This document shows, one piece after another, positions 1 through 64,000 of a stretch of DNA of 64,000 nucleotides. Origin of the DNA: an uncultured Candidatus Saccharibacteria bacterium (GTDB taxonomy: Bacteria; Patescibacteriota; Minisyncoccia; Phycocordibacterales; UBA2100); the NCBI GenBank assembly GCA_964398775.1, contig CAYNND010000001.1, forward strand, positions 39,528-103,527. Direction: 5' to 3'. Both the position numbers and the translations under genes were made by a program. The notes beneath the pieces were generated by a model. That model was not told the DNA's origin, searched no databases, and saw only the letters and a list, made by a program, of their open reading frames with translations. Each line of letters starts with the position of its first letter. Within the stretch, counting starts at the first letter, position 1.

Positions 1-77
1 GGACATACAGTAGCGATGATGATGCGAACCCCAGTCTGTCGGTAGGCGTTTGCTGTGTATCTCAAATAAACATCAAA

Positions 78-102
78 CCCCTGCCGGCTGGCGGGGGTTT
101 TT
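78..102 (+). terminator. Rho-independent terminator-like hairpin (8-bp GC stem incl. one G.U, 4-nt loop, T5 tail)
   Basis: cccctgcc-ggct-ggcggggg followed by ttttt; reverse complement also U-rich so may act bidirectionally. Confidence 0.55.
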
Positions 103-424
103 CATATCTGAACCATCACAGATATGCAGCACAGGGGGTGGCGATGAGCTACATTCCGAACGCTGCGCTCGAATCGGCGCAAGCTTGGGTGGAACGTCCC
201 GAAGGAGATATGTGGTTCACCCACGTCCCTGTCGGAAAAAAAGTGATTATCTCTCCCTGCGGTGAGAAATTCCACTTTGACCAACATCCACAGCTCAAGC
301 TGAAAACGAGCGATATACCACTGTATGTCTCTGAGGGACGCATCCGCGTTTGCACAGATGCATAAAGTGACAGGGCGAACTTCCGCAGAAGCTCGCCCAT
401 TTTTTTATATGCGATTCTGCACCG

Positions 425-2266
425 TTACTTGTACAGAACACGAAGTGCATTCAAGATGACTGCAACGTCGATTCCTTCTTGAATGAACGCGCCCATGACT
501 GGAGGTAGGTACCCGAAGAGCGCTGCAATCATCGCACAGACTGAGAGGATGATACCTGCGAGAATAGATTGCCGAGCTATAAACATTGTTCGCAGACTGA
601 TATCAAGCAAATCCTTTACTCGACTGATGTCATCCACCATGATGACTGCATGTGCTGATTCAGTAGAGGCAGTTTCTCCATGTGCACCAAGTGCTATACC
701 GACTGTCGCAGCGGCAAGCGCAGGCGCATCATTGATACCATCGCCCACCATTACCACGTGCTGACCTTCAGATTCCATCTTTTGAACTAGTTTTACTTTG
801 TCGTCAGGGAGACAGTTTGCGACGACTGATTCAACACCAGCGGCAGCTTGAACGCTGCGCGCACGTTCCTCAGAATCACCCGTCACGAGTGTCGTATGAA
901 ATCCTGCAGCTGCAATAGATTGCATCACACCTGCAACGTCAGGTCGTATGGTATCTTCGCATTCGATGACTCCGGCGAGCACGCCATCAATTGCAACGTA
1001 CACAACGATACCTCCTGCTTTCTTAATTGCTGCGACACGCTCTGTGACATCAGCAGCAATAGATACTTTCGAGTCAGATAGAAATGCTGCCTTACCGAGG
1101 AGCACACGCTTCCCTGATACAACGCCTTCTATTCCATATCCGTACTGTTCCTTCGCATGTTCAGGGTATGACAGGGTTGCGGCTTGTGCACGAGCGTACT
1201 GCACGACACCTCGCGCGATAATATGCGTTGAAAGCTGTTCGAGTGATGCAGCGTAGCGTAATACATCAGACTCACTAAATGTGCCCATGACATGGATACG
1301 TGCGACTTGAGGAATACCAAATGTCAGCGTTCCTGTCTTATCAAAGAAAAATTGTCGTGAGCGGCTAATACCCTCAAATACACCTCCATGTTTGACGATG
1401 ATACCTCGCTGCGCAGCGCGCGACATACCTGCAACAAACGCAATCGGCGCAGCAAGGATAAGTGGGCACGGCGTCGCAACAACAAGCACTGCGACCATGA
1501 GGTATGCACTCTCAAACCAGAAGTACGCGATTCCCGCTATTACAAGTGTAATGAGCGTAAAGACGACACTGTACTGGTCAGCAAGACGCACCAGTGGCGC
1601 CTTTGATTCTTCAGCGGAGCGAATGAGTCGAACAATGGAGGCATATGTCGTTTCTGCGTGGAGCTTTTCGACACTTACATGGATACTCTCACCTTGGTTT
1701 ACGGAACCTGCGTAGACGCGTGCGTTTACCGTAACATCACGAGGAACAGGCTCACCGGTAATCATCGATTCATCAAGCACACTTGTACCGAGCTGCACTG
1801 TCCCATCAACGGAGACTACTTCCTGCGGTCGCACAAGTACTATCTGCCCCAGTTGTACATCTGCAAGCGGCACTTCAGTAATATGCTCACCGTCAACGAC
1901 GTGCGCATGAGTTGGCATGTGCTCAAGGAGTTCTTTCAAGCTGCTGCGCGCCTTCCCTTCTGCGTAACGCTCAAGTGCTTCACCTCCTGAGAGCATGAGG
2001 AGTATCAAACCAGCAGCACCGTATTCTCCAATCAGCGTAGCAGAAGCTATCGCAAGCAATGCGATGAGGTCGACCCCAAACTCTTTACGCAAAATAGAAG
2101 TGACAATTTCATACAGGAGCGGCAGCGTTCCCAGAACAATTATAGAAATCAATGTGTACTGCGCAGGTAGCGAGTAGCCACTCCCCCAATACCAACCAAG
2201 TGCAGCAATAACAGCGCAAGCAATATAAGATTCCAAGCTCATGTATGAGCGAATTTGTGTAAACAT
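425..2266 (-). CDS. Heavy-metal translocating P-type ATPase, P1B-4-like (no N-terminal HMA domain, TPC motif in TM helix)
   Basis: DKTGTLT phosphorylation motif, GDGINDAPAL hinge motif, TGEP actuator motif, (T)PC in place of CPC, protein begins directly with TM helices, 613 aa. Confidence 0.85.
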   Translation of the reverse strand: MFTQIRSYMSLESYIACAVIAALGWYWGSGYSLPAQYTLISIIVLGTLPLLYEIVTSILRKEFGVDLIALLAIASATLIGEYGAAGLILLMLSGGEALERYAEGKARSSLKELLEHMPTHAHVVDGEHITEVPLADVQLGQIVLVRPQEVVSVDGTVQLGTSVLDESMITGEPVPRDVTVNARVYAGSVNQGESIHVSVEKLHAETTYASIVRLIRSAEESKAPLVRLADQYSVVFTLITLVIAGIAYFWFESAYLMVAVLVVATPCPLILAAPIAFVAGMSRAAQRGIIVKHGGVFEGISRSRQFFFDKTGTLTFGIPQVARIHVMGTFSESDVLRYAASLEQLSTHIIARGVVQYARAQAATLSYPEHAKEQYGYGIEGVVSGKRVLLGKAAFLSDSKVSIAADVTERVAAIKKAGGIVVYVAIDGVLAGVIECEDTIRPDVAGVMQSIAAAGFHTTLVTGDSEERARSVQAAAGVESVVANCLPDDKVKLVQKMESEGQHVVMVGDGINDAPALAAATVGIALGAHGETASTESAHAVIMVDDISRVKDLLDISLRTMFIARQSILAGIILSVCAMIAALFGYLPPVMGAFIQEGIDVAVILNALRVLYK

Positions 2267-2292
2267 ATTTCTATTGTACTCCTAAACGGAGT

Positions 2293-2988
2293 CTATTTAT
2301 AGAGCTCTTCTATGAGCGGCGCGATGCGCGCAGCAATAATCGCATATCCTGCATCATTTGGATGAATCGCATCAGACATATACTGCTCCCGTCCAATTAA
2401 ACCTTTCAAAATATTGGGTACATACCCCGTTTTATATTCTTCCGCAACTGCTTCAAATTCAGGCTCATAATGATCACTCACAATTCCACCACGAACACCA
2501 GCGATAATGACTACAGCACCTTCTCGTTGCAACGCAGTGACAATCTTACGTAGATTTGAAAACGTTTCTTCTTTAGGCACCTGCCGAAGATAATCGTTAC
2601 CCCCAAGAACAACAATGACAAGGCCGGGCTTCAGTTCAAGTACATCATCAATCCGATTGAGACCGTCAGATGTTGTATTCCCACTGATACCTTTATTGAT
2701 TATTCTCTTCCCAGTGAGCTTTGCGACTTGCGAGAACAAATCCTTTCCCTCTGAAGCGCCGATTCCTTGTACTAGCGAGTCTCCAAAGGCGACGATTGTT
2801 TCATTGCGTGGCGGATAATTTTTAAACGAAGAGACAGACTGACCACCACTGAACAACCACCACAGCGCAAGGAGCAATACGATGCCGCCACTGATCCACC
2901 ACACATACTTCATCTCCATGCCTTGTATCCTACCATGAGTGCCGTGTATACTACCTACAGCTTTCATCGAGAACGCAGGTAGAGGCAT
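2293..2988 (-). CDS. SGNH/GDSL-family hydrolase with N-terminal membrane anchor (likely true start at internal Met near 2913-2919)
   Basis: IVAFGDSLVQG (GDSL block), GGNDY block, N-terminal hydrophobic helix MKYVWWISGGIVLLLALWWLF. Confidence 0.7.
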   Translation of the reverse strand: MPLPAFSMKAVGSIHGTHGRIQGMEMKYVWWISGGIVLLLALWWLFSGGQSVSSFKNYPPRNETIVAFGDSLVQGIGASEGKDLFSQVAKLTGKRIINKGISGNTTSDGLNRIDDVLELKPGLVIVVLGGNDYLRQVPKEETFSNLRKIVTALQREGAVVIIAGVRGGIVSDHYEPEFEAVAEEYKTGYVPNILKGLIGREQYMSDAIHPNDAGYAIIAARIAPLIEELYK

Positions 2989-3097
2989 AGCTCAGTAACC
3001 TGCTCGCAACCGAAATCACGACGGTGCGCCACCTATGACGGATGAACCTCTGAAAGCTATTTTATTCTCGTTGGTGATTCAACGATAAAGAACATGT

Positions 3098-4048
3098 ATG
3101 AGAACAGCTGAATGTGTTACTCCGCGACACCCTGACAAACTTTGTGACCAGATTAGTGACGCCATACTTGATGCATGCCTGAAGGAAGATCCGTTTAGTC
3201 GCGTTGCAGTAGAGTCTATGGGAGGACACGGCAAAGTAGTCATCATGGGTGAACTTACCACAACTGCACACGTCGATTACAAAAAAGTTGCTGAGACTGT
3301 CATCGGCCCTGGGCTTGATATCATGGTGCATGTTGTAGAGCAAAGTAGAGAAATCGCGCAAGGTGTGGATGTTGGCGGCGCTGGAGATCAAGGCATCATG
3401 GTTGGATACGCAACAGATGAAACTCCTGAAATGATTCCTGCAGAGCTTGCATATGCTCGCCGCCTCGCGCAGTACTTGTATGCAAAATATCCAGTTGACG
3501 GAAAAACGCAGTGTACCTATGATGAGAAAAATAAAAAAATAACTGCACTCGTCGCGTCATTTCAAAAGACAACAGCGCAGCAACTTGAAGCAGACGTACG
3601 GACATGGCTTGCAACACAGGATGTCGCACATAACGATGTGGTGATTCACACGAACCCAGCTGGTGATTGGAACCAAGGAGGATTTGACGCAGATACTGGA
3701 CTTACTGGAAGAAAAATTGCGGTTGATTCGTACGGTCCACGTATTCCAGTTGGTGGTGGAGCATTTAGTGGTAAAGACGCTACAAAAGTTGATAGGAGTG
3801 CAGCATACATGGCACGACACGTTGCCGTAGATTTACTGAAGCAACGAAAAGCACACGAAGTATACGTCTATCTTGCCTACTCAATCGGTGTTGCAGAGCC
3901 GGTGCAGGCGACAGCGATTATCGATGGCAAAGAGGAGTCAGTGACTGGATACGACCTTACTCCCCAAGGTATCATCACTGCACTCGACTTACGCTCACCA
4001 CAATTTCAGAAGCGTGCTGCATGGGGTCACTTTGGCCACGAAGCCTAA
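3098..4048 (+). CDS. metK: S-adenosylmethionine synthetase (compact 316-aa form)
   Basis: HPDKLCDQISDAILDA N-terminal signature, GAGDQG, GGGAFSGKDATKVDRSAAYMAR C-terminal signature; shorter than canonical ~385 aa enzyme. Confidence 0.85.
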   Translation: MRTAECVTPRHPDKLCDQISDAILDACLKEDPFSRVAVESMGGHGKVVIMGELTTTAHVDYKKVAETVIGPGLDIMVHVVEQSREIAQGVDVGGAGDQGIMVGYATDETPEMIPAELAYARRLAQYLYAKYPVDGKTQCTYDEKNKKITALVASFQKTTAQQLEADVRTWLATQDVAHNDVVIHTNPAGDWNQGGFDADTGLTGRKIAVDSYGPRIPVGGGAFSGKDATKVDRSAAYMARHVAVDLLKQRKAHEVYVYLAYSIGVAEPVQATAIIDGKEESVTGYDLTPQGIITALDLRSPQFQKRAAWGHFGHEA

Positions 4049-4085
4049 ATAAGGCTCAAAACTTGCAATTCCCTCGAAACTACCG

Positions 4086-4844
4086 TTGAATGGCGGCTCT
4101 ATGGTGCGCATACTGATTTCCCTCCTCGCTGCGACATGCCTCCTCGTCTTGCCTGCTCATTCGCAGACACAAGATGAACTTCCATCTTCATTTATTGAAG
4201 TCACTCAAGGTTGTTCTGTGCAGGGTGGAAACTGCGTCAATATCCGCTCAGGACCTGGCACTGACTACCCTATTGTGAAGACGCTCCGCATGGGCGGAAT
4301 GCTTGAAGTTGATGCGGTTGCATACAGAGATGGCAGAGCGTGGTATAGAATCAAACATGATGACAACCTTCGCTACCCAGAGCGAGTCACAGGAAAGTGG
4401 TACATCGCAAGTGACTTCACGCGCATGCACATTGTCGGCCGTGAAAGCATTGCACCTGCCGCAAGTGCTCTCAACAAGAAAATCATAGTAAACCGTGCAA
4501 AACAGACATTGACTGCCTATGACGGTGCTGAGGTATTTATGCATACAAAAGTTTCAACAGGAATCACTGGAACACCGACACCAAGAGGCACGTTTACAAT
4601 CTTTAAAAAGAAACCGTCGCGCTACATGCAAGGACCACTGCCCCATGTGTCAGAAAAATATTTTGACCTCCCAGGCGTACCGTGGACTATGTACTTCACA
4701 AAAGATGGCGCGGCAATTCATGGAACGTACTGGCACCAATCATTTGGTACCCCTCGTTCAAACGGATGTATCAATCTCCCGGTAGACCTCGCTGAACGTC
4801 TCTACCACTGGGCACCTGTCGGAACTACTGTACAAGTGATATAG
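4086..4844 (+). CDS. L,D-transpeptidase (YkuD domain) with N-terminal signal peptide and SH3b-like domain
   Basis: catalytic block AIHGTYWHQSFGTPRSNGCINLP (His/Cys), signal peptide MVRILISLLAATCLLVLPAHS, SH3b-like GGNCVNIRSGPGTDYPIV. Confidence 0.8.
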   Translation: MNGGSMVRILISLLAATCLLVLPAHSQTQDELPSSFIEVTQGCSVQGGNCVNIRSGPGTDYPIVKTLRMGGMLEVDAVAYRDGRAWYRIKHDDNLRYPERVTGKWYIASDFTRMHIVGRESIAPAASALNKKIIVNRAKQTLTAYDGAEVFMHTKVSTGITGTPTPRGTFTIFKKKPSRYMQGPLPHVSEKYFDLPGVPWTMYFTKDGAAIHGTYWHQSFGTPRSNGCINLPVDLAERLYHWAPVGTTVQVI

Positions 4845-4846
4845 GT

Positions 4847-5320
4847 TTACTTACCTTGTTTTACGAGGCGCACTGGTTTTCCATCAAACGTCTCAAGGTC
4901 AAGACTCACCTCAGTGTCTGCGACTATCTGGTACACGCGATTCTCAGAAATACCTTCGAGAAGAATATATTTTTTATCTTCTGCAAACGGTAGTTGTAGT
5001 GGCTTCAATTGATGCGGCACAGTCGAACCTTCAAAAGTTTTGAAGCCACCTTCACCGATATGTTGCGCACCATAAAGCTCTTCGTACGTGCGGCCAGCTG
5101 CGTCAAAAATAAAACGATGACTTTGGTCTGTAAACTCAAGCATCGAACCGCTGAGTTGTTCATCATGCGCTGATGGTACTGCAATCTCACGAACCACACC
5201 GACTGTCTGAGAGGTATCGCCTGAATCAACAACCGCCTGTTTCGGAATAAAAAATAGATATCCTGCGCCTGCGCAGAGTGCTATAGATACAACTAGCCCC
5301 GCGCGAGAAATCATGTCCAT
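4847..5320 (-). CDS. Hypothetical membrane-anchored protein
   Basis: ORF with N-terminal TM helix (MISRAGLVVSIALCAGAGYLFFI); no recognisable domain. Confidence 0.4.
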   Translation of the reverse strand: MDMISRAGLVVSIALCAGAGYLFFIPKQAVVDSGDTSQTVGVVREIAVPSAHDEQLSGSMLEFTDQSHRFIFDAAGRTYEELYGAQHIGEGGFKTFEGSTVPHQLKPLQLPFAEDKKYILLEGISENRVYQIVADTEVSLDLETFDGKPVRLVKQGK

Positions 5321-5369
5321 ATGGCAAGTATAGCGTACTTTCACTATAGGCTAGCCCTCTGTCCACCGT

Positions 5370-6011
5370 TTACGTGCGCACCTGCTTCTCTCTATCTGCG
5401 CGTTGCCAGAGCGCTCGAGCTACGAGCGTAGATTGTGGAGACCATCGCCGCGCTTTCTTGCGCAGGTACTGAGTCGTACGCTGCTTTCGCTCCCCCTTCC
5501 AGAGCCTATATCCTTCCCGCACTCCAAAATCATCCACGGGGAACACATCAGGGCGGCCGAGTGAGAAGATGAGGTACATCTCTACAGTCCACCGTCCAAT
5601 ACCGCGCAGTGGTACCAAGGTTTGTATTATGTCTGTATCTGACATGGAAGAAAGCGTGCGGGTTGATGGTATTTCTTGTGCGCATGCTTTTTGCGTGAGT
5701 TCATATATGGCTCGAGCTTTGTTTTCAGAAAAACCGCACGAGCGAATATCACTCTGGGAAAGATGCCTGAGTGCAGGCGCTGGAGGAACGAGTGCGCCAC
5801 GTTTTGGCTTTGCATGTGCGCGTTCACAGAGCCGCAGCAAGCATGCTTTTGCTGCATTTCCGTGCACCATCTGGTGTGCTATCGCACGAACGAGCGCAGG
5901 GTATAACTCTGAACGCTTCACCGTAAACTGAGAGAAGTCCGTCTCAGAAAAGAGAGGCTTCAGCGAGGGGTCTTGGCGCAGAAGCGCCCTTCGTTCTGCT
6001 GTGAAATGCAT
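5370..6011 (-). CDS. HhH-GPD family DNA glycosylase (AlkA-like 3-methyladenine DNA glycosylase)
   Basis: helix-hairpin-helix GPD block LRGIGRWTVEMYLIFSLGRPDVFPVDDFGV with catalytic Asp. Confidence 0.7.
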   Translation of the reverse strand: MHFTAERRALLRQDPSLKPLFSETDFSQFTVKRSELYPALVRAIAHQMVHGNAAKACLLRLCERAHAKPKRGALVPPAPALRHLSQSDIRSCGFSENKARAIYELTQKACAQEIPSTRTLSSMSDTDIIQTLVPLRGIGRWTVEMYLIFSLGRPDVFPVDDFGVREGYRLWKGERKQRTTQYLRKKARRWSPQSTLVARALWQRADREKQVRT

Positions 6012-6026
6012 AGTACGGAGTGTATG

Positions 6027-6557
6027 TTAAAAGTGGTATTGCTTCAATATACGTCGCAGCGTTACATACTGCGGGGAAAAACGCGCAACTTCTGCCCAGA
6101 AGCGCGCTGAGTGGTTATGATGCCGAAGGTGGCAGAGTTCATGGACGATAAGGTAACGCTGTACTTCAGGTGTCAGGTATATCATGCGCCAATTAAAGGA
6201 GAGTGTGCCACGCATGCTGCAACTTCCCCACCGAGTCTTCGCATTTGTGATGCGTACCTTCTTCCATACAAACTCATGCGCATAATCACCGAGGTACCGT
6301 TCGACAATTTTTCGCACTTCCTTTTTATGTTGCAAGAACAGTGCGCGCCCTTCTGCACCACGAGGAAGCGGTGTCCCGCCTCGAGTTTGCATTTTTCTTT
6401 GTGCATCTGCAATCCACGATGCACGCTCGTTGACCCACGCGACAACACGCAAACGCGAAAGTCTGTACGGATATGTTACCCGTACGTTTCCTCCTCCTTC
6501 GACACGTATGCGTACAGCACGAGCACGCGTACTAGCTACATACTCGATATCCATCAT
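6027..6557 (-). CDS. YgjP/DUF45-family metal-dependent hydrolase (WLM/M48-like HExxH)
   Basis: LIVHELCHLRHHNHSARFW motif typical of the YgjP family. Confidence 0.65.
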   Translation of the reverse strand: MMDIEYVASTRARAVRIRVEGGGNVRVTYPYRLSRLRVVAWVNERASWIADAQRKMQTRGGTPLPRGAEGRALFLQHKKEVRKIVERYLGDYAHEFVWKKVRITNAKTRWGSCSMRGTLSFNWRMIYLTPEVQRYLIVHELCHLRHHNHSARFWAEVARFSPQYVTLRRILKQYHF

Positions 6558-6853
6558 GCTCCAATGACTACGGTTACACGCACAGCATCATGTTCAAAAA
6601 TATGTTCTCTCTTTCGTACTGCGGCTTTTATGGCAAGCAAGTATGTCCCCTCCTTTTTCGAAGGAAATACAGTGGTCTTCCAAGTAGTATCGCCGATAGT
6701 TGCGCTTACTGGAATAAAACCGAAGCCTACTTTCTGCACCTGCAGTTTTGCGATACGCGCAGCTTCACGTTTCGGAAGGTACACAAAATGCCATCCACCC
6801 ATCCCTGGGTATACCCACACCTTCGCAGAAAATGTAATCGCGTGCTTAGGCAT
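6554..6853 (-). CDS. Small DUF1905-like protein
   Basis: GGWHFVYLPKREA motif and ~100 aa size resemble DUF1905; 4-bp overlap with the downstream gene. Confidence 0.4.
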   Translation of the reverse strand: MPKHAITFSAKVWVYPGMGGWHFVYLPKREAARIAKLQVQKVGFGFIPVSATIGDTTWKTTVFPSKKEGTYLLAIKAAVRKREHIFEHDAVRVTVVIGA

Positions 6854-7256
6854 TCCAATTTAAGTATGTAATCGTGAGTTGGAGTACTGTTGCAAACGAA
6901 ACCCATAGCATGTATGGGATGTTTGCATAGGCAACCAGTGGCACATACGGGAAAATTGCATAGAGTGACCACCCTAAGGTGCCGAGTACCGCGAGTATAT
7001 CGAGTGAGGCGAGCTCATTACTCTGGAGTCCAAACTGCAGCGGAGTGAAAAGCGCGTTGAATATGAGATTCAGCAAAAAAGGTAGCGCAACGATGGTCGG
7101 CACTTCACCGCGATACCACTTGAGAAACACATAACTAAATGTAATAAAAATAACAAGGTACAGAATGGTCCACACAGGACCGAAGAGGTATGTGGGTGGT
7201 GCCCACGACGGTTTGATAAGTGTCGCGTACCACACAGTTGTTGGTGTATCCATCAC
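6846..7256 (-). CDS. tspO: TspO/MBR family tryptophan-rich sensory protein (translocator protein)
   Basis: WYATLIKPSWAPPTYLFGPVWTILY signature, Trp-rich multi-TM 136-aa protein. Confidence 0.8.
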   Translation of the reverse strand: MMDTPTTVWYATLIKPSWAPPTYLFGPVWTILYLVIFITFSYVFLKWYRGEVPTIVALPFLLNLIFNALFTPLQFGLQSNELASLDILAVLGTLGWSLYAIFPYVPLVAYANIPYMLWVSFATVLQLTITYLNWNA

Positions 7257-7326
7257 CCTAGTATAGCAAATCCCACATTAAGCGAAGCTGAATGTGGGAT
7301 TGCAGGAGATGGTCTGTGCACTTGTA

Positions 7327-8040
7327 TTACCGTGTTGTGTTTCGCACGACAATCGCATTGAGTGTACTTGAGTTTGCTGGAATATAGCCAAACACTCGCA
7401 CGGTATCACCCGCGACAAATGAACTCAGTGCAATTGGAGTCCAATCTTTATTCAAGACAACAGTCGTTGCTGAAAGTGCAACCTGCTGCTGCGTTGAGCC
7501 AATTGTCATCGTGAGTGATGTTGGAAGCGCGGCACCAGGAACAACTGAGAGTACACCCTCAAATGTCTGCTGTGTGTTTACAACGACTGGAGTAATTGCC
7601 TTTGAAATGTTGCGCACTGTTGTTGCAGTGACAGCGAGTGCACTGCCAGACTGCATCTTACCTTTGATTGTGACAATATCACCAGCGGTGAAGTCAGTGA
7701 TTGCGAGCACTTTACCATTCTTTGATTCAAGCTTAGTAGCCGAGTCAGTTGTCACAGTCCAGGTGAGCACACTTGCACCCAATGTTTCAGTAATTGTGAT
7801 TGCATTCCCTGAAACTGATGTGACCTTTGCTCCACGAATCTGCACCGTCCCATCTTGTTTTATTTCGATGTTCGTTTCAGCATCGCGCGCATCAATAAAC
7901 TTTACCTCCTTTCCTGCTTTTACCCATCCACGGTGGCGACCGGAATCCTCTCCACCTCTATCAGCTGATACAATTGAACCACTTGCGAGTGTCGCCGCGA
8001 CGATACTACTCACGAGCATTGCTTTTGAAAATTGTTTCAT
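7327..8040 (-). CDS. Hypothetical secreted beta-rich protein
   Basis: signal peptide MKQFSKAMLVSSIVAATLASGS; Thr/Val-rich repeats; no known domain recognised. Confidence 0.45.
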   Translation of the reverse strand: MKQFSKAMLVSSIVAATLASGSIVSADRGGEDSGRHRGWVKAGKEVKFIDARDAETNIEIKQDGTVQIRGAKVTSVSGNAITITETLGASVLTWTVTTDSATKLESKNGKVLAITDFTAGDIVTIKGKMQSGSALAVTATTVRNISKAITPVVVNTQQTFEGVLSVVPGAALPTSLTMTIGSTQQQVALSATTVVLNKDWTPIALSSFVAGDTVRVFGYIPANSSTLNAIVVRNTTR

Positions 8041-8059
8041 AGTTTTGTTTTACAAATAA

Positions 8060-8080
8060 GTAACAGCACGTGGCTGTTAC
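8060..8080 (-). terminator. Terminator-like perfect 8-bp hairpin downstream of the alpha/beta hydrolase gene
   Basis: gtaacagc-acgtg-gctgttac; minus-strand reading is followed by a T-rich tract. Confidence 0.4.
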
Positions 8081-8147
8081 GTATGATGACGAATGAGCTC
8101 TAGTGCCCTTTCATGGTGAAATATTTGGACACAAAAACTAGTAGATG

Positions 8148-8942
8148 TCACCTAGTCGCAGCAAGTGCAGCGGTGATTGCGGCGCACAACTGAGCGCAGT
8201 GTTCGTCAGAGCGAAACACATGACCACACCCTGGGATAACCGTGAGCTGTTTGTGTGGACCTGGGATTGCATCAAAGAGGAGTTGCATGTGTGTAGTAAG
8301 GGTAACGGTGTCTTCTGCTCCCACGATGATAGTAACTGGCATCGTGAGTTTGTGCGCATCTGGTAAGAGTGAGTGTTGTAATCTATCTTCCATGTGTGAC
8401 CACGGGATTCTGCGCACACGCCCTGGTGTACTGACACTACTGTCTTCCCTCCAGCCTGTCTCTCTCCAGGTCTCAATAAACGCTGGGTCATGCGCGATAT
8501 GCGCCTGAAGAGTAAGCTCACCAGAAACTACTGGAGAGATAGGAAGTATGGATGCCACTCGCTCTGGGTATATCTCAGCATATCGCGCAACTGCATAGCC
8601 ACCCATGCTATGCCCGACGAGAGTCAGTGGTTGTGAATACCACGGCTGTTCAAGTAGCCATGCAAGTACATCTTCTAAGTCTTCATAGTGCTTCGTGAGT
8701 GTCGCCCGCTCTATATCACCATCACTTTCTCCAAAAGTATTTGTTGTATCAAAACGAAGTGTGGTGAATCCTTGCTCAAAGTACACCTGTGCGGCCGCAA
8801 CAATCATTTTTTGGTCCTTGGTTGCGCCAAGCCCATGTAGTACGACTGCGACACCGCGCGGGGCTTCATGCTTTCTCACCACAAGACACAGGCGCTCTTG
8901 TGCGCGATTGTGAATAAAGATTTTTTGTTCAGTGTCTAACAT
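8148..8942 (-). CDS. Alpha/beta-fold hydrolase
   Basis: nucleophile elbow LVGHSMGGYAVARYA; downstream His in GCGHVF. Confidence 0.75.
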   Translation of the reverse strand: MLDTEQKIFIHNRAQERLCLVVRKHEAPRGVAVVLHGLGATKDQKMIVAAAQVYFEQGFTTLRFDTTNTFGESDGDIERATLTKHYEDLEDVLAWLLEQPWYSQPLTLVGHSMGGYAVARYAEIYPERVASILPISPVVSGELTLQAHIAHDPAFIETWRETGWREDSSVSTPGRVRRIPWSHMEDRLQHSLLPDAHKLTMPVTIIVGAEDTVTLTTHMQLLFDAIPGPHKQLTVIPGCGHVFRSDEHCAQLCAAITAALAATR

Positions 8943-9988
8943 GTTGGATCTGGCATCCTCGTGTAGAGGTCTGCGATGCGCTGCATCATTGCTTCAGTGA
9001 GAACAACATCTCCGGCATCAATATCGATAGTGAGCTGTTCTAGTGAAGTAGCTCCGAGAATTACAGAAGTAGTGAATGGTCGCGTTGCAGCAAACGCGAT
9101 TGCAAGCTGCCCAGGCTTCAGTCCAAACTCACGTTCAAGTGCTACATACGCAGCAAAGGCACGCTGTGCCTCATCATGCCCTGGGTTATAGCGTGGTCTG
9201 TTTCTGCCAGTTCCTGAAAAGCGGGCACCTGCTGGTTCTGCACCGTTGAGGTACTTTCCTGTGAGCACTCCCATGTTGAGAACTGAGTACGGGAGAAATG
9301 CGATAGACTCGCGCATACACATTTCAGAGAGCCCGATTTCAAATGTACGATTGGTGAGTGAGTACTGGTTTTGAATGGAAGCGATACGTGCATACCCTTT
9401 CTCACGTGCGACGCGGAGGTACTCCATAACACCCCATGGGTTTTCATTTGATACACCGATGTATCGCACCTTACCTGCCTTCACAAGTGCGTCGAGCCCT
9501 GCAAGTGTTTCTTCAATAGATGCTCCGTCATCGCCATCAAGTGATTGCACGCCGCGGACACCGTTGTTGTTCATGTGTCTGTCAGGGAAATGTACCTGAT
9601 AGAGGTCGAGGTAGTCAGTCTGAAGTCGAGTGAGGGTACCATCAATAGCTGCCGCAATACTTTGTGTTGTAAGGCCAGCGCTCGCATCACGTGTGCCGAT
9701 AAAGTCGGCCATACCTCGCGCTGACACTTTTGACGCAAGGAAAAAGTCATCGCGCTTCTGTCGCTTTCCTATCCAGTTTCCTATCATAGTCTCAGTCGTT
9801 CCCTGCTTCGTCTTATCTGGTGGGATTGGATACACCTCTGCAGTGTCTATCATGGTGATACCGCGACTCAGTGCATAATCAAGCTGTGCATGCGCTTGTG
9901 CCTCATCACATTGCTGCCCGAAATTCATTGTTCCGAGGCAGAGCTTTGATACCTCTATACCAGTATTTGAGAATTGTGTTTTTTGCAT
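8936..9988 (-). CDS. Aldo/keto reductase (Tas-like NADP(H)-dependent oxidoreductase); ORF-track start at 10003 is GTG, ATG at 9986-9988 more likely
   Basis: MQKTQFSNTGIEVSKLCLGTMNFG N-terminus and overall AKR fold length. Confidence 0.8.
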   Translation of the reverse strand: MQKTQFSNTGIEVSKLCLGTMNFGQQCDEAQAHAQLDYALSRGITMIDTAEVYPIPPDKTKQGTTETMIGNWIGKRQKRDDFFLASKVSARGMADFIGTRDASAGLTTQSIAAAIDGTLTRLQTDYLDLYQVHFPDRHMNNNGVRGVQSLDGDDGASIEETLAGLDALVKAGKVRYIGVSNENPWGVMEYLRVAREKGYARIASIQNQYSLTNRTFEIGLSEMCMRESIAFLPYSVLNMGVLTGKYLNGAEPAGARFSGTGRNRPRYNPGHDEAQRAFAAYVALEREFGLKPGQLAIAFAATRPFTTSVILGATSLEQLTIDIDAGDVVLTEAMMQRIADLYTRMPDPTC

Positions 9989-10011
9989 CGCAGTAGTGTA
10001 CACGCAAAGTC

Positions 10012-10079
10012 GCTAGACAAGAAATCTCCGGACAGGACTATTTTGCTCGAGGTATTCGTAGGAGATGCCGCAAAAATAT
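10012..10079. repeat. Degenerate direct repeat copy of the ilvA 3' end (last 19 codons plus stop), 5' of the AT-rich islet
   Basis: ~58 of 68 bp align to 11336-11393; both copies translate on the minus strand to GISYEYLEQNSPVRRFLV* with 6 nucleotide differences, all synonymous. Confidence 0.8.
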
Positions 10080-10109
10080 ATGTGCTTGTCTCTATTATTG
10101 CAAATAATA

Positions 10110-10556
10110 CTAGCCCACAATAACATTGTCCCCATTATGGATTATTACTGATTCATAATTAGGCATGTCATTCAGAATATCAACTTTTGAACCAGAACGC
10201 ATTTTGAGGGTCAGCCCCCCGCTTTCATGCCTCAGAGCATTTTCTATTTCATCACCGATTAGCGTGCACAGTACACCACCATTAATTTTATAGTTTTCTA
10301 TTTTGTAAATAATACCGTTGGAATCTGTGAATATTATGTCTCCTCCCATCTCAATAAAGAAAGACTGCTCGGACATATCTGACTCAAAGAATATATCAGC
10401 TTTATGCCTGCCTATCCTTAGTGTCTCAACTTTCCTACCCACAAGAAAGCTTAAATCTATATTTTCAGGTAAACCTAGCATAAAATTAATTTGTTTTTTT
10501 AGGCGCTGGTAATGGAATATGTGTTTGCGAATTAGTGATATGGGGACAGTCACCAT
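10110..10556 (-). CDS. Hypothetical protein (islet cargo)
   Basis: 148-aa ORF, AT-rich codon usage distinct from flanks; no known motif. Confidence 0.4.
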   Translation of the reverse strand: MVTVPISLIRKHIFHYQRLKKQINFMLGLPENIDLSFLVGRKVETLRIGRHKADIFFESDMSEQSFFIEMGGDIIFTDSNGIIYKIENYKINGGVLCTLIGDEIENALRHESGGLTLKMRSGSKVDILNDMPNYESVIIHNGDNVIVG

Positions 10557-10558
10557 AT

Positions 10559-10768
10559 TTATTTGTTCTTTGAACCTTTCGGTCTCCCTGTCCCTCGCAA
10601 CGTTTGTCCCAACTTGTGTGTCTCGACCATGACATTGACCCGTGCATCAGTACTAGACGGTGTTCCTTTGTTGACTGATGCTCTGAGTGTTTTCAGTATA
10701 TCTTGATTGTCTTTGCGATTCACCCAAAAATATGGTGACTGTCCGAATATTTCTATTTTATTATGCAA
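10559..10768 (-). CDS. Small hypothetical protein with C-terminal AT-hook-like tail (islet cargo)
   Basis: 69 aa; C-terminal RGTGRPKGSKNK; its N-terminal IFGQSPYFWV segment is duplicated as a start-less fragment at 11210-11335. Confidence 0.3.
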   Translation of the reverse strand: MHNKIEIFGQSPYFWVNRKDNQDILKTLRASVNKGTPSSTDARVNVMVETHKLGQTLRGTGRPKGSKNK

Positions 10769-11209
10769 TTAAGGATATATATCAATACTCAGCCCAAGAC
10801 CTAAAGAAGCCATCTTTTTTATTATGTCATACTCTATAACTTCTCCTGAATTACCCTCAAGAAAGATGCCTACGGAAACAAGTAGCGCACCGCCTGAATC
10901 TACATGCCTTAGTAACGACCCCTTTAGTGGTTCTAGTTCACCAACAAGAAGCAACAGCTCTTCAGAAAGTGCCTTATCGCTACTATATATTTTTTCTTTT
11001 GAATGCGCGAAACAGCAGTATGAGTCAGTGTGAACACCCACAAGCGGACCACCATCTTGAGCAAGTCTTGCATTTCCTATATTCCAACTATTTACAAAGT
11101 GAAAGTGTGTTGTGTTCGCGATATCACCTTCGATAACTTCTATGCTCTGGGATGGGTGAGACACCCTCAATGATATTTTATACGTATAAGGATTCATATT
11201 TTTCAGCAT
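10769..11209 (-). CDS. Hypothetical protein (islet cargo)
   Basis: 146-aa ORF; no known motif. Confidence 0.4.
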   Translation of the reverse strand: MLKNMNPYTYKISLRVSHPSQSIEVIEGDIANTTHFHFVNSWNIGNARLAQDGGPLVGVHTDSYCCFAHSKEKIYSSDKALSEELLLLVGELEPLKGSLLRHVDSGGALLVSVGIFLEGNSGEVIEYDIIKKMASLGLGLSIDIYP

Positions 11210-11336
11210 GTATGAATTGGTCCATGGTTAATTATATCACCTTTTGTTGTACCAGTGATTATGTCTCCATTTGGCGCCTTCCCAACCCAAAAATATGGTG
11301 ACTGTCCCAATTATTGTAAGCAAATGCAGTACTTTG

Positions 11337-12581
11337 CTAGACAAGAAATCTCCTCACTGGGCTGTTTTGCTCGAGGTATTCGTATGAGATGCCAAGGGTA
11401 GTCATACGCTCCATGAGTGGCTGCAAGTCATCTTTATGAGTCAACTCAACACCGACGAGCGCTGGGCCGCGCTCCTTGTTACTCTTCTTTACATACTCAA
11501 AGAGCGTGATGTCGTCCCGTGGACCGAGCGCGTTGTCGAGAAACTCTCGCAGCGCTCCAGGACGTTGACTGAACTCAACTACAAAGTAGTGTTTCAAGCC
11601 TTTGTACACGAGTGCGCGCTCCATCACTTCTGGGTAACGACTGATGTCATTGTTCCCTCCTGATATAACACACACAACAGTCTTACCTTTGATTTCATCT
11701 CTAAGTTGTGCGAGTGCAGCGACAGAAAGTGCTCCTGCTGGTTCTGCGATGATGCCATCTGCTTGGTAGAGCCCTATCATCGCTTCGCACACTGCGCCTT
11801 CTGGAGTTCTCACTACCTGCTGCATCAAGTGCCGCGCTGTTTCAAACGTAAGTGTACCAATCGTAGCAACTGCTGCGCCGTCGACAAATTTGTCTATGTT
11901 TTGTACCGTCACTGGCTTTCCTGCTGCAAGCGCTGCCGTCATCGATGCAGCTCCTTGCGGCTCAACACCGATGATATCAGTTGCGGGCGAAACTTCTTTG
12001 ACATAGGTAGATACCCCAGCAACAAGACCGCCGCCGCCAATTGGAACAACGACAACATCTGGTTTCTGCTCAAGTTGTCGCAGAAACTCTTCTGCGACAG
12101 TTCCTTGCCCCGCTGCTACATACTCATTATCAAAGGGATGCACAAAGACACGGGATTCTTTTTCGCAAAACGTTTTTGCATGTTCATACGAATCATCAAA
12201 GGTGTCGCCGATAAGCTCTATCGTTACCCATGCACCACCAAGTACACGAACGCGTTCAACTTTTTGCTTCGGAGTATTTTTCGGCATGTATATCCATCCT
12301 TTCACCGAAAGTTTCGCACAGCTAAATGCAACACCTTGTGCGTGGTTTCCCGCGCTGGCACACACGACACCACGGTCTCGTTCGCTGTGTGAGAGTTTTG
12401 AGATACAGTTGTACGCACCACGAAGCTTGTATGAACGAACTATCTGCAAATCTTCGCGCTTTAGAAAGATGCGCGCACCGTAGAGCTCAGAGAGACGCTG
12501 ATTGTACTGCAGTGGCGTTTCCGTAACGACACCTTTGAGGCGTTTGTGTGCATCTCGCACAAGTTGTACTGAAAGTGTCAT
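11337..12581 (-). CDS. ilvA: Threonine dehydratase (PLP-dependent, with C-terminal ACT-like regulatory domain); likely start at the internal Met (MTLSVQLVRDAHKRL)
   Basis: PLP-fold blocks (SAGNHAQGVA, GGGGL), ~415 aa with C-terminal regulatory extension; start adjusted so it abuts the ridA stop. Confidence 0.8.
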   Translation of the reverse strand: MTLSVQLVRDAHKRLKGVVTETPLQYNQRLSELYGARIFLKREDLQIVRSYKLRGAYNCISKLSHSERDRGVVCASAGNHAQGVAFSCAKLSVKGWIYMPKNTPKQKVERVRVLGGAWVTIELIGDTFDDSYEHAKTFCEKESRVFVHPFDNEYVAAGQGTVAEEFLRQLEQKPDVVVVPIGGGGLVAGVSTYVKEVSPATDIIGVEPQGAASMTAALAAGKPVTVQNIDKFVDGAAVATIGTLTFETARHLMQQVVRTPEGAVCEAMIGLYQADGIIAEPAGALSVAALAQLRDEIKGKTVVCVISGGNNDISRYPEVMERALVYKGLKHYFVVEFSQRPGALREFLDNALGPRDDITLFEYVKKSNKERGPALVGVELTHKDDLQPLMERMTTLGISYEYLEQNSPVRRFLV

Positions 12582-12582
12582 A

Positions 12583-12960
12583 CTAGTGTGTGAGTGCTGT
12601 GCAGGAAATCTCCACGCGCGCATCTTTTGGTAAACGAGCAACTTCGACAGTCACACGTGCAGGCAATACTGGTCCAATAAAGTATGTTGCATACACTCCG
12701 TTGAACTTTGCGAAATCATTCATATCCTTTAAATACACTTCTGTTTTAACTACATCCGTGAGTGTTACCCCTGCTGCATTGAGCACCGCTTTCAGGTTTT
12801 CACATACCTGCCGTGTTTGTTCTTCTATATCCCCACCTATGAATGTTCCGTCCTGTTTGAGCGGTATTTGTCCTGAACAGAATAAAAATCCTTGCGCACG
12901 AACTGCTTGAGAATAAGGGCCGACGGCTGCTGGTGCTTGTGTTGTATGAATATGTTCCAT
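12583..12960 (-). CDS. ridA: RidA/YjgF-family reactive enamine/imine deaminase
   Basis: [27 protein letters not shown]-terminal signature; 125 aa; immediately upstream of ilvA (tdcB-tdcF-like pairing). Confidence 0.8.
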
Positions 12961-12989
12961 AATATTTTAAAAATTGCAGTAAAAGAAAA

Positions 12990-13010
12990 GCCCTCAGATG
13001 GAGGGCTTTT
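12990..13010 (-). terminator. Terminator-like hairpin (gccctc-agatg-gagggc) with U-tracts on both strands
   Basis: 6-bp GC stem followed by tttt (+) / ttttcttttact (-); lies downstream of minus gene 13150-13710. Confidence 0.4.
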
Positions 13011-13149
13011 CTGTATCTATAGAGTGCTAGACACAAAGAAGACCTCCATCAAAGGGGAATAATAATCGCAATAATGATGAGTCCTCCGCAAAGCTTCATG
13101 TGCAGTGATTGTAGTACATCGATACGGAAATGGCAATTATGGATTGCAC

Positions 13150-13710
13150 TTAGATAAGGCCGTAGTAGCCGAGTGAGAGATAGATGACGAGATATGCAAA
13201 AACACCAGGAAGCATCGCGACGATTGAGATACCGAATGCATTCCATTTTGTGATACCTGCAATCGCACTGATACCCTGCAGCATAAGTACAAAGGCATAT
13301 ACAGAGAAAACGACGAACACGACAAGTAGAGCAACTGCCTGAAGTGGCTGTGCAACAGTCATAAGATACCCAAGGACAGCTGTGACAACGGTCATTCCTC
13401 CTGTTGTCACTATATCCATAGTGAGTACTTCTGCATAAGTAAATGGAACGGTAGCGCTTTTGTTGAGAATACGAGTTGCAAAATACACGAATGACGCAAT
13501 GCACAGCATTCCTCCGAGCGCGCTGAGTGCAATTGCAACTGGTGAGAGTGCCGCACCCGGAACAAAGACTGCAGTTGCCTGACTGATGCAGATGATGATG
13601 AGTGTCGCTATTATCCCATCTTCAAGTGATGCCGTACGCAATGTCTCGCGTGTTGGTATGACCCCGAAGAGAAAGTCGAACGTCGCCGTAAAAATAGATG
13701 CAAGTGTCAT
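13150..13710 (-). CDS. Hypothetical polytopic membrane protein
   Basis: 186 aa with ~5 hydrophobic helices; no family recognised. Confidence 0.5.
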   Translation of the reverse strand: MTLASIFTATFDFLFGVIPTRETLRTASLEDGIIATLIIICISQATAVFVPGAALSPVAIALSALGGMLCIASFVYFATRILNKSATVPFTYAEVLTMDIVTTGGMTVVTAVLGYLMTVAQPLQAVALLVVFVVFSVYAFVLMLQGISAIAGITKWNAFGISIVAMLPGVFAYLVIYLSLGYYGLI

Positions 13711-13960
13711 GTGCTATGGCTACTTCAATAATGTCTGTATTGTCCCATGGTGACTGATGGCACACAAGAGCTCACCAAAGTTTGTATGCCTACTATTGAC
13801 GCACACGTACACTTCTGTATACTCAAATCATGACACAGTTTTTTAGCACACGTCGTACAAACATCTCAGCCTTCGGCTCAGCTGTTTGTGTGTGCAACTA
13901 ACTCTCACCTACGAACACCTCAGCCGGATAGGCTGAGATGGTCTTTGCCTGCCGGAGTGA

Positions 13961-14443
13961 ATGGAGAGTCGCATGACACACATGCGCAAGAATGCATTTG
14001 TGAAGGTTACCGGAGATTTGCTTGAGCACCCCCGAGTGCTGAAGTGGCTCCGTCGACTTGCGCGACAATTTCACGTTGTCGTGTGCACAGGAGGTGGTAC
14101 GCAGATTAACGAGGCGCTCACCGCTGCAGGATACACGCTTTCAAAGCATGGTCCACTCGGTCGAGAACTCGCCACGTTTGCAGAACGCCAACTTGCTCGC
14201 AATGTACTCGAAGAGAACAAAGGACTGCTCGAGGATAGGCTCGTTCGCGAGGGCATCCATGCCCGCGTCGTCGCTCCCGTCCTCGATATTGGGGATGTGC
14301 TCTGTCACATCAATGGTGACACGTTCCTACAGACTGCATACATCGGGTTTGATATGCTGTTTGTGGTTACGACGAAGGACCGCGCTGCTACCAAGCACGA
14401 TTCCTTCAAGCATCTTCCTAAAGTGCGTGTTCGCTCGTTCTAA
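13961..14443 (+). CDS. Short amino-acid-kinase-fold-like protein (hypothetical)
   Basis: FVKVTGDLL and HVVVCTGGGTQIN resemble the N-lobe glycine-rich motifs of the amino acid kinase family, but only 160 aa. Confidence 0.3.
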   Translation: MESRMTHMRKNAFVKVTGDLLEHPRVLKWLRRLARQFHVVVCTGGGTQINEALTAAGYTLSKHGPLGRELATFAERQLARNVLEENKGLLEDRLVREGIHARVVAPVLDIGDVLCHINGDTFLQTAYIGFDMLFVVTTKDRAATKHDSFKHLPKVRVRSF

Positions 14444-14460
14444 ACCACACTATTCATGCC

Positions 14461-14494
14461 GCCGCGTTGCGCTCTGCGCAACGCGGCATTTTTT
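14461..14494 (+). terminator. Rho-independent terminator (perfect 11-bp stem, T6 tail)
   Basis: gccgcgttgcg-ctctg-cgcaacgcggc attttttat, 18 nt after the stop of the 13961-14443 gene. Confidence 0.7.
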
Positions 14495-15299
14495 ATAACT
14501 GCAGCAAGACAAGACTCAGCGCCATCACTGCCATACCCATCATGACGCCGGTAATAGCTACATGGTGCTCACCATACTCTTCTGCAGCTGGAAGCAATTC
14601 ATCAAGCGAGATATAGACCATAATGCCTGCTACTCCAGCGAAAATGGCACCATACATAAGTCCATTCATAAATGGCATCAGGAGCAAGAAGCCAATTGCT
14701 GCACCGACTGGCTCTGCGAGACCTGAGAGAAAAGAATACTTAAATGCTTTCCACTTATCTTTGGTTGCATAGTACAGCGGCACCGAGACAGCGATACCTT
14801 CGGGGATGTTATGTATCGCAATTGCAATTGCGATGCTTACACCAAGAGTCGGATCCTGAAGTGCTCCGATAAACGTTGCAAGTCCTTCTGGGAAATTGTG
14901 GATACCGACTGCAAGCGCTGTAAAAACCCCCATACGCATCAAGGCATGATGCTTGTGGTCATCCTCTGACATGTGGGACATCTCATGCGGGTTTGCCTCA
15001 AGTGGTATAAGCCGGTCAATAATCGCTGCAAGCGCGACACCACAAAAGAAACCGACTGTTGCGTAGAGGTATGCGTAATTTGCTGGGTATATTTGCGCGA
15101 GAGCTGTCTGTGCCTTTGGGAAAATCTCAACGAGTGATACATATATCATCACGCCCGCAGAAAATCCGAGTGATGCTGCAAGAAATCGTGGACTAAATGA
15201 CTTACTAAAAAAAGCATACACACTCCCGATACCTGTCGAGAGTCCTGCGAGCACTGTGAGTGTGAACGCGAAGATAATTGCACTTGAAGAAAATTCCAT
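14493..15299 (-). CDS. zupT: ZIP-family zinc transporter
   Basis: HNFPEGLATFIGA and HNIPEGIAVSVPL paired metal-binding motifs, ~8 TM helices. Confidence 0.85.
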   Translation of the reverse strand: MEFSSSAIIFAFTLTVLAGLSTGIGSVYAFFSKSFSPRFLAASLGFSAGVMIYVSLVEIFPKAQTALAQIYPANYAYLYATVGFFCGVALAAIIDRLIPLEANPHEMSHMSEDDHKHHALMRMGVFTALAVGIHNFPEGLATFIGALQDPTLGVSIAIAIAIHNIPEGIAVSVPLYYATKDKWKAFKYSFLSGLAEPVGAAIGFLLLMPFMNGLMYGAIFAGVAGIMVYISLDELLPAAEEYGEHHVAITGVMMGMAVMALSLVLLQL

Positions 15300-15334
15300 A
15301 TGCTTCTATTCTAATGAAATAATATACAGACTAT

Positions 15335-16318
15335 TTACTGCTCGATTGTAATGATTGAATTGCAAGTACTCGTACCAAGTCGGTTTCCAACAGTAACGGT
15401 AAATGGCGCCTCACCGGCACGCACGACTGCTGTATGCTCAAATGGAAACCTAAGTGCACTCTGTGGTGTCGTTGGTCGTGTGTTTCCAAATGCAAATGTC
15501 TCAATATCAGAGCCGCCGATAGTGTACGTGATTGTCTCCCCATCCTTTACGCGATTCTTAGAGGGAACAATGGTGCATGTTGGAAGCTCGTGAGCTTGAG
15601 AGCGTGTACGGAAGAGGATGGTGTCAGCATGATATGTCCCTTTCTCGTCGCGACAGAGCAGACGATAGCGCTGATCTTGGTAGAGTGGGTCAGTATCGCG
15701 CTTCCCTATCCCAGCAACAGTTTTCATCCATGTCGAAGAAACTTGCGCATCGCTCTTATACAGAAAAACGATAAAGGAACAGGTTAGTGTTTTAGGGATA
15801 TCCCACTGCAATTCATAGTGTGAACCAAGCGCGGCTGGAACTTCACGATATGCGAGTTCTATGTTTTGGTGTGGCAATGGTTTCATTAAAATTGCGCCAA
15901 TTGCTTTACTGCGGTCAAACGATACTGCAAGTGGAGAGCCTGATGTCGGCTCTATATACGTCGCACCAGTATGCTCAGTTGCCTGCGTCACAAACGAAGG
16001 TGTCTTGAGAGATGAAGGCGTCTGTACTGGAGATGGTGCGACTGCAGGAGTCTTTTTCTGTGCTTCGGGACGCTTGACCTTGGGGTATGCACCAGTAACA
16101 ACTTCAGGTTGCTTCAGCTTTTCACGCACACCTCGCAGCTCTGAAAGTGCGCCGTTCAATGCTTCATCTTCGTATGTTTGTACTAGCTGCTGTGATTCTG
16201 CAACTGGCTCAGGTCGTGCAGGAACCCGCGGCTGCTCTGCCGTCTGTGGAGCTTGCACACCAAACAAAGCTGTGACGCTTACAAGCATGGTGGAAAGTAG
16301 CTGACTCAAATACTCCAT
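15335..16318 (-). CDS. Hypothetical secreted protein
   Basis: N-terminal signal/anchor, Pro/Ala/Thr-rich linker, C-terminal beta-rich region; no known domain. Confidence 0.45.
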   Translation of the reverse strand: MEYLSQLLSTMLVSVTALFGVQAPQTAEQPRVPARPEPVAESQQLVQTYEDEALNGALSELRGVREKLKQPEVVTGAYPKVKRPEAQKKTPAVAPSPVQTPSSLKTPSFVTQATEHTGATYIEPTSGSPLAVSFDRSKAIGAILMKPLPHQNIELAYREVPAALGSHYELQWDIPKTLTCSFIVFLYKSDAQVSSTWMKTVAGIGKRDTDPLYQDQRYRLLCRDEKGTYHADTILFRTRSQAHELPTCTIVPSKNRVKDGETITYTIGGSDIETFAFGNTRPTTPQSALRFPFEHTAVVRAGEAPFTVTVGNRLGTSTCNSIITIEQ

Positions 16319-16336
16319 AGTCAGAGTGTAGCACGC

Positions 16337-17086
16337 CTAGGATTCGTGCTCATGCCGAGCATTCCAGTACGCACAGTAATCGCATGATGGACGAGAGTCA
16401 GGCAGACCATCATGGTCCAAACATTTTTTAATATCGTAGAGTGTTGGCTCGACCCACGCATCATCACCTGTGTACGGGATAAGGTGCACTTCAAATTCAA
16501 GCTTCTTGTCAAAGCCTGCTCTATCCATCATACCGGTGCAGTAGACAAAGTATCCGGTACTAGAAACTGTCAGACCATTTTTTCGCAACAACCATTGATA
16601 GACTTCCATCTGCCGTTTGTAGCCTATGTGCCACTCTTTATCGAGTGCTGTCACAGCCTCCTCTTTCCCTGTTGCTTTATAGTCGACGACAATATACTCA
16701 CCTGCACTGTTAATCCACAAGTCATCGATTGCACCAGTCACAAGGAATTCAGTATCTTCGTGGAAATGCGTAATGCCACCGAAGTTACGTCGCCATTCGT
16801 CTATCGAGTCGTGTGCGACGGGACGCGCATCAATGCCGTATTCTTTTTGTAGTGGGTGCTGCTCACCGTGAGCTCGGTGTACATCAAACTCCTGTTTCAA
16901 TAAATGATCGACTGCACTATTGAGCGCAAACGGAAATCCCGGAACACGCTTCACTCCAAGTTTGTTATCAATATAAAAACAACGCGGGCATTCTATAAAT
17001 AAGTCAATTTTAGACCGACTCAATTTCCAGTTTTTTCCACCATAATTCCAAGCCGCGCCTCGCTGTGCACTGTAGTATTCAGACAT
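16337..17086 (-). CDS. Cas4/DUF83-like PD-(D/E)xK nuclease with Fe-S cysteine cluster (standalone)
   Basis: N-terminal IECPRCFYI (Cas4 CPR motif), catalytic-like AIDDLW...IVVDYKAT, C-terminal C-x12-C-x2-C. Confidence 0.6.
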   Translation of the reverse strand: MSEYYSAQRGAAWNYGGKNWKLSRSKIDLFIECPRCFYIDNKLGVKRVPGFPFALNSAVDHLLKQEFDVHRAHGEQHPLQKEYGIDARPVAHDSIDEWRRNFGGITHFHEDTEFLVTGAIDDLWINSAGEYIVVDYKATGKEEAVTALDKEWHIGYKRQMEVYQWLLRKNGLTVSSTGYFVYCTGMMDRAGFDKKLEFEVHLIPYTGDDAWVEPTLYDIKKCLDHDGLPDSRPSCDYCAYWNARHEHES

Positions 17087-17110
17087 ACCATAATCGTACT
17101 CCTCACGTCA

Positions 17111-17134
17111 TAAAAAACAACCGCCATGCGGCGG
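17111..17134 (-). terminator. Rho-independent terminator after gene 17147-17602
   Basis: aaccgcc-atgc-ggcggt hairpin followed on the minus strand by ttgtttttta. Confidence 0.55.
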
Positions 17135-17146
17135 TGGTTTTCGGTA

Positions 17147-17602
17147 TTACTGTTGTGCTGGCGCAGATGGTGGCGTCCCTCGCATCGGGAATGCCATACC
17201 TGCTGGGCGTATATTCACTGATTGGGCAGTGACGCTCCCATCTTGGTTTGGTGTTCCGTTTATCATGACATTCTTACCTATAGCTACATCTGCGACAGTA
17301 CCTTTTGTAGCATTCATAACTTCAGTACTTTCAGTGACGAGCACTATCTTTGTACTTCCATCTTGCGCTTTTACCGTCACACTTGTCTCGTCTTTCGCGA
17401 TAACTTCTCCTGCGGCGAAACCTGCACCTCGCTGCCCTCGTCCCATACCAGGACCACGTTGTCCTCCCTCACGACCTGACCACTGACCGCGAGCACCTTC
17501 TGGCGCTGAACTCTTTGGTACTGCAAAATACCCGGCAGCACCTCCGAGGAGAAATACTCCGACAAGCGCTCCGATAACTTCTTTTTGTTTAAATGTTTCC
17601 AT
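17147..17602 (-). CDS. Hypothetical secreted Gly/Arg-rich small protein
   Basis: signal peptide, GQRGPGMGRGQRGAG low-complexity stretch, then a beta-rich domain. Confidence 0.45.
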   Translation of the reverse strand: METFKQKEVIGALVGVFLLGGAAGYFAVPKSSAPEGARGQWSGREGGQRGPGMGRGQRGAGFAAGEVIAKDETSVTVKAQDGSTKIVLVTESTEVMNATKGTVADVAIGKNVMINGTPNQDGSVTAQSVNIRPAGMAFPMRGTPPSAPAQQ

Positions 17603-17631
17603 ATATATTTTTTAATAATACACATTAATAA

Positions 17632-18957
17632 CTATTCATACCTGAGCGCCTCAATCGGGTTTAAACTCGCCGCTCGCCGCGCAGGGTACCACCCAAACAA
17701 GACTCCGATAGTCGCAGAGACACCGAAGGCAAGTGCGATTGATTTGAGCGAGATGGTTGTCTGAAGAATCCCCGAGTACGTCAAACCATAGGCGATACTA
17801 GCGCCAAGTGCCACTCCAAATCCACCACCTAAGAGCGTGAGAGCGACGGCCTCTGCGAGAAACTGTCTTGAAATATCGGCCTTTGTCGCACCAATTGCTT
17901 TACGCAATCCAATTTCTCGTGTTCGTTCAGTAACCGTTGTAAGCATCATATTCATAATCCCGATACCGCCTACTACCAGTGATATACCTGCTATAGCAGC
18001 AAGAAGGATGGTAAATGTCTGAGTAATACTCGACATCGTTGAAAGCAAATCATTTTGGTTCATCACCGAGAAATCAGCCTCTGCATCCTCTGTGATACGG
18101 TGTCGTTTTGTGAGAAGTGCTGTCACATCTTCTTGGACTTGCGTCATCGCCTCTGCGCTCTCAGCTTGGATACCGATAGATGACACATGGCGGCCTCCCG
18201 CAAGATAGCGCTGCGCACTTGTGATAGGAATATAGATAATGTCATCAGGATTTGAAAAGCCTGAACCACCCTTTGCTACAGTGACGCCTATCACTTTAAA
18301 CTCAAGCTTGTTGATTCGTATCGATTGTCCGATTGGATTTTCTCCTTCACCAAAAAGGTCATCGCGTGCAGTCGGTCCAAGGATAGCGACTTTCGCAGCA
18401 GAGCCGAGATGCACTTCTCCAACAAAGAGTCCTGAATCAATCTGTACATTGCGCACGGTAAGATACTCAGGAGTGACACCGACCACGCTTGTATTTGTAT
18501 TTGTACCCTTTGCGGTAATCTGGTAGCGGCCTGAAAGCTCTGAGGAAAGAGCTGTGATGCCAGTTACTCCTGTCTGAATCGCCTTAGCATCATCGTATGT
18601 GAGTGTCTTTGAAGTACCACGGCCACCTGTCACACCAAAGCCTCCAGGGCCACGCTGCGTTCCTGGATTTACCTGCACCAAGTTTGAACCAAGTGATTGA
18701 ATATTTGACTGGATGGAACTCTGTGCGCCCTGCCCTATTGAGACCATCGCAATCACTGATGCAATACCAATCACGATACCGAGCACAGTCAGTCCTGAAC
18801 GCACCTTGTTTGCAGAAAGCGCTGTATATGTCTCCTGGAGTGTGTCACTAATGTTCATAACGTGCTTTTTTACGGTTAGTAGTCTTCGTATCTGAAACAA
18901 TGAGCCCATCTCTAAGCGTGATAATGCGCTCAGCATGTTCTGCAACATCAGGTTCAT
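17632..18957 (-). CDS. ABC transporter permease, MacB/FtsX family (periplasmic MacB core + FtsX 4-TM)
   Basis: N-terminal TM, large extracytoplasmic domain, C-terminal three TM helices with the typical FtsX topology. Confidence 0.8.
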   Translation of the reverse strand: MNLMLQNMLSALSRLEMGSLFQIRRLLTVKKHVMNISDTLQETYTALSANKVRSGLTVLGIVIGIASVIAMVSIGQGAQSSIQSNIQSLGSNLVQVNPGTQRGPGGFGVTGGRGTSKTLTYDDAKAIQTGVTGITALSSELSGRYQITAKGTNTNTSVVGVTPEYLTVRNVQIDSGLFVGEVHLGSAAKVAILGPTARDDLFGEGENPIGQSIRINKLEFKVIGVTVAKGGSGFSNPDDIIYIPITSAQRYLAGGRHVSSIGIQAESAEAMTQVQEDVTALLTKRHRITEDAEADFSVMNQNDLLSTMSSITQTFTILLAAIAGISLVVGGIGIMNMMLTTVTERTREIGLRKAIGATKADISRQFLAEAVALTLLGGGFGVALGASIAYGLTYSGILQTTISLKSIALAFGVSATIGVLFGWYPARRAASLNPIEALRYE

Positions 18958-19558
18958 GCGTAATCAAGATGATTGTTCGCTTCTGCTCTTCATTGAGCCT
19001 CTGGAACGTCCCCAGCACAATCTCGCCCGTTCTTGTATCGAGGTTTCCTGTTGGTTCATCAGCAAGGATAAGTGACGGGTTGTTTACCAGTGCGCGTGCA
19101 ATTGCCACACGTTGAATCTGCCCGCCCGAGAGCTCATTTGATTTATGCATATGGTGTGACTCAGCAAGGCCTGCAGCGAGCAGTGCTGCGCGTGATTTTT
19201 TCTCTCGCTCTTCCGCGCTCACTCCTGCGTAAATTAGAGGGAGCATGACGTTACGCAACACAGTCGTGCGCGGGAGCAAGTTAAATGCTTGGAATACGAA
19301 ACCGATTTTATCTTTTCTGATGAGAGCAAGCTCGTCATCACTCATCGTTGAAACATCGTGCGTATCAAGTACGTATGTCCCGGATGTTGGAGTATCGAGG
19401 CAGCCGAGAATATGCATGAGCGTTGACTTGCCTGACCCTGATGGCCCCATGATAGCGACAAACTCACCTTCGTTAATGGTAAATGAAACACCCTTGAGCG
19501 CCTGGAAAGCAGTGTCGCCTTTTCCATATGTCTTGGTTATGTCTCGTACGGTAATCAT
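18848..19558 (-). CDS. ABC transporter ATP-binding protein (MacB/LolD-type); start likely at internal Met (MITVRDITKTYG)
   Basis: Walker A GPSGSGKST, signature LSGGQIQRVAIARAL, Walker B ILADEPTGNLD. Confidence 0.85.
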   Translation of the reverse strand: MITVRDITKTYGKGDTAFQALKGVSFTINEGEFVAIMGPSGSGKSTLMHILGCLDTPTSGTYVLDTHDVSTMSDDELALIRKDKIGFVFQAFNLLPRTTVLRNVMLPLIYAGVSAEEREKKSRAALLAAGLAESHHMHKSNELSGGQIQRVAIARALVNNPSLILADEPTGNLDTRTGEIVLGTFQRLNEEQKRTIILITHEPDVAEHAERIITLRDGLIVSDTKTTNRKKARYEH

Positions 19559-19559
19559 A

Positions 19560-21398
19560 CTAGCGAGCTTGTGTGCCTCCAGTTCGTCCAGTTTGACCAC
19601 CACGGTTGTTTCCTCCCGGTGGACCAAAGAGTGATGGTGCACTTGCTGCAGAAGCTGCTTTTTGTGTAATCGTCCGCTCGATTATCTGCTGTCCTTCAGT
19701 GAGGCCAGTGAGTATCTCTGTGTATGTGTCGTCTGAAATGCCGACGGTGACTGACACTGACTCAGGTGTTTGCTCAGTAGTAATACCTTCAACAGCCGGT
19801 GACGTTGTTTCAGTTTCTGGCGCTTTCTGCTCAACGATGGCTGGACTAAATACTTGCACAGACATACGGCCTGCCTGACTTTTCACTGCACCAGCTGGGA
19901 TAGACAGTACATCAGGGCGCACATCAGTGATGATGGCTGCGTTTACAGTCATACCAGGCTTCACGCGCTCATCTTGAGTATCGAAGTGTATCTGCACAAC
20001 ATACGAAACAACTCCCTGACTCACAGTACCGACAGGGTCGACGTGTGCAACTTTTCCGGTGAGCGTCAGTTCTTCAATCGCATCAAATGTCAGTGTCGTC
20101 TTATCACCCACTACTATCTTCGCGGCATCCACCTCGTTTAGAGAAAGTTCTGCGATTTGCTCTGGAGAGACAATCGTCGCTATCGTCGTACTACTGCTCA
20201 CTGTCTCGCGGCGCTTCACAGGGACAGATGAGACAGTACCTGCAAATGGTGCAACTACTGTATAGTCTGCAAGATTGTTGCGAGCATCGAGCAGTGCATT
20301 TTCTGCCTTTGTGACTGAAAGTTGTGCGCTTTGGATATCGAGCGCATCGGCACCTGACTTAATGTCGGCGATATTTTCTTTTCGCTCTGCAATAGTTTGC
20401 TTATATTGTTTGAGTGCGTTCCCATCAGCAACGAGGTTTGAGAAATGGGTATTGAGCTTCCCGGTGTATGTATTGAGTGAAGTAATTGCAGTAGTTGAAC
20501 CTGGAACAACTGACTGATTGCGCGCCTTCATTGTATCTTGATACAGCGTGATGAGCGCATTGGCACTTCGCGTTGATTTCTGTGTTGACTCGACTGCACT
20601 GTAGGCAAGTGCGAGCATTTCTTCTATTTCAGTGTTTGTTGGAGATGTTGAAAATGTTTGATATTTAGAAAACGCTGCATCGTAGGATTTTTTCGCGGTC
20701 ATGTAGTCTTGATACGCAACATCGCGGAAGCCACTGATGCGCGAGTCGTACTGCTCTACTGAACTCTTGTAGTAATCCATATTCCACTGTGATGAGAACA
20801 GGTCAGTTCCCAGCAAGATAGTTTCCATGCCGGTTATGGTCGAAGGCAGGTCGAGGAACACGTTTGTGACATGCGTGCGACTGTCAGTGTATGTCTTTGC
20901 GAGTGAGTCTTCTGCGTTCGTGAGTGAATTCTCTGCCTGTGTGAGTGTGAGAGCTGAAGCTGGCTTCTGTATCTTTGCAAGTGATATACGGGCACTCTCA
21001 AGGTTTGCAAGTGCATCGCGCACCGCCTTTTGTGCATCAGTTGAGTCAAGTACTGCAATCACCTGCCCTGCTCGAACAGTGTCCCCTGCTTCAACACGCA
21101 GCGAGAGTATCTCACCACCAGCCTTTGCTTTCACGTCAAGCAAGTTCGAAGAAGATATCTGCCCTGACGCAGAAACAGAAGCGACTATTGTTCTTTTTTC
21201 TACAACACCAAGTACATACCGCGTCTCGGTGCTATCAGCTCCAAAAAAATAACTGTATCCATACCACCCAAGCACCAGTGCGATGACGCTGAGTATGAGT
21301 TGTTTTTTTGTTCGGTTTTTGAAAAAAGTGAGGACTGGAGCGGCTACAGGACGAGTAAAAGCTGGTACCGAAGGCATATTCATAGGTAGACGTATCAT
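19560..21398 (-). CDS. Periplasmic adaptor subunit (HlyD/MacA family) with long coiled coil; start likely near MIRLPMNMPS
   Basis: N-terminal TM, biotinyl-lipoyl-like beta-hairpins (VRAGQVIAVLD ... VSSVPV), long alpha-helical hairpin. Confidence 0.75.
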   Translation of the reverse strand: MIRLPMNMPSVPAFTRPVAAPVLTFFKNRTKKQLILSVIALVLGWYGYSYFFGADSTETRYVLGVVEKRTIVASVSASGQISSSNLLDVKAKAGGEILSLRVEAGDTVRAGQVIAVLDSTDAQKAVRDALANLESARISLAKIQKPASALTLTQAENSLTNAEDSLAKTYTDSRTHVTNVFLDLPSTITGMETILLGTDLFSSQWNMDYYKSSVEQYDSRISGFRDVAYQDYMTAKKSYDAAFSKYQTFSTSPTNTEIEEMLALAYSAVESTQKSTRSANALITLYQDTMKARNQSVVPGSTTAITSLNTYTGKLNTHFSNLVADGNALKQYKQTIAERKENIADIKSGADALDIQSAQLSVTKAENALLDARNNLADYTVVAPFAGTVSSVPVKRRETVSSSTTIATIVSPEQIAELSLNEVDAAKIVVGDKTTLTFDAIEELTLTGKVAHVDPVGTVSQGVVSYVVQIHFDTQDERVKPGMTVNAAIITDVRPDVLSIPAGAVKSQAGRMSVQVFSPAIVEQKAPETETTSPAVEGITTEQTPESVSVTVGISDDTYTEILTGLTEGQQIIERTITQKAASAASAPSLFGPPGGNNRGGQTGRTGGTQAR

Positions 21399-21423
21399 AC
21401 CACCCTTTCTTACCGCAAAAAAA

Positions 21424-22362
21424 CTAGAAACTTTCGCGACATGATGCACTATCACGCTCTGGTGTGTACATGATACCGAAATGACTCGTTGTTTCCTTGA
21501 CTGTAGAGTCATTCAGGAGTGTTGCAGAGTTTGTATGTGCGAAAAAGTACGGGTGCGGTGTTTCGTGCCCCGCTGCAAGTGTTGTCGCAAGCCACAGACA
21601 GGTCGGGCAGTCACTCTGCTGTGGATTCCTGAGCCGTTTAATATACTCAAGCCGTCGTGCACAGAGCGCGGTCTGTGTATCGAGGTCCATCATCTGCGCA
21701 TCTAGAAGCGGCAGGTAGTGCGAAAAGTCAGTACTCAGTACGAGCACAGTCCGTGTATCAAGCAGAAGAGACTCAAGAATACTCGCAAGTGCAATACGCT
21801 GTGCACTCAGTTTCGATTCATCGATAGAAACAACGACAGGAATGACACTTGCTTCAGGAACATAGTGGCGAATAAATGGGACAACGCTGTAAATGCCGTG
21901 CTCCTTTGAGAAGAGGTCGGACTGCGCAAACACACCTGACGTCAGTAGGCGTTGTACTGAAGGAGCGTTGATAGGAATATCACCAAAAAATGTTCCGAAC
22001 GAGCCATACGATGTACATGCAAATTCAGGACATCGCTTGTAGTGATCAGGTGAGAGCACTATGAAGCGTCGTGCCTGCGGTTGCGTTTTCGCGATACGCG
22101 CTATACCTTCCGCGATGACCTCATGTGCAACAAGGTGATGCGGGACCACTACGATGCGTCCCTTATGTGTATCAAGTGGACGACTAGAGCGTTCAAGAGA
22201 TGTGATGCCACTCACCACTGCTCCATCGAGCGCAGCATCATGAATAGTGTAGTAGGGGCTTGATGTGTAGCGCAGTACAAATAGACTGACAACTCCAAGC
22301 ACACACAAACCACCAATTATCGTGATATGAGTGGTTGATACCAGACGGGAAGTTTTGGCCAT
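21424..22362 (-). CDS. MEMO1/AmmeMemoRadiSam-B-like family protein with N-terminal membrane anchor
   Basis: VVVPHHLVAHE and LSTDFSHYL blocks resemble MEMO1-family motifs; N-terminal TM helix. Confidence 0.45.
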   Translation of the reverse strand: MAKTSRLVSTTHITIIGGLCVLGVVSLFVLRYTSSPYYTIHDAALDGAVVSGITSLERSSRPLDTHKGRIVVVPHHLVAHEVIAEGIARIAKTQPQARRFIVLSPDHYKRCPEFACTSYGSFGTFFGDIPINAPSVQRLLTSGVFAQSDLFSKEHGIYSVVPFIRHYVPEASVIPVVVSIDESKLSAQRIALASILESLLLDTRTVLVLSTDFSHYLPLLDAQMMDLDTQTALCARRLEYIKRLRNPQQSDCPTCLWLATTLAAGHETPHPYFFAHTNSATLLNDSTVKETTSHFGIMYTPERDSASCRESF

Positions 22363-24872
22363 GATGTATATGGTGTGTATGTAATCTGATAATCTCCGCT
22401 CTCAGTATAGAAGCGCTGCTGCCACGCTTCGTCTGTCAGTCGTATATCACTCAGAAACTCATAATGACTGTATGTCAGTCCTGTCGTGAGACGAGGACCA
22501 TTTGCATCTTTCACTGCGACAAAGATGAGAAACGGTACGCCAGTTCCCTCCTCGACGATTCCTTCATCGCTTGTATGAATATCTGCGACGACTGCGGCTC
22601 GCTTGTCCTTGATAGGAAGTATCGGACCTTCAAGTGATAGTGGCAGCGCATTCATCATCATCGTGATAAGTCCACGCCTCATGTCTTCTGCGCGACTCAG
22701 TGCTGCAACAGCTTGTTTGTCTGCATTGATGACTGACTCGACGCCAGGACGTGTGACTGAAGATGATGGGTCAATAAAGTTCTGCACGCATTGTGGGTCA
22801 TTCTCAAGCGGTACCCCGCGACTCAGTGTCGCCTCAGTAAATCCAGTATTTGCAAGCTCAAGCGTTGCATATTCATGCGCAGCGCGCAGAAGTGTGATAT
22901 ATGTCTGCAACTTTTCCGCGTTTTGCAACTGTATCGAACGGTCACGATAGATGGTAGAGAGTTGTTCTGCAGTATCAATGAGTTGCGCATATACCGCAGG
23001 CTGCGGCTCGACATATCCATAGACTGGTTCTGGTATCGCTCGTGTATCGCATGTGCCATCATCTCCACCACCACCCTTTTCTGCAAACGATTGCTTCGCG
23101 TAGAGAATGTTAGTATGACGCAACTCAGTCCAAAAACCAGACGCTGTCATGAGTGACTTACTACCCCACAGTGGTGACTGCATAAACGCGGGGAGTTCCT
23201 GCACGTGCTTTTGCTGCCACGAGAATAGAGTCGCTATCGAAGAGAGGATGCCAGTTACTTGATTTTTCTTCCAGTAGTCTGCTCCCCAATCATGAGCTTC
23301 ATTGGTCAGCTCACTCAAGCGTGTATCTATCGCTTGCTTGTGCGTTGGATAAAACGGTAACGTTCCCAACTGTGAACGCGCGTAGTCGGAGCCGAGAATA
23401 GTCATGATTTGTACTGATGATGCTGTGCGTGGCAGCTTCATGCCGTCTACCTCAGGTGCTTCATCACCCTGAGTGAGTCGTCCCGTCCAGTATGAATCAG
23501 GAATAAACTTCTGACTAAAGAAACGCATGCCACGCGTCTTATCGAGCACATCTTTCATGGTCACTATGCCGACACTTGTATAGAATGCAGGAAGTCCCTT
23601 GATGCGTGCGGCCGGCTTTGCTGTTGCAAGAAATGCAGCACGCGCTGCCTCGTCATACACATCATCTTCAAGCTCTTTCACGGCTCGTGCATAGTCACCT
23701 GCATCGAGGTCATCACTTTCTCCGACAAGTTGTTTCAACAAATCACCCATTGCGCTGTATTGCGTGAGTAACTCGGGGTGATTGTTCATCAGTGTCCCAA
23801 TAGCTATGGAATACTTACTCAAATCTTCAGAACGAGTAAAGAACGGTATTTGTTGGTACCACTGTACCGCACGGAAGTATTGGCGGCGGAGTGAACTACT
23901 TGTGTAAGTACCACGCACAGTAAACAGTGAAAATGGCACTGCAAAATCTATATCTCCTGCAAGCTTCTGATACTCATCCGAAAAGATAGCAGGCACATCT
24001 TTCGCAGGCGCATCATATATCATGTCGATATCATGCAGCACCGCACGCTCACTTGCTGCATCAAGTTTGAGTGATCGCACATATGCTTTTACCGCGCTGC
24101 GAGCATCTGCACTCTCGTCTTTCTTTTTAAATGCAGCAAAGAAATCTTCGTAGCTCATTTCATGAGTACCCTTCCAATACTCTTCAGGCGTCGGAGGAAC
24201 AGTCGCAACCGAAAGGAGCGCATGAGGCACCGCAAAGTACGCACGCACTTTCGCCCACTGAGCACGCTCTGTGTCTGTCTTTGCTGCACGATATGCTGCA
24301 TCTGCATCTGCGTACAAAGTACGTGTCATACTGCGCACCTGAGGAAACAAATATGTATTTTCAGTCTCTTTGAGTAACTCAACTGAAAGGACAGAAAAGA
24401 GATGCATGAGCACATCACTTGATATGAAAGGTGCCTGAGCAAGTGTTCGCTCTTTTACGTCTACTGGCCCACCAATGCTGTCGTAGAGCGCAAAAAATTC
24501 TCGCAAGTTCTCACCGACTGAAACAGGCACGAGCTTACTCTGTGTGAGCGGCTTCAAAATAAACTTATGTGTCTCCAGATGTTTCTTATCTGCTGCAGAG
24601 AATGTCACTCCAAATTCCTGTTCGATTGCATCTATATTACTAAGTTCTTGTATTGAAAAAGGTGCACGCACGCTGCTATCTATGGCACCCTCCTCTCTCG
24701 CATCGCTCGGTATACCAAGTGTCGCTGCTGGGGTTACCTGGACCCCTGTTGTGGGAGGTGCTGAAGTAGTTTGTGAAGATACGATGAGGTAGAGCGCTCC
24801 ACAGAGTAAACAAAATGGGATAATGATGCCGAGCAACCATGTCTTTGATCGCACGGGGGTTGTTGGTTCCAT
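22317..24872 (-). CDS. Large (851 aa) hypothetical exported protein, N-terminal TM anchor (possibly DUF3160-like)
   Basis: long uninterrupted ORF, N-terminal hydrophobic helix, no catalytic motif recognised. Confidence 0.5.
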   Translation of the reverse strand: MEPTTPVRSKTWLLGIIIPFCLLCGALYLIVSSQTTSAPPTTGVQVTPAATLGIPSDAREEGAIDSSVRAPFSIQELSNIDAIEQEFGVTFSAADKKHLETHKFILKPLTQSKLVPVSVGENLREFFALYDSIGGPVDVKERTLAQAPFISSDVLMHLFSVLSVELLKETENTYLFPQVRSMTRTLYADADAAYRAAKTDTERAQWAKVRAYFAVPHALLSVATVPPTPEEYWKGTHEMSYEDFFAAFKKKDESADARSAVKAYVRSLKLDAASERAVLHDIDMIYDAPAKDVPAIFSDEYQKLAGDIDFAVPFSLFTVRGTYTSSSLRRQYFRAVQWYQQIPFFTRSEDLSKYSIAIGTLMNNHPELLTQYSAMGDLLKQLVGESDDLDAGDYARAVKELEDDVYDEAARAAFLATAKPAARIKGLPAFYTSVGIVTMKDVLDKTRGMRFFSQKFIPDSYWTGRLTQGDEAPEVDGMKLPRTASSVQIMTILGSDYARSQLGTLPFYPTHKQAIDTRLSELTNEAHDWGADYWKKNQVTGILSSIATLFSWQQKHVQELPAFMQSPLWGSKSLMTASGFWTELRHTNILYAKQSFAEKGGGGDDGTCDTRAIPEPVYGYVEPQPAVYAQLIDTAEQLSTIYRDRSIQLQNAEKLQTYITLLRAAHEYATLELANTGFTEATLSRGVPLENDPQCVQNFIDPSSSVTRPGVESVINADKQAVAALSRAEDMRRGLITMMMNALPLSLEGPILPIKDKRAAVVADIHTSDEGIVEEGTGVPFLIFVAVKDANGPRLTTGLTYSHYEFLSDIRLTDEAWQQRFYTESGDYQITYTPYTSWPKLPVWYQPLISR

Positions 24873-24918
24873 CTACCCAGTATAGCAGCACATCGCCGCA
24901 ATATAAGTAGTGGTTGTG

Positions 24919-26391
24919 CTATGCACCGAGGTCGAGTATGTCATCGATGCGCACCTGCGAAACGAACTCAGGAACGTGCGACACGAGAATCATCGCACCC
25001 TCATAGTCATGCAATGCTTTCGCAATAACAGGAAGGTGACGGAAGTTGATATGGTTTGTCGGCTCATCGAGAATTAATAGGCCTGGTCGTTGCAATACAA
25101 GGCATGCAAATGCGACGAGTCCTTTCTGCCCTTCTGATAGATATTCAATCTGCGTATGCATCGTATCTCCAGTGATGAGGAAACTTGCTGCGACAGTGCG
25201 CAGCCGAGCTTCATCTGCACGTGCACTTCCATGCTCTGCAGCATGTTCGAGCGCTTGCATCACTGTATGCTTAAAGTTGAGCGTCGAGAAATCTTGTCTG
25301 TAATAGCCGATATGAATCTTTGGGTTTAGGACGGCACCCTCTGCAGTGTTGTGTGCAAGTTTTTCGAGAAATGTGGACTTACCAATGCCGTTTGGACCTT
25401 TCAGTAAGAGATGTCTATTTTTGCGCAACTCAAACCGCACTTTTTTCTGTACAGACTTTCCCTGTTTCAAAAGCCCAATTGACGAAAGTGTGAGCACCAC
25501 GCCCGACATGTCAGGCTGGACCGGGATTGTAAACGCGCGAATAGTCTTATCTTCTTTGCGCACATCGACGACATCTTCTTCGAGTTCGTCTGCCATTTGT
25601 CGCATCTTTTTTGCGACCATACGCATACCGCCTCCTTTATGTGCAAAGACGTTTGCCTGAAGTCGCTTCTCCTCAATCTTCTTCTCGAGCTGCGCATTTT
25701 TCATATTCTCACGCTCAATACGGGCGGTAATGTCTGAGAGTACATCGTTATAGTCACCGACGTACTGCTCGACTTTTCGAGTGTATACATCAAGGTAGAG
25801 CACTCCGTGAGTAAACGCGTTTAAGAATGCCGCATCGTGGGAAATGACGATGACCGTCTTGTGGTAGCGTTTCAAAAAGTCAGTCAAATGTTCGATACCT
25901 GCATGGTCTAGGTTGTTCGTCGGCTCATCAAGCAAGAGAATATCAGGTGCCTGAATGAGAGCTGAGGCGAGCAAGAGCCGCGCCTGCTGGCCACCAGAGA
26001 AACTTTTTACGATACGGTCATGGACTTTCTCGTGTCCTTTGAGGTTTACCACTTCAAGTGCCTCATCGATGAGAACATCAATATTATATTGTTTCTTTTC
26101 AAAACATTTCTGGAAAAAATCACGCACTGACAGGTCGAGCTCAGCACGTGGAATCACTTGTCGCGCCGTTGCGATGCGCATGCCGTGACCGATATGTATT
26201 TCACCCTCGTCAGGCGTATGCACTCCGGTGAGTAGTCCGAAGATGGTACTTTTCCCTGCACCATTTTGACCCATGAGCGTCAGCTTTGCGCCGCGACGTA
26301 TGACAAAACTCACATCAGTGAGGATGGGCTTTTTTTCACCGTGGCCGAATGAAACATTTTCAAATCGAATGATGGCGTCGTCTTTACTCAT
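24919..26391 (-). CDS. ABC-F family ATPase (two tandem ABC domains, no TMD); start at ATG 26389-26391
   Basis: two Walker A motifs (GQNGAGKST, GPNGIGKST), two signature motifs (LSGGQQARL, LSEGQKGLV), charged linker between domains. Confidence 0.8.
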   Translation of the reverse strand: MSKDDAIIRFENVSFGHGEKKPILTDVSFVIRRGAKLTLMGQNGAGKSTIFGLLTGVHTPDEGEIHIGHGMRIATARQVIPRAELDLSVRDFFQKCFEKKQYNIDVLIDEALEVVNLKGHEKVHDRIVKSFSGGQQARLLLASALIQAPDILLLDEPTNNLDHAGIEHLTDFLKRYHKTVIVISHDAAFLNAFTHGVLYLDVYTRKVEQYVGDYNDVLSDITARIERENMKNAQLEKKIEEKRLQANVFAHKGGGMRMVAKKMRQMADELEEDVVDVRKEDKTIRAFTIPVQPDMSGVVLTLSSIGLLKQGKSVQKKVRFELRKNRHLLLKGPNGIGKSTFLEKLAHNTAEGAVLNPKIHIGYYRQDFSTLNFKHTVMQALEHAAEHGSARADEARLRTVAASFLITGDTMHTQIEYLSEGQKGLVAFACLVLQRPGLLILDEPTNHINFRHLPVIAKALHDYEGAMILVSHVPEFVSQVRIDDILDLGA

Positions 26392-26409
26392 GAGTAGTTC
26401 AAACAAAAT

Positions 26410-26435
26410 GCACCCACCGCGAACGCGGTGGGTGC
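26410..26435 (-). terminator. Rho-independent terminator (perfect 12-bp stem)
   Basis: gcacccaccgcg-aa-cgcggtgggtgc, minus-strand U-tract attttgttt; follows gene 26446-27069. Confidence 0.7.
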
Positions 26436-26445
26436 ATGTCGTATA

Positions 26446-27069
26446 TTATTTCTTCTTCTTTGCTACTACTTTCTTTGCCTTTCGCTCTGCTATAGCTGCC
26501 TCAACTTTTTTTGTTTTAGCATTCTTTGGCAGTGCATCTACTGATGCGGTTGCTGTGGGCGCTGAAGTCTCCTGCTTTACATCCATAATCATGATGAGTG
26601 CATCAAGTTTTGAATGGAGTTCACGAACCTGTGCTGAGAGATCGTCGATACGAGTATCTCGCTTCTCTTCGCGCTGTGGTCGCTCGTCACGTCGGTCACC
26701 GCCGCGCTCCTCACGAGAATCAAATCGTCGTGGTGCTTCGTCAGCTCCTCGCTTACTTGCAAAACAGTCATTACAAAATACTGGCTTTTCGCCGTTTGGT
26801 CGAAACGGTACCTGGCACGGCTTGCCGCAATCTGCACATGTAGTGTCAAACATTTCTCGGTCACCGCCATCGCGGCCACCAAAACCTCCACGGCCACCAC
26901 CAAATGATGGCTTGCCTCCGAAGCGCTTACCGCCTCCAAATGATGGTCTACCACCGCCGAATGACGGTCTGCCTCCACCAAATCCACCACGACGTCCTTC
27001 GCCTGGCTTGTCGAAGTGTCCACCACCTCGCTTGTCTCGGAATCCTCCGAACTTCTTAAAATCGTTCAT
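26446..27069 (-). CDS. Gly/Arg-repeat protein with CxxC-x17-CxxC zinc ribbon
   Basis: repeated GRPSFGGG units, CADCGKPC...CNDCF zinc ribbon, acidic/basic C-terminal tail. Confidence 0.6.
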   Translation of the reverse strand: MNDFKKFGGFRDKRGGGHFDKPGEGRRGGFGGGRPSFGGGRPSFGGGKRFGGKPSFGGGRGGFGGRDGGDREMFDTTCADCGKPCQVPFRPNGEKPVFCNDCFASKRGADEAPRRFDSREERGGDRRDERPQREEKRDTRIDDLSAQVRELHSKLDALIMIMDVKQETSAPTATASVDALPKNAKTKKVEAAIAERKAKKVVAKKKK

Positions 27070-27241
27070 TATATTTTTCTGAATAAGTAATACCGTATCT
27101 TCGTGATACAGACTCGTACGATATTCCCGTGTGAGTGGAGCGCCCCGCGCTCGACTTCCTTAGATAGATACGGTACCAAGTGGCTGTATCATAGCCTATA
27201 TTTGACAAAATAGCAAATTGTTGTGTTTTTGTGCCGTCAAC

Positions 27242-27481
27242 TTACGGAGTTTCGTCGAGTGCTTCTTGGATGGCGTCCTGCTGGCGCTGCATCGTCCCCT
27301 GCACTTCCTTTGCTTGATTTATCGCATCTTCATTTCGGTCAACAAAATAGTATTTGACTGCTCCATATGTTTTCTCAAGGTAACTCTCACCTTTCTCGTC
27401 TTTCATAACATACATACCTCCTGCGACAACACCGAGCATCAATAATTTTATAAGTATAGAACCTTGTTGGTTATGTTTCAT
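27242..27481 (-). CDS. Small hypothetical membrane-anchored protein (start at internal Met MKHNQQ)
   Basis: TM helix LIKLLMLGVVAGGMYV; weak support. Confidence 0.25.
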   Translation of the reverse strand: MKHNQQGSILIKLLMLGVVAGGMYVMKDEKGESYLEKTYGAVKYYFVDRNEDAINQAKEVQGTMQRQQDAIQEALDETP

Positions 27482-27537
27482 ACTCGAAAAGTATATCACG
27501 CACCCAAGTAGACACATACACACTTTAACGCTACCCT

Positions 27538-28335
27538 GTGGCGATGGCACAATGGGACAATATAGAGAGTAAAGGAGATGTGCAGGACAGACGCGGGAGC
27601 ACTGGCATGGCATTTGGTGGGGTTAGCCTCGCAGGTGTCGCACTCCTTGTATTACTCAATTACGCACAGACGGGACAGGTAGATGTGCAGACACTCGCAC
27701 AGCAACTCGAGCAGCTCAACATGCAGCCTTCTCAAAGTGAATCTGCAGAATTTGCTGGCGTAGACCCCTACGAACAATTTGCCTCGACGGTCCTCGGCTC
27801 AACGACTGATACATGGCGTGAACAATTTACCGCACTCAATCGCGCATACACCCCACCGCAGTTTGTACTCTTCCGTGATGCGACTGAGTCAGCATGTGGT
27901 GGTGCGTACTCACAAGTCGGACCGCACTACTGCCCACCCGACAAGACAGTGTATCTTGATGAGCGATTCTTCGATGAAATGTATGACATCCTCGGCGGCT
28001 CAAAGGGTGATGTCGCGCAGGCATATGTCATCGCTCATGAAGTCGGTCACCACGTGCAGACACTGCTTGGTATCGAAAAGGAATCTGTTGCTATGGAGTT
28101 GCAAGCTGACTGTCTTGCTGGCGTCTGGGCGTATTCACTCAAAGATGACGGAGTATTTGAGCCGGGTGAAATACAAGAAGCGATGGATGCAGCAGCTGCA
28201 GTCGGTGACGACCATATCCAAGAAGTAACTCAAGGTGAAGTAAGTCCAGAGACATGGACGCATGGCTCCTCAGCCGAGCGCGTTGCAGCCTTCACCAAGG
28301 GCTACACAAACGGGACATTCAGTGTGTGCAAATAA
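27538..28335 (+). CDS. YpfJ-family putative neutral zinc metallopeptidase
   Basis: YVIAHEVGHHVQ HExxH block plus upstream KTVYLDERFFDEM block. Confidence 0.75.
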   Translation: MAMAQWDNIESKGDVQDRRGSTGMAFGGVSLAGVALLVLLNYAQTGQVDVQTLAQQLEQLNMQPSQSESAEFAGVDPYEQFASTVLGSTTDTWREQFTALNRAYTPPQFVLFRDATESACGGAYSQVGPHYCPPDKTVYLDERFFDEMYDILGGSKGDVAQAYVIAHEVGHHVQTLLGIEKESVAMELQADCLAGVWAYSLKDDGVFEPGEIQEAMDAAAAVGDDHIQEVTQGEVSPETWTHGSSAERVAAFTKGYTNGTFSVCK

Positions 28336-29373
28336 CTACCACCACCCCTTTCCTTTTTCTTGAGCGCTTTCGATGATTGCGTCGTATGTGTCACGACTGA
28401 TGTACTGCGGCTCGTATGATATGCCACGCGCGTTGAGCTGTCTGGTAAACGCACGGAGGTGATTGCGTGAGCCACGCTGCAGTTCCGTATACACTGCATT
28501 GATATCAGCATTGCGTGTCTCTTGCATATATCTATCGAGATCTGCGATGTCCAAGTCTTCAATGAGCGCACCCACAGTGAGCGCCTCACCCTGCGTCGTT
28601 GTTCCTCGTTCGACGAGTGTCTCATAGAGCGTCTTGAGTTTCGGGTCATGGAAAGTACCGACTGTATCGTCAGTGGTTGGGAGTGGTACTTGGTACCGCG
28701 CGAGAAGTCTCCCCACTGCAGCCATGTGTGTCTTCTCGCTTTCTGTGATATTTGCAAAGATGCGTATTCCCCACGTCGCTCCCAGAGTAGTGTATACATC
28801 GCGTGCTAGCTTTTCTTCTTCGTACATATACAAGAGCCCTGCTCGCTCTGCATCAGTAAGCGCCGCACCATCCTCCATGCGAGGCAATCCAGTACTTGGG
28901 ATAATATCCGACGCATCGACTGTGTCTTGTACAGCTACTGTGCGCACTCCTGCCTCTGCCCCCTTCACAAGCGGCAGATCAGCATTCCCCGCGATGCCAC
29001 CCTTGAGGTCATATATATGCGCTATGCCGGCGGCACGCATCGTGCTGAGTGCTTTTGCAGAGCGATTTCCAGAGCGGCAGTATATGAAGTAGGTCTTTGA
29101 TGTATCGAGTGCCTGCACCCGCTCTGCGAAGTTTGCACTGTAGAAATCAATATTCAGCGCTCCAGAAATATGCCCTGATGTATATTCTTCAGGCGTTCGT
29201 AGGTCTATGAGGACTGCCGCAGGAGATTGTTCAAGCTGCTGCATATATGTCTCCTGTGTAAGCACGGTACCTGCTGGTTCTCGAGAGAACAGAACGACAG
29301 CAGCAGCGATGACCATAACAGCTACAACACTCATGAGTATAAGTCGTTTCATATGTATTACGTTAGTGAACAA
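28336..29373 (-). CDS. Rhodanese-domain protein fused to a DUF2202 ferritin-like domain, secreted/anchored
   Basis: rhodanese block FIYCRSGNRSAKA with active-site Cys; C-terminal ferritin-like helices (EEEKLARDVY...SEKTHMAAV...NHLRAF). Confidence 0.55.
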   Translation of the reverse strand: MFTNVIHMKRLILMSVVAVMVIAAAVVLFSREPAGTVLTQETYMQQLEQSPAAVLIDLRTPEEYTSGHISGALNIDFYSANFAERVQALDTSKTYFIYCRSGNRSAKALSTMRAAGIAHIYDLKGGIAGNADLPLVKGAEAGVRTVAVQDTVDASDIIPSTGLPRMEDGAALTDAERAGLLYMYEEEKLARDVYTTLGATWGIRIFANITESEKTHMAAVGRLLARYQVPLPTTDDTVGTFHDPKLKTLYETLVERGTTTQGEALTVGALIEDLDIADLDRYMQETRNADINAVYTELQRGSRNHLRAFTRQLNARGISYEPQYISRDTYDAIIESAQEKGKGWW

Positions 29374-29642
29374 ATATAATGTACCAGACTCTGAACCGTA
29401 CGATGTGACGCCAAAGAGTATCGCCGATGCACGCCATCACGGCGACAGGTCACTATGTCATGCTTTGCAAGCACTCGAAGGTGGTGTGAAGTGACCGGTA
29501 CAGTCGCGCGCACTCGCTGCGCTACCTCGGTCACAGAACATTCACCATCATGCATAAGCGTGCACAGTATGCGCAGGCGTGCAGCATCCCCGACTACAGC
29601 GAAATGTGTTGCTAATGTTTTCAGATGAATGCGCTGTTTCAT
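29358..29642 (-). CDS. ArsR/SmtB-family metalloregulator (start at internal ATG)
   Basis: winged HTH LRILCTLMHDGECSVTEVAQRVRATVPVTSHHLRVLAKHDIV. Confidence 0.7.
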   Translation of the reverse strand: MKQRIHLKTLATHFAVVGDAARLRILCTLMHDGECSVTEVAQRVRATVPVTSHHLRVLAKHDIVTCRRDGVHRRYSLASHRTVQSLVHYICSLT

Positions 29643-29666
29643 ATATTCAAATCTATATTTGAATAA
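29642..29666. promoter_or_regulatory. Palindromic candidate ArsR operator in the arsR-hupE divergent region
   Basis: TATTCAAAT-N4-ATTTGAATA perfect 9-bp inverted repeat abutting the arsR start codon; coordinates +/-2 nt. Confidence 0.35.
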
Positions 29667-29697
29667 TACACCTAAACGCCACCTGTGCAATACACGA

Positions 29698-30783
29698 ATG
29701 CAGCTTATGAAAATCTGCTATCCTTACCTCATGCAACGCCTTCTACTCACACTTATTCTACTCAGTACGCTACCAGTCATCGCCACTGCGCACCCGTTTG
29801 CGCGCGGGGATGTCGCAGTTACTTTGACCGCAGTGAACCAGTATCAGCTCGAAACGACGATTACCGCTCCTGGCATACTTCCCTACGAAGATGATCTTCC
29901 TGAAAGTGGTGATCCCTGGGAGCATCATGTGCGCACGAGCCTCCTCGTAAACCAAAACGGCATTCCTTGCTATTTCTCCATGAAGCACTTTGTGCAAGAT
30001 GCAGAACGCCAAACCACAAACATAGACGGCACCTACCAGTGCGCAGAAAAAATCACTGACCTCTCTCAATTTACTATCCAGAGCTTTCTCTTTGGTAGTC
30101 AGTACGAGGACCCACAGATTGCACTCATTGTCGCTATAGATGGGACGGTGCACCGCATGCACTTTACGCGATACAAGCACCAGCACCCTTATGATGTACC
30201 TGCGGAATCATATGGTGCACTCGCCGTCATACCTGAATACATCTCGCAAGGTGTCGCGCATATCCTCGGTGGTACTGACCACGTACTTTTTCTCGTGTCA
30301 CTCTTAGTAAGCACACTGAGTATCAGTGCTGGGCTCATCACCATCACCGCGTTTGCTATAGCGCATAGCATCACTCTCTTTCTCGCAGTCTATGGCATCG
30401 TGAGTATCGATGCAGGTATCGTGGAGCCAGCGATTGCGATAACTATTTTCATCACTGCACTCCTCACTGCTGCCGCGTATGCACTCCACACGGAAACACT
30501 GCTCGAAAAAGCGCGAGTACCTATCGTCTTTCTACTGGGACTCGTGCACGGACTTGGTTTTGGTGGCGACCTCAGCTCCATTCACCTCCCTGCGCAGACC
30601 TTCCTGACTGCTATGCTCTCCTTTACTGCTGGTATAGAACTCGGGCAAATCGTGATAGCCGTCTGCATCCTTCCCCTCCTCTACCTTTTGAAAAAACAGT
30701 CTGACCGAAGAGCCATCATCATACTTGTCTCCTGCATCATCGCCCTGGTAGCGCTCTACTGGAGCGTCACGCGACTTCTCTAG
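29698..30783 (+). CDS. HupE/UreJ-family membrane protein with N-terminal periplasmic domain (putative Ni/Co transporter)
   Basis: AHILGGTDHVLFLVSLLV and HGLGFGGDL His-containing TM motifs typical of HupE/UreJ; signal peptide. Confidence 0.55.
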   Translation: MQLMKICYPYLMQRLLLTLILLSTLPVIATAHPFARGDVAVTLTAVNQYQLETTITAPGILPYEDDLPESGDPWEHHVRTSLLVNQNGIPCYFSMKHFVQDAERQTTNIDGTYQCAEKITDLSQFTIQSFLFGSQYEDPQIALIVAIDGTVHRMHFTRYKHQHPYDVPAESYGALAVIPEYISQGVAHILGGTDHVLFLVSLLVSTLSISAGLITITAFAIAHSITLFLAVYGIVSIDAGIVEPAIAITIFITALLTAAAYALHTETLLEKARVPIVFLLGLVHGLGFGGDLSSIHLPAQTFLTAMLSFTAGIELGQIVIAVCILPLLYLLKKQSDRRAIIILVSCIIALVALYWSVTRLL

Positions 30784-30855
30784 TTATCCCCATTGTATCT
30801 TCACACAGATACGGCATGATGCATGTCCTTATCAGTGTGCGCATAATACAAAACT

Positions 30856-31491
30856 ATGGAAAACAATATCCAGAGTGCATTTGCGTGGCGATACGCCACA
30901 AAGAAGTTTATCCAAGGCAAGCAGGTTCCAAAAGAAACGCTTGAGGCAATCATCGAAGCAGGCCGCATGGCACCAACTGCCTATGGCCTCCAGCCATTTC
31001 GTATTATCCACGTACAGACTCCTGCGCAACGTGAAGCAGTGAAGGCCGTCTCCTTTAATCAAGCACAGGTGACTGATGCTGGTGACTTCTTTGTTATCGC
31101 ACGACGCACTGACATCGACGCAGCATTTGTCGACGAGTACATCGCACGCATCTCAGCAGTGCGCGGCGTACCGGTCGAAAACCTCAAAGGATTTGCAGAC
31201 ATGATGAAGGGTGACATCGTCGGACGTGACGAAGTCGGGCGCGCAATGTGGGCAGGACGTCAGGCATATATCGCGCTCGGTGCGATGATAGAGACTGCGG
31301 CACTCCTCCACGTCGACGGCTGTCCGATGGAAGGCTTCATGCCTGACAAGGTGGATGAAATCCTCGGACTCAAGGCGCAGAACCTTGCAAGTCTCGGATA
31401 CTTTGCAGTCGGCTACCGTGACGAGACTGATGAAGTCGCAAACTACAAGAAAGTGCGTGTAGCTCGTGAACATATCGTTATAGAAAAGTAA
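30856..31491 (+). CDS. NAD(P)H nitroreductase family protein
   Basis: AWRYATKKF...LEAIIEAGRMAPTAYGLQPFRIIHV N-terminal FMN-binding blocks. Confidence 0.8.
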   Translation: MENNIQSAFAWRYATKKFIQGKQVPKETLEAIIEAGRMAPTAYGLQPFRIIHVQTPAQREAVKAVSFNQAQVTDAGDFFVIARRTDIDAAFVDEYIARISAVRGVPVENLKGFADMMKGDIVGRDEVGRAMWAGRQAYIALGAMIETAALLHVDGCPMEGFMPDKVDEILGLKAQNLASLGYFAVGYRDETDEVANYKKVRVAREHIVIEK

Positions 31492-31511
31492 GTATCTACT
31501 CTGTACACAAA

Positions 31512-31536
31512 AGCCGCTTGGAGCGGCTTTTTGTTT
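31512..31536 (+). terminator. Rho-independent terminator after the nitroreductase gene
   Basis: agccgc-ttgga-gcggct followed by tttttgtttg. Confidence 0.65.
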
Positions 31537-31568
31537 GCAAAAAAGTTGAAAATACCTAGTATAGCGGC

Positions 31569-32105
31569 ATGGAACGAAACATCTTAACAACATTGGGCCA
31601 CCTCCTCTTTAAAATGCGCTTTCTTATGTCCGCGTTCTACGTCGGACTTGTGGTCATACTGATAGCCACCTTGTACAAGTTTACCTTCGAGGTCGTCTAC
31701 GTACTCAACAAAGTACTCTTCACAGATATTGAAAAAATCGACCTCATCATCAAGGTGCTTGAGCTCGTGGATATGACGATGGTGGCGCAGCTCATCTGGG
31801 TTGTGGCGCTCGCTGGCTTCTCACTCTTTGTGACAGATGAATACTTCAAAGACAAGCAGGTATCAAAGCCGGACTGGCTCGAGCACGTCAACACTTACAG
31901 CCTGAAGCTCAAGCTCGCTTTCGCGATGATTTCCATCTCAGGAGTACACGCACTCAAGACATACCTCAGTGCTGGTGATATGGACGTTGTCGTCCTCACT
32001 GTTGCGGTGCATGTGATGTTCGTCATTGCAGCGATTGGTATCGCCTACTCAGAGCACATCGCGACACAGAGTCACAAGACGCACGACGACATGCACAACG
32101 ACTAG
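31569..32105 (+). CDS. YqhA/UPF0114-family inner membrane protein
   Basis: LIATLYKF...DLIIKVLELVDMTMVAQL closely parallels E. coli YqhA LIALALKF...DLILVLLSLVDMTLVGGL. Confidence 0.55.
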   Translation: MERNILTTLGHLLFKMRFLMSAFYVGLVVILIATLYKFTFEVVYVLNKVLFTDIEKIDLIIKVLELVDMTMVAQLIWVVALAGFSLFVTDEYFKDKQVSKPDWLEHVNTYSLKLKLAFAMISISGVHALKTYLSAGDMDVVVLTVAVHVMFVIAAIGIAYSEHIATQSHKTHDDMHND

Positions 32106-32611
32106 TCATCACTCGACGCAGCCGCTGGAAGATCACTTTTGTCTATCTTTGAAACATCGAGCTGTCTCTGTGGGTGCTTGTGAATGTGCGGGATGCGTGG
32201 CAACAGGACGGAGGTAATCGCAGCGATAACTGCGATTGCATGAAAGCCGAAACCAATCGCCATACCGATAGCACCTGCAAACCAGATACTTGCTGCGGTC
32301 GTGAGGTTCTTCACTGTTGCTCCGTCTTTCAAGATGATGCCTGCTCCGAGGAATCCGATACCAGAGACTATCTGTGCTGCGATACGTGACTTAGATGCCG
32401 GGTCAACGACACCAGAGAGGAACGTAAAGAGCATCGCACCGACGATGACAAAGGTGTGTGTGCTAATACCCGCATCCTTCCCGCGTGACTCACGCTCAGC
32501 ACCAATACCAAAGCCCAGTATGACTGCAATAACGATATTTATAATAAAATCTATCTCGCGCGCTGTAATCAATCCTTCAAACATCTGCGTATCATAGTTT
32601 TTTCCATACAA
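32102..32611 (-). CDS. MgtC/SapB-family membrane protein
   Basis: ILGFGIGAERE...ISTHTFVIVGAMLF MgtC N-terminal blocks. Confidence 0.7.
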   Translation of the reverse strand: MYGKNYDTQMFEGLITAREIDFIINIVIAVILGFGIGAERESRGKDAGISTHTFVIVGAMLFTFLSGVVDPASKSRIAAQIVSGIGFLGAGIILKDGATVKNLTTAASIWFAGAIGMAIGFGFHAIAVIAAITSVLLPRIPHIHKHPQRQLDVSKIDKSDLPAAASSDD

Positions 32612-32648
32612 AATTCAAGCGCAGCGGCATGCGTGGTATCATCACGCC

Positions 32649-32963
32649 ATGGAAGGATTTAAACCACCTGAAGCAAATAACGATAACGAACAACTGATTG
32701 TCGGGGATTGGGTAACGGTGACTAACGAGCGCGATGCGCGATTTGTTAAAGAATATCTGAAAGCTGAGCCTCCATACGTCATCGCTCGCATTGGGCCGAG
32801 ATCAGTCTCTCTCATCGCACTCAAAGATCGACAGACAATCACAGGGAAAGAGCCAGCGATTGAACATACCGTAGCTAACATGTCAGGCACTGATACGCCA
32901 AGCTATGGCGTATCATCAATGCACCTCAAAAAGTTTGACCGGTTGGGAATTGTGCGAGAGTAA
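32649..32963 (+). CDS. Hypothetical protein
   Basis: 104-aa ORF; no recognisable motif. Confidence 0.35.
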   Translation: MEGFKPPEANNDNEQLIVGDWVTVTNERDARFVKEYLKAEPPYVIARIGPRSVSLIALKDRQTITGKEPAIEHTVANMSGTDTPSYGVSSMHLKKFDRLGIVRE

Positions 32964-33293
32964 CTATTTCAACTCCTCGCAGGCCTTGCCGTCTTTGTCA
33001 GCATCAAGTCGGTGCGGGTCAGATGTAGGACCACCCTCGCGGATGAAAAAGTCCTGTGCCTCGCGCTGTGTGCGAAAGTCCTTACAGTCCTTATCGACAA
33101 ATCCTCCGACAAACTTCTTCGGCGCCGCTTTAGCCGGGGCTCGTACTGGAGCCTTCTTTGGCGTGTGGCAGTGATACTCCCCTGTCTTTTTATTCGTATG
33201 ACACCCCTTTGCATCCGTCCCACCTGAGTGGGCAAACGTGACGACTGGAAGCACAACCAAAAAGCATATTGCAGCTATGACGGAGCGGTTCAT
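32964..33293 (-). CDS. Secreted Excalibur calcium-binding domain protein
   Basis: signal peptide; C-terminal DPHRLDADKDGKACE (DxDxDGxxCE); basic Lys/Pro-rich linker. Confidence 0.6.
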   Translation of the reverse strand: MNRSVIAAICFLVVLPVVTFAHSGGTDAKGCHTNKKTGEYHCHTPKKAPVRAPAKAAPKKFVGGFVDKDCKDFRTQREAQDFFIREGGPTSDPHRLDADKDGKACEELK

Positions 33294-33346
33294 AGGTCCA
33301 CCCTACACCTGTAGAGAGTTGCGTGCAAATACTGAGAAGATTTTTA

Positions 33347-33781
33347 CTACTTAGCTTTTTCTTGCATCTTTTTCAGGTCCTGCCATGAGTAGCGAACAAC
33401 ATTACCGGTAGCATTTACGGAGAAAACATGCATTAGTAGTTTTTTTGAAACTTGCCAAGGCAGTCGTCGCAAAGCAATTTTTGCTGATTTTTCAGGAAGT
33501 CCGATGCCATAATAATAGCGTGTAGTTCCTCCAGACTTCATGCGTGAAATAATTTGTCCAAGCGAATAAATAAATGATACTTCACTTGAACTTTTTCCCT
33601 TTCCTTGTCCTTTGCACTCAATCAAAAAGTAGCGTGAATAACGATTGTGCCGAACTTTTATGTCAACTCCCCTCTCTCTGAGTGCGCCAAACTGCAAATT
33701 AGTACCCCATTCATTTCTTGAGAGGAATTTTATGATTGATTTTTTTACAAATTCTTCAGGCATATGTATTCTAATTACCAC
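33347..33781 (-). CDS. Small PD-(D/E)xK nuclease-like protein translationally coupled to hsdR
   Basis: E...RGVDIKV...FLIECKG matches the E / D / (D/E)xK order of the restriction-endonuclease fold; overlaps the hsdR stop by 7 nt. Confidence 0.4.
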   Translation of the reverse strand: MVIRIHMPEEFVKKSIIKFLSRNEWGTNLQFGALRERGVDIKVRHNRYSRYFLIECKGQGKGKSSSEVSFIYSLGQIISRMKSGGTTRYYYGIGLPEKSAKIALRRLPWQVSKKLLMHVFSVNATGNVVRYSWQDLKKMQEKAK

Positions 33782-36582
33782 TCAAAAATGTCTACAATAT
33801 CAACAATTGCTCCCTTAATTCGGTCAATGATGCCCTGTCGCTTCAAGACGCTTGGTTGTTCGTTCTCAGGCAAGAGTGCGATAATGTCGTCCCCGAGCGG
33901 AGTACGTTGTGTGTAGATATACTCACCAATAAGCGTTTGGAATGATTCAAGGTCGATATGCTCATCTTCCGCAACCTTGCGGAGAGCATTTGAACGCTCA
34001 CTTTCCCAGAACTTTTCAAACACAGTTTCAACATCCTCGGAGCGTGCAATACTCGGCAAGCTTTCCTTTATGAATTTCTCAACAAGCTCTTTCTTCTTGC
34101 GGAGCTGGATATCACGGTCAAAGATTTTGAGAATGTCATCGGCTTTCTTTTGACGGAGTGAATCTGAAGTAACGTCTTTAAGTCCCACAATCAGCTTAAT
34201 GATGTAGTCGAAATTAACAATGTCAGTCGCTACTAGCTCCAGCTCGAAGTCGATTTGGTCTAGTACTGATTCTAGCTCCTTGCTATCTTTGTTCTTTCGC
34301 TCCTCATAAACATCAAGGTACTTGCTCTGGTAGTCGTAGAATTCTTGTTCGGTGATGCCGAGGTCAGCAAAATCAAACTCAGCGAATGTTTCAAGTGATG
34401 CCTTGATGCGGAGTAGGTCACGGAAGCTCTGTACGAATGATGCTTTCTCTTCCTCACTTTGTATGAGGTCTACATCACCAACGTTTGGCACTTCCTCTTT
34501 GAGTTCAGTCAGTTTGTCTTCAAACTCTACTTTCTGCATTGCGTAGGGTTTCTTGAACACTACTTCTTTCGCATTCTCGTCACCAAACAAAGCAAGCGCC
34601 TTGTCGGTGTTCTTTTTGAGGTTACGGAACGTAACAATGTTGCCGTGTGGCTTGTCGGAATTAAGTAGGCGGTTAGTGCGTGAGTACGCTTGAATCAAGC
34701 CGTGGTAGCGGAGATTCTTATCTACATAGAGTGTATTGAGGCGTGGGCTATCAAAACCAGTAAGGAACATATTTACTACTAACACCAAATCAACTTCCTT
34801 ATCTTTTATTCGTTTCTGCAAGTTTTTGTAGTAGTCGTAAAAAGTATCTGTAGAAAAGTTGGTACCAAATTGCTCGTTGTAGTCTTTAATGCATCGCTCC
34901 AAAAAGTCACGTGAATGCTCGTTCACAGGAGCGTCAGTCTCAGCCATCACATCGAAGTCGAGCATATCGGAACTCTCGTCCTCGTTGGCTTGATAGGTAA
35001 AAATAGTGGCGATGGTAAAGTCTTCGGGCTTCTTAGCTTTAAAGAGGTTGTAGTATTTCTTTAAGACTTCAATAGTTGGAGTAGCGAAGATGGCGTTAAA
35101 CTTTCCGTTCTTTGTCTTTCGCTTCCAGTCGTGAAGAACATAATCAGTAATCTTTTCCAAGCGGTCATTGGATTCTAAAATCTCTTTTGTGTTGATACCT
35201 TCAACTTCCATATCGGCAAAGATGTCCGCATCAAGCGTATCTTGCTCCTTTTGGGTGTACTTGCCGACATACTCCACCGCAAAGCCAAGTACGTTGTTAT
35301 CAGCTATCGCATTCGTGATGATGTACTTGTGTAGACACTCCTCAAACACATCAATCGTAGTTACTCCACCCACGTTGTTTTCCGCAAAGATAGGCGTACC
35401 CGTAAAGCCAAAAAGTTGAGCTTTGGTAAAGAAGTTTTTAATGCGTGCGTGCGTTTGTCCAAACTGACTGCGGTGACATTCATCAAAGATGATAATTATT
35501 TTCTCATTCGCTAACTCCTCGAATTGCTTTAGGTAGCCTTCACGTCCAATAGCAATGTCGAGCTTTTGAATAGTTGTCACAATGAGCTTGCGAGTAGGGT
35601 CTTTGAGTTGGTCTACGAGCGTCTTTGTGCGGTCAGTACCGTCTACTGAGCCAGCAGAAAACGAGTTGAATTCTTTTGTGGTTTGAATGTCCAAGTCTTT
35701 ACGGTCAACCACAAACAGCACTTTCTTTACCTCTGGGATATTAGAGAGTATCTGACTAGCTTTAAAAGAAGTGAGTGTCTTACCCGAACCAGTCGTGTGC
35801 CAAATGTACCCATTCTTATTTGATTCTTTTACTCGATTCACAATACGGCGTACTGCAAAGTATTGATATGGTCGAAGAATAAGCGGAATGCGAAGGGATT
35901 CAGCCAGTACGATATACTCGGCAATCATCTGCGATACTGCACACTTTTCAAGGAAAACAGATGCGAAGTCTTCAAGTCGAGTTATCTTTTGGTTGTTGTC
36001 GTCAGTCCAGTAGAAAGTCTGCTCAAAAGACTGTTTTGGATTGTTGGCAAAGTATTTAGTATTTACTCCATTTGAAATAACAAAAATCTGGATGTATTCA
36101 AAGAGACTGCCAGCGTATGAATGCTTATGGTATCGCTGGACTTGATTAAAGGCTTCTTTAAGCTCCATTCCTCGGCGCTTCAACTCTACTTGAGCAAGGG
36201 GCAATCCATTTACCAAGAGTGTCACGTCATAGCGATTTTTGTATGTACCGACTTGCGTGATTTGCTGCGCCACCTGGTACTCATTTTTACACCACTGTGT
36301 TGTGTTAAAAAAACGAACATAGAACGCGCTCTCGTCATCTCGCTTCAGTGCATAGCGATCACGAAGCGCCTTCGCTTTGTCGAACCGATCACCTTTGTTG
36401 AGATGGTTGAGAATCTGCGAAAACTCAGTGTCTGAAAAAGTAGTTTCGTTGAATTTCTGGAGCTGCGCACGGAGGTTTGCAACCATCGCCTCTGTGTCAG
36501 GTATAACAACAGCCTCAAATCCAAGCCCCTGTAGTTGCTTTATGAGCGCATTCTCGAGTTCTTGTTCTGATTGATGAGTCAT
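33775..36582 (-). CDS. hsdR: Type I restriction enzyme R subunit
   Basis: motif I HTTGSGKT, motif II FDECHRSQ, 935 aa, in operon with hsdM/hsdS. Confidence 0.9.
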   Translation of the reverse strand: MTHQSEQELENALIKQLQGLGFEAVVIPDTEAMVANLRAQLQKFNETTFSDTEFSQILNHLNKGDRFDKAKALRDRYALKRDDESAFYVRFFNTTQWCKNEYQVAQQITQVGTYKNRYDVTLLVNGLPLAQVELKRRGMELKEAFNQVQRYHKHSYAGSLFEYIQIFVISNGVNTKYFANNPKQSFEQTFYWTDDNNQKITRLEDFASVFLEKCAVSQMIAEYIVLAESLRIPLILRPYQYFAVRRIVNRVKESNKNGYIWHTTGSGKTLTSFKASQILSNIPEVKKVLFVVDRKDLDIQTTKEFNSFSAGSVDGTDRTKTLVDQLKDPTRKLIVTTIQKLDIAIGREGYLKQFEELANEKIIIIFDECHRSQFGQTHARIKNFFTKAQLFGFTGTPIFAENNVGGVTTIDVFEECLHKYIITNAIADNNVLGFAVEYVGKYTQKEQDTLDADIFADMEVEGINTKEILESNDRLEKITDYVLHDWKRKTKNGKFNAIFATPTIEVLKKYYNLFKAKKPEDFTIATIFTYQANEDESSDMLDFDVMAETDAPVNEHSRDFLERCIKDYNEQFGTNFSTDTFYDYYKNLQKRIKDKEVDLVLVVNMFLTGFDSPRLNTLYVDKNLRYHGLIQAYSRTNRLLNSDKPHGNIVTFRNLKKNTDKALALFGDENAKEVVFKKPYAMQKVEFEDKLTELKEEVPNVGDVDLIQSEEEKASFVQSFRDLLRIKASLETFAEFDFADLGITEQEFYDYQSKYLDVYEERKNKDSKELESVLDQIDFELELVATDIVNFDYIIKLIVGLKDVTSDSLRQKKADDILKIFDRDIQLRKKKELVEKFIKESLPSIARSEDVETVFEKFWESERSNALRKVAEDEHIDLESFQTLIGEYIYTQRTPLGDDIIALLPENEQPSVLKRQGIIDRIKGAIVDIVDIFEW

Positions 36583-36584
36583 AT

Positions 36585-37793
36585 CTATTTTTTATTGAGA
36601 GACTCAGGCACAAACCCATGCTCGATGAGAAGTTGTGTCAGTTCACGAAAGAGATAGTTTGCAAAGAAAGAAATTGTATAGATACGCGCTCCTTTTTGTA
36701 TCGGCTTAAGCATCTTCTTACCTACCAACTTTGCAATAATTCTTGATCGCTGCACAGAGCTCTCTTCTGAAAGCAGCTTACCGATATCATTCGCTTTTAT
36801 AGTCATACTCGGTGAGCTAGCCACAACATACTTTAGTAACGTATGTTCAACAGGCGTGATGTATTTATTCTCCAGGGAGCGAGCAAGCATAGGGAGCAAA
36901 ATAGTATCTGCAAGATATTTCCTGTCTAGCAACTTATCAATCTTTGCAATTTCTCTTGCAAGACCTTTGAGCACATAGAGGCACCATTCAAGCATTGCTT
37001 CCTCGGTCCCCGTATCAGCTTTCGCGAGCATATCATAGTAGACATTTCTATCATCACAAAAGATTGCAGTTGGATTGAGGATACGCCCAGATTTTACACT
37101 AAAACCTTGTTGTAATAGTTGCGCATAGGTGAGCATGCGCACAGTACGACCGTTTCCATTATCAAATGGATGAATTACAGAAAAACGATGGTGTGCAATG
37201 GCAATTACGAGCAGATGGAATTGAGTTGGGTATTTATCATTTATGAAACTAAATAATTCTTCGGATTCCGCAGCGATGAGCGTCGCGGGTACTGTTTTTA
37301 ATTGCGAATTTTTTACACTTACATGCTCTTCACGATACGAGCCAGCAGAGGCAGAGCCTTCACCTCCATCTTTTGGCAACGTTAGACCATTTACTATTAT
37401 CTTGTGTAGCTCAGAGATTATGACCCTTGTGATCGGTGTGCCGACTTTTACATTAGCTTCAAGGAAATCTATGGCATCTTCTACGTTCGCAATTTCTCTC
37501 ATGGATTCGTCTGAATCTGGCGATTTTCCTGCGATAACCTTTTCAGCATATTCGGAGATTGTCGTTCGATTGCCCTCTATTCGGTTTGATCCCAAACTTT
37601 CAAGTATTTGAAATATTTCTTTTACCTGAAAGAATACATGGGGAGGCACAGTTCCACTCAGTTTCTTTTCTCTCAATTTTTCTAACTCAACAATGACTGT
37701 GTTTAACTCACTGTCAAACGATGGTTTTGGTATTTTCGCAAGGTTTTTCTCAGTTGTCATAAGTATATTATCTTCAAAATCGAAGTATAACAT
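36585..37793 (-). CDS. Fic/DOC-family protein with N-terminal inhibitory helix motif, embedded between hsdS and hsdR
   Basis: HPFDNGNGRTVR active-site motif; SNRIEGN fits the (S/T)xxxE(G/N) inhibitory motif; C-terminal wHTH-like region. Confidence 0.8.
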   Translation of the reverse strand: MLYFDFEDNILMTTEKNLAKIPKPSFDSELNTVIVELEKLREKKLSGTVPPHVFFQVKEIFQILESLGSNRIEGNRTTISEYAEKVIAGKSPDSDESMREIANVEDAIDFLEANVKVGTPITRVIISELHKIIVNGLTLPKDGGEGSASAGSYREEHVSVKNSQLKTVPATLIAAESEELFSFINDKYPTQFHLLVIAIAHHRFSVIHPFDNGNGRTVRMLTYAQLLQQGFSVKSGRILNPTAIFCDDRNVYYDMLAKADTGTEEAMLEWCLYVLKGLAREIAKIDKLLDRKYLADTILLPMLARSLENKYITPVEHTLLKYVVASSPSMTIKANDIGKLLSEESSVQRSRIIAKLVGKKMLKPIQKGARIYTISFFANYLFRELTQLLIEHGFVPESLNKK

Positions 37794-37884
37794 TTAACAT
37801 CGGGTAAGCAAATATGGCTTTATATATGTGTTTTATGCATTTGTCTCAAAAACATTATTTAACATTTTGAGAAAAGTACATTTA

Positions 37885-39114
37885 TCACACAAACATTTTT
37901 TGTAGCAGTCCTTTTTTCCACATCTCCGCCGTCTTAACTTGTAGATCCTTATGCTCTATGAGGTAGTCAATTGACTGCAAGAACTCTCGAATTAACATTT
38001 GTTCTTCCACTGTTACTGGTACAGTTACGACAATCTCCTTAAAGTGTGTGTATTTTAGATTCCACGTATCTGATACGAGACCTTGTGAGTAACGGTAAAA
38101 ATCAAAAATCGTTCGAGGAAGTTTAAAAAAATAACCGAAGAAATCTGAATCGACATTCTTCGGGGTAACTACCGTATATGCAGGACTGACTATGCCTTCA
38201 TGTCTTGAAACTCCTGCTGCTCCTTGCCACATTCGCATGGTGTTGTAAGCGATATCTCCTACACGGACAATTTTATAATTCGATTTATCTTCGCTGGAAC
38301 TATCTTTTTTTACCGAGCTATCATATCGGGTCACTCCATTTTTAAGAGTTACTGAGAGCAGTTCATAATCACCGTCAGTCGCTCTTTCTGCTCTTTCTTT
38401 CAATAAATCTCCCAATTTGCAGCTTTTCCATGCAGGGAAATTTTTACCATTCTCATCCTTAAAACGTACTTCTCGCGAGAAAATTTTTTGCATCACTCCT
38501 CGTTTATATTCTTCGAGTTTGATCTTTTGAGCTTTGAGGTTTTCAATTAATTTATCAACGTCTTGCAAGAAAATTGATATTCTATTTTGCTCGTCACGAT
38601 TTGGATATGAGGTTAGAATTGAAGAGACTACACTCCACTCTGCTCTTGGCATCTTAGAACCTATAGTAATTTGACTCTGATATGCAAATCTATTTCCTTG
38701 AATGAAGTAGAAGAGAAATGCAGCCTCAACTGTTTTTGGTTTAATTACCCAAATTTCTGTTGTTGCAATACCGTCAAAGTCGGTCAGAATATACTTCCTC
38801 AGATTTGGACGAAGTTTTCCAAAAAGTATTTGATTTTTGTGGAATACATTTTTAATACTTTTTAGACTTTTCGAGTCAATCATATCTAGTAATCTGCCAG
38901 TATTTTTTTCAATATTCTCCAATTCGATGCATTTTTCGTATGTATTTGATATTTGAGGATTGTATTTTTCATTTGAAAGCATAGCGATTTTACCAAAGTC
39001 ATCGGCATTCCATTCATTTGTAAACTCTGGAAAACGCAATTCAGGAACATTCTTCTGTTGTGTAGAAGACTTTTTCATAGCTAAAATGGCATTTTGATTC
39101 CAAGTTCTTTGCAC
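37885..39114 (-). CDS. hsdS: Type I restriction-modification S subunit (two target-recognition domains)
   Basis: two TRD halves separated by conserved coiled-coil spacers (LKAQKIKLEEYKRGVMQKIFS; C-terminal KTAEMWKKGLLQKMF). Confidence 0.8.
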   Translation of the reverse strand: MQRTWNQNAILAMKKSSTQQKNVPELRFPEFTNEWNADDFGKIAMLSNEKYNPQISNTYEKCIELENIEKNTGRLLDMIDSKSLKSIKNVFHKNQILFGKLRPNLRKYILTDFDGIATTEIWVIKPKTVEAAFLFYFIQGNRFAYQSQITIGSKMPRAEWSVVSSILTSYPNRDEQNRISIFLQDVDKLIENLKAQKIKLEEYKRGVMQKIFSREVRFKDENGKNFPAWKSCKLGDLLKERAERATDGDYELLSVTLKNGVTRYDSSVKKDSSSEDKSNYKIVRVGDIAYNTMRMWQGAAGVSRHEGIVSPAYTVVTPKNVDSDFFGYFFKLPRTIFDFYRYSQGLVSDTWNLKYTHFKEIVVTVPVTVEEQMLIREFLQSIDYLIEHKDLQVKTAEMWKKGLLQKMFV

Positions 39115-40685
39115 GCCTCAGCAATTGCCTGTTCTAGTTTGGTCTCATTTGCCTTTAGTGCCTGTAACTCGCCCGCAACTGTGTCGAGATCAATCGGCTC
39201 CTCATTCTCAAAGGTGTCGACATAGCGAGGGATGTTGAGATTGAAGTCATTTTCCTTGACTTCTTCAAGGGAGGCGTTGTGTGCGTACTTTTCGACATCT
39301 GTACGCGCTTGGTAGGTTTTGAAAATCTTTTCGATATGCTCGCTGTCGAGATGGTTTTGATTCTTCCCTTTACGAAACTCTCGAGAGGCTTCTATGAAGA
39401 AAACGCCATCATCGTCTTTGCGGCATTTCTTAAAGATGAGGATGGCCGCGGGGATGGACGTACCGTAAAAGAGATTTGGCGGGAGGCCGATCACTGCATC
39501 GAGATAGTTTTGCCGCTCGATGATGTACTTACGGATATGCCCTTCTGCCCCACCACGAAAGAGCGCACCATGTGGAAGTACCACAGCCATCGTGCCGTTG
39601 TCAGCGAGGTGGTGCAGCATGTGTGTGACGAACGCATAGTCAGCAGCACCCTTAGGTGCAAGGCGACCGTACTGTGAAAATCGATCATCAGCAGTAAGTA
39701 CAGGATCTGTCTCACCCTTCCACTGTGCACCAAAAGGCGGGTTTGCTACAACTGCTTCAGCTTGGATATCGGGAAACTTATCGTCGGTCAGCGTGTCGCC
39801 ATGACCAATTGCAAAGTGAGAAAAATGTACGCCGTGGAGAATCATGTTCATGCGGGCGAGATTGTACGTTGTTGGGTTCCGCTCTTGTCCGTAGTAGTGC
39901 GCAACGCTTGCATAATCACGAATACGCAAGAGAAGCGAACCAGAACCGCACGTCGGGTCGTATACACTGCGAAGCTTTTTCTTTCCTTCGGTTACGATCA
40001 TCGCCATGAGGCGGGATACTTGCGAAGGAGTGTAAAACTCTCCTGCCTTCTTCCCTGCTCCCGCAGCAAATTCAGAGATGAGGTACTCGTACGCGTCACC
40101 AAGGATATCGCTTTTTGAGTCTTCCAGTTTAAAGTCTATTTTGCTGAGATGTGTAAGGATTTCTATGATGCGTTCATTTTTCACTTTCTCCGATGAACCG
40201 AGACGTACTGACGTAAGATCGACGTCAGTAAAGAGACCTTTGAAGTCGTCTTCACTCTCAGTACCCGAGGAGGTTTGCTGTATTGCGTTTAAAACTGCTT
40301 TCAATTCTTCGAGGATGAACGTATCATCCCCGCGCTCACCTTTCCCTTTTTGCACAAGATAAGAAAAAAGCTGATGAGGTTTTAGAAAGAATCCGAGCTT
40401 TTCTAGAGACGCATGCTTTATCGCATCAATATACTCTTTGTCGTTTTTCTTTTTTTCATCAAGGGCAGTAAAGTTAATTTTGTCAGATTTTAAAAGACTC
40501 TCTGCGTATGCTTCTTGTTTCTCTGAGAGATACTTGTAGAAAATAAAACCGAGGATGTAGTTTTTGTACTCATCCGCATTCATACTGCTACGAAGCGTGT
40601 CTGCTACCGCCCACAATTGCTTTTCGAGAAGTCTTTTTTGGTCCTCAGTCATTTGAAGTTTAATTCTATCATAGTTACGGTTCAA
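39081..40685 (-). CDS. hsdM: Type I restriction-modification M subunit (N6-adenine methyltransferase)
   Basis: NPPFG catalytic motif (VVANPPFGAQW), SAM-binding DPTCGSGSLL, N-terminal HsdM helical domain. Confidence 0.9.
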   Translation of the reverse strand: MNRNYDRIKLQMTEDQKRLLEKQLWAVADTLRSSMNADEYKNYILGFIFYKYLSEKQEAYAESLLKSDKINFTALDEKKKNDKEYIDAIKHASLEKLGFFLKPHQLFSYLVQKGKGERGDDTFILEELKAVLNAIQQTSSGTESEDDFKGLFTDVDLTSVRLGSSEKVKNERIIEILTHLSKIDFKLEDSKSDILGDAYEYLISEFAAGAGKKAGEFYTPSQVSRLMAMIVTEGKKKLRSVYDPTCGSGSLLLRIRDYASVAHYYGQERNPTTYNLARMNMILHGVHFSHFAIGHGDTLTDDKFPDIQAEAVVANPPFGAQWKGETDPVLTADDRFSQYGRLAPKGAADYAFVTHMLHHLADNGTMAVVLPHGALFRGGAEGHIRKYIIERQNYLDAVIGLPPNLFYGTSIPAAILIFKKCRKDDDGVFFIEASREFRKGKNQNHLDSEHIEKIFKTYQARTDVEKYAHNASLEEVKENDFNLNIPRYVDTFENEEPIDLDTVAGELQALKANETKLEQAIAEACKELGIKMPF

Positions 40686-40942
40686 AAAATGCCGAAGTAT
40701 TTATGCTACACTATCTTCGTAAGAACTTTCAGAAATGGATGCAGTACGAGGCGCGCGAGCACAATGCGACGAGGCGTACCGAGCGTACAGTAAGGAGGAT
40801 TGTGCGAAGTGCACCACTACGCTTCGCTCCGGGTACTGCGTTCTCTAATCAGATTACCTCAAGAGAATGGGCGCGACAAAATGCGCCATTTTATGAGGTC
40901 GTGATAGAATAGCCACATTACGCAACTTAAACACCAACCCAA

Positions 40943-41284
40943 ATGAACAAATTTATCGCCCTATATTGCATGCCCCACACTGGCCTCGCCGACTGGATGA
41001 AAAAGCCTCAGGAAGAACGCCAAGCAATGGAAGATGCCCTCAAGGCAAAGTGGAACACCTGGGCACAAGCTCAAGGCACAGCCCTACACCTCACCGCTGC
41101 TGCAGGTAAGAACACTCGCGTCACTTCCTCTGGCGCTGCAGAGATGAGTAATGACCTCATGATGTACTCTATCGTTGAGGCTGCGGACAAGGAAGCAGCT
41201 ACAAAGATGTTTGTCGGTCACCCGCACTTGGAAATCCCTGGTGCATGGATAGACGTGATGCCAGCAAACAAGATGGGAATGTAA
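40943..41284 (+). CDS. Hypothetical small protein (possible alpha+beta barrel fold)
   Basis: 113-aa ORF; no confident family. Confidence 0.35.
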   Translation: MNKFIALYCMPHTGLADWMKKPQEERQAMEDALKAKWNTWAQAQGTALHLTAAAGKNTRVTSSGAAEMSNDLMMYSIVEAADKEAATKMFVGHPHLEIPGAWIDVMPANKMGM

Positions 41285-41290
41285 TCGCAA

Positions 41291-41800
41291 CTATCTCAAT
41301 AGTTCCCACTTGTTCAAATAGTCTTCTGCTATAGGCATGTTAATTGAATATTTTTCTCCACGCTTTCCGAGCATAAACGACCGGAGTGATGTATTCATCC
41401 TTCGTGTATCAGTGCGCAACCAGTGGAGATGTGATTCTTTTGCAAATTGAGCAACGATTTGTGAAGGAATTATATAAAAGTTGAACGCTTCTGTTGTTTG
41501 GGCAATACTGACGAAACAGTAGAAAAGTAATTTGTCTGTTGCCTCTTCGGTTTTCTCTCCAATCTTCCAGTGCGCTTCTATGTATCCGAACTCTTTTGAT
41601 ATATAAGGTCTATTGTCGAAATGCGTCTTCACCTCAAGTCGATTCATTGTTTTCGTTTCTGGATGTGAAAGGAGTATGTCGACACCTTTTGTGTTACCTA
41701 AAGTCATATTTGCATCAAATCCGCGAAGTGCGAGCTGTGAAAGTACTGCGAACTCCCCCGCAAGAGATATTTGATTCTTTGATAGATATTTATGATTCAT
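41291..41800 (-). CDS. Hjc-like / PD-(D/E)xK nuclease-fold protein
   Basis: AGEFAVLSQLALRGFDAN...GVDILLS...RLEVKT matches the GxxxE...GxxV.R...DIIA...IEVK order of archaeal Holliday-junction resolvase-like nucleases. Confidence 0.4.
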   Translation of the reverse strand: MNHKYLSKNQISLAGEFAVLSQLALRGFDANMTLGNTKGVDILLSHPETKTMNRLEVKTHFDNRPYISKEFGYIEAHWKIGEKTEEATDKLLFYCFVSIAQTTEAFNFYIIPSQIVAQFAKESHLHWLRTDTRRMNTSLRSFMLGKRGEKYSINMPIAEDYLNKWELLR

Positions 41801-41834
41801 TTCTCAATCATGTCACGAGATACAATCGAGTCAA

Positions 41835-42140
41835 TCAACTTGCAATGAGCTCCTGCTTCTTCCCTTTACTCAGCAACTTGATAGCTGCTTCACGTTTGAG
41901 CGCTTCTGAGCGGGTGAGCCCGCACTCGCTGTACGCGATGCGACGCACACCACGAGAGCGTGTGTAGCGGCCACCCTTACCTGCTTGGTGCGTCTTGAGG
42001 CGTGCATCAAGGTCATTGGTCATACCGGTGTAGAGCGAGTCATCGTCGCACTCCAAGATATAGACACAAAACGATGTGTCTGGTGCGGGTTCTGTTTGAG
42101 GTCGTTGTTTCACTCCTTGAGTATACCACCCCCTCCCGTA
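41835..42140 (-). CDS. GIY-YIG nuclease superfamily protein (YhbQ/UPF0213-like); start at internal Met
   Basis: FCVYILECDDDSLYTGMTNDLDARLKTH GIY-YIG block with downstream Arg/Glu. Confidence 0.7.
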   Translation of the reverse strand, partial: YGRGWYTQGVKQRPQTEPAPDTSFCVYILECDDDSLYTGMTNDLDARLKTHQAGKGGRYTRSRGVRRIAYSECGLTRSEALKREAAIKLLSKGKKQELIAS

Positions 42141-42160
42141 CATGCTGTTTTTTGCAAGCG

Positions 42161-43501
42161 CTACGGAAGCTGCTTCCCCTTCCATCGCTCGTAGTCAAAC
42201 GCATATGTTTTCATAAATGCTGCCTTCAATGCATCGACTGCTTTCTGCGTCTTAGCGTCACTTACTTTCACTGTGATATCGTCGATGATTTTTACGGTAC
42301 ATTTTGCTTTTCCTTTCTTTGCGAGGCATGGCATGACCCCAGCGGCAACTGCCTTTTGGTACTCAATGAGCCCATGCGTGTAGTACATGAGGATAAGCGG
42401 CTCCGTATGCGCTGCAAGTTCTGCATCAGAGGCTGCATAGATAGCACGGTGAATGTTGTACTGCTCAGAAATCTCCTTGTTCATCTTGATACCCACATCG
42501 TTTACCGCACGCTCGTATGCCATAAGTGGTGTGACGATGTTTTGTATCTGTGTTGAGACTGCCTGCAGACCACCAGCGCTGGTGAAATCAATCTTTTGGA
42601 ATCCATGCTTGATAGTGTACTGACTGCGCACATGTGCGAGCTGCTCACGTGCAACTATCACTTTTGCATCAAGTGGAATCGCAGTACTGACACGGAGGAA
42701 GAATGTAAGCGGCGCATACACAGGACTTGCGAGAAGTGCTGTCGTACGCTCCCAGTTTGCAAGGAGTGCATCTTTCTCTTTGATGCTTGTGTCGAGCTGC
42801 GCGACGTATTCGTTCCCGTAGAGGTTCTGCAGGTTCGGCTGCTTCAAGAGAAACTGACTTTTGTTTTTATGTGCGATGATGACTTCGCGTGCCTTTGCTC
42901 TGATGTGTGTGAGGTGTCGCAGGTATGTATATGACTGCTCCGGTGTCGAAAAAAAGAACTGACCATTGGCAAAGGCAAACGCAGTACTCTGCACACTGAG
43001 TGCGCGGTAGGTGTCACGTGACTGAGCGATGAGTGCGAGCACTGCTTCGTGGTACTTCGTATCATACGGAGCAACGAGTGCATCATTGTACTCAGGACGT
43101 ACCTCAACGATTGCCCCCCAGAGGCGCCTTCCCGCTGCAGTTGATTGCATGCGCTTCACGATATCCTTTCGCTGGTTGTAGAGCTGTGTGATTTGTTTAC
43201 TGTGTGCATCGAACTCTGCAGCGAGCTTTGCAAAATCATTTGAAACTTTTACTTCTCGCGTACCGATGTCGAATGCTGCTGCGAGCGCCTTCTCGGTCTC
43301 AAGCTCGTACTGCTGCTTTGCTATGCGGTACGCACGCATATCCTTCTCAATAGGTAAAAACACTCCAGGGGCTGCTGTAGTCATGTCGAGCATCGCTTGC
43401 GCAGCGGCAAAGACTTCATGCCGAGGGACCGGCTCTTCTGCATATGCAGCAAGTGGGACAATAAGTACACAGCACAGTGCGAGCACACGGAGGTGGTTCA
43501 T
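42161..43501 (-). CDS. Hypothetical secreted alpha-helical protein
   Basis: signal peptide MNHLRVLALCCVLIVPLAAYA; 446 aa; no motif recognised. Confidence 0.45.
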   Translation of the reverse strand: MNHLRVLALCCVLIVPLAAYAEEPVPRHEVFAAAQAMLDMTTAAPGVFLPIEKDMRAYRIAKQQYELETEKALAAAFDIGTREVKVSNDFAKLAAEFDAHSKQITQLYNQRKDIVKRMQSTAAGRRLWGAIVEVRPEYNDALVAPYDTKYHEAVLALIAQSRDTYRALSVQSTAFAFANGQFFFSTPEQSYTYLRHLTHIRAKAREVIIAHKNKSQFLLKQPNLQNLYGNEYVAQLDTSIKEKDALLANWERTTALLASPVYAPLTFFLRVSTAIPLDAKVIVAREQLAHVRSQYTIKHGFQKIDFTSAGGLQAVSTQIQNIVTPLMAYERAVNDVGIKMNKEISEQYNIHRAIYAASDAELAAHTEPLILMYYTHGLIEYQKAVAAGVMPCLAKKGKAKCTVKIIDDITVKVSDAKTQKAVDALKAAFMKTYAFDYERWKGKQLP

Positions 43502-43556
43502 GCGCAGTAGTATAGCAACACTGTGTAGCAGGTGCTAGACGTGGGCAATTGAAGCA

Positions 43557-44822
43557 CTATGGCTTCTGGATGAGCTTTGGGTTCTTCCCCCAGACGTTCA
43601 CACTAAAGGTCCATATACCGCCGTAGAGCTTTGGGTTACGGGTTGAGAACACGACACGGCAACTCCCCTGCTCAAATCCATCAACAGTAAACCAGTTTGA
43701 GTCTTGAGTGCCTTCAAGTGTCTGTAGCGCTCCTGCTTGTTTTGTGAGTTCAACAAATGATTGCTGCAGCGGTGAGCCCATAAAGAATGTATCGAACTTT
43801 CCTGAGACTGCGCCGGTGTATGGATGCACGACTACGATGATGGGCGATGCGCCGCGATTACCATCGCCGACTGCCTGAAGTGCACATGCCCCATCATGGG
43901 AGACTGCTAGATGCTTGCCTGGAAGTATCGAGTGTCCTTTGGTACGCGGGTCATACACAACGGTCTCGGTAAAATCACTATCAAATGCGCATGCGCCTGA
44001 TGATGTTGTCAGCAACACTTTCCCGGGAAAGAAATCACTGAGTTGCGCATCATATATTCCCTGTGGTGCACAGGTCGTCGGAATCCATGCACCATCTTCA
44101 CCTGCTGGTGTGTTACCCATATCATGGAGCGGCATGTCAGCGAGTGTGACTGTTTTTGTAGTGCCATCTTTCATTGTCACTGAGACACTTTTTGAGCCTG
44201 GAGCAAGTTTCACTGATGCGATAGTTTGCGCACTCTTTTGTAGTGCGCTGAATGTATCCTTTCGTTGTGTGCGCGTCGGCGTACCACTTTCGCTCCAGCA
44301 CGAATCATATGCTTTGCCTTTTTGTACAACACGGTCAAACTGTGCCTCGACAATCTCATTTCCCGCTGCATCTTTTTTCCCGGTGCGCACAGGGTTGCTC
44401 AGTGCGTATGTAACTTCGACAACAAGCGTACACGAATCGCCAAATGGTCCCATGGTGCCGACAGTGTCGCTATGCAGAGAGAAATTACTCATCGTGCCAT
44501 CTGGTACTTGATAGTCACCGCGCGGAGTTTCGACAATCACAGCTGGCGCGCCGAACGGTCCTTTTTGTGTGAAGAATCGCTCAAAGCCTGACATATCAGA
44601 AAAACTGTACTCACCACTCACTTCAAAGGACGCTGCTGCAGGCTGCTCGCCGATAGTTTCTGGTGCCCCCTTCGGAACAACTATCTCTATATCTGCTGCA
44701 CCTGTGTCAGATGTTCCAGGCTGTGATGCTGTGCCCTGCTTTGAAAGACCGCCGATATATACCCCACCGATAAACGCGACAATAACGAAAAACACACCGA
44801 GCATTGCAAGACCTTGTTTCAT
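43557..44822 (-). CDS. Hypothetical membrane-anchored extracytoplasmic protein
   Basis: N-terminal TM (LAMLGVFFVIVAFIGGVYIGGL) then 390-aa beta-rich domain. Confidence 0.45.
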   Translation of the reverse strand: MKQGLAMLGVFFVIVAFIGGVYIGGLSKQGTASQPGTSDTGAADIEIVVPKGAPETIGEQPAAASFEVSGEYSFSDMSGFERFFTQKGPFGAPAVIVETPRGDYQVPDGTMSNFSLHSDTVGTMGPFGDSCTLVVEVTYALSNPVRTGKKDAAGNEIVEAQFDRVVQKGKAYDSCWSESGTPTRTQRKDTFSALQKSAQTIASVKLAPGSKSVSVTMKDGTTKTVTLADMPLHDMGNTPAGEDGAWIPTTCAPQGIYDAQLSDFFPGKVLLTTSSGACAFDSDFTETVVYDPRTKGHSILPGKHLAVSHDGACALQAVGDGNRGASPIIVVVHPYTGAVSGKFDTFFMGSPLQQSFVELTKQAGALQTLEGTQDSNWFTVDGFEQGSCRVVFSTRNPKLYGGIWTFSVNVWGKNPKLIQKP

Positions 44823-44834
44823 ATATGAGAAAAG

Positions 44835-45026
44835 CTAGTCTTTCTTACAGAGCAGAACTGATGCGAGGTATATACCGACCGCAAGCCCAGCAAGTCCAGT
44901 AATAAGCGCATATGGAGCAATGAGCTCATGAAAATGTGCGCCGAGAGCGAGCCCGACTAAGAGCACCGAGGCCTTGAGCATCGCAGCCTGTTGCCACGAT
45001 AGTGTGTAATCTCTAAAAAGGTTCAT
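44835..45026 (-). CDS. Small two-TM membrane protein
   Basis: 63-aa ORF with two hydrophobic helices; weak. Confidence 0.25.
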   Translation of the reverse strand: MNLFRDYTLSWQQAAMLKASVLLVGLALGAHFHELIAPYALITGLAGLAVGIYLASVLLCKKD

Positions 45027-45096
45027 ACTATAAGTGTAGCATGGTGCAGAGCGTATGAGTTTCTGGTATAGTATCGCCGACTCACGTGAGTCATAA

Positions 45097-45325
45097 GGCA
45101 GAACGTCTAATGGCAGGACAATGAAATAGAAACTGCTTTCTATTTCATCTGGTCGTTAACGAATTTGCTTTGTTTGTGTATAGCGCTGCCAAATCGTCGG
45201 GTAGGAGCAGGGTCGTAAACCAGCTCGCTCGTCAGTAATGGTAATGCGAGAGTAATTGCTAGATTGTCGGGTGGGAGCAAGGTCATAAACCAGCTTACTT
45301 GTCAGAATGGTAATGTGAGAGTTAT
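45097..45325 (+). repeat. Three degenerate tandem units each beginning with a tRNA-Gln 5' (acceptor/D-arm)-like segment; unit 1 carries a perfect 12-bp hairpin
   Basis: ggcagaacgtctaatggcaggac / gccaaatcgtcgggtaggagca / gctagattgtcgggtgggagca vs tRNA gccagatcgtctaatggtaggac; units 2 and 3 (~66 bp) ~80% identical over full length. Confidence 0.6.
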
Positions 45326-45396
45326 TGCCAGATCGTCTAATGGTAGGACAGAGGCCTTTGAAGCCTTTAATCTTGGTTCGATTCCAAGTCTGGCAG
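45326..45396 (+). tRNA. tRNA-Gln (anticodon UUG)
   Basis: manual cloverleaf: acceptor tgccaga/tctggca, D-arm gtct-aatggta-ggac, anticodon arm gaggc-CTTTGAA-gcctt, T-arm cttgg-ttcgatt-ccaag, discriminator g; CCA not encoded. Confidence 0.75.
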
Positions 45397-45443
45397 CAAA
45401 ATAGGAGAAAAATGAGTCAGCATTTTTCGACGTAATTTTGATA

Positions 45444-45462
45444 GCCAGACTTGGAATCGAAC
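45444..45462 (-). repeat. Inverted copy of the tRNA-Gln 3' end (T-arm/acceptor)
   Basis: gccagacttggaatcgaac is the reverse complement of tRNA positions ~45374-45394. Confidence 0.6.
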
Positions 45463-45554
45463 GACGGAGGCACGAAGCCGTTTTGTATTCAAAACGTTGC
45501 CGAGTCGCGGCGCCAGTGTACTTATGAGCGCAGCGAATTAGTAAAAACGGGCGC

Positions 45555-45576
45555 GATTCCAAGTCTGGCAGCAAAA
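45555..45576 (+). repeat. Perfect 22-bp direct repeat of the tRNA-Gln 3' end plus 5 downstream nt (att-core-like)
   Basis: gattccaagtctggcagcaaaa identical to 45380-45401. Confidence 0.7.
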
Positions 45577-45608
45577 AAATCGCCTGCACCTCCTGAGAGA
45601 GTGCAGGC
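45572..45608 (-). terminator. Rho-independent terminator after gene 45614-45931
   Basis: gcctgcac-loop-gtgcaggc with minus-strand tail gatttttttgc. Confidence 0.6.
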
Positions 45609-45613
45609 TCGAT

Positions 45614-45931
45614 TTAGTCCTCGATCTGCTGTGCAGAAATTCCGAGGACTATGGCGATAATTATGGCAGACGCCTGCACCGCGCATGCAATGACCCACCC
45701 GAGAGCAAAAATCAGGAATGTGAGGTCTTCGCAGTCACGTGCGCGCGACATCTGTCTGCACTCGCCAAACTTGTCGAGACTTTGTGATATGCCGTCGGCC
45801 ATCAGCCCCGTGCCTGTGTAGAGCCCGTGCCACCAGAGGTAGCACATGAGCGCTGCAAGCGCGAGACATGGGACGATACGGACAACCACAGGGAGCCGCA
45901 ACACCAACCGTGCGAATTCATCCACCTTCAA
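45614..45931 (-). CDS. Hypothetical small membrane protein
   Basis: 105 aa, three hydrophobic helices. Confidence 0.4.
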   Translation of the reverse strand: MKVDEFARLVLRLPVVVRIVPCLALAALMCYLWWHGLYTGTGLMADGISQSLDKFGECRQMSRARDCEDLTFLIFALGWVIACAVQASAIIIAIVLGISAQQIED

Positions 45932-46045
45932 CCTGCCTTTCTATTGGAGCCTAGTGATGAGTGAAATCGTACAAATATATTATACCATAAATATGGTTTG
46001 AGTCAATAATGACTAGCGCCTGCATTCCCTTGCTATACTTGCCCC

Positions 46046-46411
46046 ATGGCACATGAAGTACTCAGCGTTGATTTGGTAAACGACGGCACATCGTATGACG
46101 CACCGCAGCCACATGAGCGCTTTTATCGCGAGTACGCTGAACTGAAGACTCATTTCACACAGATACTCGGCGGTATTGTCGGGCGGCTTGATAGAAAAGA
46201 AATGGAGAGTCTGCGATTTTCTCTGGAAGACATCGCTGCAAAAGAGCTGCAGAAAATACACCCACCGACAATCGATTTCCGACGCATGGAGCTCCGACTC
46301 AAAGAAGAACGTCTCGCACAAGACATGAAACAGTGGGTCATCTATACAGTTATCTGGGCAGGTGATGGGCGCAACGATAGTATCCGCTGGACGTTCACCA
46401 TCCCCCGCTAA
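46046..46411 (+). CDS. Hypothetical protein
   Basis: 121-aa ORF; no motif. Confidence 0.4.
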   Translation: MAHEVLSVDLVNDGTSYDAPQPHERFYREYAELKTHFTQILGGIVGRLDRKEMESLRFSLEDIAAKELQKIHPPTIDFRRMELRLKEERLAQDMKQWVIYTVIWAGDGRNDSIRWTFTIPR

Positions 46412-46440
46412 CTCCCCACGAGAACTGGTATACTTTCACT

Positions 46441-47487
46441 ATGATTCGAGAACGAGGGCGTCGTGAAATAACTGGGAGGCGAGAGCTCATTCAGAAAGAC
46501 CCGCAGGTGCAGGAACTCATCCATGTGTTGAGCGAGTCAGCGCGCGGTAAAGTCATCAATGCAATACCGAATCGAGATATTCCGGAAGACATACGAGATG
46601 CTGTGCGTACCTCTGTCCGTGCAGTGCGTGCATACATGCACCACTTGAAGATACCGGTCCGCTTATCTGAGAAAGATATCCTGAAGCGCTGCCGATTTGT
46701 CGCAGATTCTGTAGCAACGTTTCGCGACCCAGGCGGCCATACATTTGAAATTAAACCACTTCCTGCAGCGCTCTACGATACATTTACAGAACTCTTTGTC
46801 ATACATACACCGAACACCCACCGTACTGATCGTTTTAACCTCATCCGCATACTTATGCATGAAATCATGCATAGTATTTCCCATAACGAAACACGTATAG
46901 TACGACACCCCACAGGCTCTATCAGAATGATACACACATCAGGGTACAAAAATGCACGCAGCGAACATGGTGAGCGGAGAGAAGTCATCGAAGAGCGCTT
47001 CATTGGCTTTAATGAAGCGATCACCGACCTCATGGCGCTGCGAGCGATATCGCACGCACAAGCTCTTCCTGCAGGATACGTGCAACTCTCCCACACCAAT
47101 GATGGATACACTGATGAAAAGAATCTCGTTCACATCATCTGCGTGACGATTGGTGGGAGAATCGGAAAGTCTACCGAAGAAATGGAGCGTATGTTCTTCA
47201 AAGGATACATCGATGGTTCGCGTATGAATCTCCGCATCATCGCTGAGCACTTTGGTCCACAAGCGCTCAGTGTCCTCTCAAAGCTCGGGCAGCACCGAGA
47301 TGCTCCGTATCATGGCAGCGTCTTGAACAGTAAAATCACTTCTTGGTTTACCCATGCACTGGACGCGCAGCGCGATGAGCTCTATCACGAAATAATGAGC
47401 TACCCAACACCGCAACAACTTGCTCGTGAGGAGCTAGAAAAGAAGGCGTACTATGATGCACCACGCCCTGATAGTAGCGAGGAGTAA
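46441..47487 (+). CDS. Hypothetical zincin-like protein with HExxH motif
   Basis: ILMHEIMHSISHNE followed ~40 aa later by GFNEAITD (candidate third ligand/Glu helix); family not recognisable. Confidence 0.45.
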   Translation: MIRERGRREITGRRELIQKDPQVQELIHVLSESARGKVINAIPNRDIPEDIRDAVRTSVRAVRAYMHHLKIPVRLSEKDILKRCRFVADSVATFRDPGGHTFEIKPLPAALYDTFTELFVIHTPNTHRTDRFNLIRILMHEIMHSISHNETRIVRHPTGSIRMIHTSGYKNARSEHGERREVIEERFIGFNEAITDLMALRAISHAQALPAGYVQLSHTNDGYTDEKNLVHIICVTIGGRIGKSTEEMERMFFKGYIDGSRMNLRIIAEHFGPQALSVLSKLGQHRDAPYHGSVLNSKITSWFTHALDAQRDELYHEIMSYPTPQQLAREELEKKAYYDAPRPDSSEE

Positions 47488-47976
47488 TTATGCCTTTTTT
47501 CGTTTTGCTTGCTCTGCGTGACGGTACTCGTTGTAGAGCAGTAGCACAACGACAAGGTCGTAGAGGGTAATGATGAAGAGCCAGTACGACCACACGAACA
47601 TAAGACGTACGCACTGGTACACAAAAAAGAGGAGCAAGATGCGCATCGCTTTCGTGTATGCCCACTGACGGCGAAACCAGATACCTTCGACAAGCACAAT
47701 GTTGATGATGCCGTGAATCGCAAGGTACCCACTGATAAACCATATATCAAATGTGGTGATGTTTCCTGGCTGCATGCTTAAGTACTGCGATACCACACCG
47801 TCGCCTTCAAAGTCAGTCACAAGCGTCGTCACTTTTGCAAAAAAGCGTATCGCGAGTTCACTCCCTGTTGTGAAAATAACTGCCGCCGCAACCAAATCAA
47901 CAACCGCAGCAACACCTTTCACGATAAGGGTCACATCAAAGAGACGTTTAAAATGTTCTCGAGAAAGCATGGTTAT
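47488..47976 (-). CDS. Hypothetical 4-TM membrane protein (DUF2127-like); start at internal Met
   Basis: hydrophobic helices; no catalytic motif. Confidence 0.4.
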   Translation of the reverse strand: MTMLSREHFKRLFDVTLIVKGVAAVVDLVAAAVIFTTGSELAIRFFAKVTTLVTDFEGDGVVSQYLSMQPGNITTFDIWFISGYLAIHGIINIVLVEGIWFRRQWAYTKAMRILLLFFVYQCVRLMFVWSYWLFIITLYDLVVVLLLYNEYRHAEQAKRKKA

Positions 47977-49097
47977 GTGGTAGGTGTTGGCGGCTGACTC
48001 TGTCTGAACATGAGTGCAGTCATCGCGATAAGTACAAGAATCACAAGCCCTATTCCTGCCCATGGCAACCACGTGTACTGCTCGGTGAGTCTACTCTCCC
48101 CCTCATCACACACGTCGCCAATTTTGTCGCCGTCTGTGTCTCGCTGGTCACGGTTTGTAATGAGCGGGCAGTTATCGTGTATATTCACGTATCCGTCTCT
48201 GTCAAAATCATCACATGCATCACCGACTCCATTACTGTCGATATCTTCCTGACCTGCATTTGCAATACCGCGGCAGTTATCTTGTGCATCAACGACGCCA
48301 TCACCATCAGTATCAGCTGGAGTATAGAGCGGGTTTGGAGTTGAGAGTCCAACACTTCCCTGTTTACTCTGTGCGCCACTGAGTTGTGGTGATTCACTTG
48401 TGTGTATTGCCTCCTGACGATCTGCACCGGTGTAGAGCGTATACTGACCACCTGGCTGGGCTAGAAATGTAATACCGTCGATACGAGTGCCGCTTGTCTG
48501 AGGAAGCACAGTCACTCCACTCACTCGAACTGGCTGTGAATACCAGAGAGTTACCTTCCATGTATGTGCGCGCTCCATAGGGAAACGGAGAGTGCCGTAG
48601 GGATATGCTTCATATGCACGGGCCACTTTCTCACCTTGAGCAGAGATGATACTTACAGAGCTGTGAGTGGGTGCTGCAGAATACGCAGCAAGGTCTATCT
48701 GTATACCAGTACTCTCTACTTCAACACTCCCTTCTGTGCTTATCACTAGTTCTACGCTATTTTCACCAGCTCCATACGGGAGGTCATAGGATGTGTTGCC
48801 GTCTGAATCAGTGAGCACATTGTTCGTGTATGCTCCACCGACAGTCGCAGAAAATTGAGGGCCCTCTACCTGTGTGTAGTTGTAGACGAATGGCACAAAG
48901 AGCTCTGCACCTTTCTGCTCGAGCGCAGCGTATGCAGAATTACCAAAGCCGAACTTGTATGGAATCGAAACGACTGTAGGAATAGAAATCTTTGGCACGA
49001 CAACGGGCGTCACTGTTGTAAACACAGCTCGCACGTCAGCAGATGCAATAGACGTTACAGCGCAGAGCGCGATAGCTACTGAAATGAAGTATTTCAT
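47973..49097 (-). CDS. Secreted protein with thrombospondin type 3 (TSP3) calcium-binding repeats and C-terminal TM anchor
   Basis: signal peptide; DTDGDGVVDAQDNC...DIDSNGVGDACDDFDRDGYVNIHDNC...DTDGDKIGDVCDE repeats; C-terminal TM WLPWAGIGLVILVLIAMTALMF. Confidence 0.7.
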   Translation of the reverse strand: MKYFISVAIALCAVTSIASADVRAVFTTVTPVVVPKISIPTVVSIPYKFGFGNSAYAALEQKGAELFVPFVYNYTQVEGPQFSATVGGAYTNNVLTDSDGNTSYDLPYGAGENSVELVISTEGSVEVESTGIQIDLAAYSAAPTHSSVSIISAQGEKVARAYEAYPYGTLRFPMERAHTWKVTLWYSQPVRVSGVTVLPQTSGTRIDGITFLAQPGGQYTLYTGADRQEAIHTSESPQLSGAQSKQGSVGLSTPNPLYTPADTDGDGVVDAQDNCRGIANAGQEDIDSNGVGDACDDFDRDGYVNIHDNCPLITNRDQRDTDGDKIGDVCDEGESRLTEQYTWLPWAGIGLVILVLIAMTALMFRQSQPPTPTT

Positions 49098-51013
49098 TAT
49101 GATCTTTTTTTACGGATGATGAACGCTGTACTGACCATAAGCGCACCGATGACCATGAATGTAATGATGCGCACTCCTGATGGCAGCGCCCAAACATCGA
49201 CAAGCGCAAGTCGCGCGATGACAAACCCAACAAGCCATGTACCAAAGAGTCGATACACTCTGATATCACGCTGTGTGCCGAGTACATATGCACCAATACC
49301 CAAGATGGTGTATATAATAAGCGCAACCATCACTCCAAATGAGCCGTAGAAAGCCATCTCAGTACAGACACGCCAAATAGCAAACAAGTAGTACAGTGTA
49401 CCTACGATAATGAGTGTCGCGTACCACTGTCGATTAGTAACTGAATTTGTCGCAAGTGAAAGATTACGGAAGTAGAGACCAGTCACGATAAGTATTGAAC
49501 CCATAGTGACAAGCACCGCGAGCGCACTGTTTGAGAATGGGTTACCGATAGTCACCAGCGAAAGAAATACTGGTATCGCAAAGACATAGCTTCCCTTGCG
49601 TGCTGCAGCGATGTCTTTCGTGAAGAGGAACGCGAGGATGGTGATTGCTGCTGCTTCGAGCGCATACGCTATCGTCAGTGCATTTCCTTCAAGCTCTGCT
49701 GCTGTTGCTGCACCGATATAGACAATGGCGAGTGCTGCATAGAGGAAGAATCCTTCGCGCTTTTCTGTCATCATGAATGCACTGTATGCTGCAAAGACAA
49801 AGAGCAGTGCCCACCCTGCAAGCGACAGACTCTGCCAGACAGGTGTGATCATGCCAAATATTGCAAACAGGAGGATTGCACCATGAGCAAAGACAGCGAC
49901 TGATTCGCCATCATACTGACCTGGCTCTTCAAATCTGAAGCTCTTCGTTCGCATCACAAAGAGAGCGTATGTTCCCCCAATGAAGAGCGCACCCCATGCA
50001 AAGAGTGGCATCATGTACGCATCTCGTGTAAAGACAGTCCCTATCCATGTTAAGAGCAGTGTTGAGTTAATGAGCATCGCTATACTGTCTACTTTGCGGA
50101 TACCATGTGTCTTGGTTGCTGTGTAGAGTTGGAGTGCAAAGAGCACTACCGCGTAGAAACACTCAATAAGAAACGCACTGTCGCGGACACCGACACCACC
50201 TGACATCGCAAAGAGGCTATAAAACCAGAGGAATACCGCAGCAGTGATGTTGAGTTCTGGGTAATCACGAAGTACGGTGAGTATAGCAGTCGCAACGATG
50301 ATGACTCCGTAATACATGAATAGTCCGAGAACATCAGCAGTCGCTGAAGCAGTCAGAAACGGTGCGATACCCATAAGTACCAACGAGATGGTCGCGAGTG
50401 GTCTTCGGTTATAGAGGATACTTGCTGTCGCAACAAATGCAGAAATCGCAACCATAATTGCCAGTGCTGACAGTGGTGTGAAGAAGCCATAGAGTGCACG
50501 AGCTGCAAATGTAGTGAGCATAGTAACTCCGGCTCCAAGCACCAAGAAAATATCTGCCTGGTGTGGGTTTACCTTGTAGCGCATAAACCCGACAACCATG
50601 ACAGTAACTCCTGCAAGGAGTCCGAGTGTGATGCGACCGACAGGACCAATCCAGTTGTTTGCAATTGCAAATGAAACGAACCATCCAAAACTGAGGAGCA
50701 ACAAAATAGCACCAACCTTGAGCAGCCAATCTTCTTTGAGCCAATCACCAATAGTCGCCTTCCGCACTTCATGTATCTGCTGCGTCAATACACCAAGCTC
50801 GGTCGCTTGTGCAGCAGGTGCCTGTGGTTGTGCCTGTACTTGAGCGACTTGCTCTGCTTTTTGTGGAGCCGCTTGCTGTGCTTGAGGCGCAACAGGCTGA
50901 ATACTTTTTCCTTGCAGTGAACGGAGATAATTTTCGAGCATGATGCTCCGTGAGCGAGCATTTGCTGCCATAATAATTGCAGCGATGCTAATACAAAAGG
51001 CTAAAAATTCCAT
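49097..51013 (-). CDS. Large polytopic membrane protein (approx. 16-18 TM; DUF2339-like), start at internal ATG
   Basis: long run of hydrophobic helices after a Gln/Ala-rich N-terminal linker; no catalytic motif. Confidence 0.5.
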   Translation of the reverse strand: MEFLAFCISIAAIIMAANARSRSIMLENYLRSLQGKSIQPVAPQAQQAAPQKAEQVAQVQAQPQAPAAQATELGVLTQQIHEVRKATIGDWLKEDWLLKVGAILLLLSFGWFVSFAIANNWIGPVGRITLGLLAGVTVMVVGFMRYKVNPHQADIFLVLGAGVTMLTTFAARALYGFFTPLSALAIMVAISAFVATASILYNRRPLATISLVLMGIAPFLTASATADVLGLFMYYGVIIVATAILTVLRDYPELNITAAVFLWFYSLFAMSGGVGVRDSAFLIECFYAVVLFALQLYTATKTHGIRKVDSIAMLINSTLLLTWIGTVFTRDAYMMPLFAWGALFIGGTYALFVMRTKSFRFEEPGQYDGESVAVFAHGAILLFAIFGMITPVWQSLSLAGWALLFVFAAYSAFMMTEKREGFFLYAALAIVYIGAATAAELEGNALTIAYALEAAAITILAFLFTKDIAAARKGSYVFAIPVFLSLVTIGNPFSNSALAVLVTMGSILIVTGLYFRNLSLATNSVTNRQWYATLIIVGTLYYLFAIWRVCTEMAFYGSFGVMVALIIYTILGIGAYVLGTQRDIRVYRLFGTWLVGFVIARLALVDVWALPSGVRIITFMVIGALMVSTAFIIRKKRS

Positions 51014-51096
51014 GATGCAATAATTGTACCCTAAAAAATGGACGATATTGCACTCGCCCCTCCTTGGCTGTGTAGAGGGCATGATATACTAAAAAC

Positions 51097-51438
51097 ATGC
51101 TAGGAATACATATCGCAATTGCACTTATGAGCACACTCTATGGTGGTCATACCCTGTGGGAAGTTTTTACTCAGAGAAAAATTAACTCAGCTCGTAGAGC
51201 GCTCATGCTTGCGGCACTGCTTGTGCTCAGTATGACCTCAGGAATCCTGCTGACGTTGCAGACTGGCGCGAGTGTACTTTCTGTGTGCGATAACCTACTC
51301 CTCTATGCGACAGGCTTTAGTGTTGTGTTTGCATCACTTGCATACACACAGGGCTTCTCCACAGTGAAGCCATACATGACGTGGTCATATGCATACGCAA
51401 CAGCGCTCCCTGTGGCTCTCATCGCGTTTGGTTTCTAA
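51097..51438 (+). CDS. Small hypothetical membrane protein
   Basis: 113 aa, 3-4 hydrophobic helices. Confidence 0.35.
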   Translation: MLGIHIAIALMSTLYGGHTLWEVFTQRKINSARRALMLAALLVLSMTSGILLTLQTGASVLSVCDNLLLYATGFSVVFASLAYTQGFSTVKPYMTWSYAYATALPVALIAFGF

Positions 51439-51443
51439 ATACT

Positions 51444-52262
51444 TTATGGCTTGATGAGCTCAGTGAGCTTATCTTCAAGAGCAAACGCTTCAGGAGTGCG
51501 TCGTGGGCGTGGGCGCGGTAGGTCATTGTTGATGAGTGCTTCGAGCTTGCCTGGGCGTGGTGTAAAGACTCCCACTCTATCTGCAAGCTCTACTGCCTCA
51601 GGTATGAGGTGCGTCACCATGATGATGGTTGGCTTCTCTTCTTGCCAGAGGTCGAGCAATTCTTGTCGCAACTCTTCAGCAGTAAATGTATCGAGCTCAG
51701 AAAACGGCTCATCCATGAAGATAACTTTTGGCTTCATGACGAATGCCCGAGCAAGACCAACGCGTTGTCGCATGCCGCCTGAGAGATCTTTTGGTCGAGC
51801 ATGCGCAAATTGCTCAAGTTTGAAGCGTTTGAGTTGTTCGCGAACGCGCTCTTTTTTCTCAGCTTCAGGAACATGATTTGCAGTCAATCCAAACCCGACA
51901 TTCTCTTCTATCGTCATCCATGGCATGAGTGCAAAATTTTGAAACACATACCCTACCTTGCCTGGCGCAATATCTGCATGGCGCGTCACAGTACCAACTG
52001 TTTCTGTATCAAGTCCTGCCATGATACGCATGACGGTAGATTTCCCGGAACCTGACGGACCGACAAGCATGAAAAATTCTCCGCGATGCACTGTGAGTGA
52101 AATATCTTTTATTGCAACAAAATCATTGCCCGCTGCATCTTTAAATTGCTTGCTGACGCGATCGAGTGTGATGAGTGGTTCTTTTTCCATGTGCTTGTGT
52201 AAATAATATGTATGTACTACTCTGCCATCTTTTGATGACTCCAGTCCAGCAACGCCAGCCAT
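51444..52262 (-). CDS. ABC transporter ATP-binding protein, NitT/TauT (SsuB/TauB-like) family
   Basis: Walker A GPSGSGKST, signature LSGGMRQRVGLARAF, Walker B IFMDEPFSELD. Confidence 0.8.
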   Translation of the reverse strand: MAGVAGLESSKDGRVVHTYYLHKHMEKEPLITLDRVSKQFKDAAGNDFVAIKDISLTVHRGEFFMLVGPSGSGKSTVMRIMAGLDTETVGTVTRHADIAPGKVGYVFQNFALMPWMTIEENVGFGLTANHVPEAEKKERVREQLKRFKLEQFAHARPKDLSGGMRQRVGLARAFVMKPKVIFMDEPFSELDTFTAEELRQELLDLWQEEKPTIIMVTHLIPEAVELADRVGVFTPRPGKLEALINNDLPRPRPRRTPEAFALEDKLTELIKP

Positions 52263-52984
52263 ACAAAACGGTTAAATACAAAGATAAGGAGGAGGAACCC
52301 TGCAATGCCGAAGGCTGTTATACCGACACTCTCAGCATTTGCAGTAAAAAAGTTACCAAGACCCTGCGGTGCTTTGACTACCATTTCAGTTGCAATCAGT
52401 GCTTCCCAACCTTCACCGAGTCCAATGACCGTCCCAGTGATGACACCCGGGAGCGAGACGGGAATAATGAACTTTGTGTAGTACTGAATACCGCGGAGGT
52501 TATAAATCTGTGCAGCATCTTGCCAGTCACTGCGTACCATCTTGAGCGCACTGATGATGGAGAACAGAATAGGCCACATGATAGTAATTACTAAAAAGAA
52601 AATGATGGTTGTATCTACGTTTTCTGGGCCGAGTACATACACAGCCATCGGCATCGCTGCAAATGTCGGAAAGCTCTGTAAAACATCAAATATAGGCAGA
52701 GCAACTTTACCTCGAAGTCCTTGGTAGAAGGACACTGCAAGCGCCCACGAAAGTGTAACGGAAATAAGATACGCAACTGAAAGTCGATATGATGAGAGCG
52801 CCAAATCTTTCATGAGTGGGCCAAAGGCGATATTTCCTATCTGAGTCCCAACAAACAAAAAGACAAAAGGAAACGCAACGAGGAAGAGTGTGAAGAGTAG
52901 TGACGTCAAAGATGGATATATCATCCGCCGGTGGTGGTGTTTGTGATGTATCTTTGGCTCGAACATATAGGCAGTGTAGCGCAC
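52217..52984 (-). CDS. ABC transporter permease (binding-protein-dependent, SsuC/TauC-like)
   Basis: 6-TM permease with EAA-like loop (GEGWEALIATEMV); no substrate-binding protein gene adjacent. Confidence 0.7.
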   Translation of the reverse strand: MRYTAYMFEPKIHHKHHHRRMIYPSLTSLLFTLFLVAFPFVFLFVGTQIGNIAFGPLMKDLALSSYRLSVAYLISVTLSWALAVSFYQGLRGKVALPIFDVLQSFPTFAAMPMAVYVLGPENVDTTIIFFLVITIMWPILFSIISALKMVRSDWQDAAQIYNLRGIQYYTKFIIPVSLPGVITGTVIGLGEGWEALIATEMVVKAPQGLGNFFTANAESVGITAFGIAGFLLLIFVFNRFVWLALLDWSHQKMAE

Positions 52985-53017
52985 GAATGACTGATATGCC
53001 CACGCTGTACGTGGACA

Positions 53018-53422
53018 TCAATCAATTAAGTCACGCTCATGGAGCCACTGAATCAATTCTCTACCTGATGCAGACGTCGGGAGCTGCAGTCGTGAGTCTA
53101 TATATCCTATCTCTTCGATTTCATGAGCAGGAGTCATCGTGCCTGTGTACTCTGCGCTAAAGCATTTGAGCTCAAGCATTTTCCCAGCATTTTTCCCATG
53201 TGCTTCTGCATGAATCGTGTGCACATGCTTGATGGTCTCTGGTCGTACGTCAATTGAGAGCTCTTCTTTGAGCTCACGGATGAATGCAGCTTCGTCAGAC
53301 TCGCCCACTTCTGGTTTTCCTCCTGGATTGTAAAACGTATCATTTCCGCGGCTGCGCACGCACAGCAACTTTCTGTTTTCAATATGTACCCAACTTACTT
53401 TACGTATTGTTTCCTGCATCAT
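53018..53422 (-). CDS. NUDIX hydrolase (start at internal ATG pair MMQETIRK)
   Basis: NUDIX box GGKPEVGESDEAAFIRELKEELSI. Confidence 0.75.
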   Translation of the reverse strand: MMQETIRKVSWVHIENRKLLCVRSRGNDTFYNPGGKPEVGESDEAAFIRELKEELSIDVRPETIKHVHTIHAEAHGKNAGKMLELKCFSAEYTGTMTPAHEIEEIGYIDSRLQLPTSASGRELIQWLHERDLID

Positions 53423-53459
53423 ATGACAATACCGCAGGTATTTTAAAATGCAAAAAGAA

Positions 53460-53487
53460 GCCGCGTGTGGTGTCACCCTCACGCGGC
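53460..53487 (-). terminator. Terminator-like hairpin after gene 53518-53823
   Basis: gccgcgtg-12 nt loop-cacgcggc, minus-strand tail ttctttttgcatttt. Confidence 0.45.
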
Positions 53488-53517
53488 CGGGACTCTACTC
53501 ATTGCGCATCTATGCGT

Positions 53518-53823
53518 CTACATGAACGACGCAAGCATGGTCATACTGGGCTGCACCGAAGTGCTTGCCGGGTACTTCGGGCGAACCCGAGCTGCACGAT
53601 TGGGAGCGCCGTTGAGGAAGCGGTTGGCACGTTCTGCCCATGCTTCCATTTCGGCATCCGTCATCTGCGGACTCGAATCCACACTACTCAGTGGACCATG
53701 ATATATGTCGCCACCGAAGGCGAACATAGACTCGCAAAACGCCTCACACGCCGGATCGACATCGTCTTTCGACATCTGTTTCGTCCCTTCTGCTGGTCTT
53801 AGAACCGCGTCGTACGCCAGCAC
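53518..53823 (-). CDS. Hypothetical protein
   Basis: 101-aa ORF, acidic; no motif. Confidence 0.35.
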   Translation of the reverse strand: MLAYDAVLRPAEGTKQMSKDDVDPACEAFCESMFAFGGDIYHGPLSSVDSSPQMTDAEMEAWAERANRFLNGAPNRAARVRPKYPASTSVQPSMTMLASFM

Positions 53824-53867
53824 TATCGACGCGCCAAAATGCTAGCACAAAAAGTGAATGTGTCGAA

Positions 53868-54530
53868 TTACCAGAGGTGCGAGTGGTCGTTCCATGTCAC
53901 TGCTCTCCAGCCATGTTGCGGGTCAAATGTGAAATGTGAAAGACTAGTGTTCATGCATCGAAAGGTGTCATAGAGGTGCAGGAGGTACTCAGGTTGTGGA
54001 TGTTCTCGGCAGGCAACCCACGTGAGTAGTGTGTACAGAAAAAATTGGTGCGACACAAGCGCGATACGCTGCTCAGGTCGCGCCTCAAGCGCTCGCATCA
54101 CACGTTCTGCGCGGGCAGCAAGATCGTCAAATGTCTCTTCGTCATCAATGCGCTCTTTTGAACGTGACAGGTAGCGAGCATGCACCACATCAACTGTCGC
54201 AACGACTCGCGGATCAGTACGCTGTGCACCGACAACAACAGAAGGCAGGATGCGCTCATGTGCATCGGGCTGTATCTGCAGGGGCACATTCGCATGCATC
54301 GCTATCATCTCTGCTGTCTGATGTGCTCGTGTGTAGGGACTCGTCAAGACAACATCTACTTGTATCTCTCGCTCAAACCGTCGTGCTGCTTTCAGTGCCT
54401 GCAACTTCCCCTCCTCTGAGAGCATCGCTGTATTACTTTCACGGACATTGTGTCTATTTCCTTCACTCTGCCCATGTCGAATGCACGTAATATGTTTTAT
54501 AGATGAAGCACTCATCGATGTATTGTACAT
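53868..54530 (-). CDS. Histidine phosphatase (phosphoglycerate-mutase-like) family protein
   Basis: RHG catalytic motif ITCIRHGQSEGN. Confidence 0.75.
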   Translation of the reverse strand: MYNTSMSASSIKHITCIRHGQSEGNRHNVRESNTAMLSEEGKLQALKAARRFEREIQVDVVLTSPYTRAHQTAEMIAMHANVPLQIQPDAHERILPSVVVGAQRTDPRVVATVDVVHARYLSRSKERIDDEETFDDLAARAERVMRALEARPEQRIALVSHQFFLYTLLTWVACREHPQPEYLLHLYDTFRCMNTSLSHFTFDPQHGWRAVTWNDHSHLW

Positions 54531-54548
54531 CGAAAAAACGTAGTGGCT

Positions 54549-55598
54549 CTATTTTTCTGGGGACTCAGTTGCTTCAAGTACGATAAGCTCGAGAATCATG
54601 TGCGGATACGGTGAGCGGCGAATATCTGCGCCGCGCTCAAGGAGTACCCGGAGCATTTTTGAATTGATAGCACTATGCACTGCGTCTTTTCCTTGCGCGT
54701 AGGCTGCAACAAATGCATACGTGTCTGGCGAGAGTGATGTTTTAAATACTTCGTTCATAGAAGGTGCGCTTCTGAGTAGAAGTACGGCACGCACAAGCTC
54801 GAGTAGTCGCGTAAAGAGCATATCGATGTTTACACCCTGTGTGCGTGCGAGCGTGATATGAGAGAGCACTGAAGCGAAGTCACCCTTTGACCATGCTTCA
54901 AGAAGTGTTCGCGCAAGTGCCTGTGTCGGAGCTCCCGTTCGCTCTGCTACCAACTCGTCGGTTATTCGTGTGCCGTCTGCAGCTGTAATAATCTGCTGCA
55001 AGATTGAGAGAGTATCTCGGAATGAGCCATCGCCAAGTTCGGCGATAGAGTCAGCTGCAGCTGTATCAATAGCAATTTTTTCTTTCTTTGCGATACGCTG
55101 CACGGTCTCAGCAAGCACATCACGTGTGGGTCGTGCGAGTGTATATACTTCACAGCGCGAAAGTATGGTCTCAGGAACTTTATGAATATCAGTTGTCGCA
55201 AGAATGAAAATGACATGCTGTGGCGGCTCTTCGAGAATCTTCAGGAGCGCATTGAATGCACCTTTTGAGAGCATATGCACTTCATCGAGTACGTAGACCT
55301 TGTATGGTGACTCAAGTGGGAGTGTCATCGCGCCATCTCGTAGTGCGCGGATTTCATCAACTCCGTTATGTGACGCAGCATCAATTTCATAGACATCCTT
55401 ATCTGTCACTTTAAGCGCGCTCGCTAAGATGCGCGCAAGTGATGTCTTTCCAATACCGCGCCCGCCAGAGAAGATATACGCATGCGATGGCTTCCCCGCT
55501 GCTACAGCGGCCTCCAAAGTCTTCACAACTGCATCCTGTCCAATAACATCTGCAAAGGTGTGTGGTCGATACTTTCTGTACAGTGAGTGGTGTTCCAT
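54549..55598 (-). CDS. dnaX: DNA polymerase III gamma/tau subunit (short, gamma-like, 349 aa)
   Basis: YRKYRPHTFADVIGQD, Walker A SGGRGIGKTSLARILA, DEVHML, NALLKILEEPP sensor motifs. Confidence 0.8.
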   Translation of the reverse strand: MEHHSLYRKYRPHTFADVIGQDAVVKTLEAAVAAGKPSHAYIFSGGRGIGKTSLARILASALKVTDKDVYEIDAASHNGVDEIRALRDGAMTLPLESPYKVYVLDEVHMLSKGAFNALLKILEEPPQHVIFILATTDIHKVPETILSRCEVYTLARPTRDVLAETVQRIAKKEKIAIDTAAADSIAELGDGSFRDTLSILQQIITAADGTRITDELVAERTGAPTQALARTLLEAWSKGDFASVLSHITLARTQGVNIDMLFTRLLELVRAVLLLRSAPSMNEVFKTSLSPDTYAFVAAYAQGKDAVHSAINSKMLRVLLERGADIRRSPYPHMILELIVLEATESPEK

Positions 55599-55604
55599 AT
55601 GTAT

Positions 55605-55916
55605 TTATTGTTTCGGTTTTCTTCGTTCTGTAACTATATACTCTTCGAGGTGAATAAGAAACGCAAACGGTGTCAGGAACCGGATATTTCCACTCTCGCC
55701 AGCAGGTAGACGCGCAGCATATGGCAGTAAGTCTGGAGGCCATGGGAGTTTTGATTCAATGCCGGTTGAACGGTGCTTGGCAAGTTCACATATTTTCTCA
55801 GTCAGAACTCGCGTATCCTCTGTAAGATTTTTGAACTCAGGAGTATCCATCATAAGTTCAATATGTGTATCTTCGTATGGGCTTGTGTTTTGTGCTATAG
55901 CCTCAAGTGCCATCAT
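55605..55916 (-). CDS. Hypothetical protein (between dus and dnaX)
   Basis: 103-aa ORF with ATGA overlap to dus. Confidence 0.4.
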   Translation of the reverse strand: MMALEAIAQNTSPYEDTHIELMMDTPEFKNLTEDTRVLTEKICELAKHRSTGIESKLPWPPDLLPYAARLPAGESGNIRFLTPFAFLIHLEEYIVTERRKPKQ

Positions 55917-56914
55917 GACTCCATACTATCATGGGCACTTCTCAGGAGTAATAGCGCGCTCTCAGCATCATCTGTCTGCATGAGTGCCGTACGCAAGTCA
56001 CTTGCATGATTCCATCCTGCAATATAGCTGCCGAAATGTTTTTTCATAAGGGCAAAACTCTTAATATCAGCAAACTGTTTCTGGTACTCCTCGGTATGCT
56101 CAATGAGTGCTGCGATTCGCTCTCGCGCTGTTGCATGATAGTCAGTGCCGTACCATGGGTTACCGAACATGCCACGACCTATCATGACACCATTGCAGTG
56201 TGTTTCCTCATACCGCTGCTGCGCTTCAGCGACAGTTTTTACATCACCATTTCCTACTATCAAGGTAGATACTCCCATGCTGTCTCTCAGGGTAACTGCA
56301 CGGGCAACAGCACCCCACTGTGCAGGAACTTTTGACATCTCTTTTCTGGTACGCGCGTGGACCGTCAATACTGCGGGCTCTTCACTCAATAATTCTCGAG
56401 CCCAGTCTTCAAGGGTGTCTTGGTTCCAGCCTATCCGAGTCTTTACCGAAACAGGAATGTCTGGAGCGCCGCGCTTTGCTGCTTTAATAAGTTCACGGGC
56501 AAGCGCAGGATTTTTTATAAGTGCTGCGCCACATCCTTGATTGTTGACTGCATCCACAGGGCATCCCATGTTTATATCAACCCCATCAAAACCGAGTTCT
56601 TGCACGATTGCCGCACCCTGCTCCATGTACCCAGGAACGCTAGAGAAGAGTTGCGCGACTATCGGACGTTCAATTTCACTAAAGCGTAACTTTGAGCGCA
56701 GCTTGCGCTGACCTTCAGCAGGAGCTCGAACGAGCCCATCGGCGGAAGTGAACTCTGTGAACGTGACATGGGGCTTCCCTCGTCGGGCAATGATAGTACG
56801 AAACGCGACATCGGTGACGTCATCCATCGGTGCTCCGACTATGAACGGCTGCGCGAGTGTGGCCCAAAAGTTTTTCATCGCAGGCACGATACTGTAGATA
56901 TGAAACGAATGCAA
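55913..56914 (-). CDS. dus: tRNA-dihydrouridine synthase
   Basis: FMN-binding TIM-barrel blocks GAPMDDVTD and GFDGVDINMGCP with catalytic Cys. Confidence 0.85.
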   Translation of the reverse strand: MHSFHIYSIVPAMKNFWATLAQPFIVGAPMDDVTDVAFRTIIARRGKPHVTFTEFTSADGLVRAPAEGQRKLRSKLRFSEIERPIVAQLFSSVPGYMEQGAAIVQELGFDGVDINMGCPVDAVNNQGCGAALIKNPALARELIKAAKRGAPDIPVSVKTRIGWNQDTLEDWARELLSEEPAVLTVHARTRKEMSKVPAQWGAVARAVTLRDSMGVSTLIVGNGDVKTVAEAQQRYEETHCNGVMIGRGMFGNPWYGTDYHATARERIAALIEHTEEYQKQFADIKSFALMKKHFGSYIAGWNHASDLRTALMQTDDAESALLLLRSAHDSMES

Positions 56915-56916
56915 TC

Positions 56917-57651
56917 TTACCCAATATCAGCGATGAGCGCGCAATGGTCACTCATGCCGCATTTCATGACAACAGCATGCACAGGAGCAGCACCTGGTGT
57001 TCTGAAAATATAGTCCACCATGTACCGCGCAACTTCAGCAGCAACAGGAGGATTGGTGCGCACGCGATGCAGCGGTATGTGCATACTGGATGTATATGTA
57101 TGCGGTACGCAATCTTCGAAATACTGCGTCAGTGTCTCGTAGCAGGAGTTGTACCCTCGAGGGATATTGAAATCCCCGCAGACGATTGTCGGGGGCATCG
57201 TTCGTATATACTCCATCAGTGCTTGAGTATCTGTTTTTTGATACTCACTTGGTTTGTCACCATCCTGTGTCCACGTGTGATGGAGCGTCGCGACACGAAC
57301 ACCGTCTATTTCGGTACTAATGATGCCGTGCTGTATCGTCTTTCTTTTTGTTTCTTGATTTGTTCTGTCCTGCTCTACTAAAGCCTCAGTGGGTTTGTAG
57401 TAGTAGTGTACGACCGTGTTTGACTGTGCATGACTACTCATGAGCACTACCCCACGCTCATCAAGTGAGCCATCTGTGCGGCGCTCAAGGATCATCGGCA
57501 TGAATGTAACGTATGGGAGTGATGATATCCGTGGAATATCCTGTTTGAAAACCTCTTGCATGCAAAGCACATCAGGACGCTCTGCAGCTATAAAGTCACA
57601 CACAAGTGTGAGGTGTGCATCACCTTCTATGTTTATTTGTACTAGTTTCAT
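56917..57651 (-). CDS. Endonuclease/exonuclease/phosphatase (EEP) family protein
   Basis: LCMQEV, GDFNIPRG, SDHCAL catalytic blocks. Confidence 0.75.
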   Translation of the reverse strand: MKLVQINIEGDAHLTLVCDFIAAERPDVLCMQEVFKQDIPRISSLPYVTFMPMILERRTDGSLDERGVVLMSSHAQSNTVVHYYYKPTEALVEQDRTNQETKRKTIQHGIISTEIDGVRVATLHHTWTQDGDKPSEYQKTDTQALMEYIRTMPPTIVCGDFNIPRGYNSCYETLTQYFEDCVPHTYTSSMHIPLHRVRTNPPVAAEVARYMVDYIFRTPGAAPVHAVVMKCGMSDHCALIADIG

Positions 57652-58652
57652 TGGAGTGTTTCTTGTTCGTCGTTCACTCCCTCATCTGTCGGCTCATCAG
57701 CTGTACGTGATTTGTAGTAGAGACGATTCCCAAAGCGGGCATCAATATATTCAAGTCCTGCATACTTCTCCTTGACTGGTGCTGCTGTGCGCGCAGTGTG
57801 AATGGTCTGCGCTACACGTACTGGATCATCATCGAGCAATACGATGATGTCTGGATTATTTTCAAAAGACATCCGCATATCTACACCATCATCAGATATA
57901 GAGATTGCGTCACTTTGCATTTCGATATCACGGAATGCAACGACAAACCCTCGGAGACGATTGAAAATTCCGGGGAGTACGTACGCTCCAATAGACTGAC
58001 CCTCTGTGACACCACCTCGCAGCGCTGGGTATACATATGCACCTGATGCCTCTTCAAAGATGAAGCCAGTTTCATCAGCGTGGTAACACAAGCCTTCTCC
58101 AGAGGCATCGCACCACGTAGCAAACGGAATGCGCTCGGTGATTGTTACTTTGACTGTATTCATCCCGTACCGACGCACGGAAATATCTTCAATGCGAGGA
58201 AAATCTTTTCGCAGCCGCTCGCCGACAGCTGAGAGGTCTGCGGTCAGTATAGTGTTGCGTGAGTACAACATACCTTCATGTGAAAGCAGTGCTTGGAGTG
58301 TCGAGGTTTCGATTTGCGCAGCCGAAATCTGTCTTGTGCCTTCTACGATGACCGATGATATAGCAACTGACTGATGAAACGTGAGCGCGCTCAAGCCCGC
58401 AGCACCAAGCACCATTACAGCGAAAGTGGCGTAGAGTACTCCTCTTCTTTTATACGCTCGACGTTGCTTGAGTGGAGTGCGACGTTTCTTTTTTTGAGCA
58501 GGTGTTTCTTTGTGTGGAGCGCTTCGATTCACAAAAGCATATCGCTTAAACGACAGCGTTTGCGGGTCTGCTGCGCGTTTTACCGCAATCTTGTCACCAC
58601 CTTTTCTCAGGTCAACTACTCCGCGTCGTTTGTGTGGTGGTGTGTGTGTCAT
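57648..58652 (-). CDS. ftsQ: Cell division protein FtsQ/DivIB-like (POTRA domain)
   Basis: basic N-terminus, single TM, POTRA-like ISSVIVEGTRQISAAQIETS, 334 aa. Confidence 0.6.
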   Translation of the reverse strand: MTHTPPHKRRGVVDLRKGGDKIAVKRAADPQTLSFKRYAFVNRSAPHKETPAQKKKRRTPLKQRRAYKRRGVLYATFAVMVLGAAGLSALTFHQSVAISSVIVEGTRQISAAQIETSTLQALLSHEGMLYSRNTILTADLSAVGERLRKDFPRIEDISVRRYGMNTVKVTITERIPFATWCDASGEGLCYHADETGFIFEEASGAYVYPALRGGVTEGQSIGAYVLPGIFNRLRGFVVAFRDIEMQSDAISISDDGVDMRMSFENNPDIIVLLDDDPVRVAQTIHTARTAAPVKEKYAGLEYIDARFGNRLYYKSRTADEPTDEGVNDEQETLQ

Positions 58653-59806
58653 GATGACAAAGAGTCGAGGAATTGCGCTGTTCCTTCTCCGTGAACTGCA
58701 TATACGATAGCGAAGAGCTCCTCAAGGCACAACCCATCTGAGACCACCGTGTGAACAAAACGAGTTTTGGTAGCAGTATCAACATATTTTAACCCTGCAC
58801 GTCGCGACTGAAAGTCATGATAGTACTGTATTCGAGCAAGCACATATCGCTCAGAGAACATCGGTATATCTATCTCATAGCTCTTTACCACTGCTGGGTG
58901 TGCAGCGCGCGCAGTCACAACTGAAGTACGAAATGGGATATGGAGTGTATTCAAGAGCTGTTCATAGCATGAGCGAATACTTTCATGCTGTTCGACAGAA
59001 ATGTCATGTCGAGCAAGGCATACTGACAATGTACCTACAACATGACCAAAAGAGCGCAGCGCTCGGTCACGAAAAAGTTCGACATCCATAAGATACTTTT
59101 CTGGAAGTCGCGACTCTTCATAGGTAGAGCCGACATGTGCTTCAAGGAGATATGGTATGACTGATGTGCCAACAAGACCAAACGATGCTTCAGTTAAATA
59201 TGTACCAACCTCATCTGCGCTTGCGCCGGAGGCAATACACGCATCTCGAGACACGCCGGGCATACTGCGAGCAAGCGTAAAACCAGCTGAAGCAAAATAT
59301 CGGTGCACGTATGTCTGTAGTGCAAGAAATGAACGGTATGTAGTTACACTCGGAACAAGCCACACATTTTCACCACGAGTCACCTGCTGGATAGACGCAC
59401 GTGCGAGTACATCTGAAAACACTACGTGCTCTGTCGGCTGGCGTTCTGATCTCCCGACCTCTACTACTGCTTCAGTCTCACTCCCAGTCGGCACAGAAAT
59501 GTCAGGCATGTTTGGGATGAGCACCATCTCTCGCTTAAAACGCTGCAGTGACTCAGCGTACTGAGCCTCTTCTTGAGCAAGTTCACTCTGTATACTCTGC
59601 AGAGAAGTCTGTGCTTGCGCATCTCCTCCCTGTGAAAGACGCTCAAGTACTCGTACGCGCGCTTTCTTCCCCTGGAGAGAGAGGTGTAATTTCTTCCGCT
59701 CGTCATCCGCATCTGTCAGTGGCTGCAGGTCAAGTTTCATCCCACGACGCTCAGCTGCATATCGAATAAGCTCTGGGTTATCTCGGATGAACTGAATATC
59801 AAGCAT
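58649..59806 (-). CDS. Seryl-tRNA synthetase-like protein (divergent; motif 2/3 residues not conserved)
   Basis: N-terminal MLDIQFIRDNPELI and coiled coil like SerRS; C-terminal TKTRFVHTVVSDGL aligns with SerRS KKTRLVHTLNGSGL, but motif 2 FRSE...RG and the motif 3 Arg are replaced. Confidence 0.55.
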   Translation of the reverse strand: MLDIQFIRDNPELIRYAAERRGMKLDLQPLTDADDERKKLHLSLQGKKARVRVLERLSQGGDAQAQTSLQSIQSELAQEEAQYAESLQRFKREMVLIPNMPDISVPTGSETEAVVEVGRSERQPTEHVVFSDVLARASIQQVTRGENVWLVPSVTTYRSFLALQTYVHRYFASAGFTLARSMPGVSRDACIASGASADEVGTYLTEASFGLVGTSVIPYLLEAHVGSTYEESRLPEKYLMDVELFRDRALRSFGHVVGTLSVCLARHDISVEQHESIRSCYEQLLNTLHIPFRTSVVTARAAHPAVVKSYEIDIPMFSERYVLARIQYYHDFQSRRAGLKYVDTATKTRFVHTVVSDGLCLEELFAIVYAVHGEGTAQFLDSLSS

Positions 59807-59878
59807 AGGAGTCAGTATAAATCATTTTATCGTTTTTGCCGCATGTTCACGCACGGTGTGCGCACGAAAGCTGCAATA

Positions 59879-61027
59879 CTATTTCTTTTTCTTATGTTGT
59901 GCTCGCTTCTTACCACGAGATACCTTTTTCACCGGATGAGTCTGTAGCGGTGTATGGCGAAACGCTTCTGTACGTTTACCCTCTTTCAATGTCTGCACAA
60001 GTTTCCCCACGTCTTGCGCCTTACTTTTATCAAGCACAAGTAATGCCTCGGGTGTCTCAACCACTACAACGTGAGATAACCCTACAACAGTCACGAGACG
60101 TGACTCGGAACGGATATATGAGTTTGAAACATCGCGCAATACAACATCACCAACAATGACATTACCTTGACTGTCTTTTATTGAAGTGTCGTGTAACGCG
60201 CTCCATGAACCGATATCGTTCCACCCCATCGATACAGGTATGACTTTTGCCTGCGATGTTTTCTCCATGACAAGTGTATCAATAGACCCGATGACAGGCT
60301 CGTCGACTGTTTTCCTCAACATAAGAATGGTCGAGTGTTTTTTCGGAAGTGCTGCTTTTGCCCATGCATGTACTGACGGTGCGTGTATTTCTATCTCACG
60401 GAGTAATTCGTCAGCACGAGCAACAAACATACCACTGTTCCAGAAATGCTCACCGCCAATCACGTATTGCTCTGCTCGTTCTGTATTCGGCTTTTCTACA
60501 AAGGCTGCGACTGAGCGAACATGCTCAGAAGTGTGTGCGCCAGCGTGAATATATCCATACCCTGTCTCAGGATATGTAGGAATGATGCCAAATGTGACAA
60601 TACCTCCTGCCTGCGCTTCATGTGTCGCTTGAGTGAGCGCACGCGCAAATGCTTTTGTGTCTTGTATGACGTGGTCAGCAGGCATGACACACACAATAGG
60701 CATAACACCCGCTGCCGCACGTGCAAGTGCATGGTGTGCCGCAAGAGCAATCGCTGCCGCAGTACCTCGTGCCTTATTTTCTGCAATAATCGTCACAGTG
60801 CGGTTACACACATCAGCATGCTCTTTGATGCGTAGCGCATACGCTTGATGTACGACCACAATCGGCTCGTCCTTAATCGTCTTGGGGATACGCAAAAGTG
60901 TTTCCTGAAAGAGTGAGTGCTCGGATGTGAGACTCAAGAACTGTTTCGGATATTCGGCGCGAGATGATGGCCAAAGACGTGTACCAGAACCTCCTGCAAG
61001 AATGACTGGTACCGTCGTAAATTTCAT
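59879..61027 (-). CDS. manC: Mannose-1-phosphate guanylyltransferase (ORF-track N-terminal 82 aa extension rejected; start at MKFTTVP)
   Basis: VILAGGSGTRLWPSSRAEYPKQFL nucleotidyltransferase signature; ~380 aa from the internal Met. Confidence 0.8.
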   Translation of the reverse strand: MKFTTVPVILAGGSGTRLWPSSRAEYPKQFLSLTSEHSLFQETLLRIPKTIKDEPIVVVHQAYALRIKEHADVCNRTVTIIAENKARGTAAAIALAAHHALARAAAGVMPIVCVMPADHVIQDTKAFARALTQATHEAQAGGIVTFGIIPTYPETGYGYIHAGAHTSEHVRSVAAFVEKPNTERAEQYVIGGEHFWNSGMFVARADELLREIEIHAPSVHAWAKAALPKKHSTILMLRKTVDEPVIGSIDTLVMEKTSQAKVIPVSMGWNDIGSWSALHDTSIKDSQGNVIVGDVVLRDVSNSYIRSESRLVTVVGLSHVVVVETPEALLVLDKSKAQDVGKLVQTLKEGKRTEAFRHTPLQTHPVKKVSRGKKRAQHKKKK

Positions 61028-61088
61028 ACCGCCATCATACCCCAGCGCTGCATTTTGTGAATAAAAGATATCAACGTACAATATATGT

Positions 61089-61820
61089 ATGAATACCAAC
61101 GCAAAACATCTCTTTTTTGATGTTGATAACACGATTACCCGCAGCAAATCCCCCATTCTTCCAGAACATGAAGCTTTGTTTGTAGAGTTGTCGAAAACGC
61201 ATGACATGGTCATTGTTTCTGGTTCAAAGCAAACTGATATCTGGGGGCGTTTTACTGATGCGTCAAAGGGCACGTTCTTTACACTCGCGCAAAATGGAAA
61301 CTACGCGTTTGATAGAAATAAAGGCGAACTCTGGAAACGTCTTCTGAGTGACGAGCAGAAGCGAGCAATCTATGCATTTATAGAAAAAATGCATGCGCAT
61401 ACTCACCCACCCGTTTCAGATGAACATGATTTGATTGAAGATAGAGGATGCCAGATTGCATTTAGCTTCATCGGCCATCATGAGAAAATTGAAATCAAGG
61501 AACGATTTGACCCGACTATGGCTGTGCGGCTACAGATACTCAGTGACCTCAAAGAAGATGTGCAACGACTCTCTGATGATTTTGGTATTGAAATGGCAAT
61601 CGGAGGCACTACGAATATCGACATATACCTCAAAGGGAAACATAAAGGATTTAACTCAAAAGCACTCTGTGATCTGCTGGGGTGGAATATTGAAGATACG
61701 CTCTACTTCGGAGACCTCCTCATGCCGGGCGGGAATGACTATACCGTTGTTGGCATACTCCCGACACAGCCGGTCAAAGACTACAAAGAAACGTATGAGT
61801 TCCTGAAGCACTTCCGCTAG
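61089..61820 (+). CDS. HAD-superfamily phosphatase, eukaryotic-type phosphomannomutase (PMM)-like
   Basis: LFFDVDNTIT motif I, VSGSK motif II region; divergently adjacent to manC. Confidence 0.5.
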   Translation: MNTNAKHLFFDVDNTITRSKSPILPEHEALFVELSKTHDMVIVSGSKQTDIWGRFTDASKGTFFTLAQNGNYAFDRNKGELWKRLLSDEQKRAIYAFIEKMHAHTHPPVSDEHDLIEDRGCQIAFSFIGHHEKIEIKERFDPTMAVRLQILSDLKEDVQRLSDDFGIEMAIGGTTNIDIYLKGKHKGFNSKALCDLLGWNIEDTLYFGDLLMPGGNDYTVVGILPTQPVKDYKETYEFLKHFR

Positions 61821-61821
61821 A

Positions 61822-63420
61822 CTAGAGACAGAACGATAGGAAGCACACCTTTCTGCGCTGTGTCGCGTCATATGTTCCCGGCATTGGTGCGCGGAAAGAT
61901 TCATCGACACTTTTATCTGCATATACCTTTACCGTACACTGAGCACTGCCAATGAGCATGTCTTCGTTGTAACACTTGATGGCGTAGAGCGTCGTCGTGA
62001 GAGGTGACACGCGTTCAGAGCCGAGTAAGAAATTTCTTGCATTGAATCCGACACCTACACTTCGGGTAGCGTCTCTCCCGCACGCCCAGGCAATCGTCGG
62101 CCGTGTTCCCAAAAGCATCGTTGTGGGCATACATCGCAATCGCGCATCGCCAAACGGTTTCGGGATGACTGTGTCACGTTTCTCTGATTGACCGAGTTTC
62201 TGTGTCTCGGCAGGTGAACCCAGTGGGTCATGGAATTCTGTTTCATCTGTTTCTATAGCTTCATTTTTTGCCTTTAATTTCGCAAGTGCGTCATTCATTT
62301 TTTTGTCTGTTGCTGTTTGCTTTTGTGTGAGAGGGTCTTTCACTTCTGTTTGCTTTTGATTGAGCATGTCTGACTGCTTCAGAAATTGTGGCTGCTGCGG
62401 AGATGCCTGCGTTGGGGCATATGTTTGCGCTGGAGATGTACTAGTCGGCGCTTGTTGCTGTGGCGCAGGGTTTTGCTGCTGTTGTGTCTGATCCGTCGGT
62501 GACGATGGTGGGTTTTGTGTGGCGTATGGAGGCGGCAGCTGTCCTTGAGGAATATCTACATTGGGTCCTGCGACGGGGGTACCCGCGATTTGCATACCTG
62601 ATGGATTTTTCTTACAAGTACACTTTGTATACTCACTCTTGTCACCACGGCTCGGATGATCGCACTCGGTAAACGAAGTGTAGCTATTTCCTGTTTTATT
62701 TTTTGCATTAATCATCAGCACGCCCGCACACTGCTTCCCTACGGCAGTAAATGCACTGTGGTAATCAGATGCATTCCCTGAACCTTCCTCAACAACAGCG
62801 CCGACAACATTTGGCTGTCGCAGAATTTCAGTATCTTTCACATTTTTGGAAAGCACATTAATGCCTGCGTTCGCCGCAAGTTGGATAAGTTTTATGATTG
62901 CTGCTTTGTGACCTTTTTCAATATAAAAGTCCATGTTGTCGATCTCAATAACTTTCCCTTGCGCTTGCTTTACCCATCCTAACTGCTTGTTGAAGTTATT
63001 GAAAAATTCTGCGCTGTTTGGATGCTGTGCTATTTCGCCGTACTGAGCAGCAACACTTGAACCAGACAGCTGTGGACCACCGCATCCACCAAATCTTTTT
63101 TCACAGTATGCATTCACGTAAAAGAAAGGTACGGGCCCTGTCTGGTTTAGTCGCTGTGCAAGTGCAGGATTTTGAGAAACATATTGTGCATCAACAAACA
63201 CTGAGTCAGCGCGCCCTGCATATGAAGTTGCGGAGCCAGTATTTCCATAAATATATGCATGGCACCCGAAGGTTAATGTATTTTTCCCACAAGAACCTCC
63301 CTGTTGGGTCGGCTGTTGTTGGGTTCCTTGTCCTGCAGCAAAAAGTACCATGCCTGTTGAGAGAAGAAGTGCGACGATGATGGAGTACGATGATGTCGTT
63401 GTATACCTCACAACTTCCAT
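61822..63420 (-). CDS. Hypothetical secreted protein with Gln/Pro-rich low-complexity linker
   Basis: N-terminal TM/signal, Cys-containing N-domain, ~80-aa Q/P/T-rich linker, C-terminal Cys-containing domain. Confidence 0.5.
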   Translation of the reverse strand: MEVVRYTTTSSYSIIVALLLSTGMVLFAAGQGTQQQPTQQGGSCGKNTLTFGCHAYIYGNTGSATSYAGRADSVFVDAQYVSQNPALAQRLNQTGPVPFFYVNAYCEKRFGGCGGPQLSGSSVAAQYGEIAQHPNSAEFFNNFNKQLGWVKQAQGKVIEIDNMDFYIEKGHKAAIIKLIQLAANAGINVLSKNVKDTEILRQPNVVGAVVEEGSGNASDYHSAFTAVGKQCAGVLMINAKNKTGNSYTSFTECDHPSRGDKSEYTKCTCKKNPSGMQIAGTPVAGPNVDIPQGQLPPPYATQNPPSSPTDQTQQQQNPAPQQQAPTSTSPAQTYAPTQASPQQPQFLKQSDMLNQKQTEVKDPLTQKQTATDKKMNDALAKLKAKNEAIETDETEFHDPLGSPAETQKLGQSEKRDTVIPKPFGDARLRCMPTTMLLGTRPTIAWACGRDATRSVGVGFNARNFLLGSERVSPLTTTLYAIKCYNEDMLIGSAQCTVKVYADKSVDESFRAPMPGTYDATQRRKVCFLSFCL

Positions 63421-63443
63421 TGTACCGTAAAAAACATCCTGCC

Positions 63444-64000
63444 TTATGACTCATGCACACTAGTAGAGCGCTGTGGTGCTGCGGATACTCCGTTCATCTT
63501 TGCCACCATGCGCGAGAGGGACGCCGTTGCATTTACTGTATGCACATCTGCAAGCGCAACCCACTGAATACCGAGTACGCCGTCATCAGAAACAATCTGC
63601 TCTGTAAAAGGAACTTCAACAAGTACGCGGATATCAAAATGCTTATGATTCGGTTCATTACGTTCAGGTCGCTCTTCTATATCATGAATATCAATATCAA
63701 AAATCTCTGGAGCAACGAGCGTGCCTTCATGTCCAGTCTCTTCGCGCACTTCTCGCAACACAGCAGCAAAAAAAGTTTCGTCTTCAGGCTCAATATGCCC
63801 GCCCGGCTGAAACCACATCTGCGCACCACGATGATGGATGAGCAAGGTATGCGTTCGCGCTTCATTTACTATCCATGCCGATGCGGTAATGTGGCCTGGA
63901 TTGAAATTTCTTCGTTTCCAAAAAGAATCAGGGCACTGCTGTAGTAGTGCCTTGTACTGAGGAATAAAAAGCCGCTCCTGTGCATCTATGATGCGCGGCT
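63444..64000 (-). CDS. NUDIX hydrolase, 5' end runs off the window (ORF-track start is TTG; reading frame stays open to position 64000)
   Basis: NUDIX box GGHIEPEDETFFAAVLREVREETGHEG; upstream in-frame PGHITASAWIVNEARTHTLLIHHRG with no stop. Confidence 0.7.
   Translation of the reverse strand, partial: PRIIDAQERLFIPQYKALLQQCPDSFWKRRNFNPGHITASAWIVNEARTHTLLIHHRGAQMWFQPGGHIEPEDETFFAAVLREVREETGHEGTLVAPEIFDIDIHDIEERPERNEPNHKHFDIRVLVEVPFTEQIVSDDGVLGIQWVALADVHTVNATASLSRMVAKMNGVSAAPQRSTSVHES

Follow-up and report, generated by a model that had tools for sequence, protein, structure and literature searches.

A foreign-looking low-GC islet at the 3′ end of ilvA, set between two silently different copies of the gene tail, in a Saccharibacteria genome

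CIMEs are integrase-less elements of 1.2-13 kb that are flanked by att repeats and sit at housekeeping-gene 3′ ends (PMC7563491). CIMEs and decayed ICE/IME occupy the 3′ ends of fda, rpsI and rpmG in streptococci (PMC7563491), and the ilvA islet described here is like them in its small size and cargo-only content, in its direct repeats, one of which lies over an intact housekeeping 3′ end, and in the empty sites found in relatives. The att sites of CIMEs match known co-resident ICE/IME with identified tyrosine integrases, whereas the islet has no known helper or integrase. It further differs in that its repeats diverge at 6 of 58 positions, its host is a Patescibacterium, and its interior consists of motif-headed cassettes. 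Islands and prophages at tRNA and tmRNA 3′ ends share with the islet a direct repeat of the gene 3′ end, the element supplying a replacement end. The target of the islet, in contrast, is a protein-coding tail. Any mimic of such a tail is constrained by its codons, and silent-only differences thus become visible.

A C-terminal displacement mechanism has been proposed for rhs and for the T6SS immunity-gene arrays of Vibrio cholerae (PMC5361080). In these arrays a homologous 5′ anchor brings in a new 3′ end together with one or more immunity genes, and the resident 3′ end is shifted downstream as an orphan. Orphan immunity genes and toxin stubs gather in this way with no dedicated recombinase. 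The gene displaced there is a toxin and the new tip is functionally different, whereas the islet is bounded by the tail of the metabolic gene ilvA, both copies of which encode the same peptide, and contains no toxin gene. The rAID-1 arrays of Bacteroidales (bioRxiv 10.1101/471110) offer another likeness: low-GC, co-directional small genes of immunity type without a cognate toxin, repetitive intergenic sequences described as “reminiscent of integrons”, and signs of horizontal acquisition. The islet shares the rAID-1 trait of at least two co-directional low-GC genes (38%) with a repetitive intergenic motif. Unlike rAID-1, it has two genes, of which only one belongs to an immunity family, no recombinase, ilvA upstream and a host from another phylum.

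An islet between two ilvA tails

The locus was analysed within a 64,000-nt stretch of DNA (the window) from an uncultured Candidatus Saccharibacteria bacterium (GCA_964398775.1, CAYNND010000001.1:39528-103527), and positions are counted from its first nucleotide. The genes and repeats that frame the islet are as follows.

11337..12581, minus strand: ilvA, threonine dehydratase, 414 aa, intact (Pfam PALP 5.8e-81, Thr_dehydrat_C 1.5e-26)
11336..11393, minus strand: right repeat copy (R), the end of the working ilvA (last 18 codons, stop and 1 nt)
10070..11335, minus strand: inserted islet, 1,266 bp, GC 38.4%, absent at the ilvA-AKR junction of L084, L085, L086 and L087-89
10012..10069, minus strand: left repeat copy (L), a displaced ilvA tail without function, immediately upstream of AKR
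9777..10011, minus strand: recombination tract, the spacer and first ~210 nt of AKR, ~94% identical to L087
8936..9988, minus strand: aldo/keto reductase (AKR), 350 aa from MQKTQF (Pfam Aldo_ket_red 2.5e-67)

The GC content of the islet compares with 49.6% and 47.3% in its two flanks and 47.5% in the whole window. Four related Patescibacteria/Saccharibacteria lineages (L084, L085, L086 and L087-89) have a single tail with ilvA and AKR 24 nt apart, and the islet is therefore read as an insertion. The empty site of L084 (4659-4717) aligns with both repeat copies of the window. AKR is the native downstream neighbour of ilvA, its position being kept in L084-L087, and the native 24-nt spacer of the relatives comes right after the L copy. 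Judged from composition and from the arrangement in relatives, the islet is an insertion of compositionally foreign, horizontally acquired DNA at the end of ilvA, and the repeated tail is a fairly ordinary insertion scar.

The 58-nt direct repeat (10012-10069 and 11336-11393) is the strongest repeat of the window, with 52/58 identical positions and E = 7.6e-15 in a repeat search and self-blastn. On the minus strand both copies read GISYEYLEQNSPVRRFLV*, that is 18 aa and the stop, and the repeat also takes in 1 nt past the stop. All six differences between the copies (TCA/TCC, AAC/AAT, AGC/AGT, CCA/CCT, GTG/GTC and AGG/CGG) are synonymous, five at the third codon position and one at the first; a single-base change drawn at random here has a chance of just 0.21-0.28 of being synonymous. 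Three blocks are identical in both copies, one of 8 nt at the 5′ edge (GGCATCTC) and two of 20 and 18 nt, and they single out no crossover point.

These silent sites carry the history of the two tails. Between L and R, dN = 0 and dS = 0.82; the corresponding dS is 0.41-1.06 for tails of different species and 1.15-1.5 for the whole ilvA gene to its nearest relatives. Because no replacement has occurred, silent divergence is like that between species, and the orphaned L copy has not decayed, both tails must have evolved inside a working ilvA. Codon comparison thus shows them to be products of working ilvA genes in different lineages. An alternative in which the ilvA end was duplicated locally, in tandem fashion, and then decayed neutrally, the AT-rich DNA being native to the site, is effectively refuted by the same comparison and retains a negligible probability. 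The existence of a direct repeat is all that speaks for it. Had L evolved neutrally after duplication in situ, each difference would have been synonymous with a computed probability of ~0.39, giving about 0.003 for 6 of 6, since ~60% nonsynonymous differences would be expected. With a dS of ~0.8, a neutral copy should have gathered ~17 replacement changes; none is observed. The two copies are also free of indels, and the DNA between them is foreign in GC and absent from the four relatives.

The silent-site states of R are nearest those of the L085 allele (4 differences), and the states of L are nearest the L084 (4 differences) and L087 (5 differences) alleles. R is slightly favoured as the putative incoming copy, L being similar to the allele of L084, the relative closest overall. 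Two states, GGC and AGA, are common to both copies and absent from the four close relatives, so an origin of both copies in a single lineage fits at least as well.

The surrounding DNA is patchy in its affinities. IlvA is 91-95% identical at the protein level to IlvA of the four related lineages, and exact look-ups of the protein gave no match. RidA is ~93% identical to that of L086 and the 5′ end of AKR ~94% identical to that of L087, against a background of 70-82% (sliding window). Identity to L087 drops to about 70-75% beyond the 9777..10011 tract (sliding window and alignment), and the transfer behind this tract could have run either way, export from the present lineage included. The slot between ilvA and a hydrolase gene is empty in L002 and L092, holds AKR in L084-87 and holds a 168-aa unknown gene in L093-95. 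By these identities the flanks are mosaics of recombination tracts, and tracts of foreign alleles are common in the clade. Elsewhere in the window, the last 23 nt of a tRNA-Gln gene are repeated exactly 175 nt downstream, a second 3′-end scar, which makes att-type events in this genome plausible.

The preliminary description of this DNA had reported a pair of repeats encoding one peptide with six silent differences, in the ilvA frame and with no nonsynonymous change, and this reading held on repeat search, self-blastn, codon comparison and realignment. Its argument that neutral decay of a local duplication should not preserve the peptide is borne out, as are the AT-rich composition of the islet, its absence from the syntenic ilvA-AKR loci of relatives and, by domain searches of the islet ORFs, its lack of an integrase. 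Two details needed correction: the left copy stops at 10069 and not at 10079, and the shared peptide has 18 residues before the stop and not 19.

Cargo and repeated motif of the islet

The features inside the islet are listed from the ilvA side.

11285..11318, minus strand: motif copy A (…AATAATTGGGACAGTCACCATATTTTTGGGT), lying 17 nt beyond R, from alignment
11203..11310, minus strand: 35-codon frame, (L)GQSPYFWVGKAPNGDIITGTTKGDIINHGPIHTC*, probably left over from the 3′ end of an ORF2-cognate toxin gene
10769..11197, minus strand: ORF2, 142 aa, distant DUF4279 / FdL-Imm5-type predicted immunity protein by profile family
10722..10755, minus strand: motif copy B, heading the second unit
10559..10768, minus strand: 69-codon frame (TTG start), beginning with the motif-encoded GQSPYFWV and ending in the AT-hook-like RGTGRPKGSKNK
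10530..10563, plus strand: motif copy C, inverted, overlapping the ATG of ORF1
10110..10556, minus strand: ORF1, 148 aa, beta-rich, no relatives, immunity-like by position only
10070..10103, minus strand: motif copy D, a degenerate form (GCAATAATAGAGACAAGCACATATATTTTTGC) directly adjoining L

The islet holds no large ORF, and its substantial reading frames are two, the co-directional ORF1 (148 aa) and ORF2 (142 aa). The islet proteins are known from one genome only, so no family of such elements is known. ORF2 has a single close homologue (P0003, 44% identical), and a profile search gathers 665 relatives. Pfam DUF4279, the FdL-Imm5 family of polymorphic-toxin immunity proteins (PMC9424270), is matched by 30 of 42 sampled relatives; ORF2 itself falls below every Pfam threshold. 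In L090 and L091, relatives of ORF2 lie directly downstream of Rhs-core/toxin ORFs. The AF2 model of ORF2 (pLDDT 97) has a generic ferredoxin-like fold. Taken together, ORF2 is predicted to be a distant DUF4279 / FdL-Imm5 polymorphic-toxin immunity homologue, with immunity as its predicted function.

The short frame upstream of ORF2 points in the same direction. BLASTP aligns its 35 codons with the very C-terminal end of the Rhs-type toxin encoded just before P0124, the ORF2 homologue of L090, with 12/35 identities and E = 5e-4, and 10 of 5000 shuffles score as well. The alignment is suggestive only: the frame may be the leftover 3′ end of a toxin gene cognate to ORF2. At the locus an intact toxin gene to match ORF2 is missing, this toxin-tail-like stub being the only trace of one. 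The islet therefore resembles an orphan immunity islet in both respects, an immunity-family homologue and the lack of an intact cognate toxin.

ORF1 matches only itself among 5.8 billion proteins and has no match in IMG/VR, PADLOC, PHROGs or NCBIfam. Its single-sequence AF2 model (pLDDT 37) is unusable. A weak match to DUF6188 (E = 0.045), a family without mention in the literature, is below threshold and was set aside. The gene calls of the Logan contig do not include the 69-codon frame, whose coding status is uncertain. The frame has no family match in Pfam, PADLOC, PHROGs and NCBIfam-type domain searches, and it was rejected as a toxin remnant for want of similarity to the L090 or L091 toxins. 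The earlier picture of a decayed or miniature element with three small orphan ORFs thus changes: ORF1 is indeed without relatives, but the substantial ORFs are two, the 142-aa one sits in a large family, and the cargo comprises at least one predicted toxin-immunity cassette plus the repeated motif.

Each unit of the islet is headed by a motif of ~30 nt with the consensus AATAAT-N-GGGACAGKCAC-ATAT…, present in four copies, of which A, B and D are direct and C is inverted. Its exact 17-mer occurs three times, always in the islet, against 0.25 expected. The motif also recurs in another metagenome, with two copies upstream of the one close ORF2 homologue. The 17-mer has one exact match in IMG/VR (L082), which carries no weight in the argument. 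Copies B and C form a 17-bp perfect inverted repeat enclosing 167 nt (DNA fold z = -4.4). Viewed as a MITE, the 229-bp unit at 10530-10758 has inverted repeats that are perfect over 17 bp and 84% identical over 31 nt; it has no visible target-site duplication and no further copies in the window or related loci. Motif D holds a sigma-70-like TTGCAA-17-TATATT facing AKR, a consensus match only, and a promoter and terminator scan gave weak consensus matches and nothing more. No Rfam RNA family was found in 9800-11600.

Several identities for the motif were tried and rejected. A protein-coding repeat (GQSPYFWV) alone does not account for it, one copy being inverted and the L083 copies out of frame. 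A dif/Xer-like site is disfavoured by the lack of an internal dyad by eye. Integron cassettes and CALINs resemble the islet in their short, promoter-poor, co-directional cassettes, imperfect inverted repeats and lack of a nearby integrase. In contrast to them, the islet has no RYYYAAC/GTTRRRY attC core on either strand of 10000-11400 (pattern search, not IntegronFinder), its motif stands upstream of the ORFs, and the arms are spaced about 24 to 167 nt apart. Integron insertion, unlike that of the islet, does not duplicate 58 bp of its target.

Routes to the duplicated tail

Three routes could have led to the present arrangement, and a slight, tentative preference goes to tail-on-tail integration of Campbell type with a recombinase acting in trans. 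The incoming DNA would have brought its own copy of the last 18 ilvA codons, from another lineage of the same clade, and this tail would have recombined with the chromosomal one. One tail would then complete ilvA and the other be moved 1.3 kb downstream as a dead 58-bp fragment beside AKR, so that ilvA would never have been broken. A tyrosine recombinase supplied in trans would be the most likely agent, because the islet encodes none. The 8-nt block at the 5′ edge or the 18-20-nt identical blocks are candidates for the crossover core. The islet would be a cis-mobilizable (CIME-like) or decayed integrative element, its content being two co-directional motif-headed cassettes, one with an immunity gene and toxin stub and one without relatives. 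We infer the recombinase, the circular or tail-bearing form of the incoming DNA and the foreign origin of one particular copy. The extent of the repeat, from 54 nt before the ilvA stop to 1 nt after it, gives the locus the geometry of 3′-end integration with a replacement end supplied. Flanking direct repeats, one of them on the intact ilvA 3′ end, and a single-copy empty site in relatives are further att-type characters of the locus.

Other att-type characters were not found. Domain searches found no integrase, transposase or excisionase among the islet ORFs or the ~38 ORFs of the 64-kb window. Related or attP-bearing elements and repeated use of the target were absent from the JGI metagenomes, IMG/VR and the fetched loci, and neither JGI nor IMG/VR yielded an element, phage or second locus with an ilvA-tail mimic. 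The tail-coding pattern matched solely the empty site of L084 in the JGI metagenomes, and within ~6 kb of the other fetched ilvA loci there was no second tail, just chance matches of 13-17 nt. The proposal of site-specific integration in the preliminary description is thus upheld as to the insertion, its foreign GC and the origin of the tails in different lineages, but a recombinase and a mimic-bearing element were not found. The silent differences had also been taken to mark an att mimic borne by the element. Both tails did evolve in working ilvA genes, but that conclusion is not unique, because the pattern would equally follow from later overwriting or from homology-anchored recombination with transformed DNA. 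Differences that are all silent do not tell the routes apart.

Natural competence is a trait of Saccharibacteria (PMC10633639, PMC10187176), and together with the mosaic flanks it makes recombinase-free routes realistic. Homology-anchored displacement of the 3′ end after natural transformation, with no site-specific recombinase, is one of these, though a doubtful one. A linear donor DNA from a related lineage, carrying the islet in its post-ilvA slot, would pair with the resident ilvA as anchor, and its non-homologous far end would join illegitimately 58 bp before the resident stop. The donor ilvA end and islet would replace the junction, and the last 58 bp of the resident gene would survive downstream. 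Intact gene, foreign DNA and a co-oriented 3′ fragment of the same gene would follow in the order that is seen, with ilvA intact and no need for an evolved mimic. The absence of a recombinase from the islet and window fits this course, as do the L086-like RidA, the L087-like 5′ end of AKR, the variable content of the ilvA-hydrolase slot across the clade and the probable displaced toxin tail in the cargo itself, and the displacement model is a published one for toxin/immunity loci (PMC5361080). Homology-facilitated illegitimate recombination is, however, orders of magnitude rarer than ordinary recombination (PMC5361080). In the part of ilvA upstream of R no tract of donor type can be detected, no lineage exceeding ~87% identity there in sliding windows and alignment, and no donor lineage is seen with the islet directly after ilvA. 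The joint between motif D and L (TTTTTGC/GGCATC) would allow a microhomology of at most 2-3 nt. Events of this kind, moreover, usually delete rather than duplicate recipient DNA.

Later allelic overwriting would act on an arrangement that already existed: the insertion would have made identical or near-identical tails, one of which was then overwritten from an islet-free related lineage. This course is rather unlikely. The likeliest target would be the L copy with the first ~235 nt downstream, since the ~94% L087-like tract starts at or in L, ends near 9777 and is phylogenetically incongruent. Its boundary meets the islet edge, as expected where the homology of an islet-free donor ends. L has the L087/L084 state at 4/6 variable sites, both copies retain the lineage-specific GGC and AGA, and foreign tracts are frequent in the region. 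Against this, the exchange with L087 may have been an export from this lineage, and L differs from L087 at 5/58 positions, one of these, AGA against CGA, lying between the codons that match and the tract. The AAT and AGT of L are likewise not L087 states, and overwriting leaves the origin of the duplication itself unexplained.

It is very improbable that the structure is a metagenome assembly chimera joining two strains at the shared 58-mer. The contig does come from a metagenome assembly, and assemblers can be misled by such repeats. However, the Logan assembly L001 (run SRR12404947), an independent assembly though probably of the same reads, holds 5,249 nt over the whole structure and both junctions that are 100% identical to the window. 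The islet is unique sequence and the junction of motif D with L has no repeat to cause a false join. Nor can a false join make two different, tandem-oriented tails around unique DNA.

Implications for predicted immunity genes in Patescibacteria

No mechanism of a new kind comes to light, and all elements of the locus have precedents. A broader reading, which we regard as quite improbable, is that the islet belongs to an undescribed cassette system of Patescibacteria, in which immunity genes, each headed by an inverted-repeat motif of ~30 nt, would move without a linked recombinase and could settle at the ends of housekeeping genes by means of a silently recoded tail. It would amount to a device for gathering immunity genes, integron-like or rAID-like, in ultra-small epibionts. 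If the main reading of the locus holds, an ultra-small, host-dependent Patescibacterium gathers orphan toxin-immunity genes in the manner of gut Bacteroidales and vibrios, which would bear on the survival of epibionts under contact-dependent warfare and on the mobile DNA of Patescibacteria, a little-studied field. The locus would also be a clean natural case of an insertion scar in protein-coding DNA whose age and source can be read from silent sites alone. For competent Saccharibacteria it would offer a concrete test between homology-anchored illegitimate recombination and trans-acting integrases.

Two copies of the ilvA 3′ end

The one outstanding direct repeat of the 64-kb window lies at the 3′ end of ilvA, where two 58-nt copies, identical at 52 of 58 positions, enclose an islet with a GC content of 38.4% over 1,266 bp, against 49.6% and 47.3% in its flanks.

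Features of the islet and its bounding repeats, in order along the minus strand
11336-11393, minus, right repeat copy, end of ilvA
17-nt stretch
motif A, copy of a ~30-nt repeated element
35-codon frame, minus
10769-11197, minus, ORF2
motif B
10559-10768, minus, putative 69-codon frame ending in an AT-hook-like RGTGRPKGSKNK
motif C, inverted, overlapping the start of ORF1
10110-10556, minus, ORF1
motif D, degenerate
10012-10069, minus, left repeat copy

Both copies share the minus-strand reading GGC ATC TCN TAC GAA TAC CTC GAG CAA AAY AGY CCN GTS MGG AGA TTT CTT GTC TAG C, which translates as GISYEYLEQNSPVRRFLV followed by a stop codon and one further base. The right copy is the true end of a 414-aa threonine dehydratase (PALP and Thr_dehydrat_C domains), and the left copy is separated by 24 nt from the aldo/keto reductase (AKR) gene downstream of it. 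All six differences between them are synonymous (five at third positions and one, CGG/AGG, at a first position), while a random base change within this stretch would be synonymous in only 21-28% of cases. A second assembly of the same run (L001) reproduces the whole two-copy structure. The preliminary description had reported the repeat, its purely synonymous differences and the AT-rich DNA between the copies, and these points hold; its end of the left copy at 10079 and its peptide of 19 residues do not, and become 10069 and 18 residues.

Empty sites and a mosaic neighborhood

Within the species-level collection, the closest genome is that of an uncultured Candidatus Saccharibacteria bin (L002), whose IlvA is 87% identical to that of the window. 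A degenerate DNA pattern encoding the tail peptide, and protein searches after it, recovered closer lineages, with IlvA identities of 95% (L084), 94% (L085), 92% (L086) and 91% (L087-89). These four lineages have the gene order RidA-ilvA-AKR-hydrolase-DUF5666-TspO… in common, carry a single tail copy and have the same 24-nt spacer between ilvA and AKR. By blastn, positions 4659-4717 of L084 align to both tail copies of the window, and the flanks match each side at ~80% identity. The same islet in relatives, an outcome that the preliminary description had set against its own reading, was not seen; all four lineages carry the empty site. The tail-coding pattern found only the empty site in JGI metagenomes and nothing in IMG/VR, and no second ilvA tail occurs within ~6 kb in the other ilvA-bearing loci fetched. 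In all likelihood, the ilvA/AKR junction received an islet of foreign DNA, and ilvA stayed intact because it still ends in a complete tail; the second tail, next to AKR, is then a recent orphan without decay, and the two tails go back to different ilvA alleles within the clade.

What follows ilvA differs from one lineage of the clade to another. The slot between it and the alpha/beta-hydrolase gene holds AKR in L084-L087. In lineages more distant than these it is empty (L002, 7239-7268; L092, 5248-5277) or filled by an unrelated 168-aa gene with no Pfam match (L093-95; L093 4070-4727), and L093 shows no duplicated ilvA tail. Sliding-window comparison with four lineages revealed clear mosaicism of the flanks. 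The RidA gene region (~12626-13000) shows ~93% identity to L086, compared with ~78% elsewhere. A second tract, made up of the 24-nt spacer and ~210 nt at the start of AKR (10011 to ~9777), is ~94% identical to L087, which outside this AKR 5′ tract is among the most distant lineages (59-82%). This L087-like tract directly adjoins the left repeat copy, and the direction of transfer is not readable from it. Set against a background of 60-82% identity, the phylogenetically incongruent RidA and AKR tracts indicate frequent homologous exchange between species-level lineages of the clade. Natural competence of Saccharibacteria has been described (PMC10633639, PMC10187176).

The islet had been described as lacking an integrase, and the domain searches agree: integrase, transposase and excisionase domains are absent from the islet and from the ~38 ORFs across the window, which covers 64 kb of the 136-kb source contig. 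Several other features of the window were recorded.

22125-22224, minus, 100-nt ARAGORN call 'tRNA-Pyl(cta)', probably a false positive, inside overlapping protein ORFs (Memo-like, 21424-22362; DUF3160, 22317-24872)
33200-41500, minus, low-GC block (32-41%) with a type I restriction-modification system and an inserted Fic gene
33775-36582, minus, HsdR
36585-37793, minus, Fic
37885-39114, minus, HsdS
39081-40685, minus, HsdM
42161-44822 and 46441-47487, three ORFs (446, 421 and 348 aa) beside the tRNA-Gln repeats, no Pfam/NCBIfam match
45326-45397, tRNA-Gln(ttg) gene, its last 23 nt (unit 45379-45401) repeated exactly at 45554-45576
~45443-45462, inverted partial copy AGCCAGACTTGGAATCGAAC

No genes lie between the tRNA-Gln repeats (45326-45576), which look like att-type footprints, a 'microCIME'-like scar, or pseudo-tRNA fragments.

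Islet cargo and the repeated motif

The islet probably carries at least one immunity-type cassette. ORF2 (142 aa from MNPYTYK) has one homologue at 44% identity, P0003, and a profile of these two sequences retrieved 665 relatives among 1.84 billion representatives. ORF2 itself matches no Pfam family above threshold; 30 of 42 sampled relatives match DUF4279. This family is the FdL-Imm5 immunity family of polymorphic toxin systems (PMC9424270) and is also annotated as the immunity partner of an Rhs-Ntox33 effector (PMC13304343). An ORF with the Rhs-core end motif …NPQSLNSYSYANDNPITKKDATGR… and a toxin region at its C-terminus precedes the nearest outgroup, P0124, by 34 nt (locus L090). Another relative, P0125, belongs to an array of small co-directional genes that follows a further Rhs-type toxin end and includes a second DUF4279 gene (locus L091). 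The latter stretch (L091 1-4598, Logan SRR31089947) comprises a toxin end (…NPQSLNSYAYANGNPITKKDPSGR… and a C-terminal domain) followed by eight small co-directional genes, two of them DUF4279-like, and is a typical polymorphic-toxin immunity array. Both genomic contexts agree with a putative immunity family for ORF2. Its confident AF2 model (pLDDT 97) matches generic ferredoxin-like folds only, a predicted fold consistent with an immunity role without being specific to it.

Upstream of ORF2, the 35-codon frame aligns with the extreme end of the L090 toxin (12/35 identities, E = 5e-4), a score equalled by 10 of 5000 shuffles. This is suggestive of a probable toxin-tail stub. ORF1 (148 aa) has no detected relatives and yields no usable structure model, and IMG/VR holds no relatives of ORF1 or ORF2. 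The 69-codon frame was not called as a gene and has no detectable relatives; its RGTGRPKGSKNK is a close match to the eukaryotic HMGA AT-hook core, GRPKGSKNK.

Within the 64 kb, AAATATGGTGACTGTCC occurs in exactly three copies, all inside the islet, where 0.25 would be expected even allowing three mismatches. The degenerate copy D brings the total to four, of which one is inverted and three are direct. Copies B and C make up a perfect 17-bp inverted repeat with 167 nt between its arms (DNA fold z = -4.4). A 660-nt contig from the same metagenome as the empty site L084 carries the only close ORF2 homologue, which there too is preceded by a hairpin of the islet motif with an 11-bp stem (z = -4.7). 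The motif is thus conserved at the DNA level, since the proteins of the two loci are only 44% identical. Neither the remainder of the window nor the syntenic loci nor L090 and L091 contain the motif, and it has no match in Rfam. An integron attC identity was rejected, as no attC cores are present. The motif could be a promoter or operator, a recombination site, or a MITE-like end; that it defines an immunity-cassette system in Patescibacteria is improbable. Copy D contains a sigma-70-like TTGCAA-17-TATATT (10075-10103, minus), a consensus match only, facing the displaced tail and AKR. Such a promoter could restore transcription of AKR and the hydrolase gene, cut off from ilvA by the insertion.

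Origins of the second tail

Between the two copies dN is 0 and dS is 0.82, compared with dS values of 0.17-2.7 among tails of different lineages and 1.15-1.5 for whole ilvA against its nearest relatives; their divergence is about equal to that between tails of different species. Each state at the six variable sites also occurs in functional tails of relatives. The right copy is nearest to L085 (4 differences) and the left to L084 (4) and L087 (5), and both have in common GGC and AGA, which are absent from the four close relatives. A duplication in situ, with the right copy constrained and the left one drifting neutrally, gives by our own calculation a probability of ~0.39 that a given difference is synonymous, and ~0.003 that all six are. 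A left copy drifting freely for so long should have gathered many replacement changes and indels, and none is seen. Local duplication with neutral decay is therefore rejected as extremely improbable, and nearly all the divergence of both copies arose inside working ilvA genes. An assembly artefact is very unlikely, given the identical structure in the second assembly.

Three routes to insertion account for this silent-only pattern equally well, so that, contrary to the reading in the preliminary description, it is not specific evidence for site-specific integration. It is possible, if short of probable, that a tail-bearing element would have integrated through a recombinase supplied in trans, in the manner of the integrase-less CIME-type elements (1.2-13 kb) at the 3′ ends of fda, rpsI and rpmG (PMC7563491). 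The geometry of a repeat at a gene 3′ end fits this route, and the second 3′-end scar, at tRNA-Gln in the same window, makes att-type events plausible here. Homology-anchored illegitimate recombination of transformed DNA, from a donor lineage with the islet in its post-ilvA slot, corresponds to the 'C-terminal displacement' model of rhs and Vibrio immunity arrays (PMC5361080). Competence, mosaic flanks, a variable slot and the lack of a recombinase all fit, but the process is rare and the donor arrangement is not known from any lineage, which leaves this route doubtful. A third route, in which the repeats began as identical copies and ordinary recombination afterwards overwrote one of them, is unlikely; the L087-like tract is positive evidence for it, albeit ambiguous in direction. 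The remaining probability falls to routes not listed here.

There are precedents for every component of the insertion proposed here: islands bounded by a duplicated gene end, remnants lacking an integrase, orphan immunity islets and displaced 3′ ends. What is unusual is their combination: in a Patescibacterium, an immunity islet of two motif-headed cassettes and no recombinase stands at the end of a metabolic gene, and silent sites make the scar of its insertion readable.

Follow-up and report, generated by a model that had tools for sequence, protein, structure and literature searches.

Copies of both ends of a tRNA-Gln gene in an uncultured Saccharibacteria bacterium probably arose by two unrelated processes

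The tRNA-Gln(UUG) locus of the window, that is, of the whole 64-kb stretch of DNA that was analysed, is a real hotspot of rearrangement, mostly explained by known processes. It probably holds one functional gene, the two ends of which were copied by two unrelated processes. The units upstream are best read as partial tandem duplications of a promoter-like box, the 9 nt that follow it, and tRNA positions 1–31, and not as integration scars; the repeats downstream are best read as the product of a small insertion. tRNA genes are classic landing sites of mobile DNA. To our knowledge, little has been learned about such landing in small-genome, uncultured Patescibacteria. For an insert at a tRNA 3′ end that is tiny, free of genes, and able to form a hairpin, the locus provides a clean pair of an occupied and an empty site. 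Its upstream array would represent another evolutionary route for a single-copy tRNA gene, in which parts of it, the promoter and the 5′ end, are duplicated again and again. All the loci used for comparison are metagenome contigs, most of them short.

The gene itself is well defined. ARAGORN called tRNA-Gln(ttg) at 45326–45397, and Rfam RF00005 matched at 45326–45396 over the full length of its model (1–71) with 64.8 bits against a threshold of 29, which places the gene in the tRNA family. Its sequence is 100% identical to that of the tRNA at L060. The initial annotation had described a tRNA-Gln(UUG) gene surrounded by fragments of itself, and on rechecking, the gene and all of the repeats were present. 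The repeats are not parts of additional intact tRNA genes, an outcome that had been named as fatal to that description: neither default ARAGORN nor Rfam at E ≤ 10 reported a second tRNA in 45000–45700. The three upstream units (U0, U1, and U2) and the inverted downstream fragment matched no tRNA model in the same searches and are not extra tRNAs or pseudogenes, and tmRNA or intron-containing tRNA genes within the fragments were likewise ruled out by the two programs. A relaxed ARAGORN run (introns allowed, -ps80) gave a low-scoring 157-nt minus-strand “tRNA-Gly” with a 79-nt intron; this call, obtained only with introns allowed and a lowered threshold, is regarded as spurious. Beyond the tRNA, Rfam reported no known riboswitch or leader RNA (glutamine riboswitch, T-box, or others) in the window or in 11 related loci. 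Chance does not account for the repeats. The 16-mer GATTCCAAGTCTGGCA, with up to 3 mismatches, has 4 matches against 0.44 expected, three of them at the locus with 0–1 mismatch, and the core shared by the upstream units (the U core) occurs 2 times against 0.00 expected.

The gene and the features downstream of it are as follows.

45326..45397, + strand: intact tRNA-Gln(UUG) gene (ARAGORN, Rfam), CCA not encoded
45402..45576, + strand: 175-bp insertion relative to the empty site of L074, defined by alignment (equivalently 45379–45553, as 23 nt are duplicated)
45408..45427, + strand: terminator-like hairpin AAAAATG-AGTCAG-CATTTTT at the tRNA-proximal end of the insert, read from the sequence
45444..45480, + strand: inverted 19-nt copy of the tRNA 3′ end with a conserved adjacent arm, GACGGAGGCACGAAGCCG
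45444..45569, no strand assigned: 126-nt three-way-junction element, in which the inverted copy pairs with the distal direct copy in a perfect 16-bp closing stem
45554..45576, + strand: distal 23-nt direct copy of the tRNA 3′ end, attached to the native flank
45582..45608, − strand: GCCTGCAC...GTGCAGGC and then T7, read from the sequence as the intrinsic terminator of the convergent 105-aa gene

The downstream part of the argument is carried by the comparison with the close relative L074. The segment 45379–45401 is repeated perfectly and in the same direction at 45554–45576, with a start-to-start distance of 175 nt; the repeat had been described as 22 bp long and proved to be 23 nt. When the window is aligned with L074, the flanks are ~93% identical and are interrupted by a single gap of 175 nt. 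In L074, the 3′ half of the tRNA runs straight into the same terminator and the 105-aa gene, the protein of which is 92% identical, and the empty site reads ...CTTGGTTCGATTCCAAGTCTGGCAGC-A8-TCGCCTGCACC.... The terminator at 45582..45608 belongs to the native flank outside the insert and is kept in L074 directly after the tRNA. Thus, a direct repeat of the 3′ segment bounds DNA that is absent from a collinear relative, as in an att duplication, and the distal copy, attached to the native flank, is evidently the original 3′ end of the gene. The insert encodes no gene. The 156 nt that separate the repeats (45398–45553) occur only once in the 64-kb window, with the exception of the inverted 19-mer that they contain. 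The inverted copy (45444–45462) matches 45376–45394 perfectly, just as had been claimed. Together with its adjacent arm, it forms a 35-nt block that matches L061 at 34/35 positions, where the block lies 1.67 kb downstream of tRNA-Gln, past a 481-aa gene. The 126-nt element folds with z-scores of −5.7 (RNA, + strand), −6.1 (RNA, − strand), and −6.5 (ssDNA). The junction of an excised or circular form of the insert would read ...AAAAACGGGCG-CGATTCCAAGTCTGGCAGCAAAA-TAGGAGAAAAATG....

Some other origins were considered for the inverted fragment and the insert. Derivation of the fragment from a second, convergent tRNA or from a hybrid tRNA made by inversion was rejected, as the adjoining sequence is not tRNA-like. 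A retroelement primer-binding site was dismissed as the complementarity ends before the discriminator and CCA, and an IS200/IS605-type element was set aside as such elements make no 23-nt duplication.

Gene-less inserts of similar build, 142 and 177 bp long, occur at the tRNA-Gln of two other Patescibacteria (L039, with the 142-bp insert, and L035), and L003 represents the unoccupied site for the insert of L039. In total, 3 of the approximately 40 tRNA-Gln loci scanned hold such an insert. The three inserts share hairpin modules and a common order of parts: core, terminator hairpin, inverted T-loop motif (9–19 nt), two hairpins, and core. The terminator hairpin of L035 agrees with that of the window at 18/21 positions with one compensatory pair, and its hairpin homology score of 27 compares with a null of 15.6 ± 2.2 (0/500 shuffles reached it). 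The fold topology of the L039 and L035 inserts is the same as that of the window insert, and their long stem has only 5–9 bp. In both loci, the CCA is encoded in the distal copy and absent from the tRNA-proximal copy, as expected if the distal copy is the original end of the gene. The 3′ flank of tRNA-Gln also varies in gene content: csoR-copA follows in L013 and L027, and a 481-aa gene in L061, which shares with L013 a near-identical stretch of DUF2200, U unit, and tRNA. In the sequence compared, about 1–8 kb in total per locus, no larger repeat-bounded element was found. The genes flanking the window locus, which had been proposed as possible cargo, are not bounded by the repeats; those for the 105-aa, 121-aa, 348-aa, and DUF2127/TSP_3/DUF2339 proteins are syntenic in relatives. 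Exact-protein look-ups of the window's 421-, 105-, and 63-aa proteins returned no record, and homologues were reached by protein search.

Pfam scans of large and several smaller ORFs across ~26–60 kb, excluding a few stretches such as 32.6–33.8 kb, revealed no recombinase or integrase domain, in agreement with the view that no integrase remains, and no recombinase gene lies in the 175 bp of non-coding insert or beside it. An attP joining the ends of the insert across the core was found in none of IMG/VR, the INPHARED phages, or the PLSDB plasmids, and what matched the attP and flank queries in viral contigs, phages, and plasmids was chance similarity or the tRNA itself. As with the tyrosine-integrase attL/attR sites of prophages, genomic islands, and ICEs at tRNA 3′ ends, there is a perfect direct repeat from the T-loop to past the 3′ end, the incoming copy keeps the gene intact, and a relative holds the empty site; unlike them, the window insert is only 175 bp long, has neither integrase nor gene, and contains an inverted core copy that is absent from a classical attP. 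CIMEs, described in Streptococcus, are cis-mobilizable, att-flanked remnants without recombination genes; they are kilobase-sized and come from identifiable ICEs or IMEs. The window insert likewise lies between att copies, has no integrase of its own, and might be mobilized in trans, but neither a parent element nor a matching integrase was found for it, and the mini-inserts recur in three lineages. The order of target core, payload, inverted core, ~90-nt loop, and core resembles what the integration of folded-hairpin att sites produces in integrons (attC) and in CTX-phi (attP(+)). The 126-nt hairpin is within the size range of attC, which is an analogy only: IntI and the GTTRRRY/RYYYAAC boxes are missing (R″/R′, RYYYAAC...GTTRRRY, absent on reading, and no integrase among the scanned ORFs), a tRNA gene serves as the target, 46 nt make up the payload, and neither of the two related inserts preserves the long stem.

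Upstream of the gene, the following features were recognized.

45064..45072, + strand: distal promoter-like extended −10 box TGGTATAGT, heading the whole leader–tRNA unit
45079..45092, + strand: 14-nt palindrome GACTCACGTGAGTC, read from the sequence, just after the distal promoter
45097..45186, + strand: unit U0, a tRNA 5′ fragment, a 12-bp hairpin, and a T/G-rich linker ending in TGTGTATAGCGC
45187..45256, + strand: unit U1, a D-loop-mutated copy of tRNA positions 1–31 and a tail with a promoter-like box
45239–45247, + strand: promoter-like box TGGTAATGC in the U1 tail, exactly 9 nt before U2
45257..45325, + strand: unit U2, a D-loop-mutated copy of tRNA positions 1–31 and a tail with a promoter-like box
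45308–45316, + strand: promoter-like box TGGTAATGT in the U2 tail, exactly 9 nt before tRNA +1

The tRNA 5′ segments reported earlier in these units are present. U1 (70 nt) and U2 (69 nt) stand head to tail and are 82% identical; the first 12 nt of the tRNA open both of them (11/12 and 10/12, respectively), and the U units align with tRNA positions 1–31 colinearly and without gaps. U0 matches tRNA positions 4–25 over 45099–45120 (20/22, 91%), and the perfect 12-bp hairpin that had been noted in it (45121–45132/45137–45148) stands in place of the anticodon arm. Changes at conserved D-loop residues make the units non-functional as tRNA. That TRF, at its thresholds, reported no array is unsurprising with two copies at 82% identity. 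With head-to-tail units of periods 70 and 69 nt, the number and composition of which vary in close relatives, the array is minisatellite-like.

Promoter-like boxes recur in this array. A box TTTCTG(G/C/T)TATAGT is also found upstream of tRNA-Gln in L060, L062, L063, L013/L061, L001, and L075, and in the Saccharibacteria loci L003/L008/L039, it lies 9 nt before the tRNA as TG(A/C)TATAGT. The 9-nt spacing in the window units is therefore that of the simpler relatives. In L075, an intact TGATATAGT precedes unit UB by 11 nt. The distal box has no −35 element, for which reason it was not listed in a consensus promoter scan. From its sequence, the palindrome GACTCACGTGAGTC is likely the 5′ stem-loop of a leader transcript, and a hairpin of different sequence occupies its position in L060, L063, L013, and L001. 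The proximal promoter-like boxes may also fire.

Relatives differ in the content of the array. The window has U0, U1, and U2; L075 has UA and UB, and lacks U0 although the strains are near-identical; L062 has only U0. One unit is found in L013, at least two identical units in L058, two in L060, three short ones (33–38 nt) in L063, and none in L001. U2 is identical to UB of L075 at 66/69 positions, and the stretch of promoter and U0 is 94% conserved in L062, where the tRNA comes directly after it. In L060 and L058, the repeat unit consists of the core and the linker preceding the tRNA, as tandem duplication predicts. The promoter boxes at 9-nt spacing and the expansion and contraction of the array among near-identical strains fit partial tandem duplication. 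For the same reasons, the upstream units cannot be kept as integrase footprints, as the initial annotation had them.

The D-loop-mutated core of the units, ~24 nt long, reads GTCGGGTGGGAGCA(A/G)GGTCA, with GGGTGGGAGC as a segment of it, and is more conserved than its surroundings. No core was found elsewhere than upstream of tRNA-Gln. Several explanations of the core and its units could be set aside. As a conserved RNA structure, it has no common pairing partner in the MFE folds of seven leaders; a GAGC/GCUY helix with a tail hairpin exists only in units of 67–71 nt and is absent from L060 and L063. As a sigma-70 promoter, TTGTCG-N16-TATAAT fits L063 only, and the start would fall inside the tRNA. 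On the minus strand, a mini-ORF (MTLLPP...) spans the cores but was judged non-coding: its start codon varies among ATG, GTG, and TTG, its length varies between 16 and 47 aa, a ribosome-binding site is lacking, and a stop interrupts it in Ub of L060. G-quadruplexes or pairing with the tRNA 3′ half were unsupported. A Type III toxin–antitoxin (ToxI-like) arrangement, in which tandem repeats of ~34–36 nt precede a terminator and a ToxN/AbiQ-type toxin gene, was not found either, as the repeats are followed by a tRNA and not by a protein gene, and no toxin family was found nearby.

A probable course of events can be outlined. In the simpler relatives, the layout consists of the promoter TGNTATAGT, 9 nt, and the tRNA. 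In this clade, the segment from the promoter to approximately tRNA position 31, where the anticodon loop begins, was duplicated in tandem, and units were then gained and lost by unequal crossing-over or replication slippage between direct repeats of 12–30 nt. The outcome is a chain of dead 5′ fragments and decayed promoter copies between the best-conserved distal promoter and the intact gene, presumably transcribed as a ~245-nt 5′ leader that RNase P would remove. At the other end, the 175-bp DNA was inserted, presumably by a recombinase, through recombination within the segment from the T-loop to the 3′ end, which integrases that target tRNA genes classically use as their att core. This pushed the native 3′ end 175 bp downstream, the insert brought an identical new 3′ end and the terminator-like hairpin, and its inverted core copy pairs with the displaced core. 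The insert belongs to a small family of gene-less inserts of 142–177 bp at tRNA-Gln in Patescibacteria. The sequences show the insertion, the duplication, the resemblance among the inserts, the turnover of array units between strains, and the promoter copies within the units; the recombinase, the form in which the DNA arrived, transcription, and processing are inferred. A circle of 142–177 bp is an awkward integrase substrate, which counts against simple att integration, and the inverted core copy is not accounted for by ordinary double-stranded attP × attB recombination.

Other readings of the locus must be weighed against this one. The initial annotation saw an integration hotspot in which all the 5′ and 3′ fragments are scars of repeated integrase-mediated insertion and excision of larger elements. 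The hotspot stands for the 3′ side, where L074 reveals a real insertion and the flank is variable, and falls for the upstream units. The boundaries of the 3′ direct repeat are sharp and lie inside the T-loop like those of att cores, the cargo 3′ of tRNA-Gln varies in relatives, and the 35-nt insert block recurs in L061 beyond the 481-aa gene. However, precise excision leaves no duplicated fragment behind, and the downstream part is one small insert that is still in place; the 5′ units carry promoter copies at the canonical 9-nt spacing and repeat head to tail together with the linker before the tRNA, as is characteristic of tandem duplication; and no integrase was found nearby among the scanned ORFs. 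Known tRNA-targeting elements copy the 3′ part of the gene and are not known to copy its 5′ part, which counts further against repeated scarring, and this account is improbable. A reading of the 126-nt palindrome as a MITE of transposon type, or as a gene of its own for a small RNA or a tRNA-like RNA, and not as part of an att-type insertion, is about as improbable. The perfect 16-bp terminal inverted repeats, the strongly stable fold, and the relaxed ARAGORN call might be taken as signs of this, but the inverted repeats duplicate the end of the tRNA itself, and the insert defined by L074 comprises 175 bp with 23-nt direct repeats and not the 126-nt palindrome. Moreover, the palindrome has no short target-site duplication, no second copy in the 64 kb or in the loci compared, and no Rfam family, and its long stem is unconserved, L035 and L039 having only 5–9 bp. 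An assembly artefact, with repeats mis-joined or collapsed, is the least credible reading. Such repeats do disturb short-read assemblies, the L058 contig ends inside the array, and L039 has a 100-N gap between duplicated sequence; nevertheless, independent assemblies repeat the pieces, as seen for U2 in L075 (66/69), for promoter–U0 in L062 (94%), for the distal flank in L074, and for the identical tRNA in L060.

The possibility that the upstream array is a selected functional element deserves more weight, even though we consider it doubtful, and it is compatible with an origin by duplication. Two candidates are a leader segment that imitates the 5′ half of tRNA-Gln and a DNA site for protein binding, and the array might serve to bind a tRNA-Gln-recognising protein, to control processing or transcription, or to release a small RNA. 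The 24-nt core of U2 is identical (24/24) to units u2 and u3 of L063, whereas coding DNA is only ~70% identical and the leader outside the core is unalignable between the two. This conservation exceeds what neutral debris would be expected to retain, so the array may have a function outside the duplication explanation. Identity with L062 is 94% over promoter and U0 and 75% over the neighbouring gene, the sole change in the U0 hairpin of L062 turns G-C into G-U and keeps the RNA pair, and the core is restricted to the region upstream of tRNA-Gln. On the other hand, L062 and L001 lack the core, which is hence dispensable; unit length (33 to 71 nt) and tails vary freely; the folds of the seven leaders offer no conserved pairing partner, and Rfam no match; and horizontal exchange of the tRNA module could inflate the apparent conservation. 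A bolder and rather unlikely proposal is that the inserts are minimal members of an undescribed family of non-autonomous cassettes that use the T-loop-to-3′ core of tRNA-Gln in Patescibacteria and enter as folded ssDNA hairpins, with L061 as a gene-carrying, partly eroded member, and that, separately, the U core is a functional mimic of the tRNA-Gln 5′ half. In such cassettes, the inverted core and the core would rebuild a duplex recombination site, as in integron attC and CTX-phi attP(+), and L061 would hold its nuclease-like 481-aa gene between the tRNA and the inverted-core block.

Under the preferred reading of partial duplication upstream and insertion downstream, the array resembles the stable-RNA operons (rrn P1/P2, ETS-derived RNAs of tRNA operons) in its serial promoter-like boxes and in a leader presumably removed by RNase P. 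It differs from them in that each promoter copy is accompanied by the gene's first 31 nt in a dead form, and the number of copies varies by strain. Its units are tRNA-derived and non-functional, like tRNA pseudogenes and tRNA-derived repeats, but only positions 1–31 were copied, always with promoter sequence and at this locus only. If the inserts can move by themselves, an undescribed recombination system is indicated. Should both parts lack a function, the locus would remain useful for tracking structural variation between strains. The promoter–tRNA module is also inverted in L058/L060 relative to the window, L062, L063, and L061, and in the reconstruction, the breakpoints of this inversion map to the 3′ end of the tRNA and the divergent promoter region.

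The window holds a single tRNA gene backed by both ARAGORN and Rfam, that for tRNA-Gln(UUG), and fragments of this gene lie on both sides of it. All of the repeats listed in the initial annotation are present in the sequence, and repeat counts at the locus are far higher than the shuffled expectation. The features are as follows (window positions):

45097-45186: unit U0, a 22-nt copy of tRNA positions 4-25 (91%) at its start, then a perfect 12-bp hairpin
45187-45256: unit U1, beginning with the tRNA's first 12 nt, head-to-tail with U2
45239-45247: promoter-like box TGGTAATGC in the U1 tail, exactly 9 nt ahead of U2
45257-45325: unit U2, beginning with the tRNA's first 12 nt, head-to-tail with U1
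45308-45316: promoter-like box TGGTAATGT in the U2 tail, exactly 9 nt ahead of the tRNA
45326-45397, + strand: tRNA-Gln(UUG), found by ARAGORN; Rfam 64.8 bits
45408-45427: terminator-like hairpin in the downstream insert
45444-45462: perfect inverted 19-mer of the tRNA 3' end
45444-45480: inverted copy of the core (the segment from the T-loop to the tRNA 3' end) with an 18-nt arm, in the insert
45554-45576: perfect direct 23-nt repeat of the tRNA 3' end, starting 175 nt after the copy within the gene

U1 and U2 share 82% identity, and U0 is an older, third unit. None of the fragments was assigned a tRNA identity by Rfam or a default ARAGORN scan; the sole call among them came from ARAGORN with introns allowed and a lowered threshold, and is implausible. 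A further ARAGORN call, a 100-nt "tRNA-Pyl(cta)" at 22125-22224 (- strand), lies within long ORFs, has no Rfam tRNA at the gathering threshold and is probably a false positive. The 19-mer GTTCGATTCCAAGTCTGGC occurs mainly in tRNA-Gln genes of Patescibacteria (CPR) MAGs (Saccharibacteria, Paceibacteria, Minisyncoccia), and the closest named relative of the locus is "Patescibacteria group bacterium H51-bin007_1" (L001). Many ORFs neighbouring the tRNA have no Pfam family, and the remainder of the window encodes ordinary cellular functions. From the tRNA and the similarity of the locus, the window is presumably a piece of the chromosome of a Patescibacteria-like bacterium and is treated as such.

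The downstream repeats can be read against a relative. Contig L074 encodes a homologue (92% identity) of the 105-aa protein encoded just downstream of the tRNA in the window. In the window's orientation, it reads ...AAGCCTTTAATCTTGGTTCGATTCCAAGTCTGGCAGC-A8-TCGCCTGCACCTCCTGAGAGAGTGCAGGC..., with the terminator and the 105-aa gene abutting the tRNA 3' half; in the window, these shared elements come after the distal 23-mer instead. Because the pairwise alignment contains one 175-nt gap between flanks that are ~93% identical, the window has an insertion of 175 bp with a 23-nt duplication at its edges. The distal fragment (45554-45576) is the gene's original end, and the 3' end that the tRNA has now was brought in with the insert. 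The insert contains no ORF of note. Beyond the terminator-like hairpin and the inverted core copy, its remaining ~90 nt fold into two hairpins, and the inverted copy and distal core are predicted to pair perfectly over 16 bp, closing a three-way junction of 126 nt.

Of ~40 tRNA-Gln loci in other Patescibacteria, L035 and L039 likewise have the 3' fragment repeated in direct orientation near the gene, with start-to-start distances of 177 and 142 nt, respectively; no larger repeat-bounded element was found in the stored sequence of these loci (~1–8 kb per locus in total). Both retain the encoded CCA in the distal copy, and the tRNA-proximal copy is without it. Sequence past the distal copy in L039 is homologous to that directly after the tRNA in L003, and these two loci therefore form a second pair of filled and empty sites. 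What looks like a second distal copy in L039 is an artefact of scaffolding, with the same 55 nt on both sides of a 100-N gap at 5551-5650. The same components follow one another in all three inserts (core, A/T-rich terminator hairpin, 9–19 nt of the T-loop region in inverted orientation, two hairpins, core), and all three fold into a three-way junction. A 22-nt module is common to L035 and L039 (20/22) and a 21-nt hairpin to the window and L035 (18/21, one compensatory pair), each likeness being above all 500 shuffles. A 35-nt block of the window's insert, comprising the inverted core and arm, recurs (34/35) in L061, 1.67 kb downstream of tRNA-Gln and after an A/T-rich 481-aa gene. The C-terminal region of its product resembles a PD-(D/E)xK nuclease motif by eye, with no support from a profile search, and L061 lacks a distal direct copy of the tRNA 3' end. 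The downstream part is a small new variant of a well-known type of event. Its inverted core copy is not accounted for by ordinary attP x attB recombination. Folded single-stranded att integration, as in integron attC and CTX-phi, would give the order core, payload, inverted core, loop, core; as an origin of the insert, it is a low-probability reading, an analogy rather than a finding.

The upstream units differ from this insertion. Saccharibacteria tRNA-Gln genes have the layout TTG...-TG(A/C)TATAGT, 9 nt, tRNA. In the window's clade, the same promoter-like box (TGGTATAGT, 45064-45072 in the window) is conserved but lies 65–250 nt upstream of the tRNA, with a short hairpin and an array of units of variable make-up in between. 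These units match tRNA positions 1-31 colinearly, with net length unchanged, and differ from the tRNA mainly in the D-loop (TAATGGTAGGAC to GGGTGGGAGC). The near-identical strain L075 has an intact TGATATAGT in the tail of its first unit, 11 nt ahead of the second, and in L060 and L058 the repeat unit is the U core plus the linker preceding the tRNA. The alignment, the 9-nt spacing of the boxes, the L075 box and the make-up of the L060 and L058 units are the expected outcome of duplicating the promoter, the 9-nt spacer and tRNA positions 1-31, and not of integration. The units are partial tandem duplications in which the promoter is included. Of the initial interpretation, in which the repeats were scars of repeated integrase-mediated insertion and excision, the att-type insertion at a variable tRNA locus stands, whereas repeated excision and an integrative origin of the 5' units do not. 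The upstream part is unusual in form but ordinary in mechanism, a tandem duplication in which one segment is oddly conserved.

Turnover of the array is fast. L062 has U0 only and the window U0, U1 and U2; L075 has two units and no U0, with a 63-aa protein 97% identical to the window's and identical upstream sequence. In L058, both units have the same sequence. Recombination between the 12-nt repeats TGCCA(A/G)ATCGTC, which start U1 and the tRNA, would delete U1 and U2 cleanly and yield the L062 form.

The conserved segment is the U core, GTCGGGTGGGAGCA(A/G)GGTCA, a D-loop-mutated tRNA 5' segment whose 24 nt are identical between window U2 and the L063 units; coding DNA of the two is ~70% identical, and their leaders cannot be aligned outside it. 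The promoter-plus-U0 stretch is 94% identical between the window and L062, versus 75% for the adjacent gene. Either selection acts on the U core and U0, or lineages exchange the tRNA module. No conserved pairing partner, Rfam family, convincing ORF or general promoter function was found for the U core, and it is not essential, since L062 and L001 are without it. A minus-strand mini-ORF across it, at 45120-45290 with a product beginning MTLLPP(D/A)(N/D), also seen in L063, L013 and L058, was judged non-coding; it spans 16–47 aa, starts with ATG, GTG or TTG depending on the genome and is interrupted by TAG in unit Ub of L060.

The locus is partly a hotspot. The genes suspected to be cargo belong for the most part to the conserved neighbourhood: the 121-aa and 348-aa genes, DUF2127, TSP_3 and DUF2339 have syntenic counterparts in L060 and/or L061, and L074 shows the 105-aa gene, which has a strong promoter and a terminator of its own, to be native. 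Only some of the relatives have the 421-aa and 63-aa genes. The large ORFs scanned between positions ~26 and ~60 kb of the window gave no recombinase domain. L013 and L061 are near-identical over the DUF2200-U-tRNA stretch and differ immediately 3' of the tRNA, where L013 has csoR-copA and L061 the 481-aa gene. The csoR-copA pair is found after tRNA-Gln in the unrelated L027 too (71.5% identity to L013 over 499 nt) and may be a mobile island, its far end lying beyond the contigs. In these two different Patescibacteria lineages, the copper module (L013 733-1875, L027 1-1124) has a conserved leader of ~110 nt (TTGAGATAGGTTCAGACTCCGA...) directly after the tRNA.

The context of the promoter-leader-tRNA module also differs among relatives. 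In the window, L062, L063 and L061, the module and the 446-aa gene are divergently oriented; in L058 and L060 they are co-directional and adjoin each other (the gene is 447 aa there and follows the tRNA immediately). The difference in orientation implies an inversion for which the tRNA 3' end is one breakpoint. This inversion is relative to the conserved 121-aa and 446-aa genes, and its other breakpoint lies in the bidirectional promoter region.

Several minor observations concern the neighbourhood. The 105-aa gene (45614-45931, - strand), which has its own terminator, encodes a predicted membrane protein with one homologue only among 5.8 billion proteins, and is preceded by a near-consensus promoter, TTGACT-16-TATAAT with an upstream TG (45979-46006, - strand). 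The conserved 348-aa gene (46441-47487, + strand) has no Pfam or NCBIfam family; its HEIMH (HExxH) motif suggests a putative metalloprotease. In L010, L036 and L014, ~45–60 nt past tRNA-Gln, GTAGGTTCGATCCCTACTCGGGGAGCA resembles the 3' half of a second tRNA, with no 5' half recognisable. Farther upstream, ~5 kb from the tRNA, a low-GC stretch (0.40–0.43 vs ~0.48 elsewhere) at 33775-40685 (- strand) contains a type I restriction-modification operon (HsdR, Fic/DOC protein, HsdS, HsdM) and represents a defence island of variable content. At the equivalent place in relatives, beyond the 446-aa gene, there are other defence genes (GmrSD, D12/N4-N6 methylases, EcoRI-type methylase). A 553-bp segment at 41284-41836, with a 169-aa ORF of no Pfam family, is replaced by 28 nt in the 95–98% identical contig L059, and a GIY-YIG gene (41835-42185) adjoins it.

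Follow-up and report, generated by a model that had tools for sequence, protein, structure and literature searches.

A native seryl-tRNA synthetase gene, probably turned pseudoenzyme after its displacement by a foreign copy, in a genus of CPR bacteria

The window, a stretch of 64,000 nucleotides of genomic DNA from a tiny wastewater bacterium (Parcubacteria/CPR), carries a gene that resembles serS and whose product has lost nearly all the catalytic residues of a seryl-tRNA synthetase (SerRS). With a probability of about 0.8, this gene is the native serS of the lineage, which turned into a pseudoenzyme after a foreign serS (called X-type below) took over, and which has been retained for a non-catalytic job. 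The gene, here called the relic, is listed with its parts and neighbors in Table 1.

Table 1. The relic, its recognizable segments, and the co-directional genes around it. Positions are those of the window.
Feature	Position	Strand	Basis or remark
Relic pseudo-SerRS ORF, 385 aa (P0001)	58649..59806	-	ATG start; Pfam, TIGR00414, AF2, Foldseek
N-terminal helix, antiparallel coiled-coil arm and PNxPDISVPxG linker (residues 1-110)	59477..59806	-	PF02403, DSSP
Motif 2 remnant (residues 236-263)	59018..59101	-	F245-R246 kept, loop shortened; phmmer, MAFFT, hhalign
Motif 3 remnant HTVVSDGLCLEELFA (residues 352-366)	58709..58753	-	phmmer, MAFFT, hhalign
FtsQ-like POTRA protein	57648..58652	-	ATG overlaps relic stop (ATGA, 4 nt)
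EEP-family nuclease/phosphatase, between ftsQ and dus	56917..57651	-	Strain-specific insertion; Pfam
tRNA dihydrouridine synthase Dus, ancestral serS-ftsQ-dus member	55913..56914	-	Pfam, relative loci
103-aa ORF	55605-55916	-	No Pfam match
dnaX	54549-55598	-	Ends the co-directional run
ManC-like nucleotidyltransferase, upstream of the relic after a 72-nt gap	59879..61273	-	Pfam

Domains and predicted fold

The open reading frame described in the initial annotation was found exactly in the ORF list, and its translation contains all the strings quoted there (SYEIDIPMFSERY, TKTRFVHTVVSDGL, FRDRALRSFGHVVGT, and CLEELF). The N-terminus, MLDIQFIRDN, agrees with the start of canonical SerRS. Both the coiled coil and the homology to SerRS that had been read from the sequence are borne out, as the Seryl_tRNA_N profile (PF02403) scores 40.2 bits, above the Pfam cut-off of 28.2, and the AF2 model (pLDDT 91.4, pTM 0.87) has SerRS as every top match in Foldseek (TM 0.77-0.86). 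In this model DSSP assigns the two arm helices to residues 28-59 and 63-95, and the arm tip (G61-D62) is invariant in the family. The fold of the class II catalytic core is confidently predicted to be present. The corresponding profile (PF00587) matches only residues 264-370, at 19.6 bits and thus below its cut-off of 29.3, while the NCBIfam serS model TIGR00414 gives 73.3 bits against an equivalog cut-off of 301.65 that is not reached. The serS genes of relatives score 364-474 bits with the same model. In one source name the protein carries the label “seryl-tRNA synthetase.”

Active site

Catalytic positions were mapped by phmmer against Thermus thermophilus SerRS (1SER), by MAFFT against canonical relatives, and by hhalign, in which a nine-member relic profile was compared with a 46-member profile of intact SerRS (probability 99.6%). 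All three place the same relic residues at the catalytic positions, which removes the concern that the first by-eye alignment had been shifted. Of the ten catalytic positions, the relic of this genome has lost eight, by replacement or deletion, and the intact X-type profile retains all mapped active-site residues. Motif 2 is degenerate, as had been described. Its Glu (E258 in T. thermophilus) has become R248, its loop is shortened, and its second strand (R271/F275/E279) is replaced or deleted over 9-11 residues, with S261 standing for R271 and both F275 and E279 deleted; its Arg (R256) is still present, however, as R246, and is invariant in the relic family. Motif 3 is indeed degenerate: the invariant R386 is E363 in the relic, and none of the nine family members has an Arg there, but E, A, or V instead. 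Elsewhere in the pocket, T225 is kept as T214, the TxE Glu (E227) is deleted or V216, E345 is L323, S348 is R325/I326, N378 is V354/V355 (the alignments lying one residue apart), and T380 is D357. The serine and Mg ligands (the TxE Glu, E345, S348, and T380) are therefore absent according to both phmmer and hhalign. The remark on zinc ligands does not apply to this protein, since zinc binding characterizes the methanogen-type SerRS, and a profile search of the genome with TIGR00415 gave zero matches. Judging from these residues, the relic presumably cannot aminoacylate. It may still make some nucleotide contact, because Arg246 is invariant and because R-S-E is retained at motif 2 in the deepest member of the family (P0008).

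Origin of the relic and of the X-type serS

Throughout the order, serS is followed by ftsQ, and in places by dus, with a divergently oriented dprA; ftsQ comes directly after serS in 13 of the 14 relative loci searched. The relic fills this ancestral slot (dprA, serS, ftsQ, dus) in the present genome (G000) and in both sister species (G001 and G002), and in the tree its clade branches among the native serS genes of the family and the order, a placement that comes with a very long branch and a deviating composition. Given its place in the ancestral slot and its grouping with the native serS genes of the family, the relic is a displaced native serS and not a duplicate. The proposal of a “non-catalytic SerRS paralog” was thus right about catalysis and wrong about duplication. 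The X-type serS has another ancestry. It encodes 436 aa with intact motifs and a full N-terminal arm (PF02403, 86.8 bits), and it is nested (support 100) with sequences from Dojkabacteria, Peribacteria, and Microgenomates. An AU test rejects the relic and the X-type as one clade, if marginally (p = 0.037).

An intact X-type serS accompanies the relic in both sister species. In G001 it lies directly upstream of it, in the order dprA, X-serS, relic, ftsQ, dus, and in G002 it is not linked to the relic. A comparison of 151 genomes of the family confines the relic to one genus (g1), where it scores 384-683 bits, compared to at most 180 for canonical serS, and only 7 relatives were found among 5.8 billion proteins. 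In G024 and G022, from the same family, an X-type serS occupies the slot or lies next to it and no relic is detectable, so the function retained by the relic is not generally indispensable.

The search for a second, canonical serS that the initial annotation had called for found none in the G000 assembly, which is 92% complete. Missing from it as well are topA, relA/spoT, parB, and dprA. In G002 these four genes are together with X-serS in one block (C7:1-22935), and this block begins exactly past the point at which G000 contig C11 ends and its synteny with G002 breaks off. Since in G002 all five genes adjoin the region matching a G000 contig end, their absence is an assembly gap and not gene loss. 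A real SerRS is needed in G000, as there are five tRNA-Ser genes, and the X-type serS is probably also present in this organism, on the unassembled block. When metagenome contigs were scanned with P0124, an X-type serS close to the genus, they yielded only relatives of at most 57% identity, and none linked X-serS to the ends of G000 contigs.

Selection on the relic

The relic is under purifying selection. Between species its amino acid identity is 56% and synonymous sites are saturated (pS 0.75-0.84), so a dN/dS ratio cannot be expressed at this distance; selection was assessed from pN versus pS and from strain SNPs. The pN of the relic is 0.315, similar to the 0.281 of ftsQ and much lower than expected under neutrality. 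Run X1, from the source wastewater sample, contains 77% of the sequence words. Among strain variants in wastewater runs, 8 of 10 SNPs are synonymous, the other 2 are conservative changes, and there are no indels, giving a pN/pS of about 0.08 (binomial P = 3.6e-4). Across the nine relic sequences, which go down to 33% identity, 48 columns are invariant, and the ORF is intact in all nine known members and in all covering contigs. Metatranscriptome contigs also cover the relic ORF, although contigs from RNA libraries give neither strand nor level, and such coverage is no proof of transcription because DNA carry-over is possible.

Constraint has moved to the N-terminal arm. In the six full-length members, the ratio of conservation between relic and native SerRS is 1.3-2.5 in the helix and arm segments and 1.08 in the linker. 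Conservation in the relic is thus highest in the arm, which exceeds that of native SerRS, and lowest in motif 2, with a ratio of 0.51 to native SerRS.

Gene neighborhood

The operon that was first described as conserved is so in its serS-ftsQ-dus part, an ancestral arrangement of the whole order, but G001 and G002 have no EEP gene at the locus. In contigs of runs X2 and X3, position 56894 is joined to 57708 via 114 other letters in the region of the EEP gene. The relic may not stand at the head of the operon, since the manC-like gene upstream is co-directional and ends close by. The same manC neighbor is found next to the relic in G002, and in G001 its place is taken by the X-type serS. A scan for promoters and terminators found fewer promoter-like sites than in shuffled sequences, and none that is convincing upstream of the relic ORF. 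ARAGORN called a “tRNA-Pyl(CUA)” at 22125-22224, a hint of a special substrate that was rejected because the predicted tRNA folds badly and is not supported by Rfam.

Comparison with known systems

The relic has the domain order and the predicted fold of canonical SerRS (TIGR00414; T. thermophilus 1SER/1SES/1SRY, Escherichia coli 6R1M). It also shares the MLDIxFIRxN start, the PNxP linker, the DFQxRR and VHT segments, and the genomic slot. It differs in being about 40 residues shorter and in having no TxE Glu, no motif 2 Glu or second strand, no Mg or serine ligands, and no motif 3 Arg.

The amino acid:carrier-protein ligases have no N-terminal tRNA-binding domain, are of zinc-dependent methanogen-type origin, and keep adenylation chemistry. 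In contrast, the relic has kept its arm, is of the bacterial type, and has lost the chemistry. These ligases, truncated relatives of the methanogen-type SerRS (Mocibob 2010, cited in PMC9437257), resemble the relic in being derived from SerRS and in not charging tRNA, the latter probably being true of the relic as well. Some bacteria have a duplicated or second SerRS gene, such as the albomycin-resistant SerRS2 of Streptomyces (cited in PMC9437257). There too a single genome has two evolutionarily distinct serS genes of low mutual identity, of which one seems to have been acquired. Both copies are active in those bacteria; in the relic system, one of the two is catalytically ablated. Another class II aaRS scaffold in a non-aminoacylating role is that of HisZ, which serves as regulatory subunit of ATP-PRT (reviewed in PMC9437257), but in HisZ the site for binding the amino acid is preserved and the partner gene, hisG, is known, whereas the relic has neither serine ligands nor an evident partner.

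The nearest parallel is insect SLIMP, whose active site is ablated, whose coiled coil is kept, and without which SerRS2alpha does not charge its tRNA (PMC10570016). Like it, the relic is derived from SerRS, has lost its pocket residues (with R246 and T214 remaining), has kept the class II fold and the coiled coil, and is maintained by selection. SLIMP coexists with an active SerRS, and so does the relic in G001 and G002; in G000, where the expected region falls into the assembly gap, such a partner is only probable. SLIMP, however, is a duplicate of the animal mitochondrial SerRS, and its partner has lost the coiled coil (PMC10570016). The relic is instead the native gene of a bacterial lineage, and the horizontally acquired serS that displaced it encodes an arm of its own. 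Its origin is independent and confined to one CPR genus, and a heterodimer is only hypothetical here.

Proposed explanation and alternatives

Our model begins with the native, vertically inherited serS of a genus of Parcubacteria/Paceibacteria (CPR). A foreign X-type serS would have entered the lineage beside this native copy and taken over the charging of tRNA-Ser. The native copy would then have shed its ATP, Mg, and serine ligands but escaped deletion, persisting as a translationally coupled, intact ORF with the strongest constraint on its coiled-coil arm. A non-catalytic job is probable because the catalytic residues are nearly all lost, yet selection keeps the ORF intact. In true SerRS, the N-terminal arm is what contacts the long variable arm of tRNA-Ser, and the function retained by the relic would also be mediated by its arm. 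By analogy, the relic most likely binds tRNA-Ser, either alone or with a second protein, much as SLIMP does or as SerRS does when it acts as a cofactor for tRNA recognition. Such a protein could be a subunit for handling or recognizing tRNA-Ser that serves the foreign SerRS or a tRNA-modifying enzyme. Alternatively, it could moonlight within the ftsQ/dus operon in a role that the foreign enzyme is unable to fill. In the G001 relic the arm is about 36 residues shorter (MAFFT), which weakens the case for a universal arm-mediated role in tRNA binding. We suggest only tentatively, and with the odds against it, that the relic is a counterpart of SLIMP reached by another route, namely a displaced, dead synthetase that works through its tRNA-binding arm.

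A stricter parallel, in which the relic forms a heterodimer with X-type SerRS and provides this complex, with its single active site, with an arm or a surface for regulation, is rather unlikely. The two genes do co-occur in G001, where they are adjacent, and in G002; the arm is what the relic conserves best; and SLIMP/SerRS2alpha provides a precedent (PMC10570016). But X-type SerRS keeps its own arm and so shows nothing like the complementary loss seen in SerRS2alpha. Members of the relic family do not conserve the dimer-interface Pro of motif 1, the two lineages are only about 20-25% identical, and the genes are unlinked in G002, with the relic next to the same manC gene in G000. Complex prediction with the alignments of the G002 X-type SerRS and the G002 relic gave 0.00 against a mark of 0.32, a value that counts neither way for binding.

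It is improbable that the relic is functionless, whether as a pseudogene that has not yet decayed or as a frame kept open only to deliver ribosomes to ftsQ through the ATGA overlap. The 4-nt overlap itself, the related lineages without a detectable relic, and an evolutionary rate about 5 times that of the X-type serS (dN 0.90 versus 0.18 between G001 and G002) would agree with this. However, translational coupling would keep the frame and not the amino acids, and pN lies far below the saturated pS; the invariant columns, the 8:2 excess of synonymous strain SNPs, and the nine intact ORFs also speak against it. Still less probable is a new enzyme or sensor built on the class II scaffold (an amino acid:carrier-protein ligase, HisZ, or AsnA type). 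The invariance of Arg246 and the polar residues conserved only in the relic (E116, E121, E146, and an RGEN motif) could be read this way, but the ATP pocket has lost its strand and loop, the region around it is now the least constrained, and the neighborhood has no carrier-protein, biosynthetic, or regulatory partner gene. Least probable of all is the initially considered “highly divergent functional enzyme,” an active relic that is the sole SerRS of G000: the missing second serS, the kept motif 2 Arg, and the confidently predicted SerRS fold are outweighed by the loss of the motif 3 Arg, the TxE Glu, the adenine-stacking Phe, and the Mg and serine ligands, by the two sister species, each of which combines an equally degenerate orthologue with an intact serS, and by the probable gap that also took topA and the other core genes flanking X-serS in G002.

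Significance

If the displacement of a native serS that lives on as a pseudoenzyme is confirmed, the relic would be the first prokaryotic pseudo-SerRS and a living intermediate in the displacement of an aaRS by a xenologous one. Horizontally acquired copies often take the place of aminoacyl-tRNA synthetases; to our knowledge, the intermediate state and the fate of the displaced gene are rarely seen. A single CPR family would show all the stages: the native gene only, the foreign gene beside the native one (G001), the two unlinked (G002 and probably also G000), and the native gene gone (G024). An automated “seryl-tRNA synthetase” label would falsely suggest a complete set of aaRSs, or an aberrant SerRS, in a MAG of this kind. 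Because the displaced copy is intact, catalytically gutted, and under purifying selection, its persistence implies that the native SerRS had or gained a second function separable from catalysis. These bacteria would thus offer a tractable system for studying the non-charging roles of the SerRS scaffold and of its arm.

The SerRS-like ORF

The SerRS-like ORF of the window is best read as a relic of the native serS, dead as an enzyme but kept by selection; genuine SerRS activity probably comes from an unassembled gene of the foreign type (X-type) seen in sister species. We place the probability of this at about 0.78. The ORF lies where the initial annotation put it (see table), and its translation contains all the peptide strings quoted there. 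For the SerRS N-terminal domain, Pfam gives 40.2 bits, which is above threshold. For the class II core the score is just 19.6 bits against a cut-off of 29.3, over residues 264-370 only, and the match to the NCBIfam serS equivalog is 73 bits for a cut-off of 301.65.

Features of the window discussed in the text
Feature	Position	Strand	Remarks
Relic ORF	58649-59806	minus	ATG start, 385 aa
EEP-family nuclease/phosphatase gene	56917-57651	minus	between ftsQ and dus
Spacer between manC-like gene and relic	59807-59878		72 nt
ORF upstream of the manC-like gene	61822-63420	minus	532 aa
"tRNA-Pyl(CUA)" (ARAGORN)	22125-22224	minus	100 nt, probably a false positive

Catalytic positions were mapped by three independent alignments: phmmer with Thermus thermophilus SerRS (1SER), MAFFT with canonical relatives, and hhalign of a 9-member relic-family profile against a 46-member profile of intact SerRS (probability 99.6%). 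All agree at these positions, so the by-eye alignment that first suggested degenerate motifs 2 and 3 was not shifted, and the degeneration is borne out. The residues compared are the seryl-adenylate, ATP and Mg ligands of the 1SES/1SET structures. In T. thermophilus numbering, with positions from the phmmer alignment to 1SER, T225 corresponds to relic T214, E227 to V216 or a deletion, R256 to R246, E258 to R248, R271 to S261, E345 to L323, S348 to R325/I326, T380 to D357 and the motif 3 R386 to E363, while F275 and E279 fall inside a 9-11-residue deletion. By this map the motif 2 arginine is the only survivor in the active site. The AlphaFold2 model (82-sequence alignment; pLDDT 91.4, pTM 0.87) is nevertheless confident and SerRS-like, with a long antiparallel arm, and its top Foldseek matches are all SerRS structures (TM 0.77-0.86, 15-20% identity).

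Distribution and ancestry

Among 151 genomes of the family, the relic is confined to genus g1, with scores of 384-683 bits there, whereas no canonical serS exceeds 180 bits. A search of 5.8 billion proteins returned seven relatives with 99-42% identity, none with a precomputed class II core domain. In 12 loci across the family and order, serS stands between a divergently transcribed dprA and ftsQ, with dus following ftsQ wherever the fetched locus extends far enough. The relic is the exact occupant of this slot in the genome of the window (G000) and in G001 and G002, the other two species of its genus.

Each of these two species also carries an intact X-type serS (436-450 aa, 370-385 bits). 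Its position in G001 is immediately upstream of the relic, which gives the order dprA, X-type serS, relic, ftsQ, dus, and in G002 it accompanies dprA on a different contig from the relic. X-type SerRS retains all its catalytic residues as invariant columns and carries an additional insert of some 20 residues. It shares 55-62% identity with SerRS from numerous further CPR lineages, among them Dojkabacteria and Peribacteria. Relatives also occur in Microgenomates. In a 63-sequence maximum-likelihood tree, the X-type sequences are nested in this foreign clade (100% SH-aLRT), and the relics form a separate long-branch clade that attaches among native serS sequences from the family and the order. 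A reduced 36-sequence tree places that clade within the family, and a tree constrained to unite relic and X-type is worse by 16.7 lnL units (p-AU 0.037). Slot position and phylogeny thus concur: both point to the relic as the native serS and to the X-type gene as a xenolog.

Two further genomes of the family show the end state. An X-type gene lies inside the serS-ftsQ-dus slot in G024 and adjoins dprA in G022, with no detectable relic in either. X-type SerRS (436-446 aa) is found at loci L033 (G024:C59), L032 (G022:C30), L015 (G001:C9) and L017 (G002:C7); this single CPR family has acquired it on at least three occasions, from differing parts of the X-type clade.

The operon

The run relic-ftsQ-EEP-dus-orf103-dnaX, initially described as a conserved-looking operon, is confirmed in the window, but its EEP gene is not conserved. 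It is a strain-specific insertion: in contigs from two runs, 114 other letters connect 56894 with 57708, and ftsQ is directly followed by dus in G001 and G002. Upstream of the relic, on the same strand in both G000 and G002, a manC-like gene lies 72 nt away. The spacer has a TATACT box 8 nt ahead of the relic ATG, no Shine-Dalgarno-like purine run and, by consensus scan, no sigma-70-type promoter. No Pfam family matches the ORF beyond the manC-like gene at E ≤ 0.01. Elsewhere in the window, the tRNA-Pyl call has a poor cloverleaf, with mismatched stems and an unpaired long variable region, and no Rfam tRNA at E ≤ 1.

Selection on the relic

Synonymous sites are saturated among the three species (pS 0.75-0.84; four-fold site identity about 0.3). 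Between G000 and G002 the relic keeps 56% amino-acid identity, and its pN of 0.315 is about that of ftsQ (0.281) and higher than those of dus (0.163) and X-type serS (0.157). Each of the nine known members is an intact ORF, and 48 columns are invariant across them. The ORF is covered, at ≥95% identity and without indels, by contigs of four public runs, among which are three metatranscriptome libraries from a single study. Ten differences are listed in these strain contigs, eight synonymous and two conservative (V133I, A81T), giving a pN/pS of about 0.08 (binomial P = 3.6e-4 against an expected 75% non-synonymous sites). The relic and ftsQ overlap by ATGA, and the frame might be kept open merely to couple ftsQ translation, but coupling would not yield this synonymous excess. 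By these patterns the relic is not a pseudogene.

Regional constraint was compared as mean pairwise identity per region in 6 full-length relics versus 14 native SerRS. In relative terms, the relics show higher conservation in the N-terminal helix, in the two arm helices and at the arm tip (relic/native ratios 1.3-2.5), where G61, D62 and A65 do not vary. Relaxation is greatest in what used to be motif 2 (0.51) and the ATP/Mg strand (0.70). Selection has shifted from the pocket to the arm.

The missing SerRS

G000 is a CPR bacterium present in wastewater and activated-sludge metagenomes, and the source names of its relatives read Candidatus Parcubacteria. Its assembly (0.94 Mb, 32 contigs, 92% complete) has five tRNA-Ser genes, and a search for a second serS found neither a canonical nor a methanogen-type gene. 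ARAGORN gives an ACU anticodon for one tRNA-Ser, at C4:19319-19406 outside the window, and UGA, GCU, GGA and CGA for the others.

The region G002 C7:22936-45955 is collinear with G000 C11, and collinearity ends at the last base of C11 (34730). The preceding 23 kb (C7:1-22935; block loci L019, L017 and L020) carry a vitamin transporter, parB, relA/spoT, topA, an ABC transporter, dprA and X-type serS, among others. In G000 there is no relA/spoT, parB or dprA, nor topA, yet topA is found in 14/14 control genomes. As it is not credible that a bacterium should lack topoisomerase I, the genes topA, relA/spoT, parB, dprA and serS look as if they sat together on a block of about 23 kb that was left unassembled, and not as if they had been lost; the absence of serS almost certainly reflects a gap in the assembly. 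Of 41 related genomes, 38 have a serS that scores above the curated cut-off. In genus g10, G017 (97% complete) has no serS match whatsoever, and G011 has just an N-terminal piece of serS, at the end of a contig. Assemblies of this family seem to break repeatedly in the serS region.

Proposed role

The relic is most likely unable to adenylate serine or charge tRNA, and is probably kept for a non-catalytic function of the SerRS scaffold, above all of its coiled-coil arm. In genuine SerRS this arm recognizes the long variable arm of tRNA-Ser. That the relic acts specifically through arm-tRNA binding is a tentative proposal, with odds somewhat below even, and with the caveat that the G001 relic arm is about 36 residues shorter (MAFFT).

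Known SerRS paralogs include SLIMP, aa:carrier-protein ligases and antibiotic-resistant SerRS2 (PMC9437257). SLIMP is the closest precedent: its active site is ablated, and its coiled coil is kept and essential, in a heterodimer with SerRS2alpha (PMC10570016; PMC9437257). It is equally possible that the relic binds tRNA-Ser as a homodimer, or that it assists another enzyme as a recognition cofactor. SerRS is reported to have the latter role for METTL6 (PMC11479938), and a Dus gene shares the relic operon. A strict SLIMP-like heterodimer with X-type SerRS is less likely, because the latter retains its own arm.

We found no description in the literature of a catalytically dead SerRS in bacteria or Patescibacteria. 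The relic belongs to the known class of pseudo-aaRS. Its origin is unusual, in that a xenolog has displaced the native copy, and every evolutionary stage can be seen within one family.
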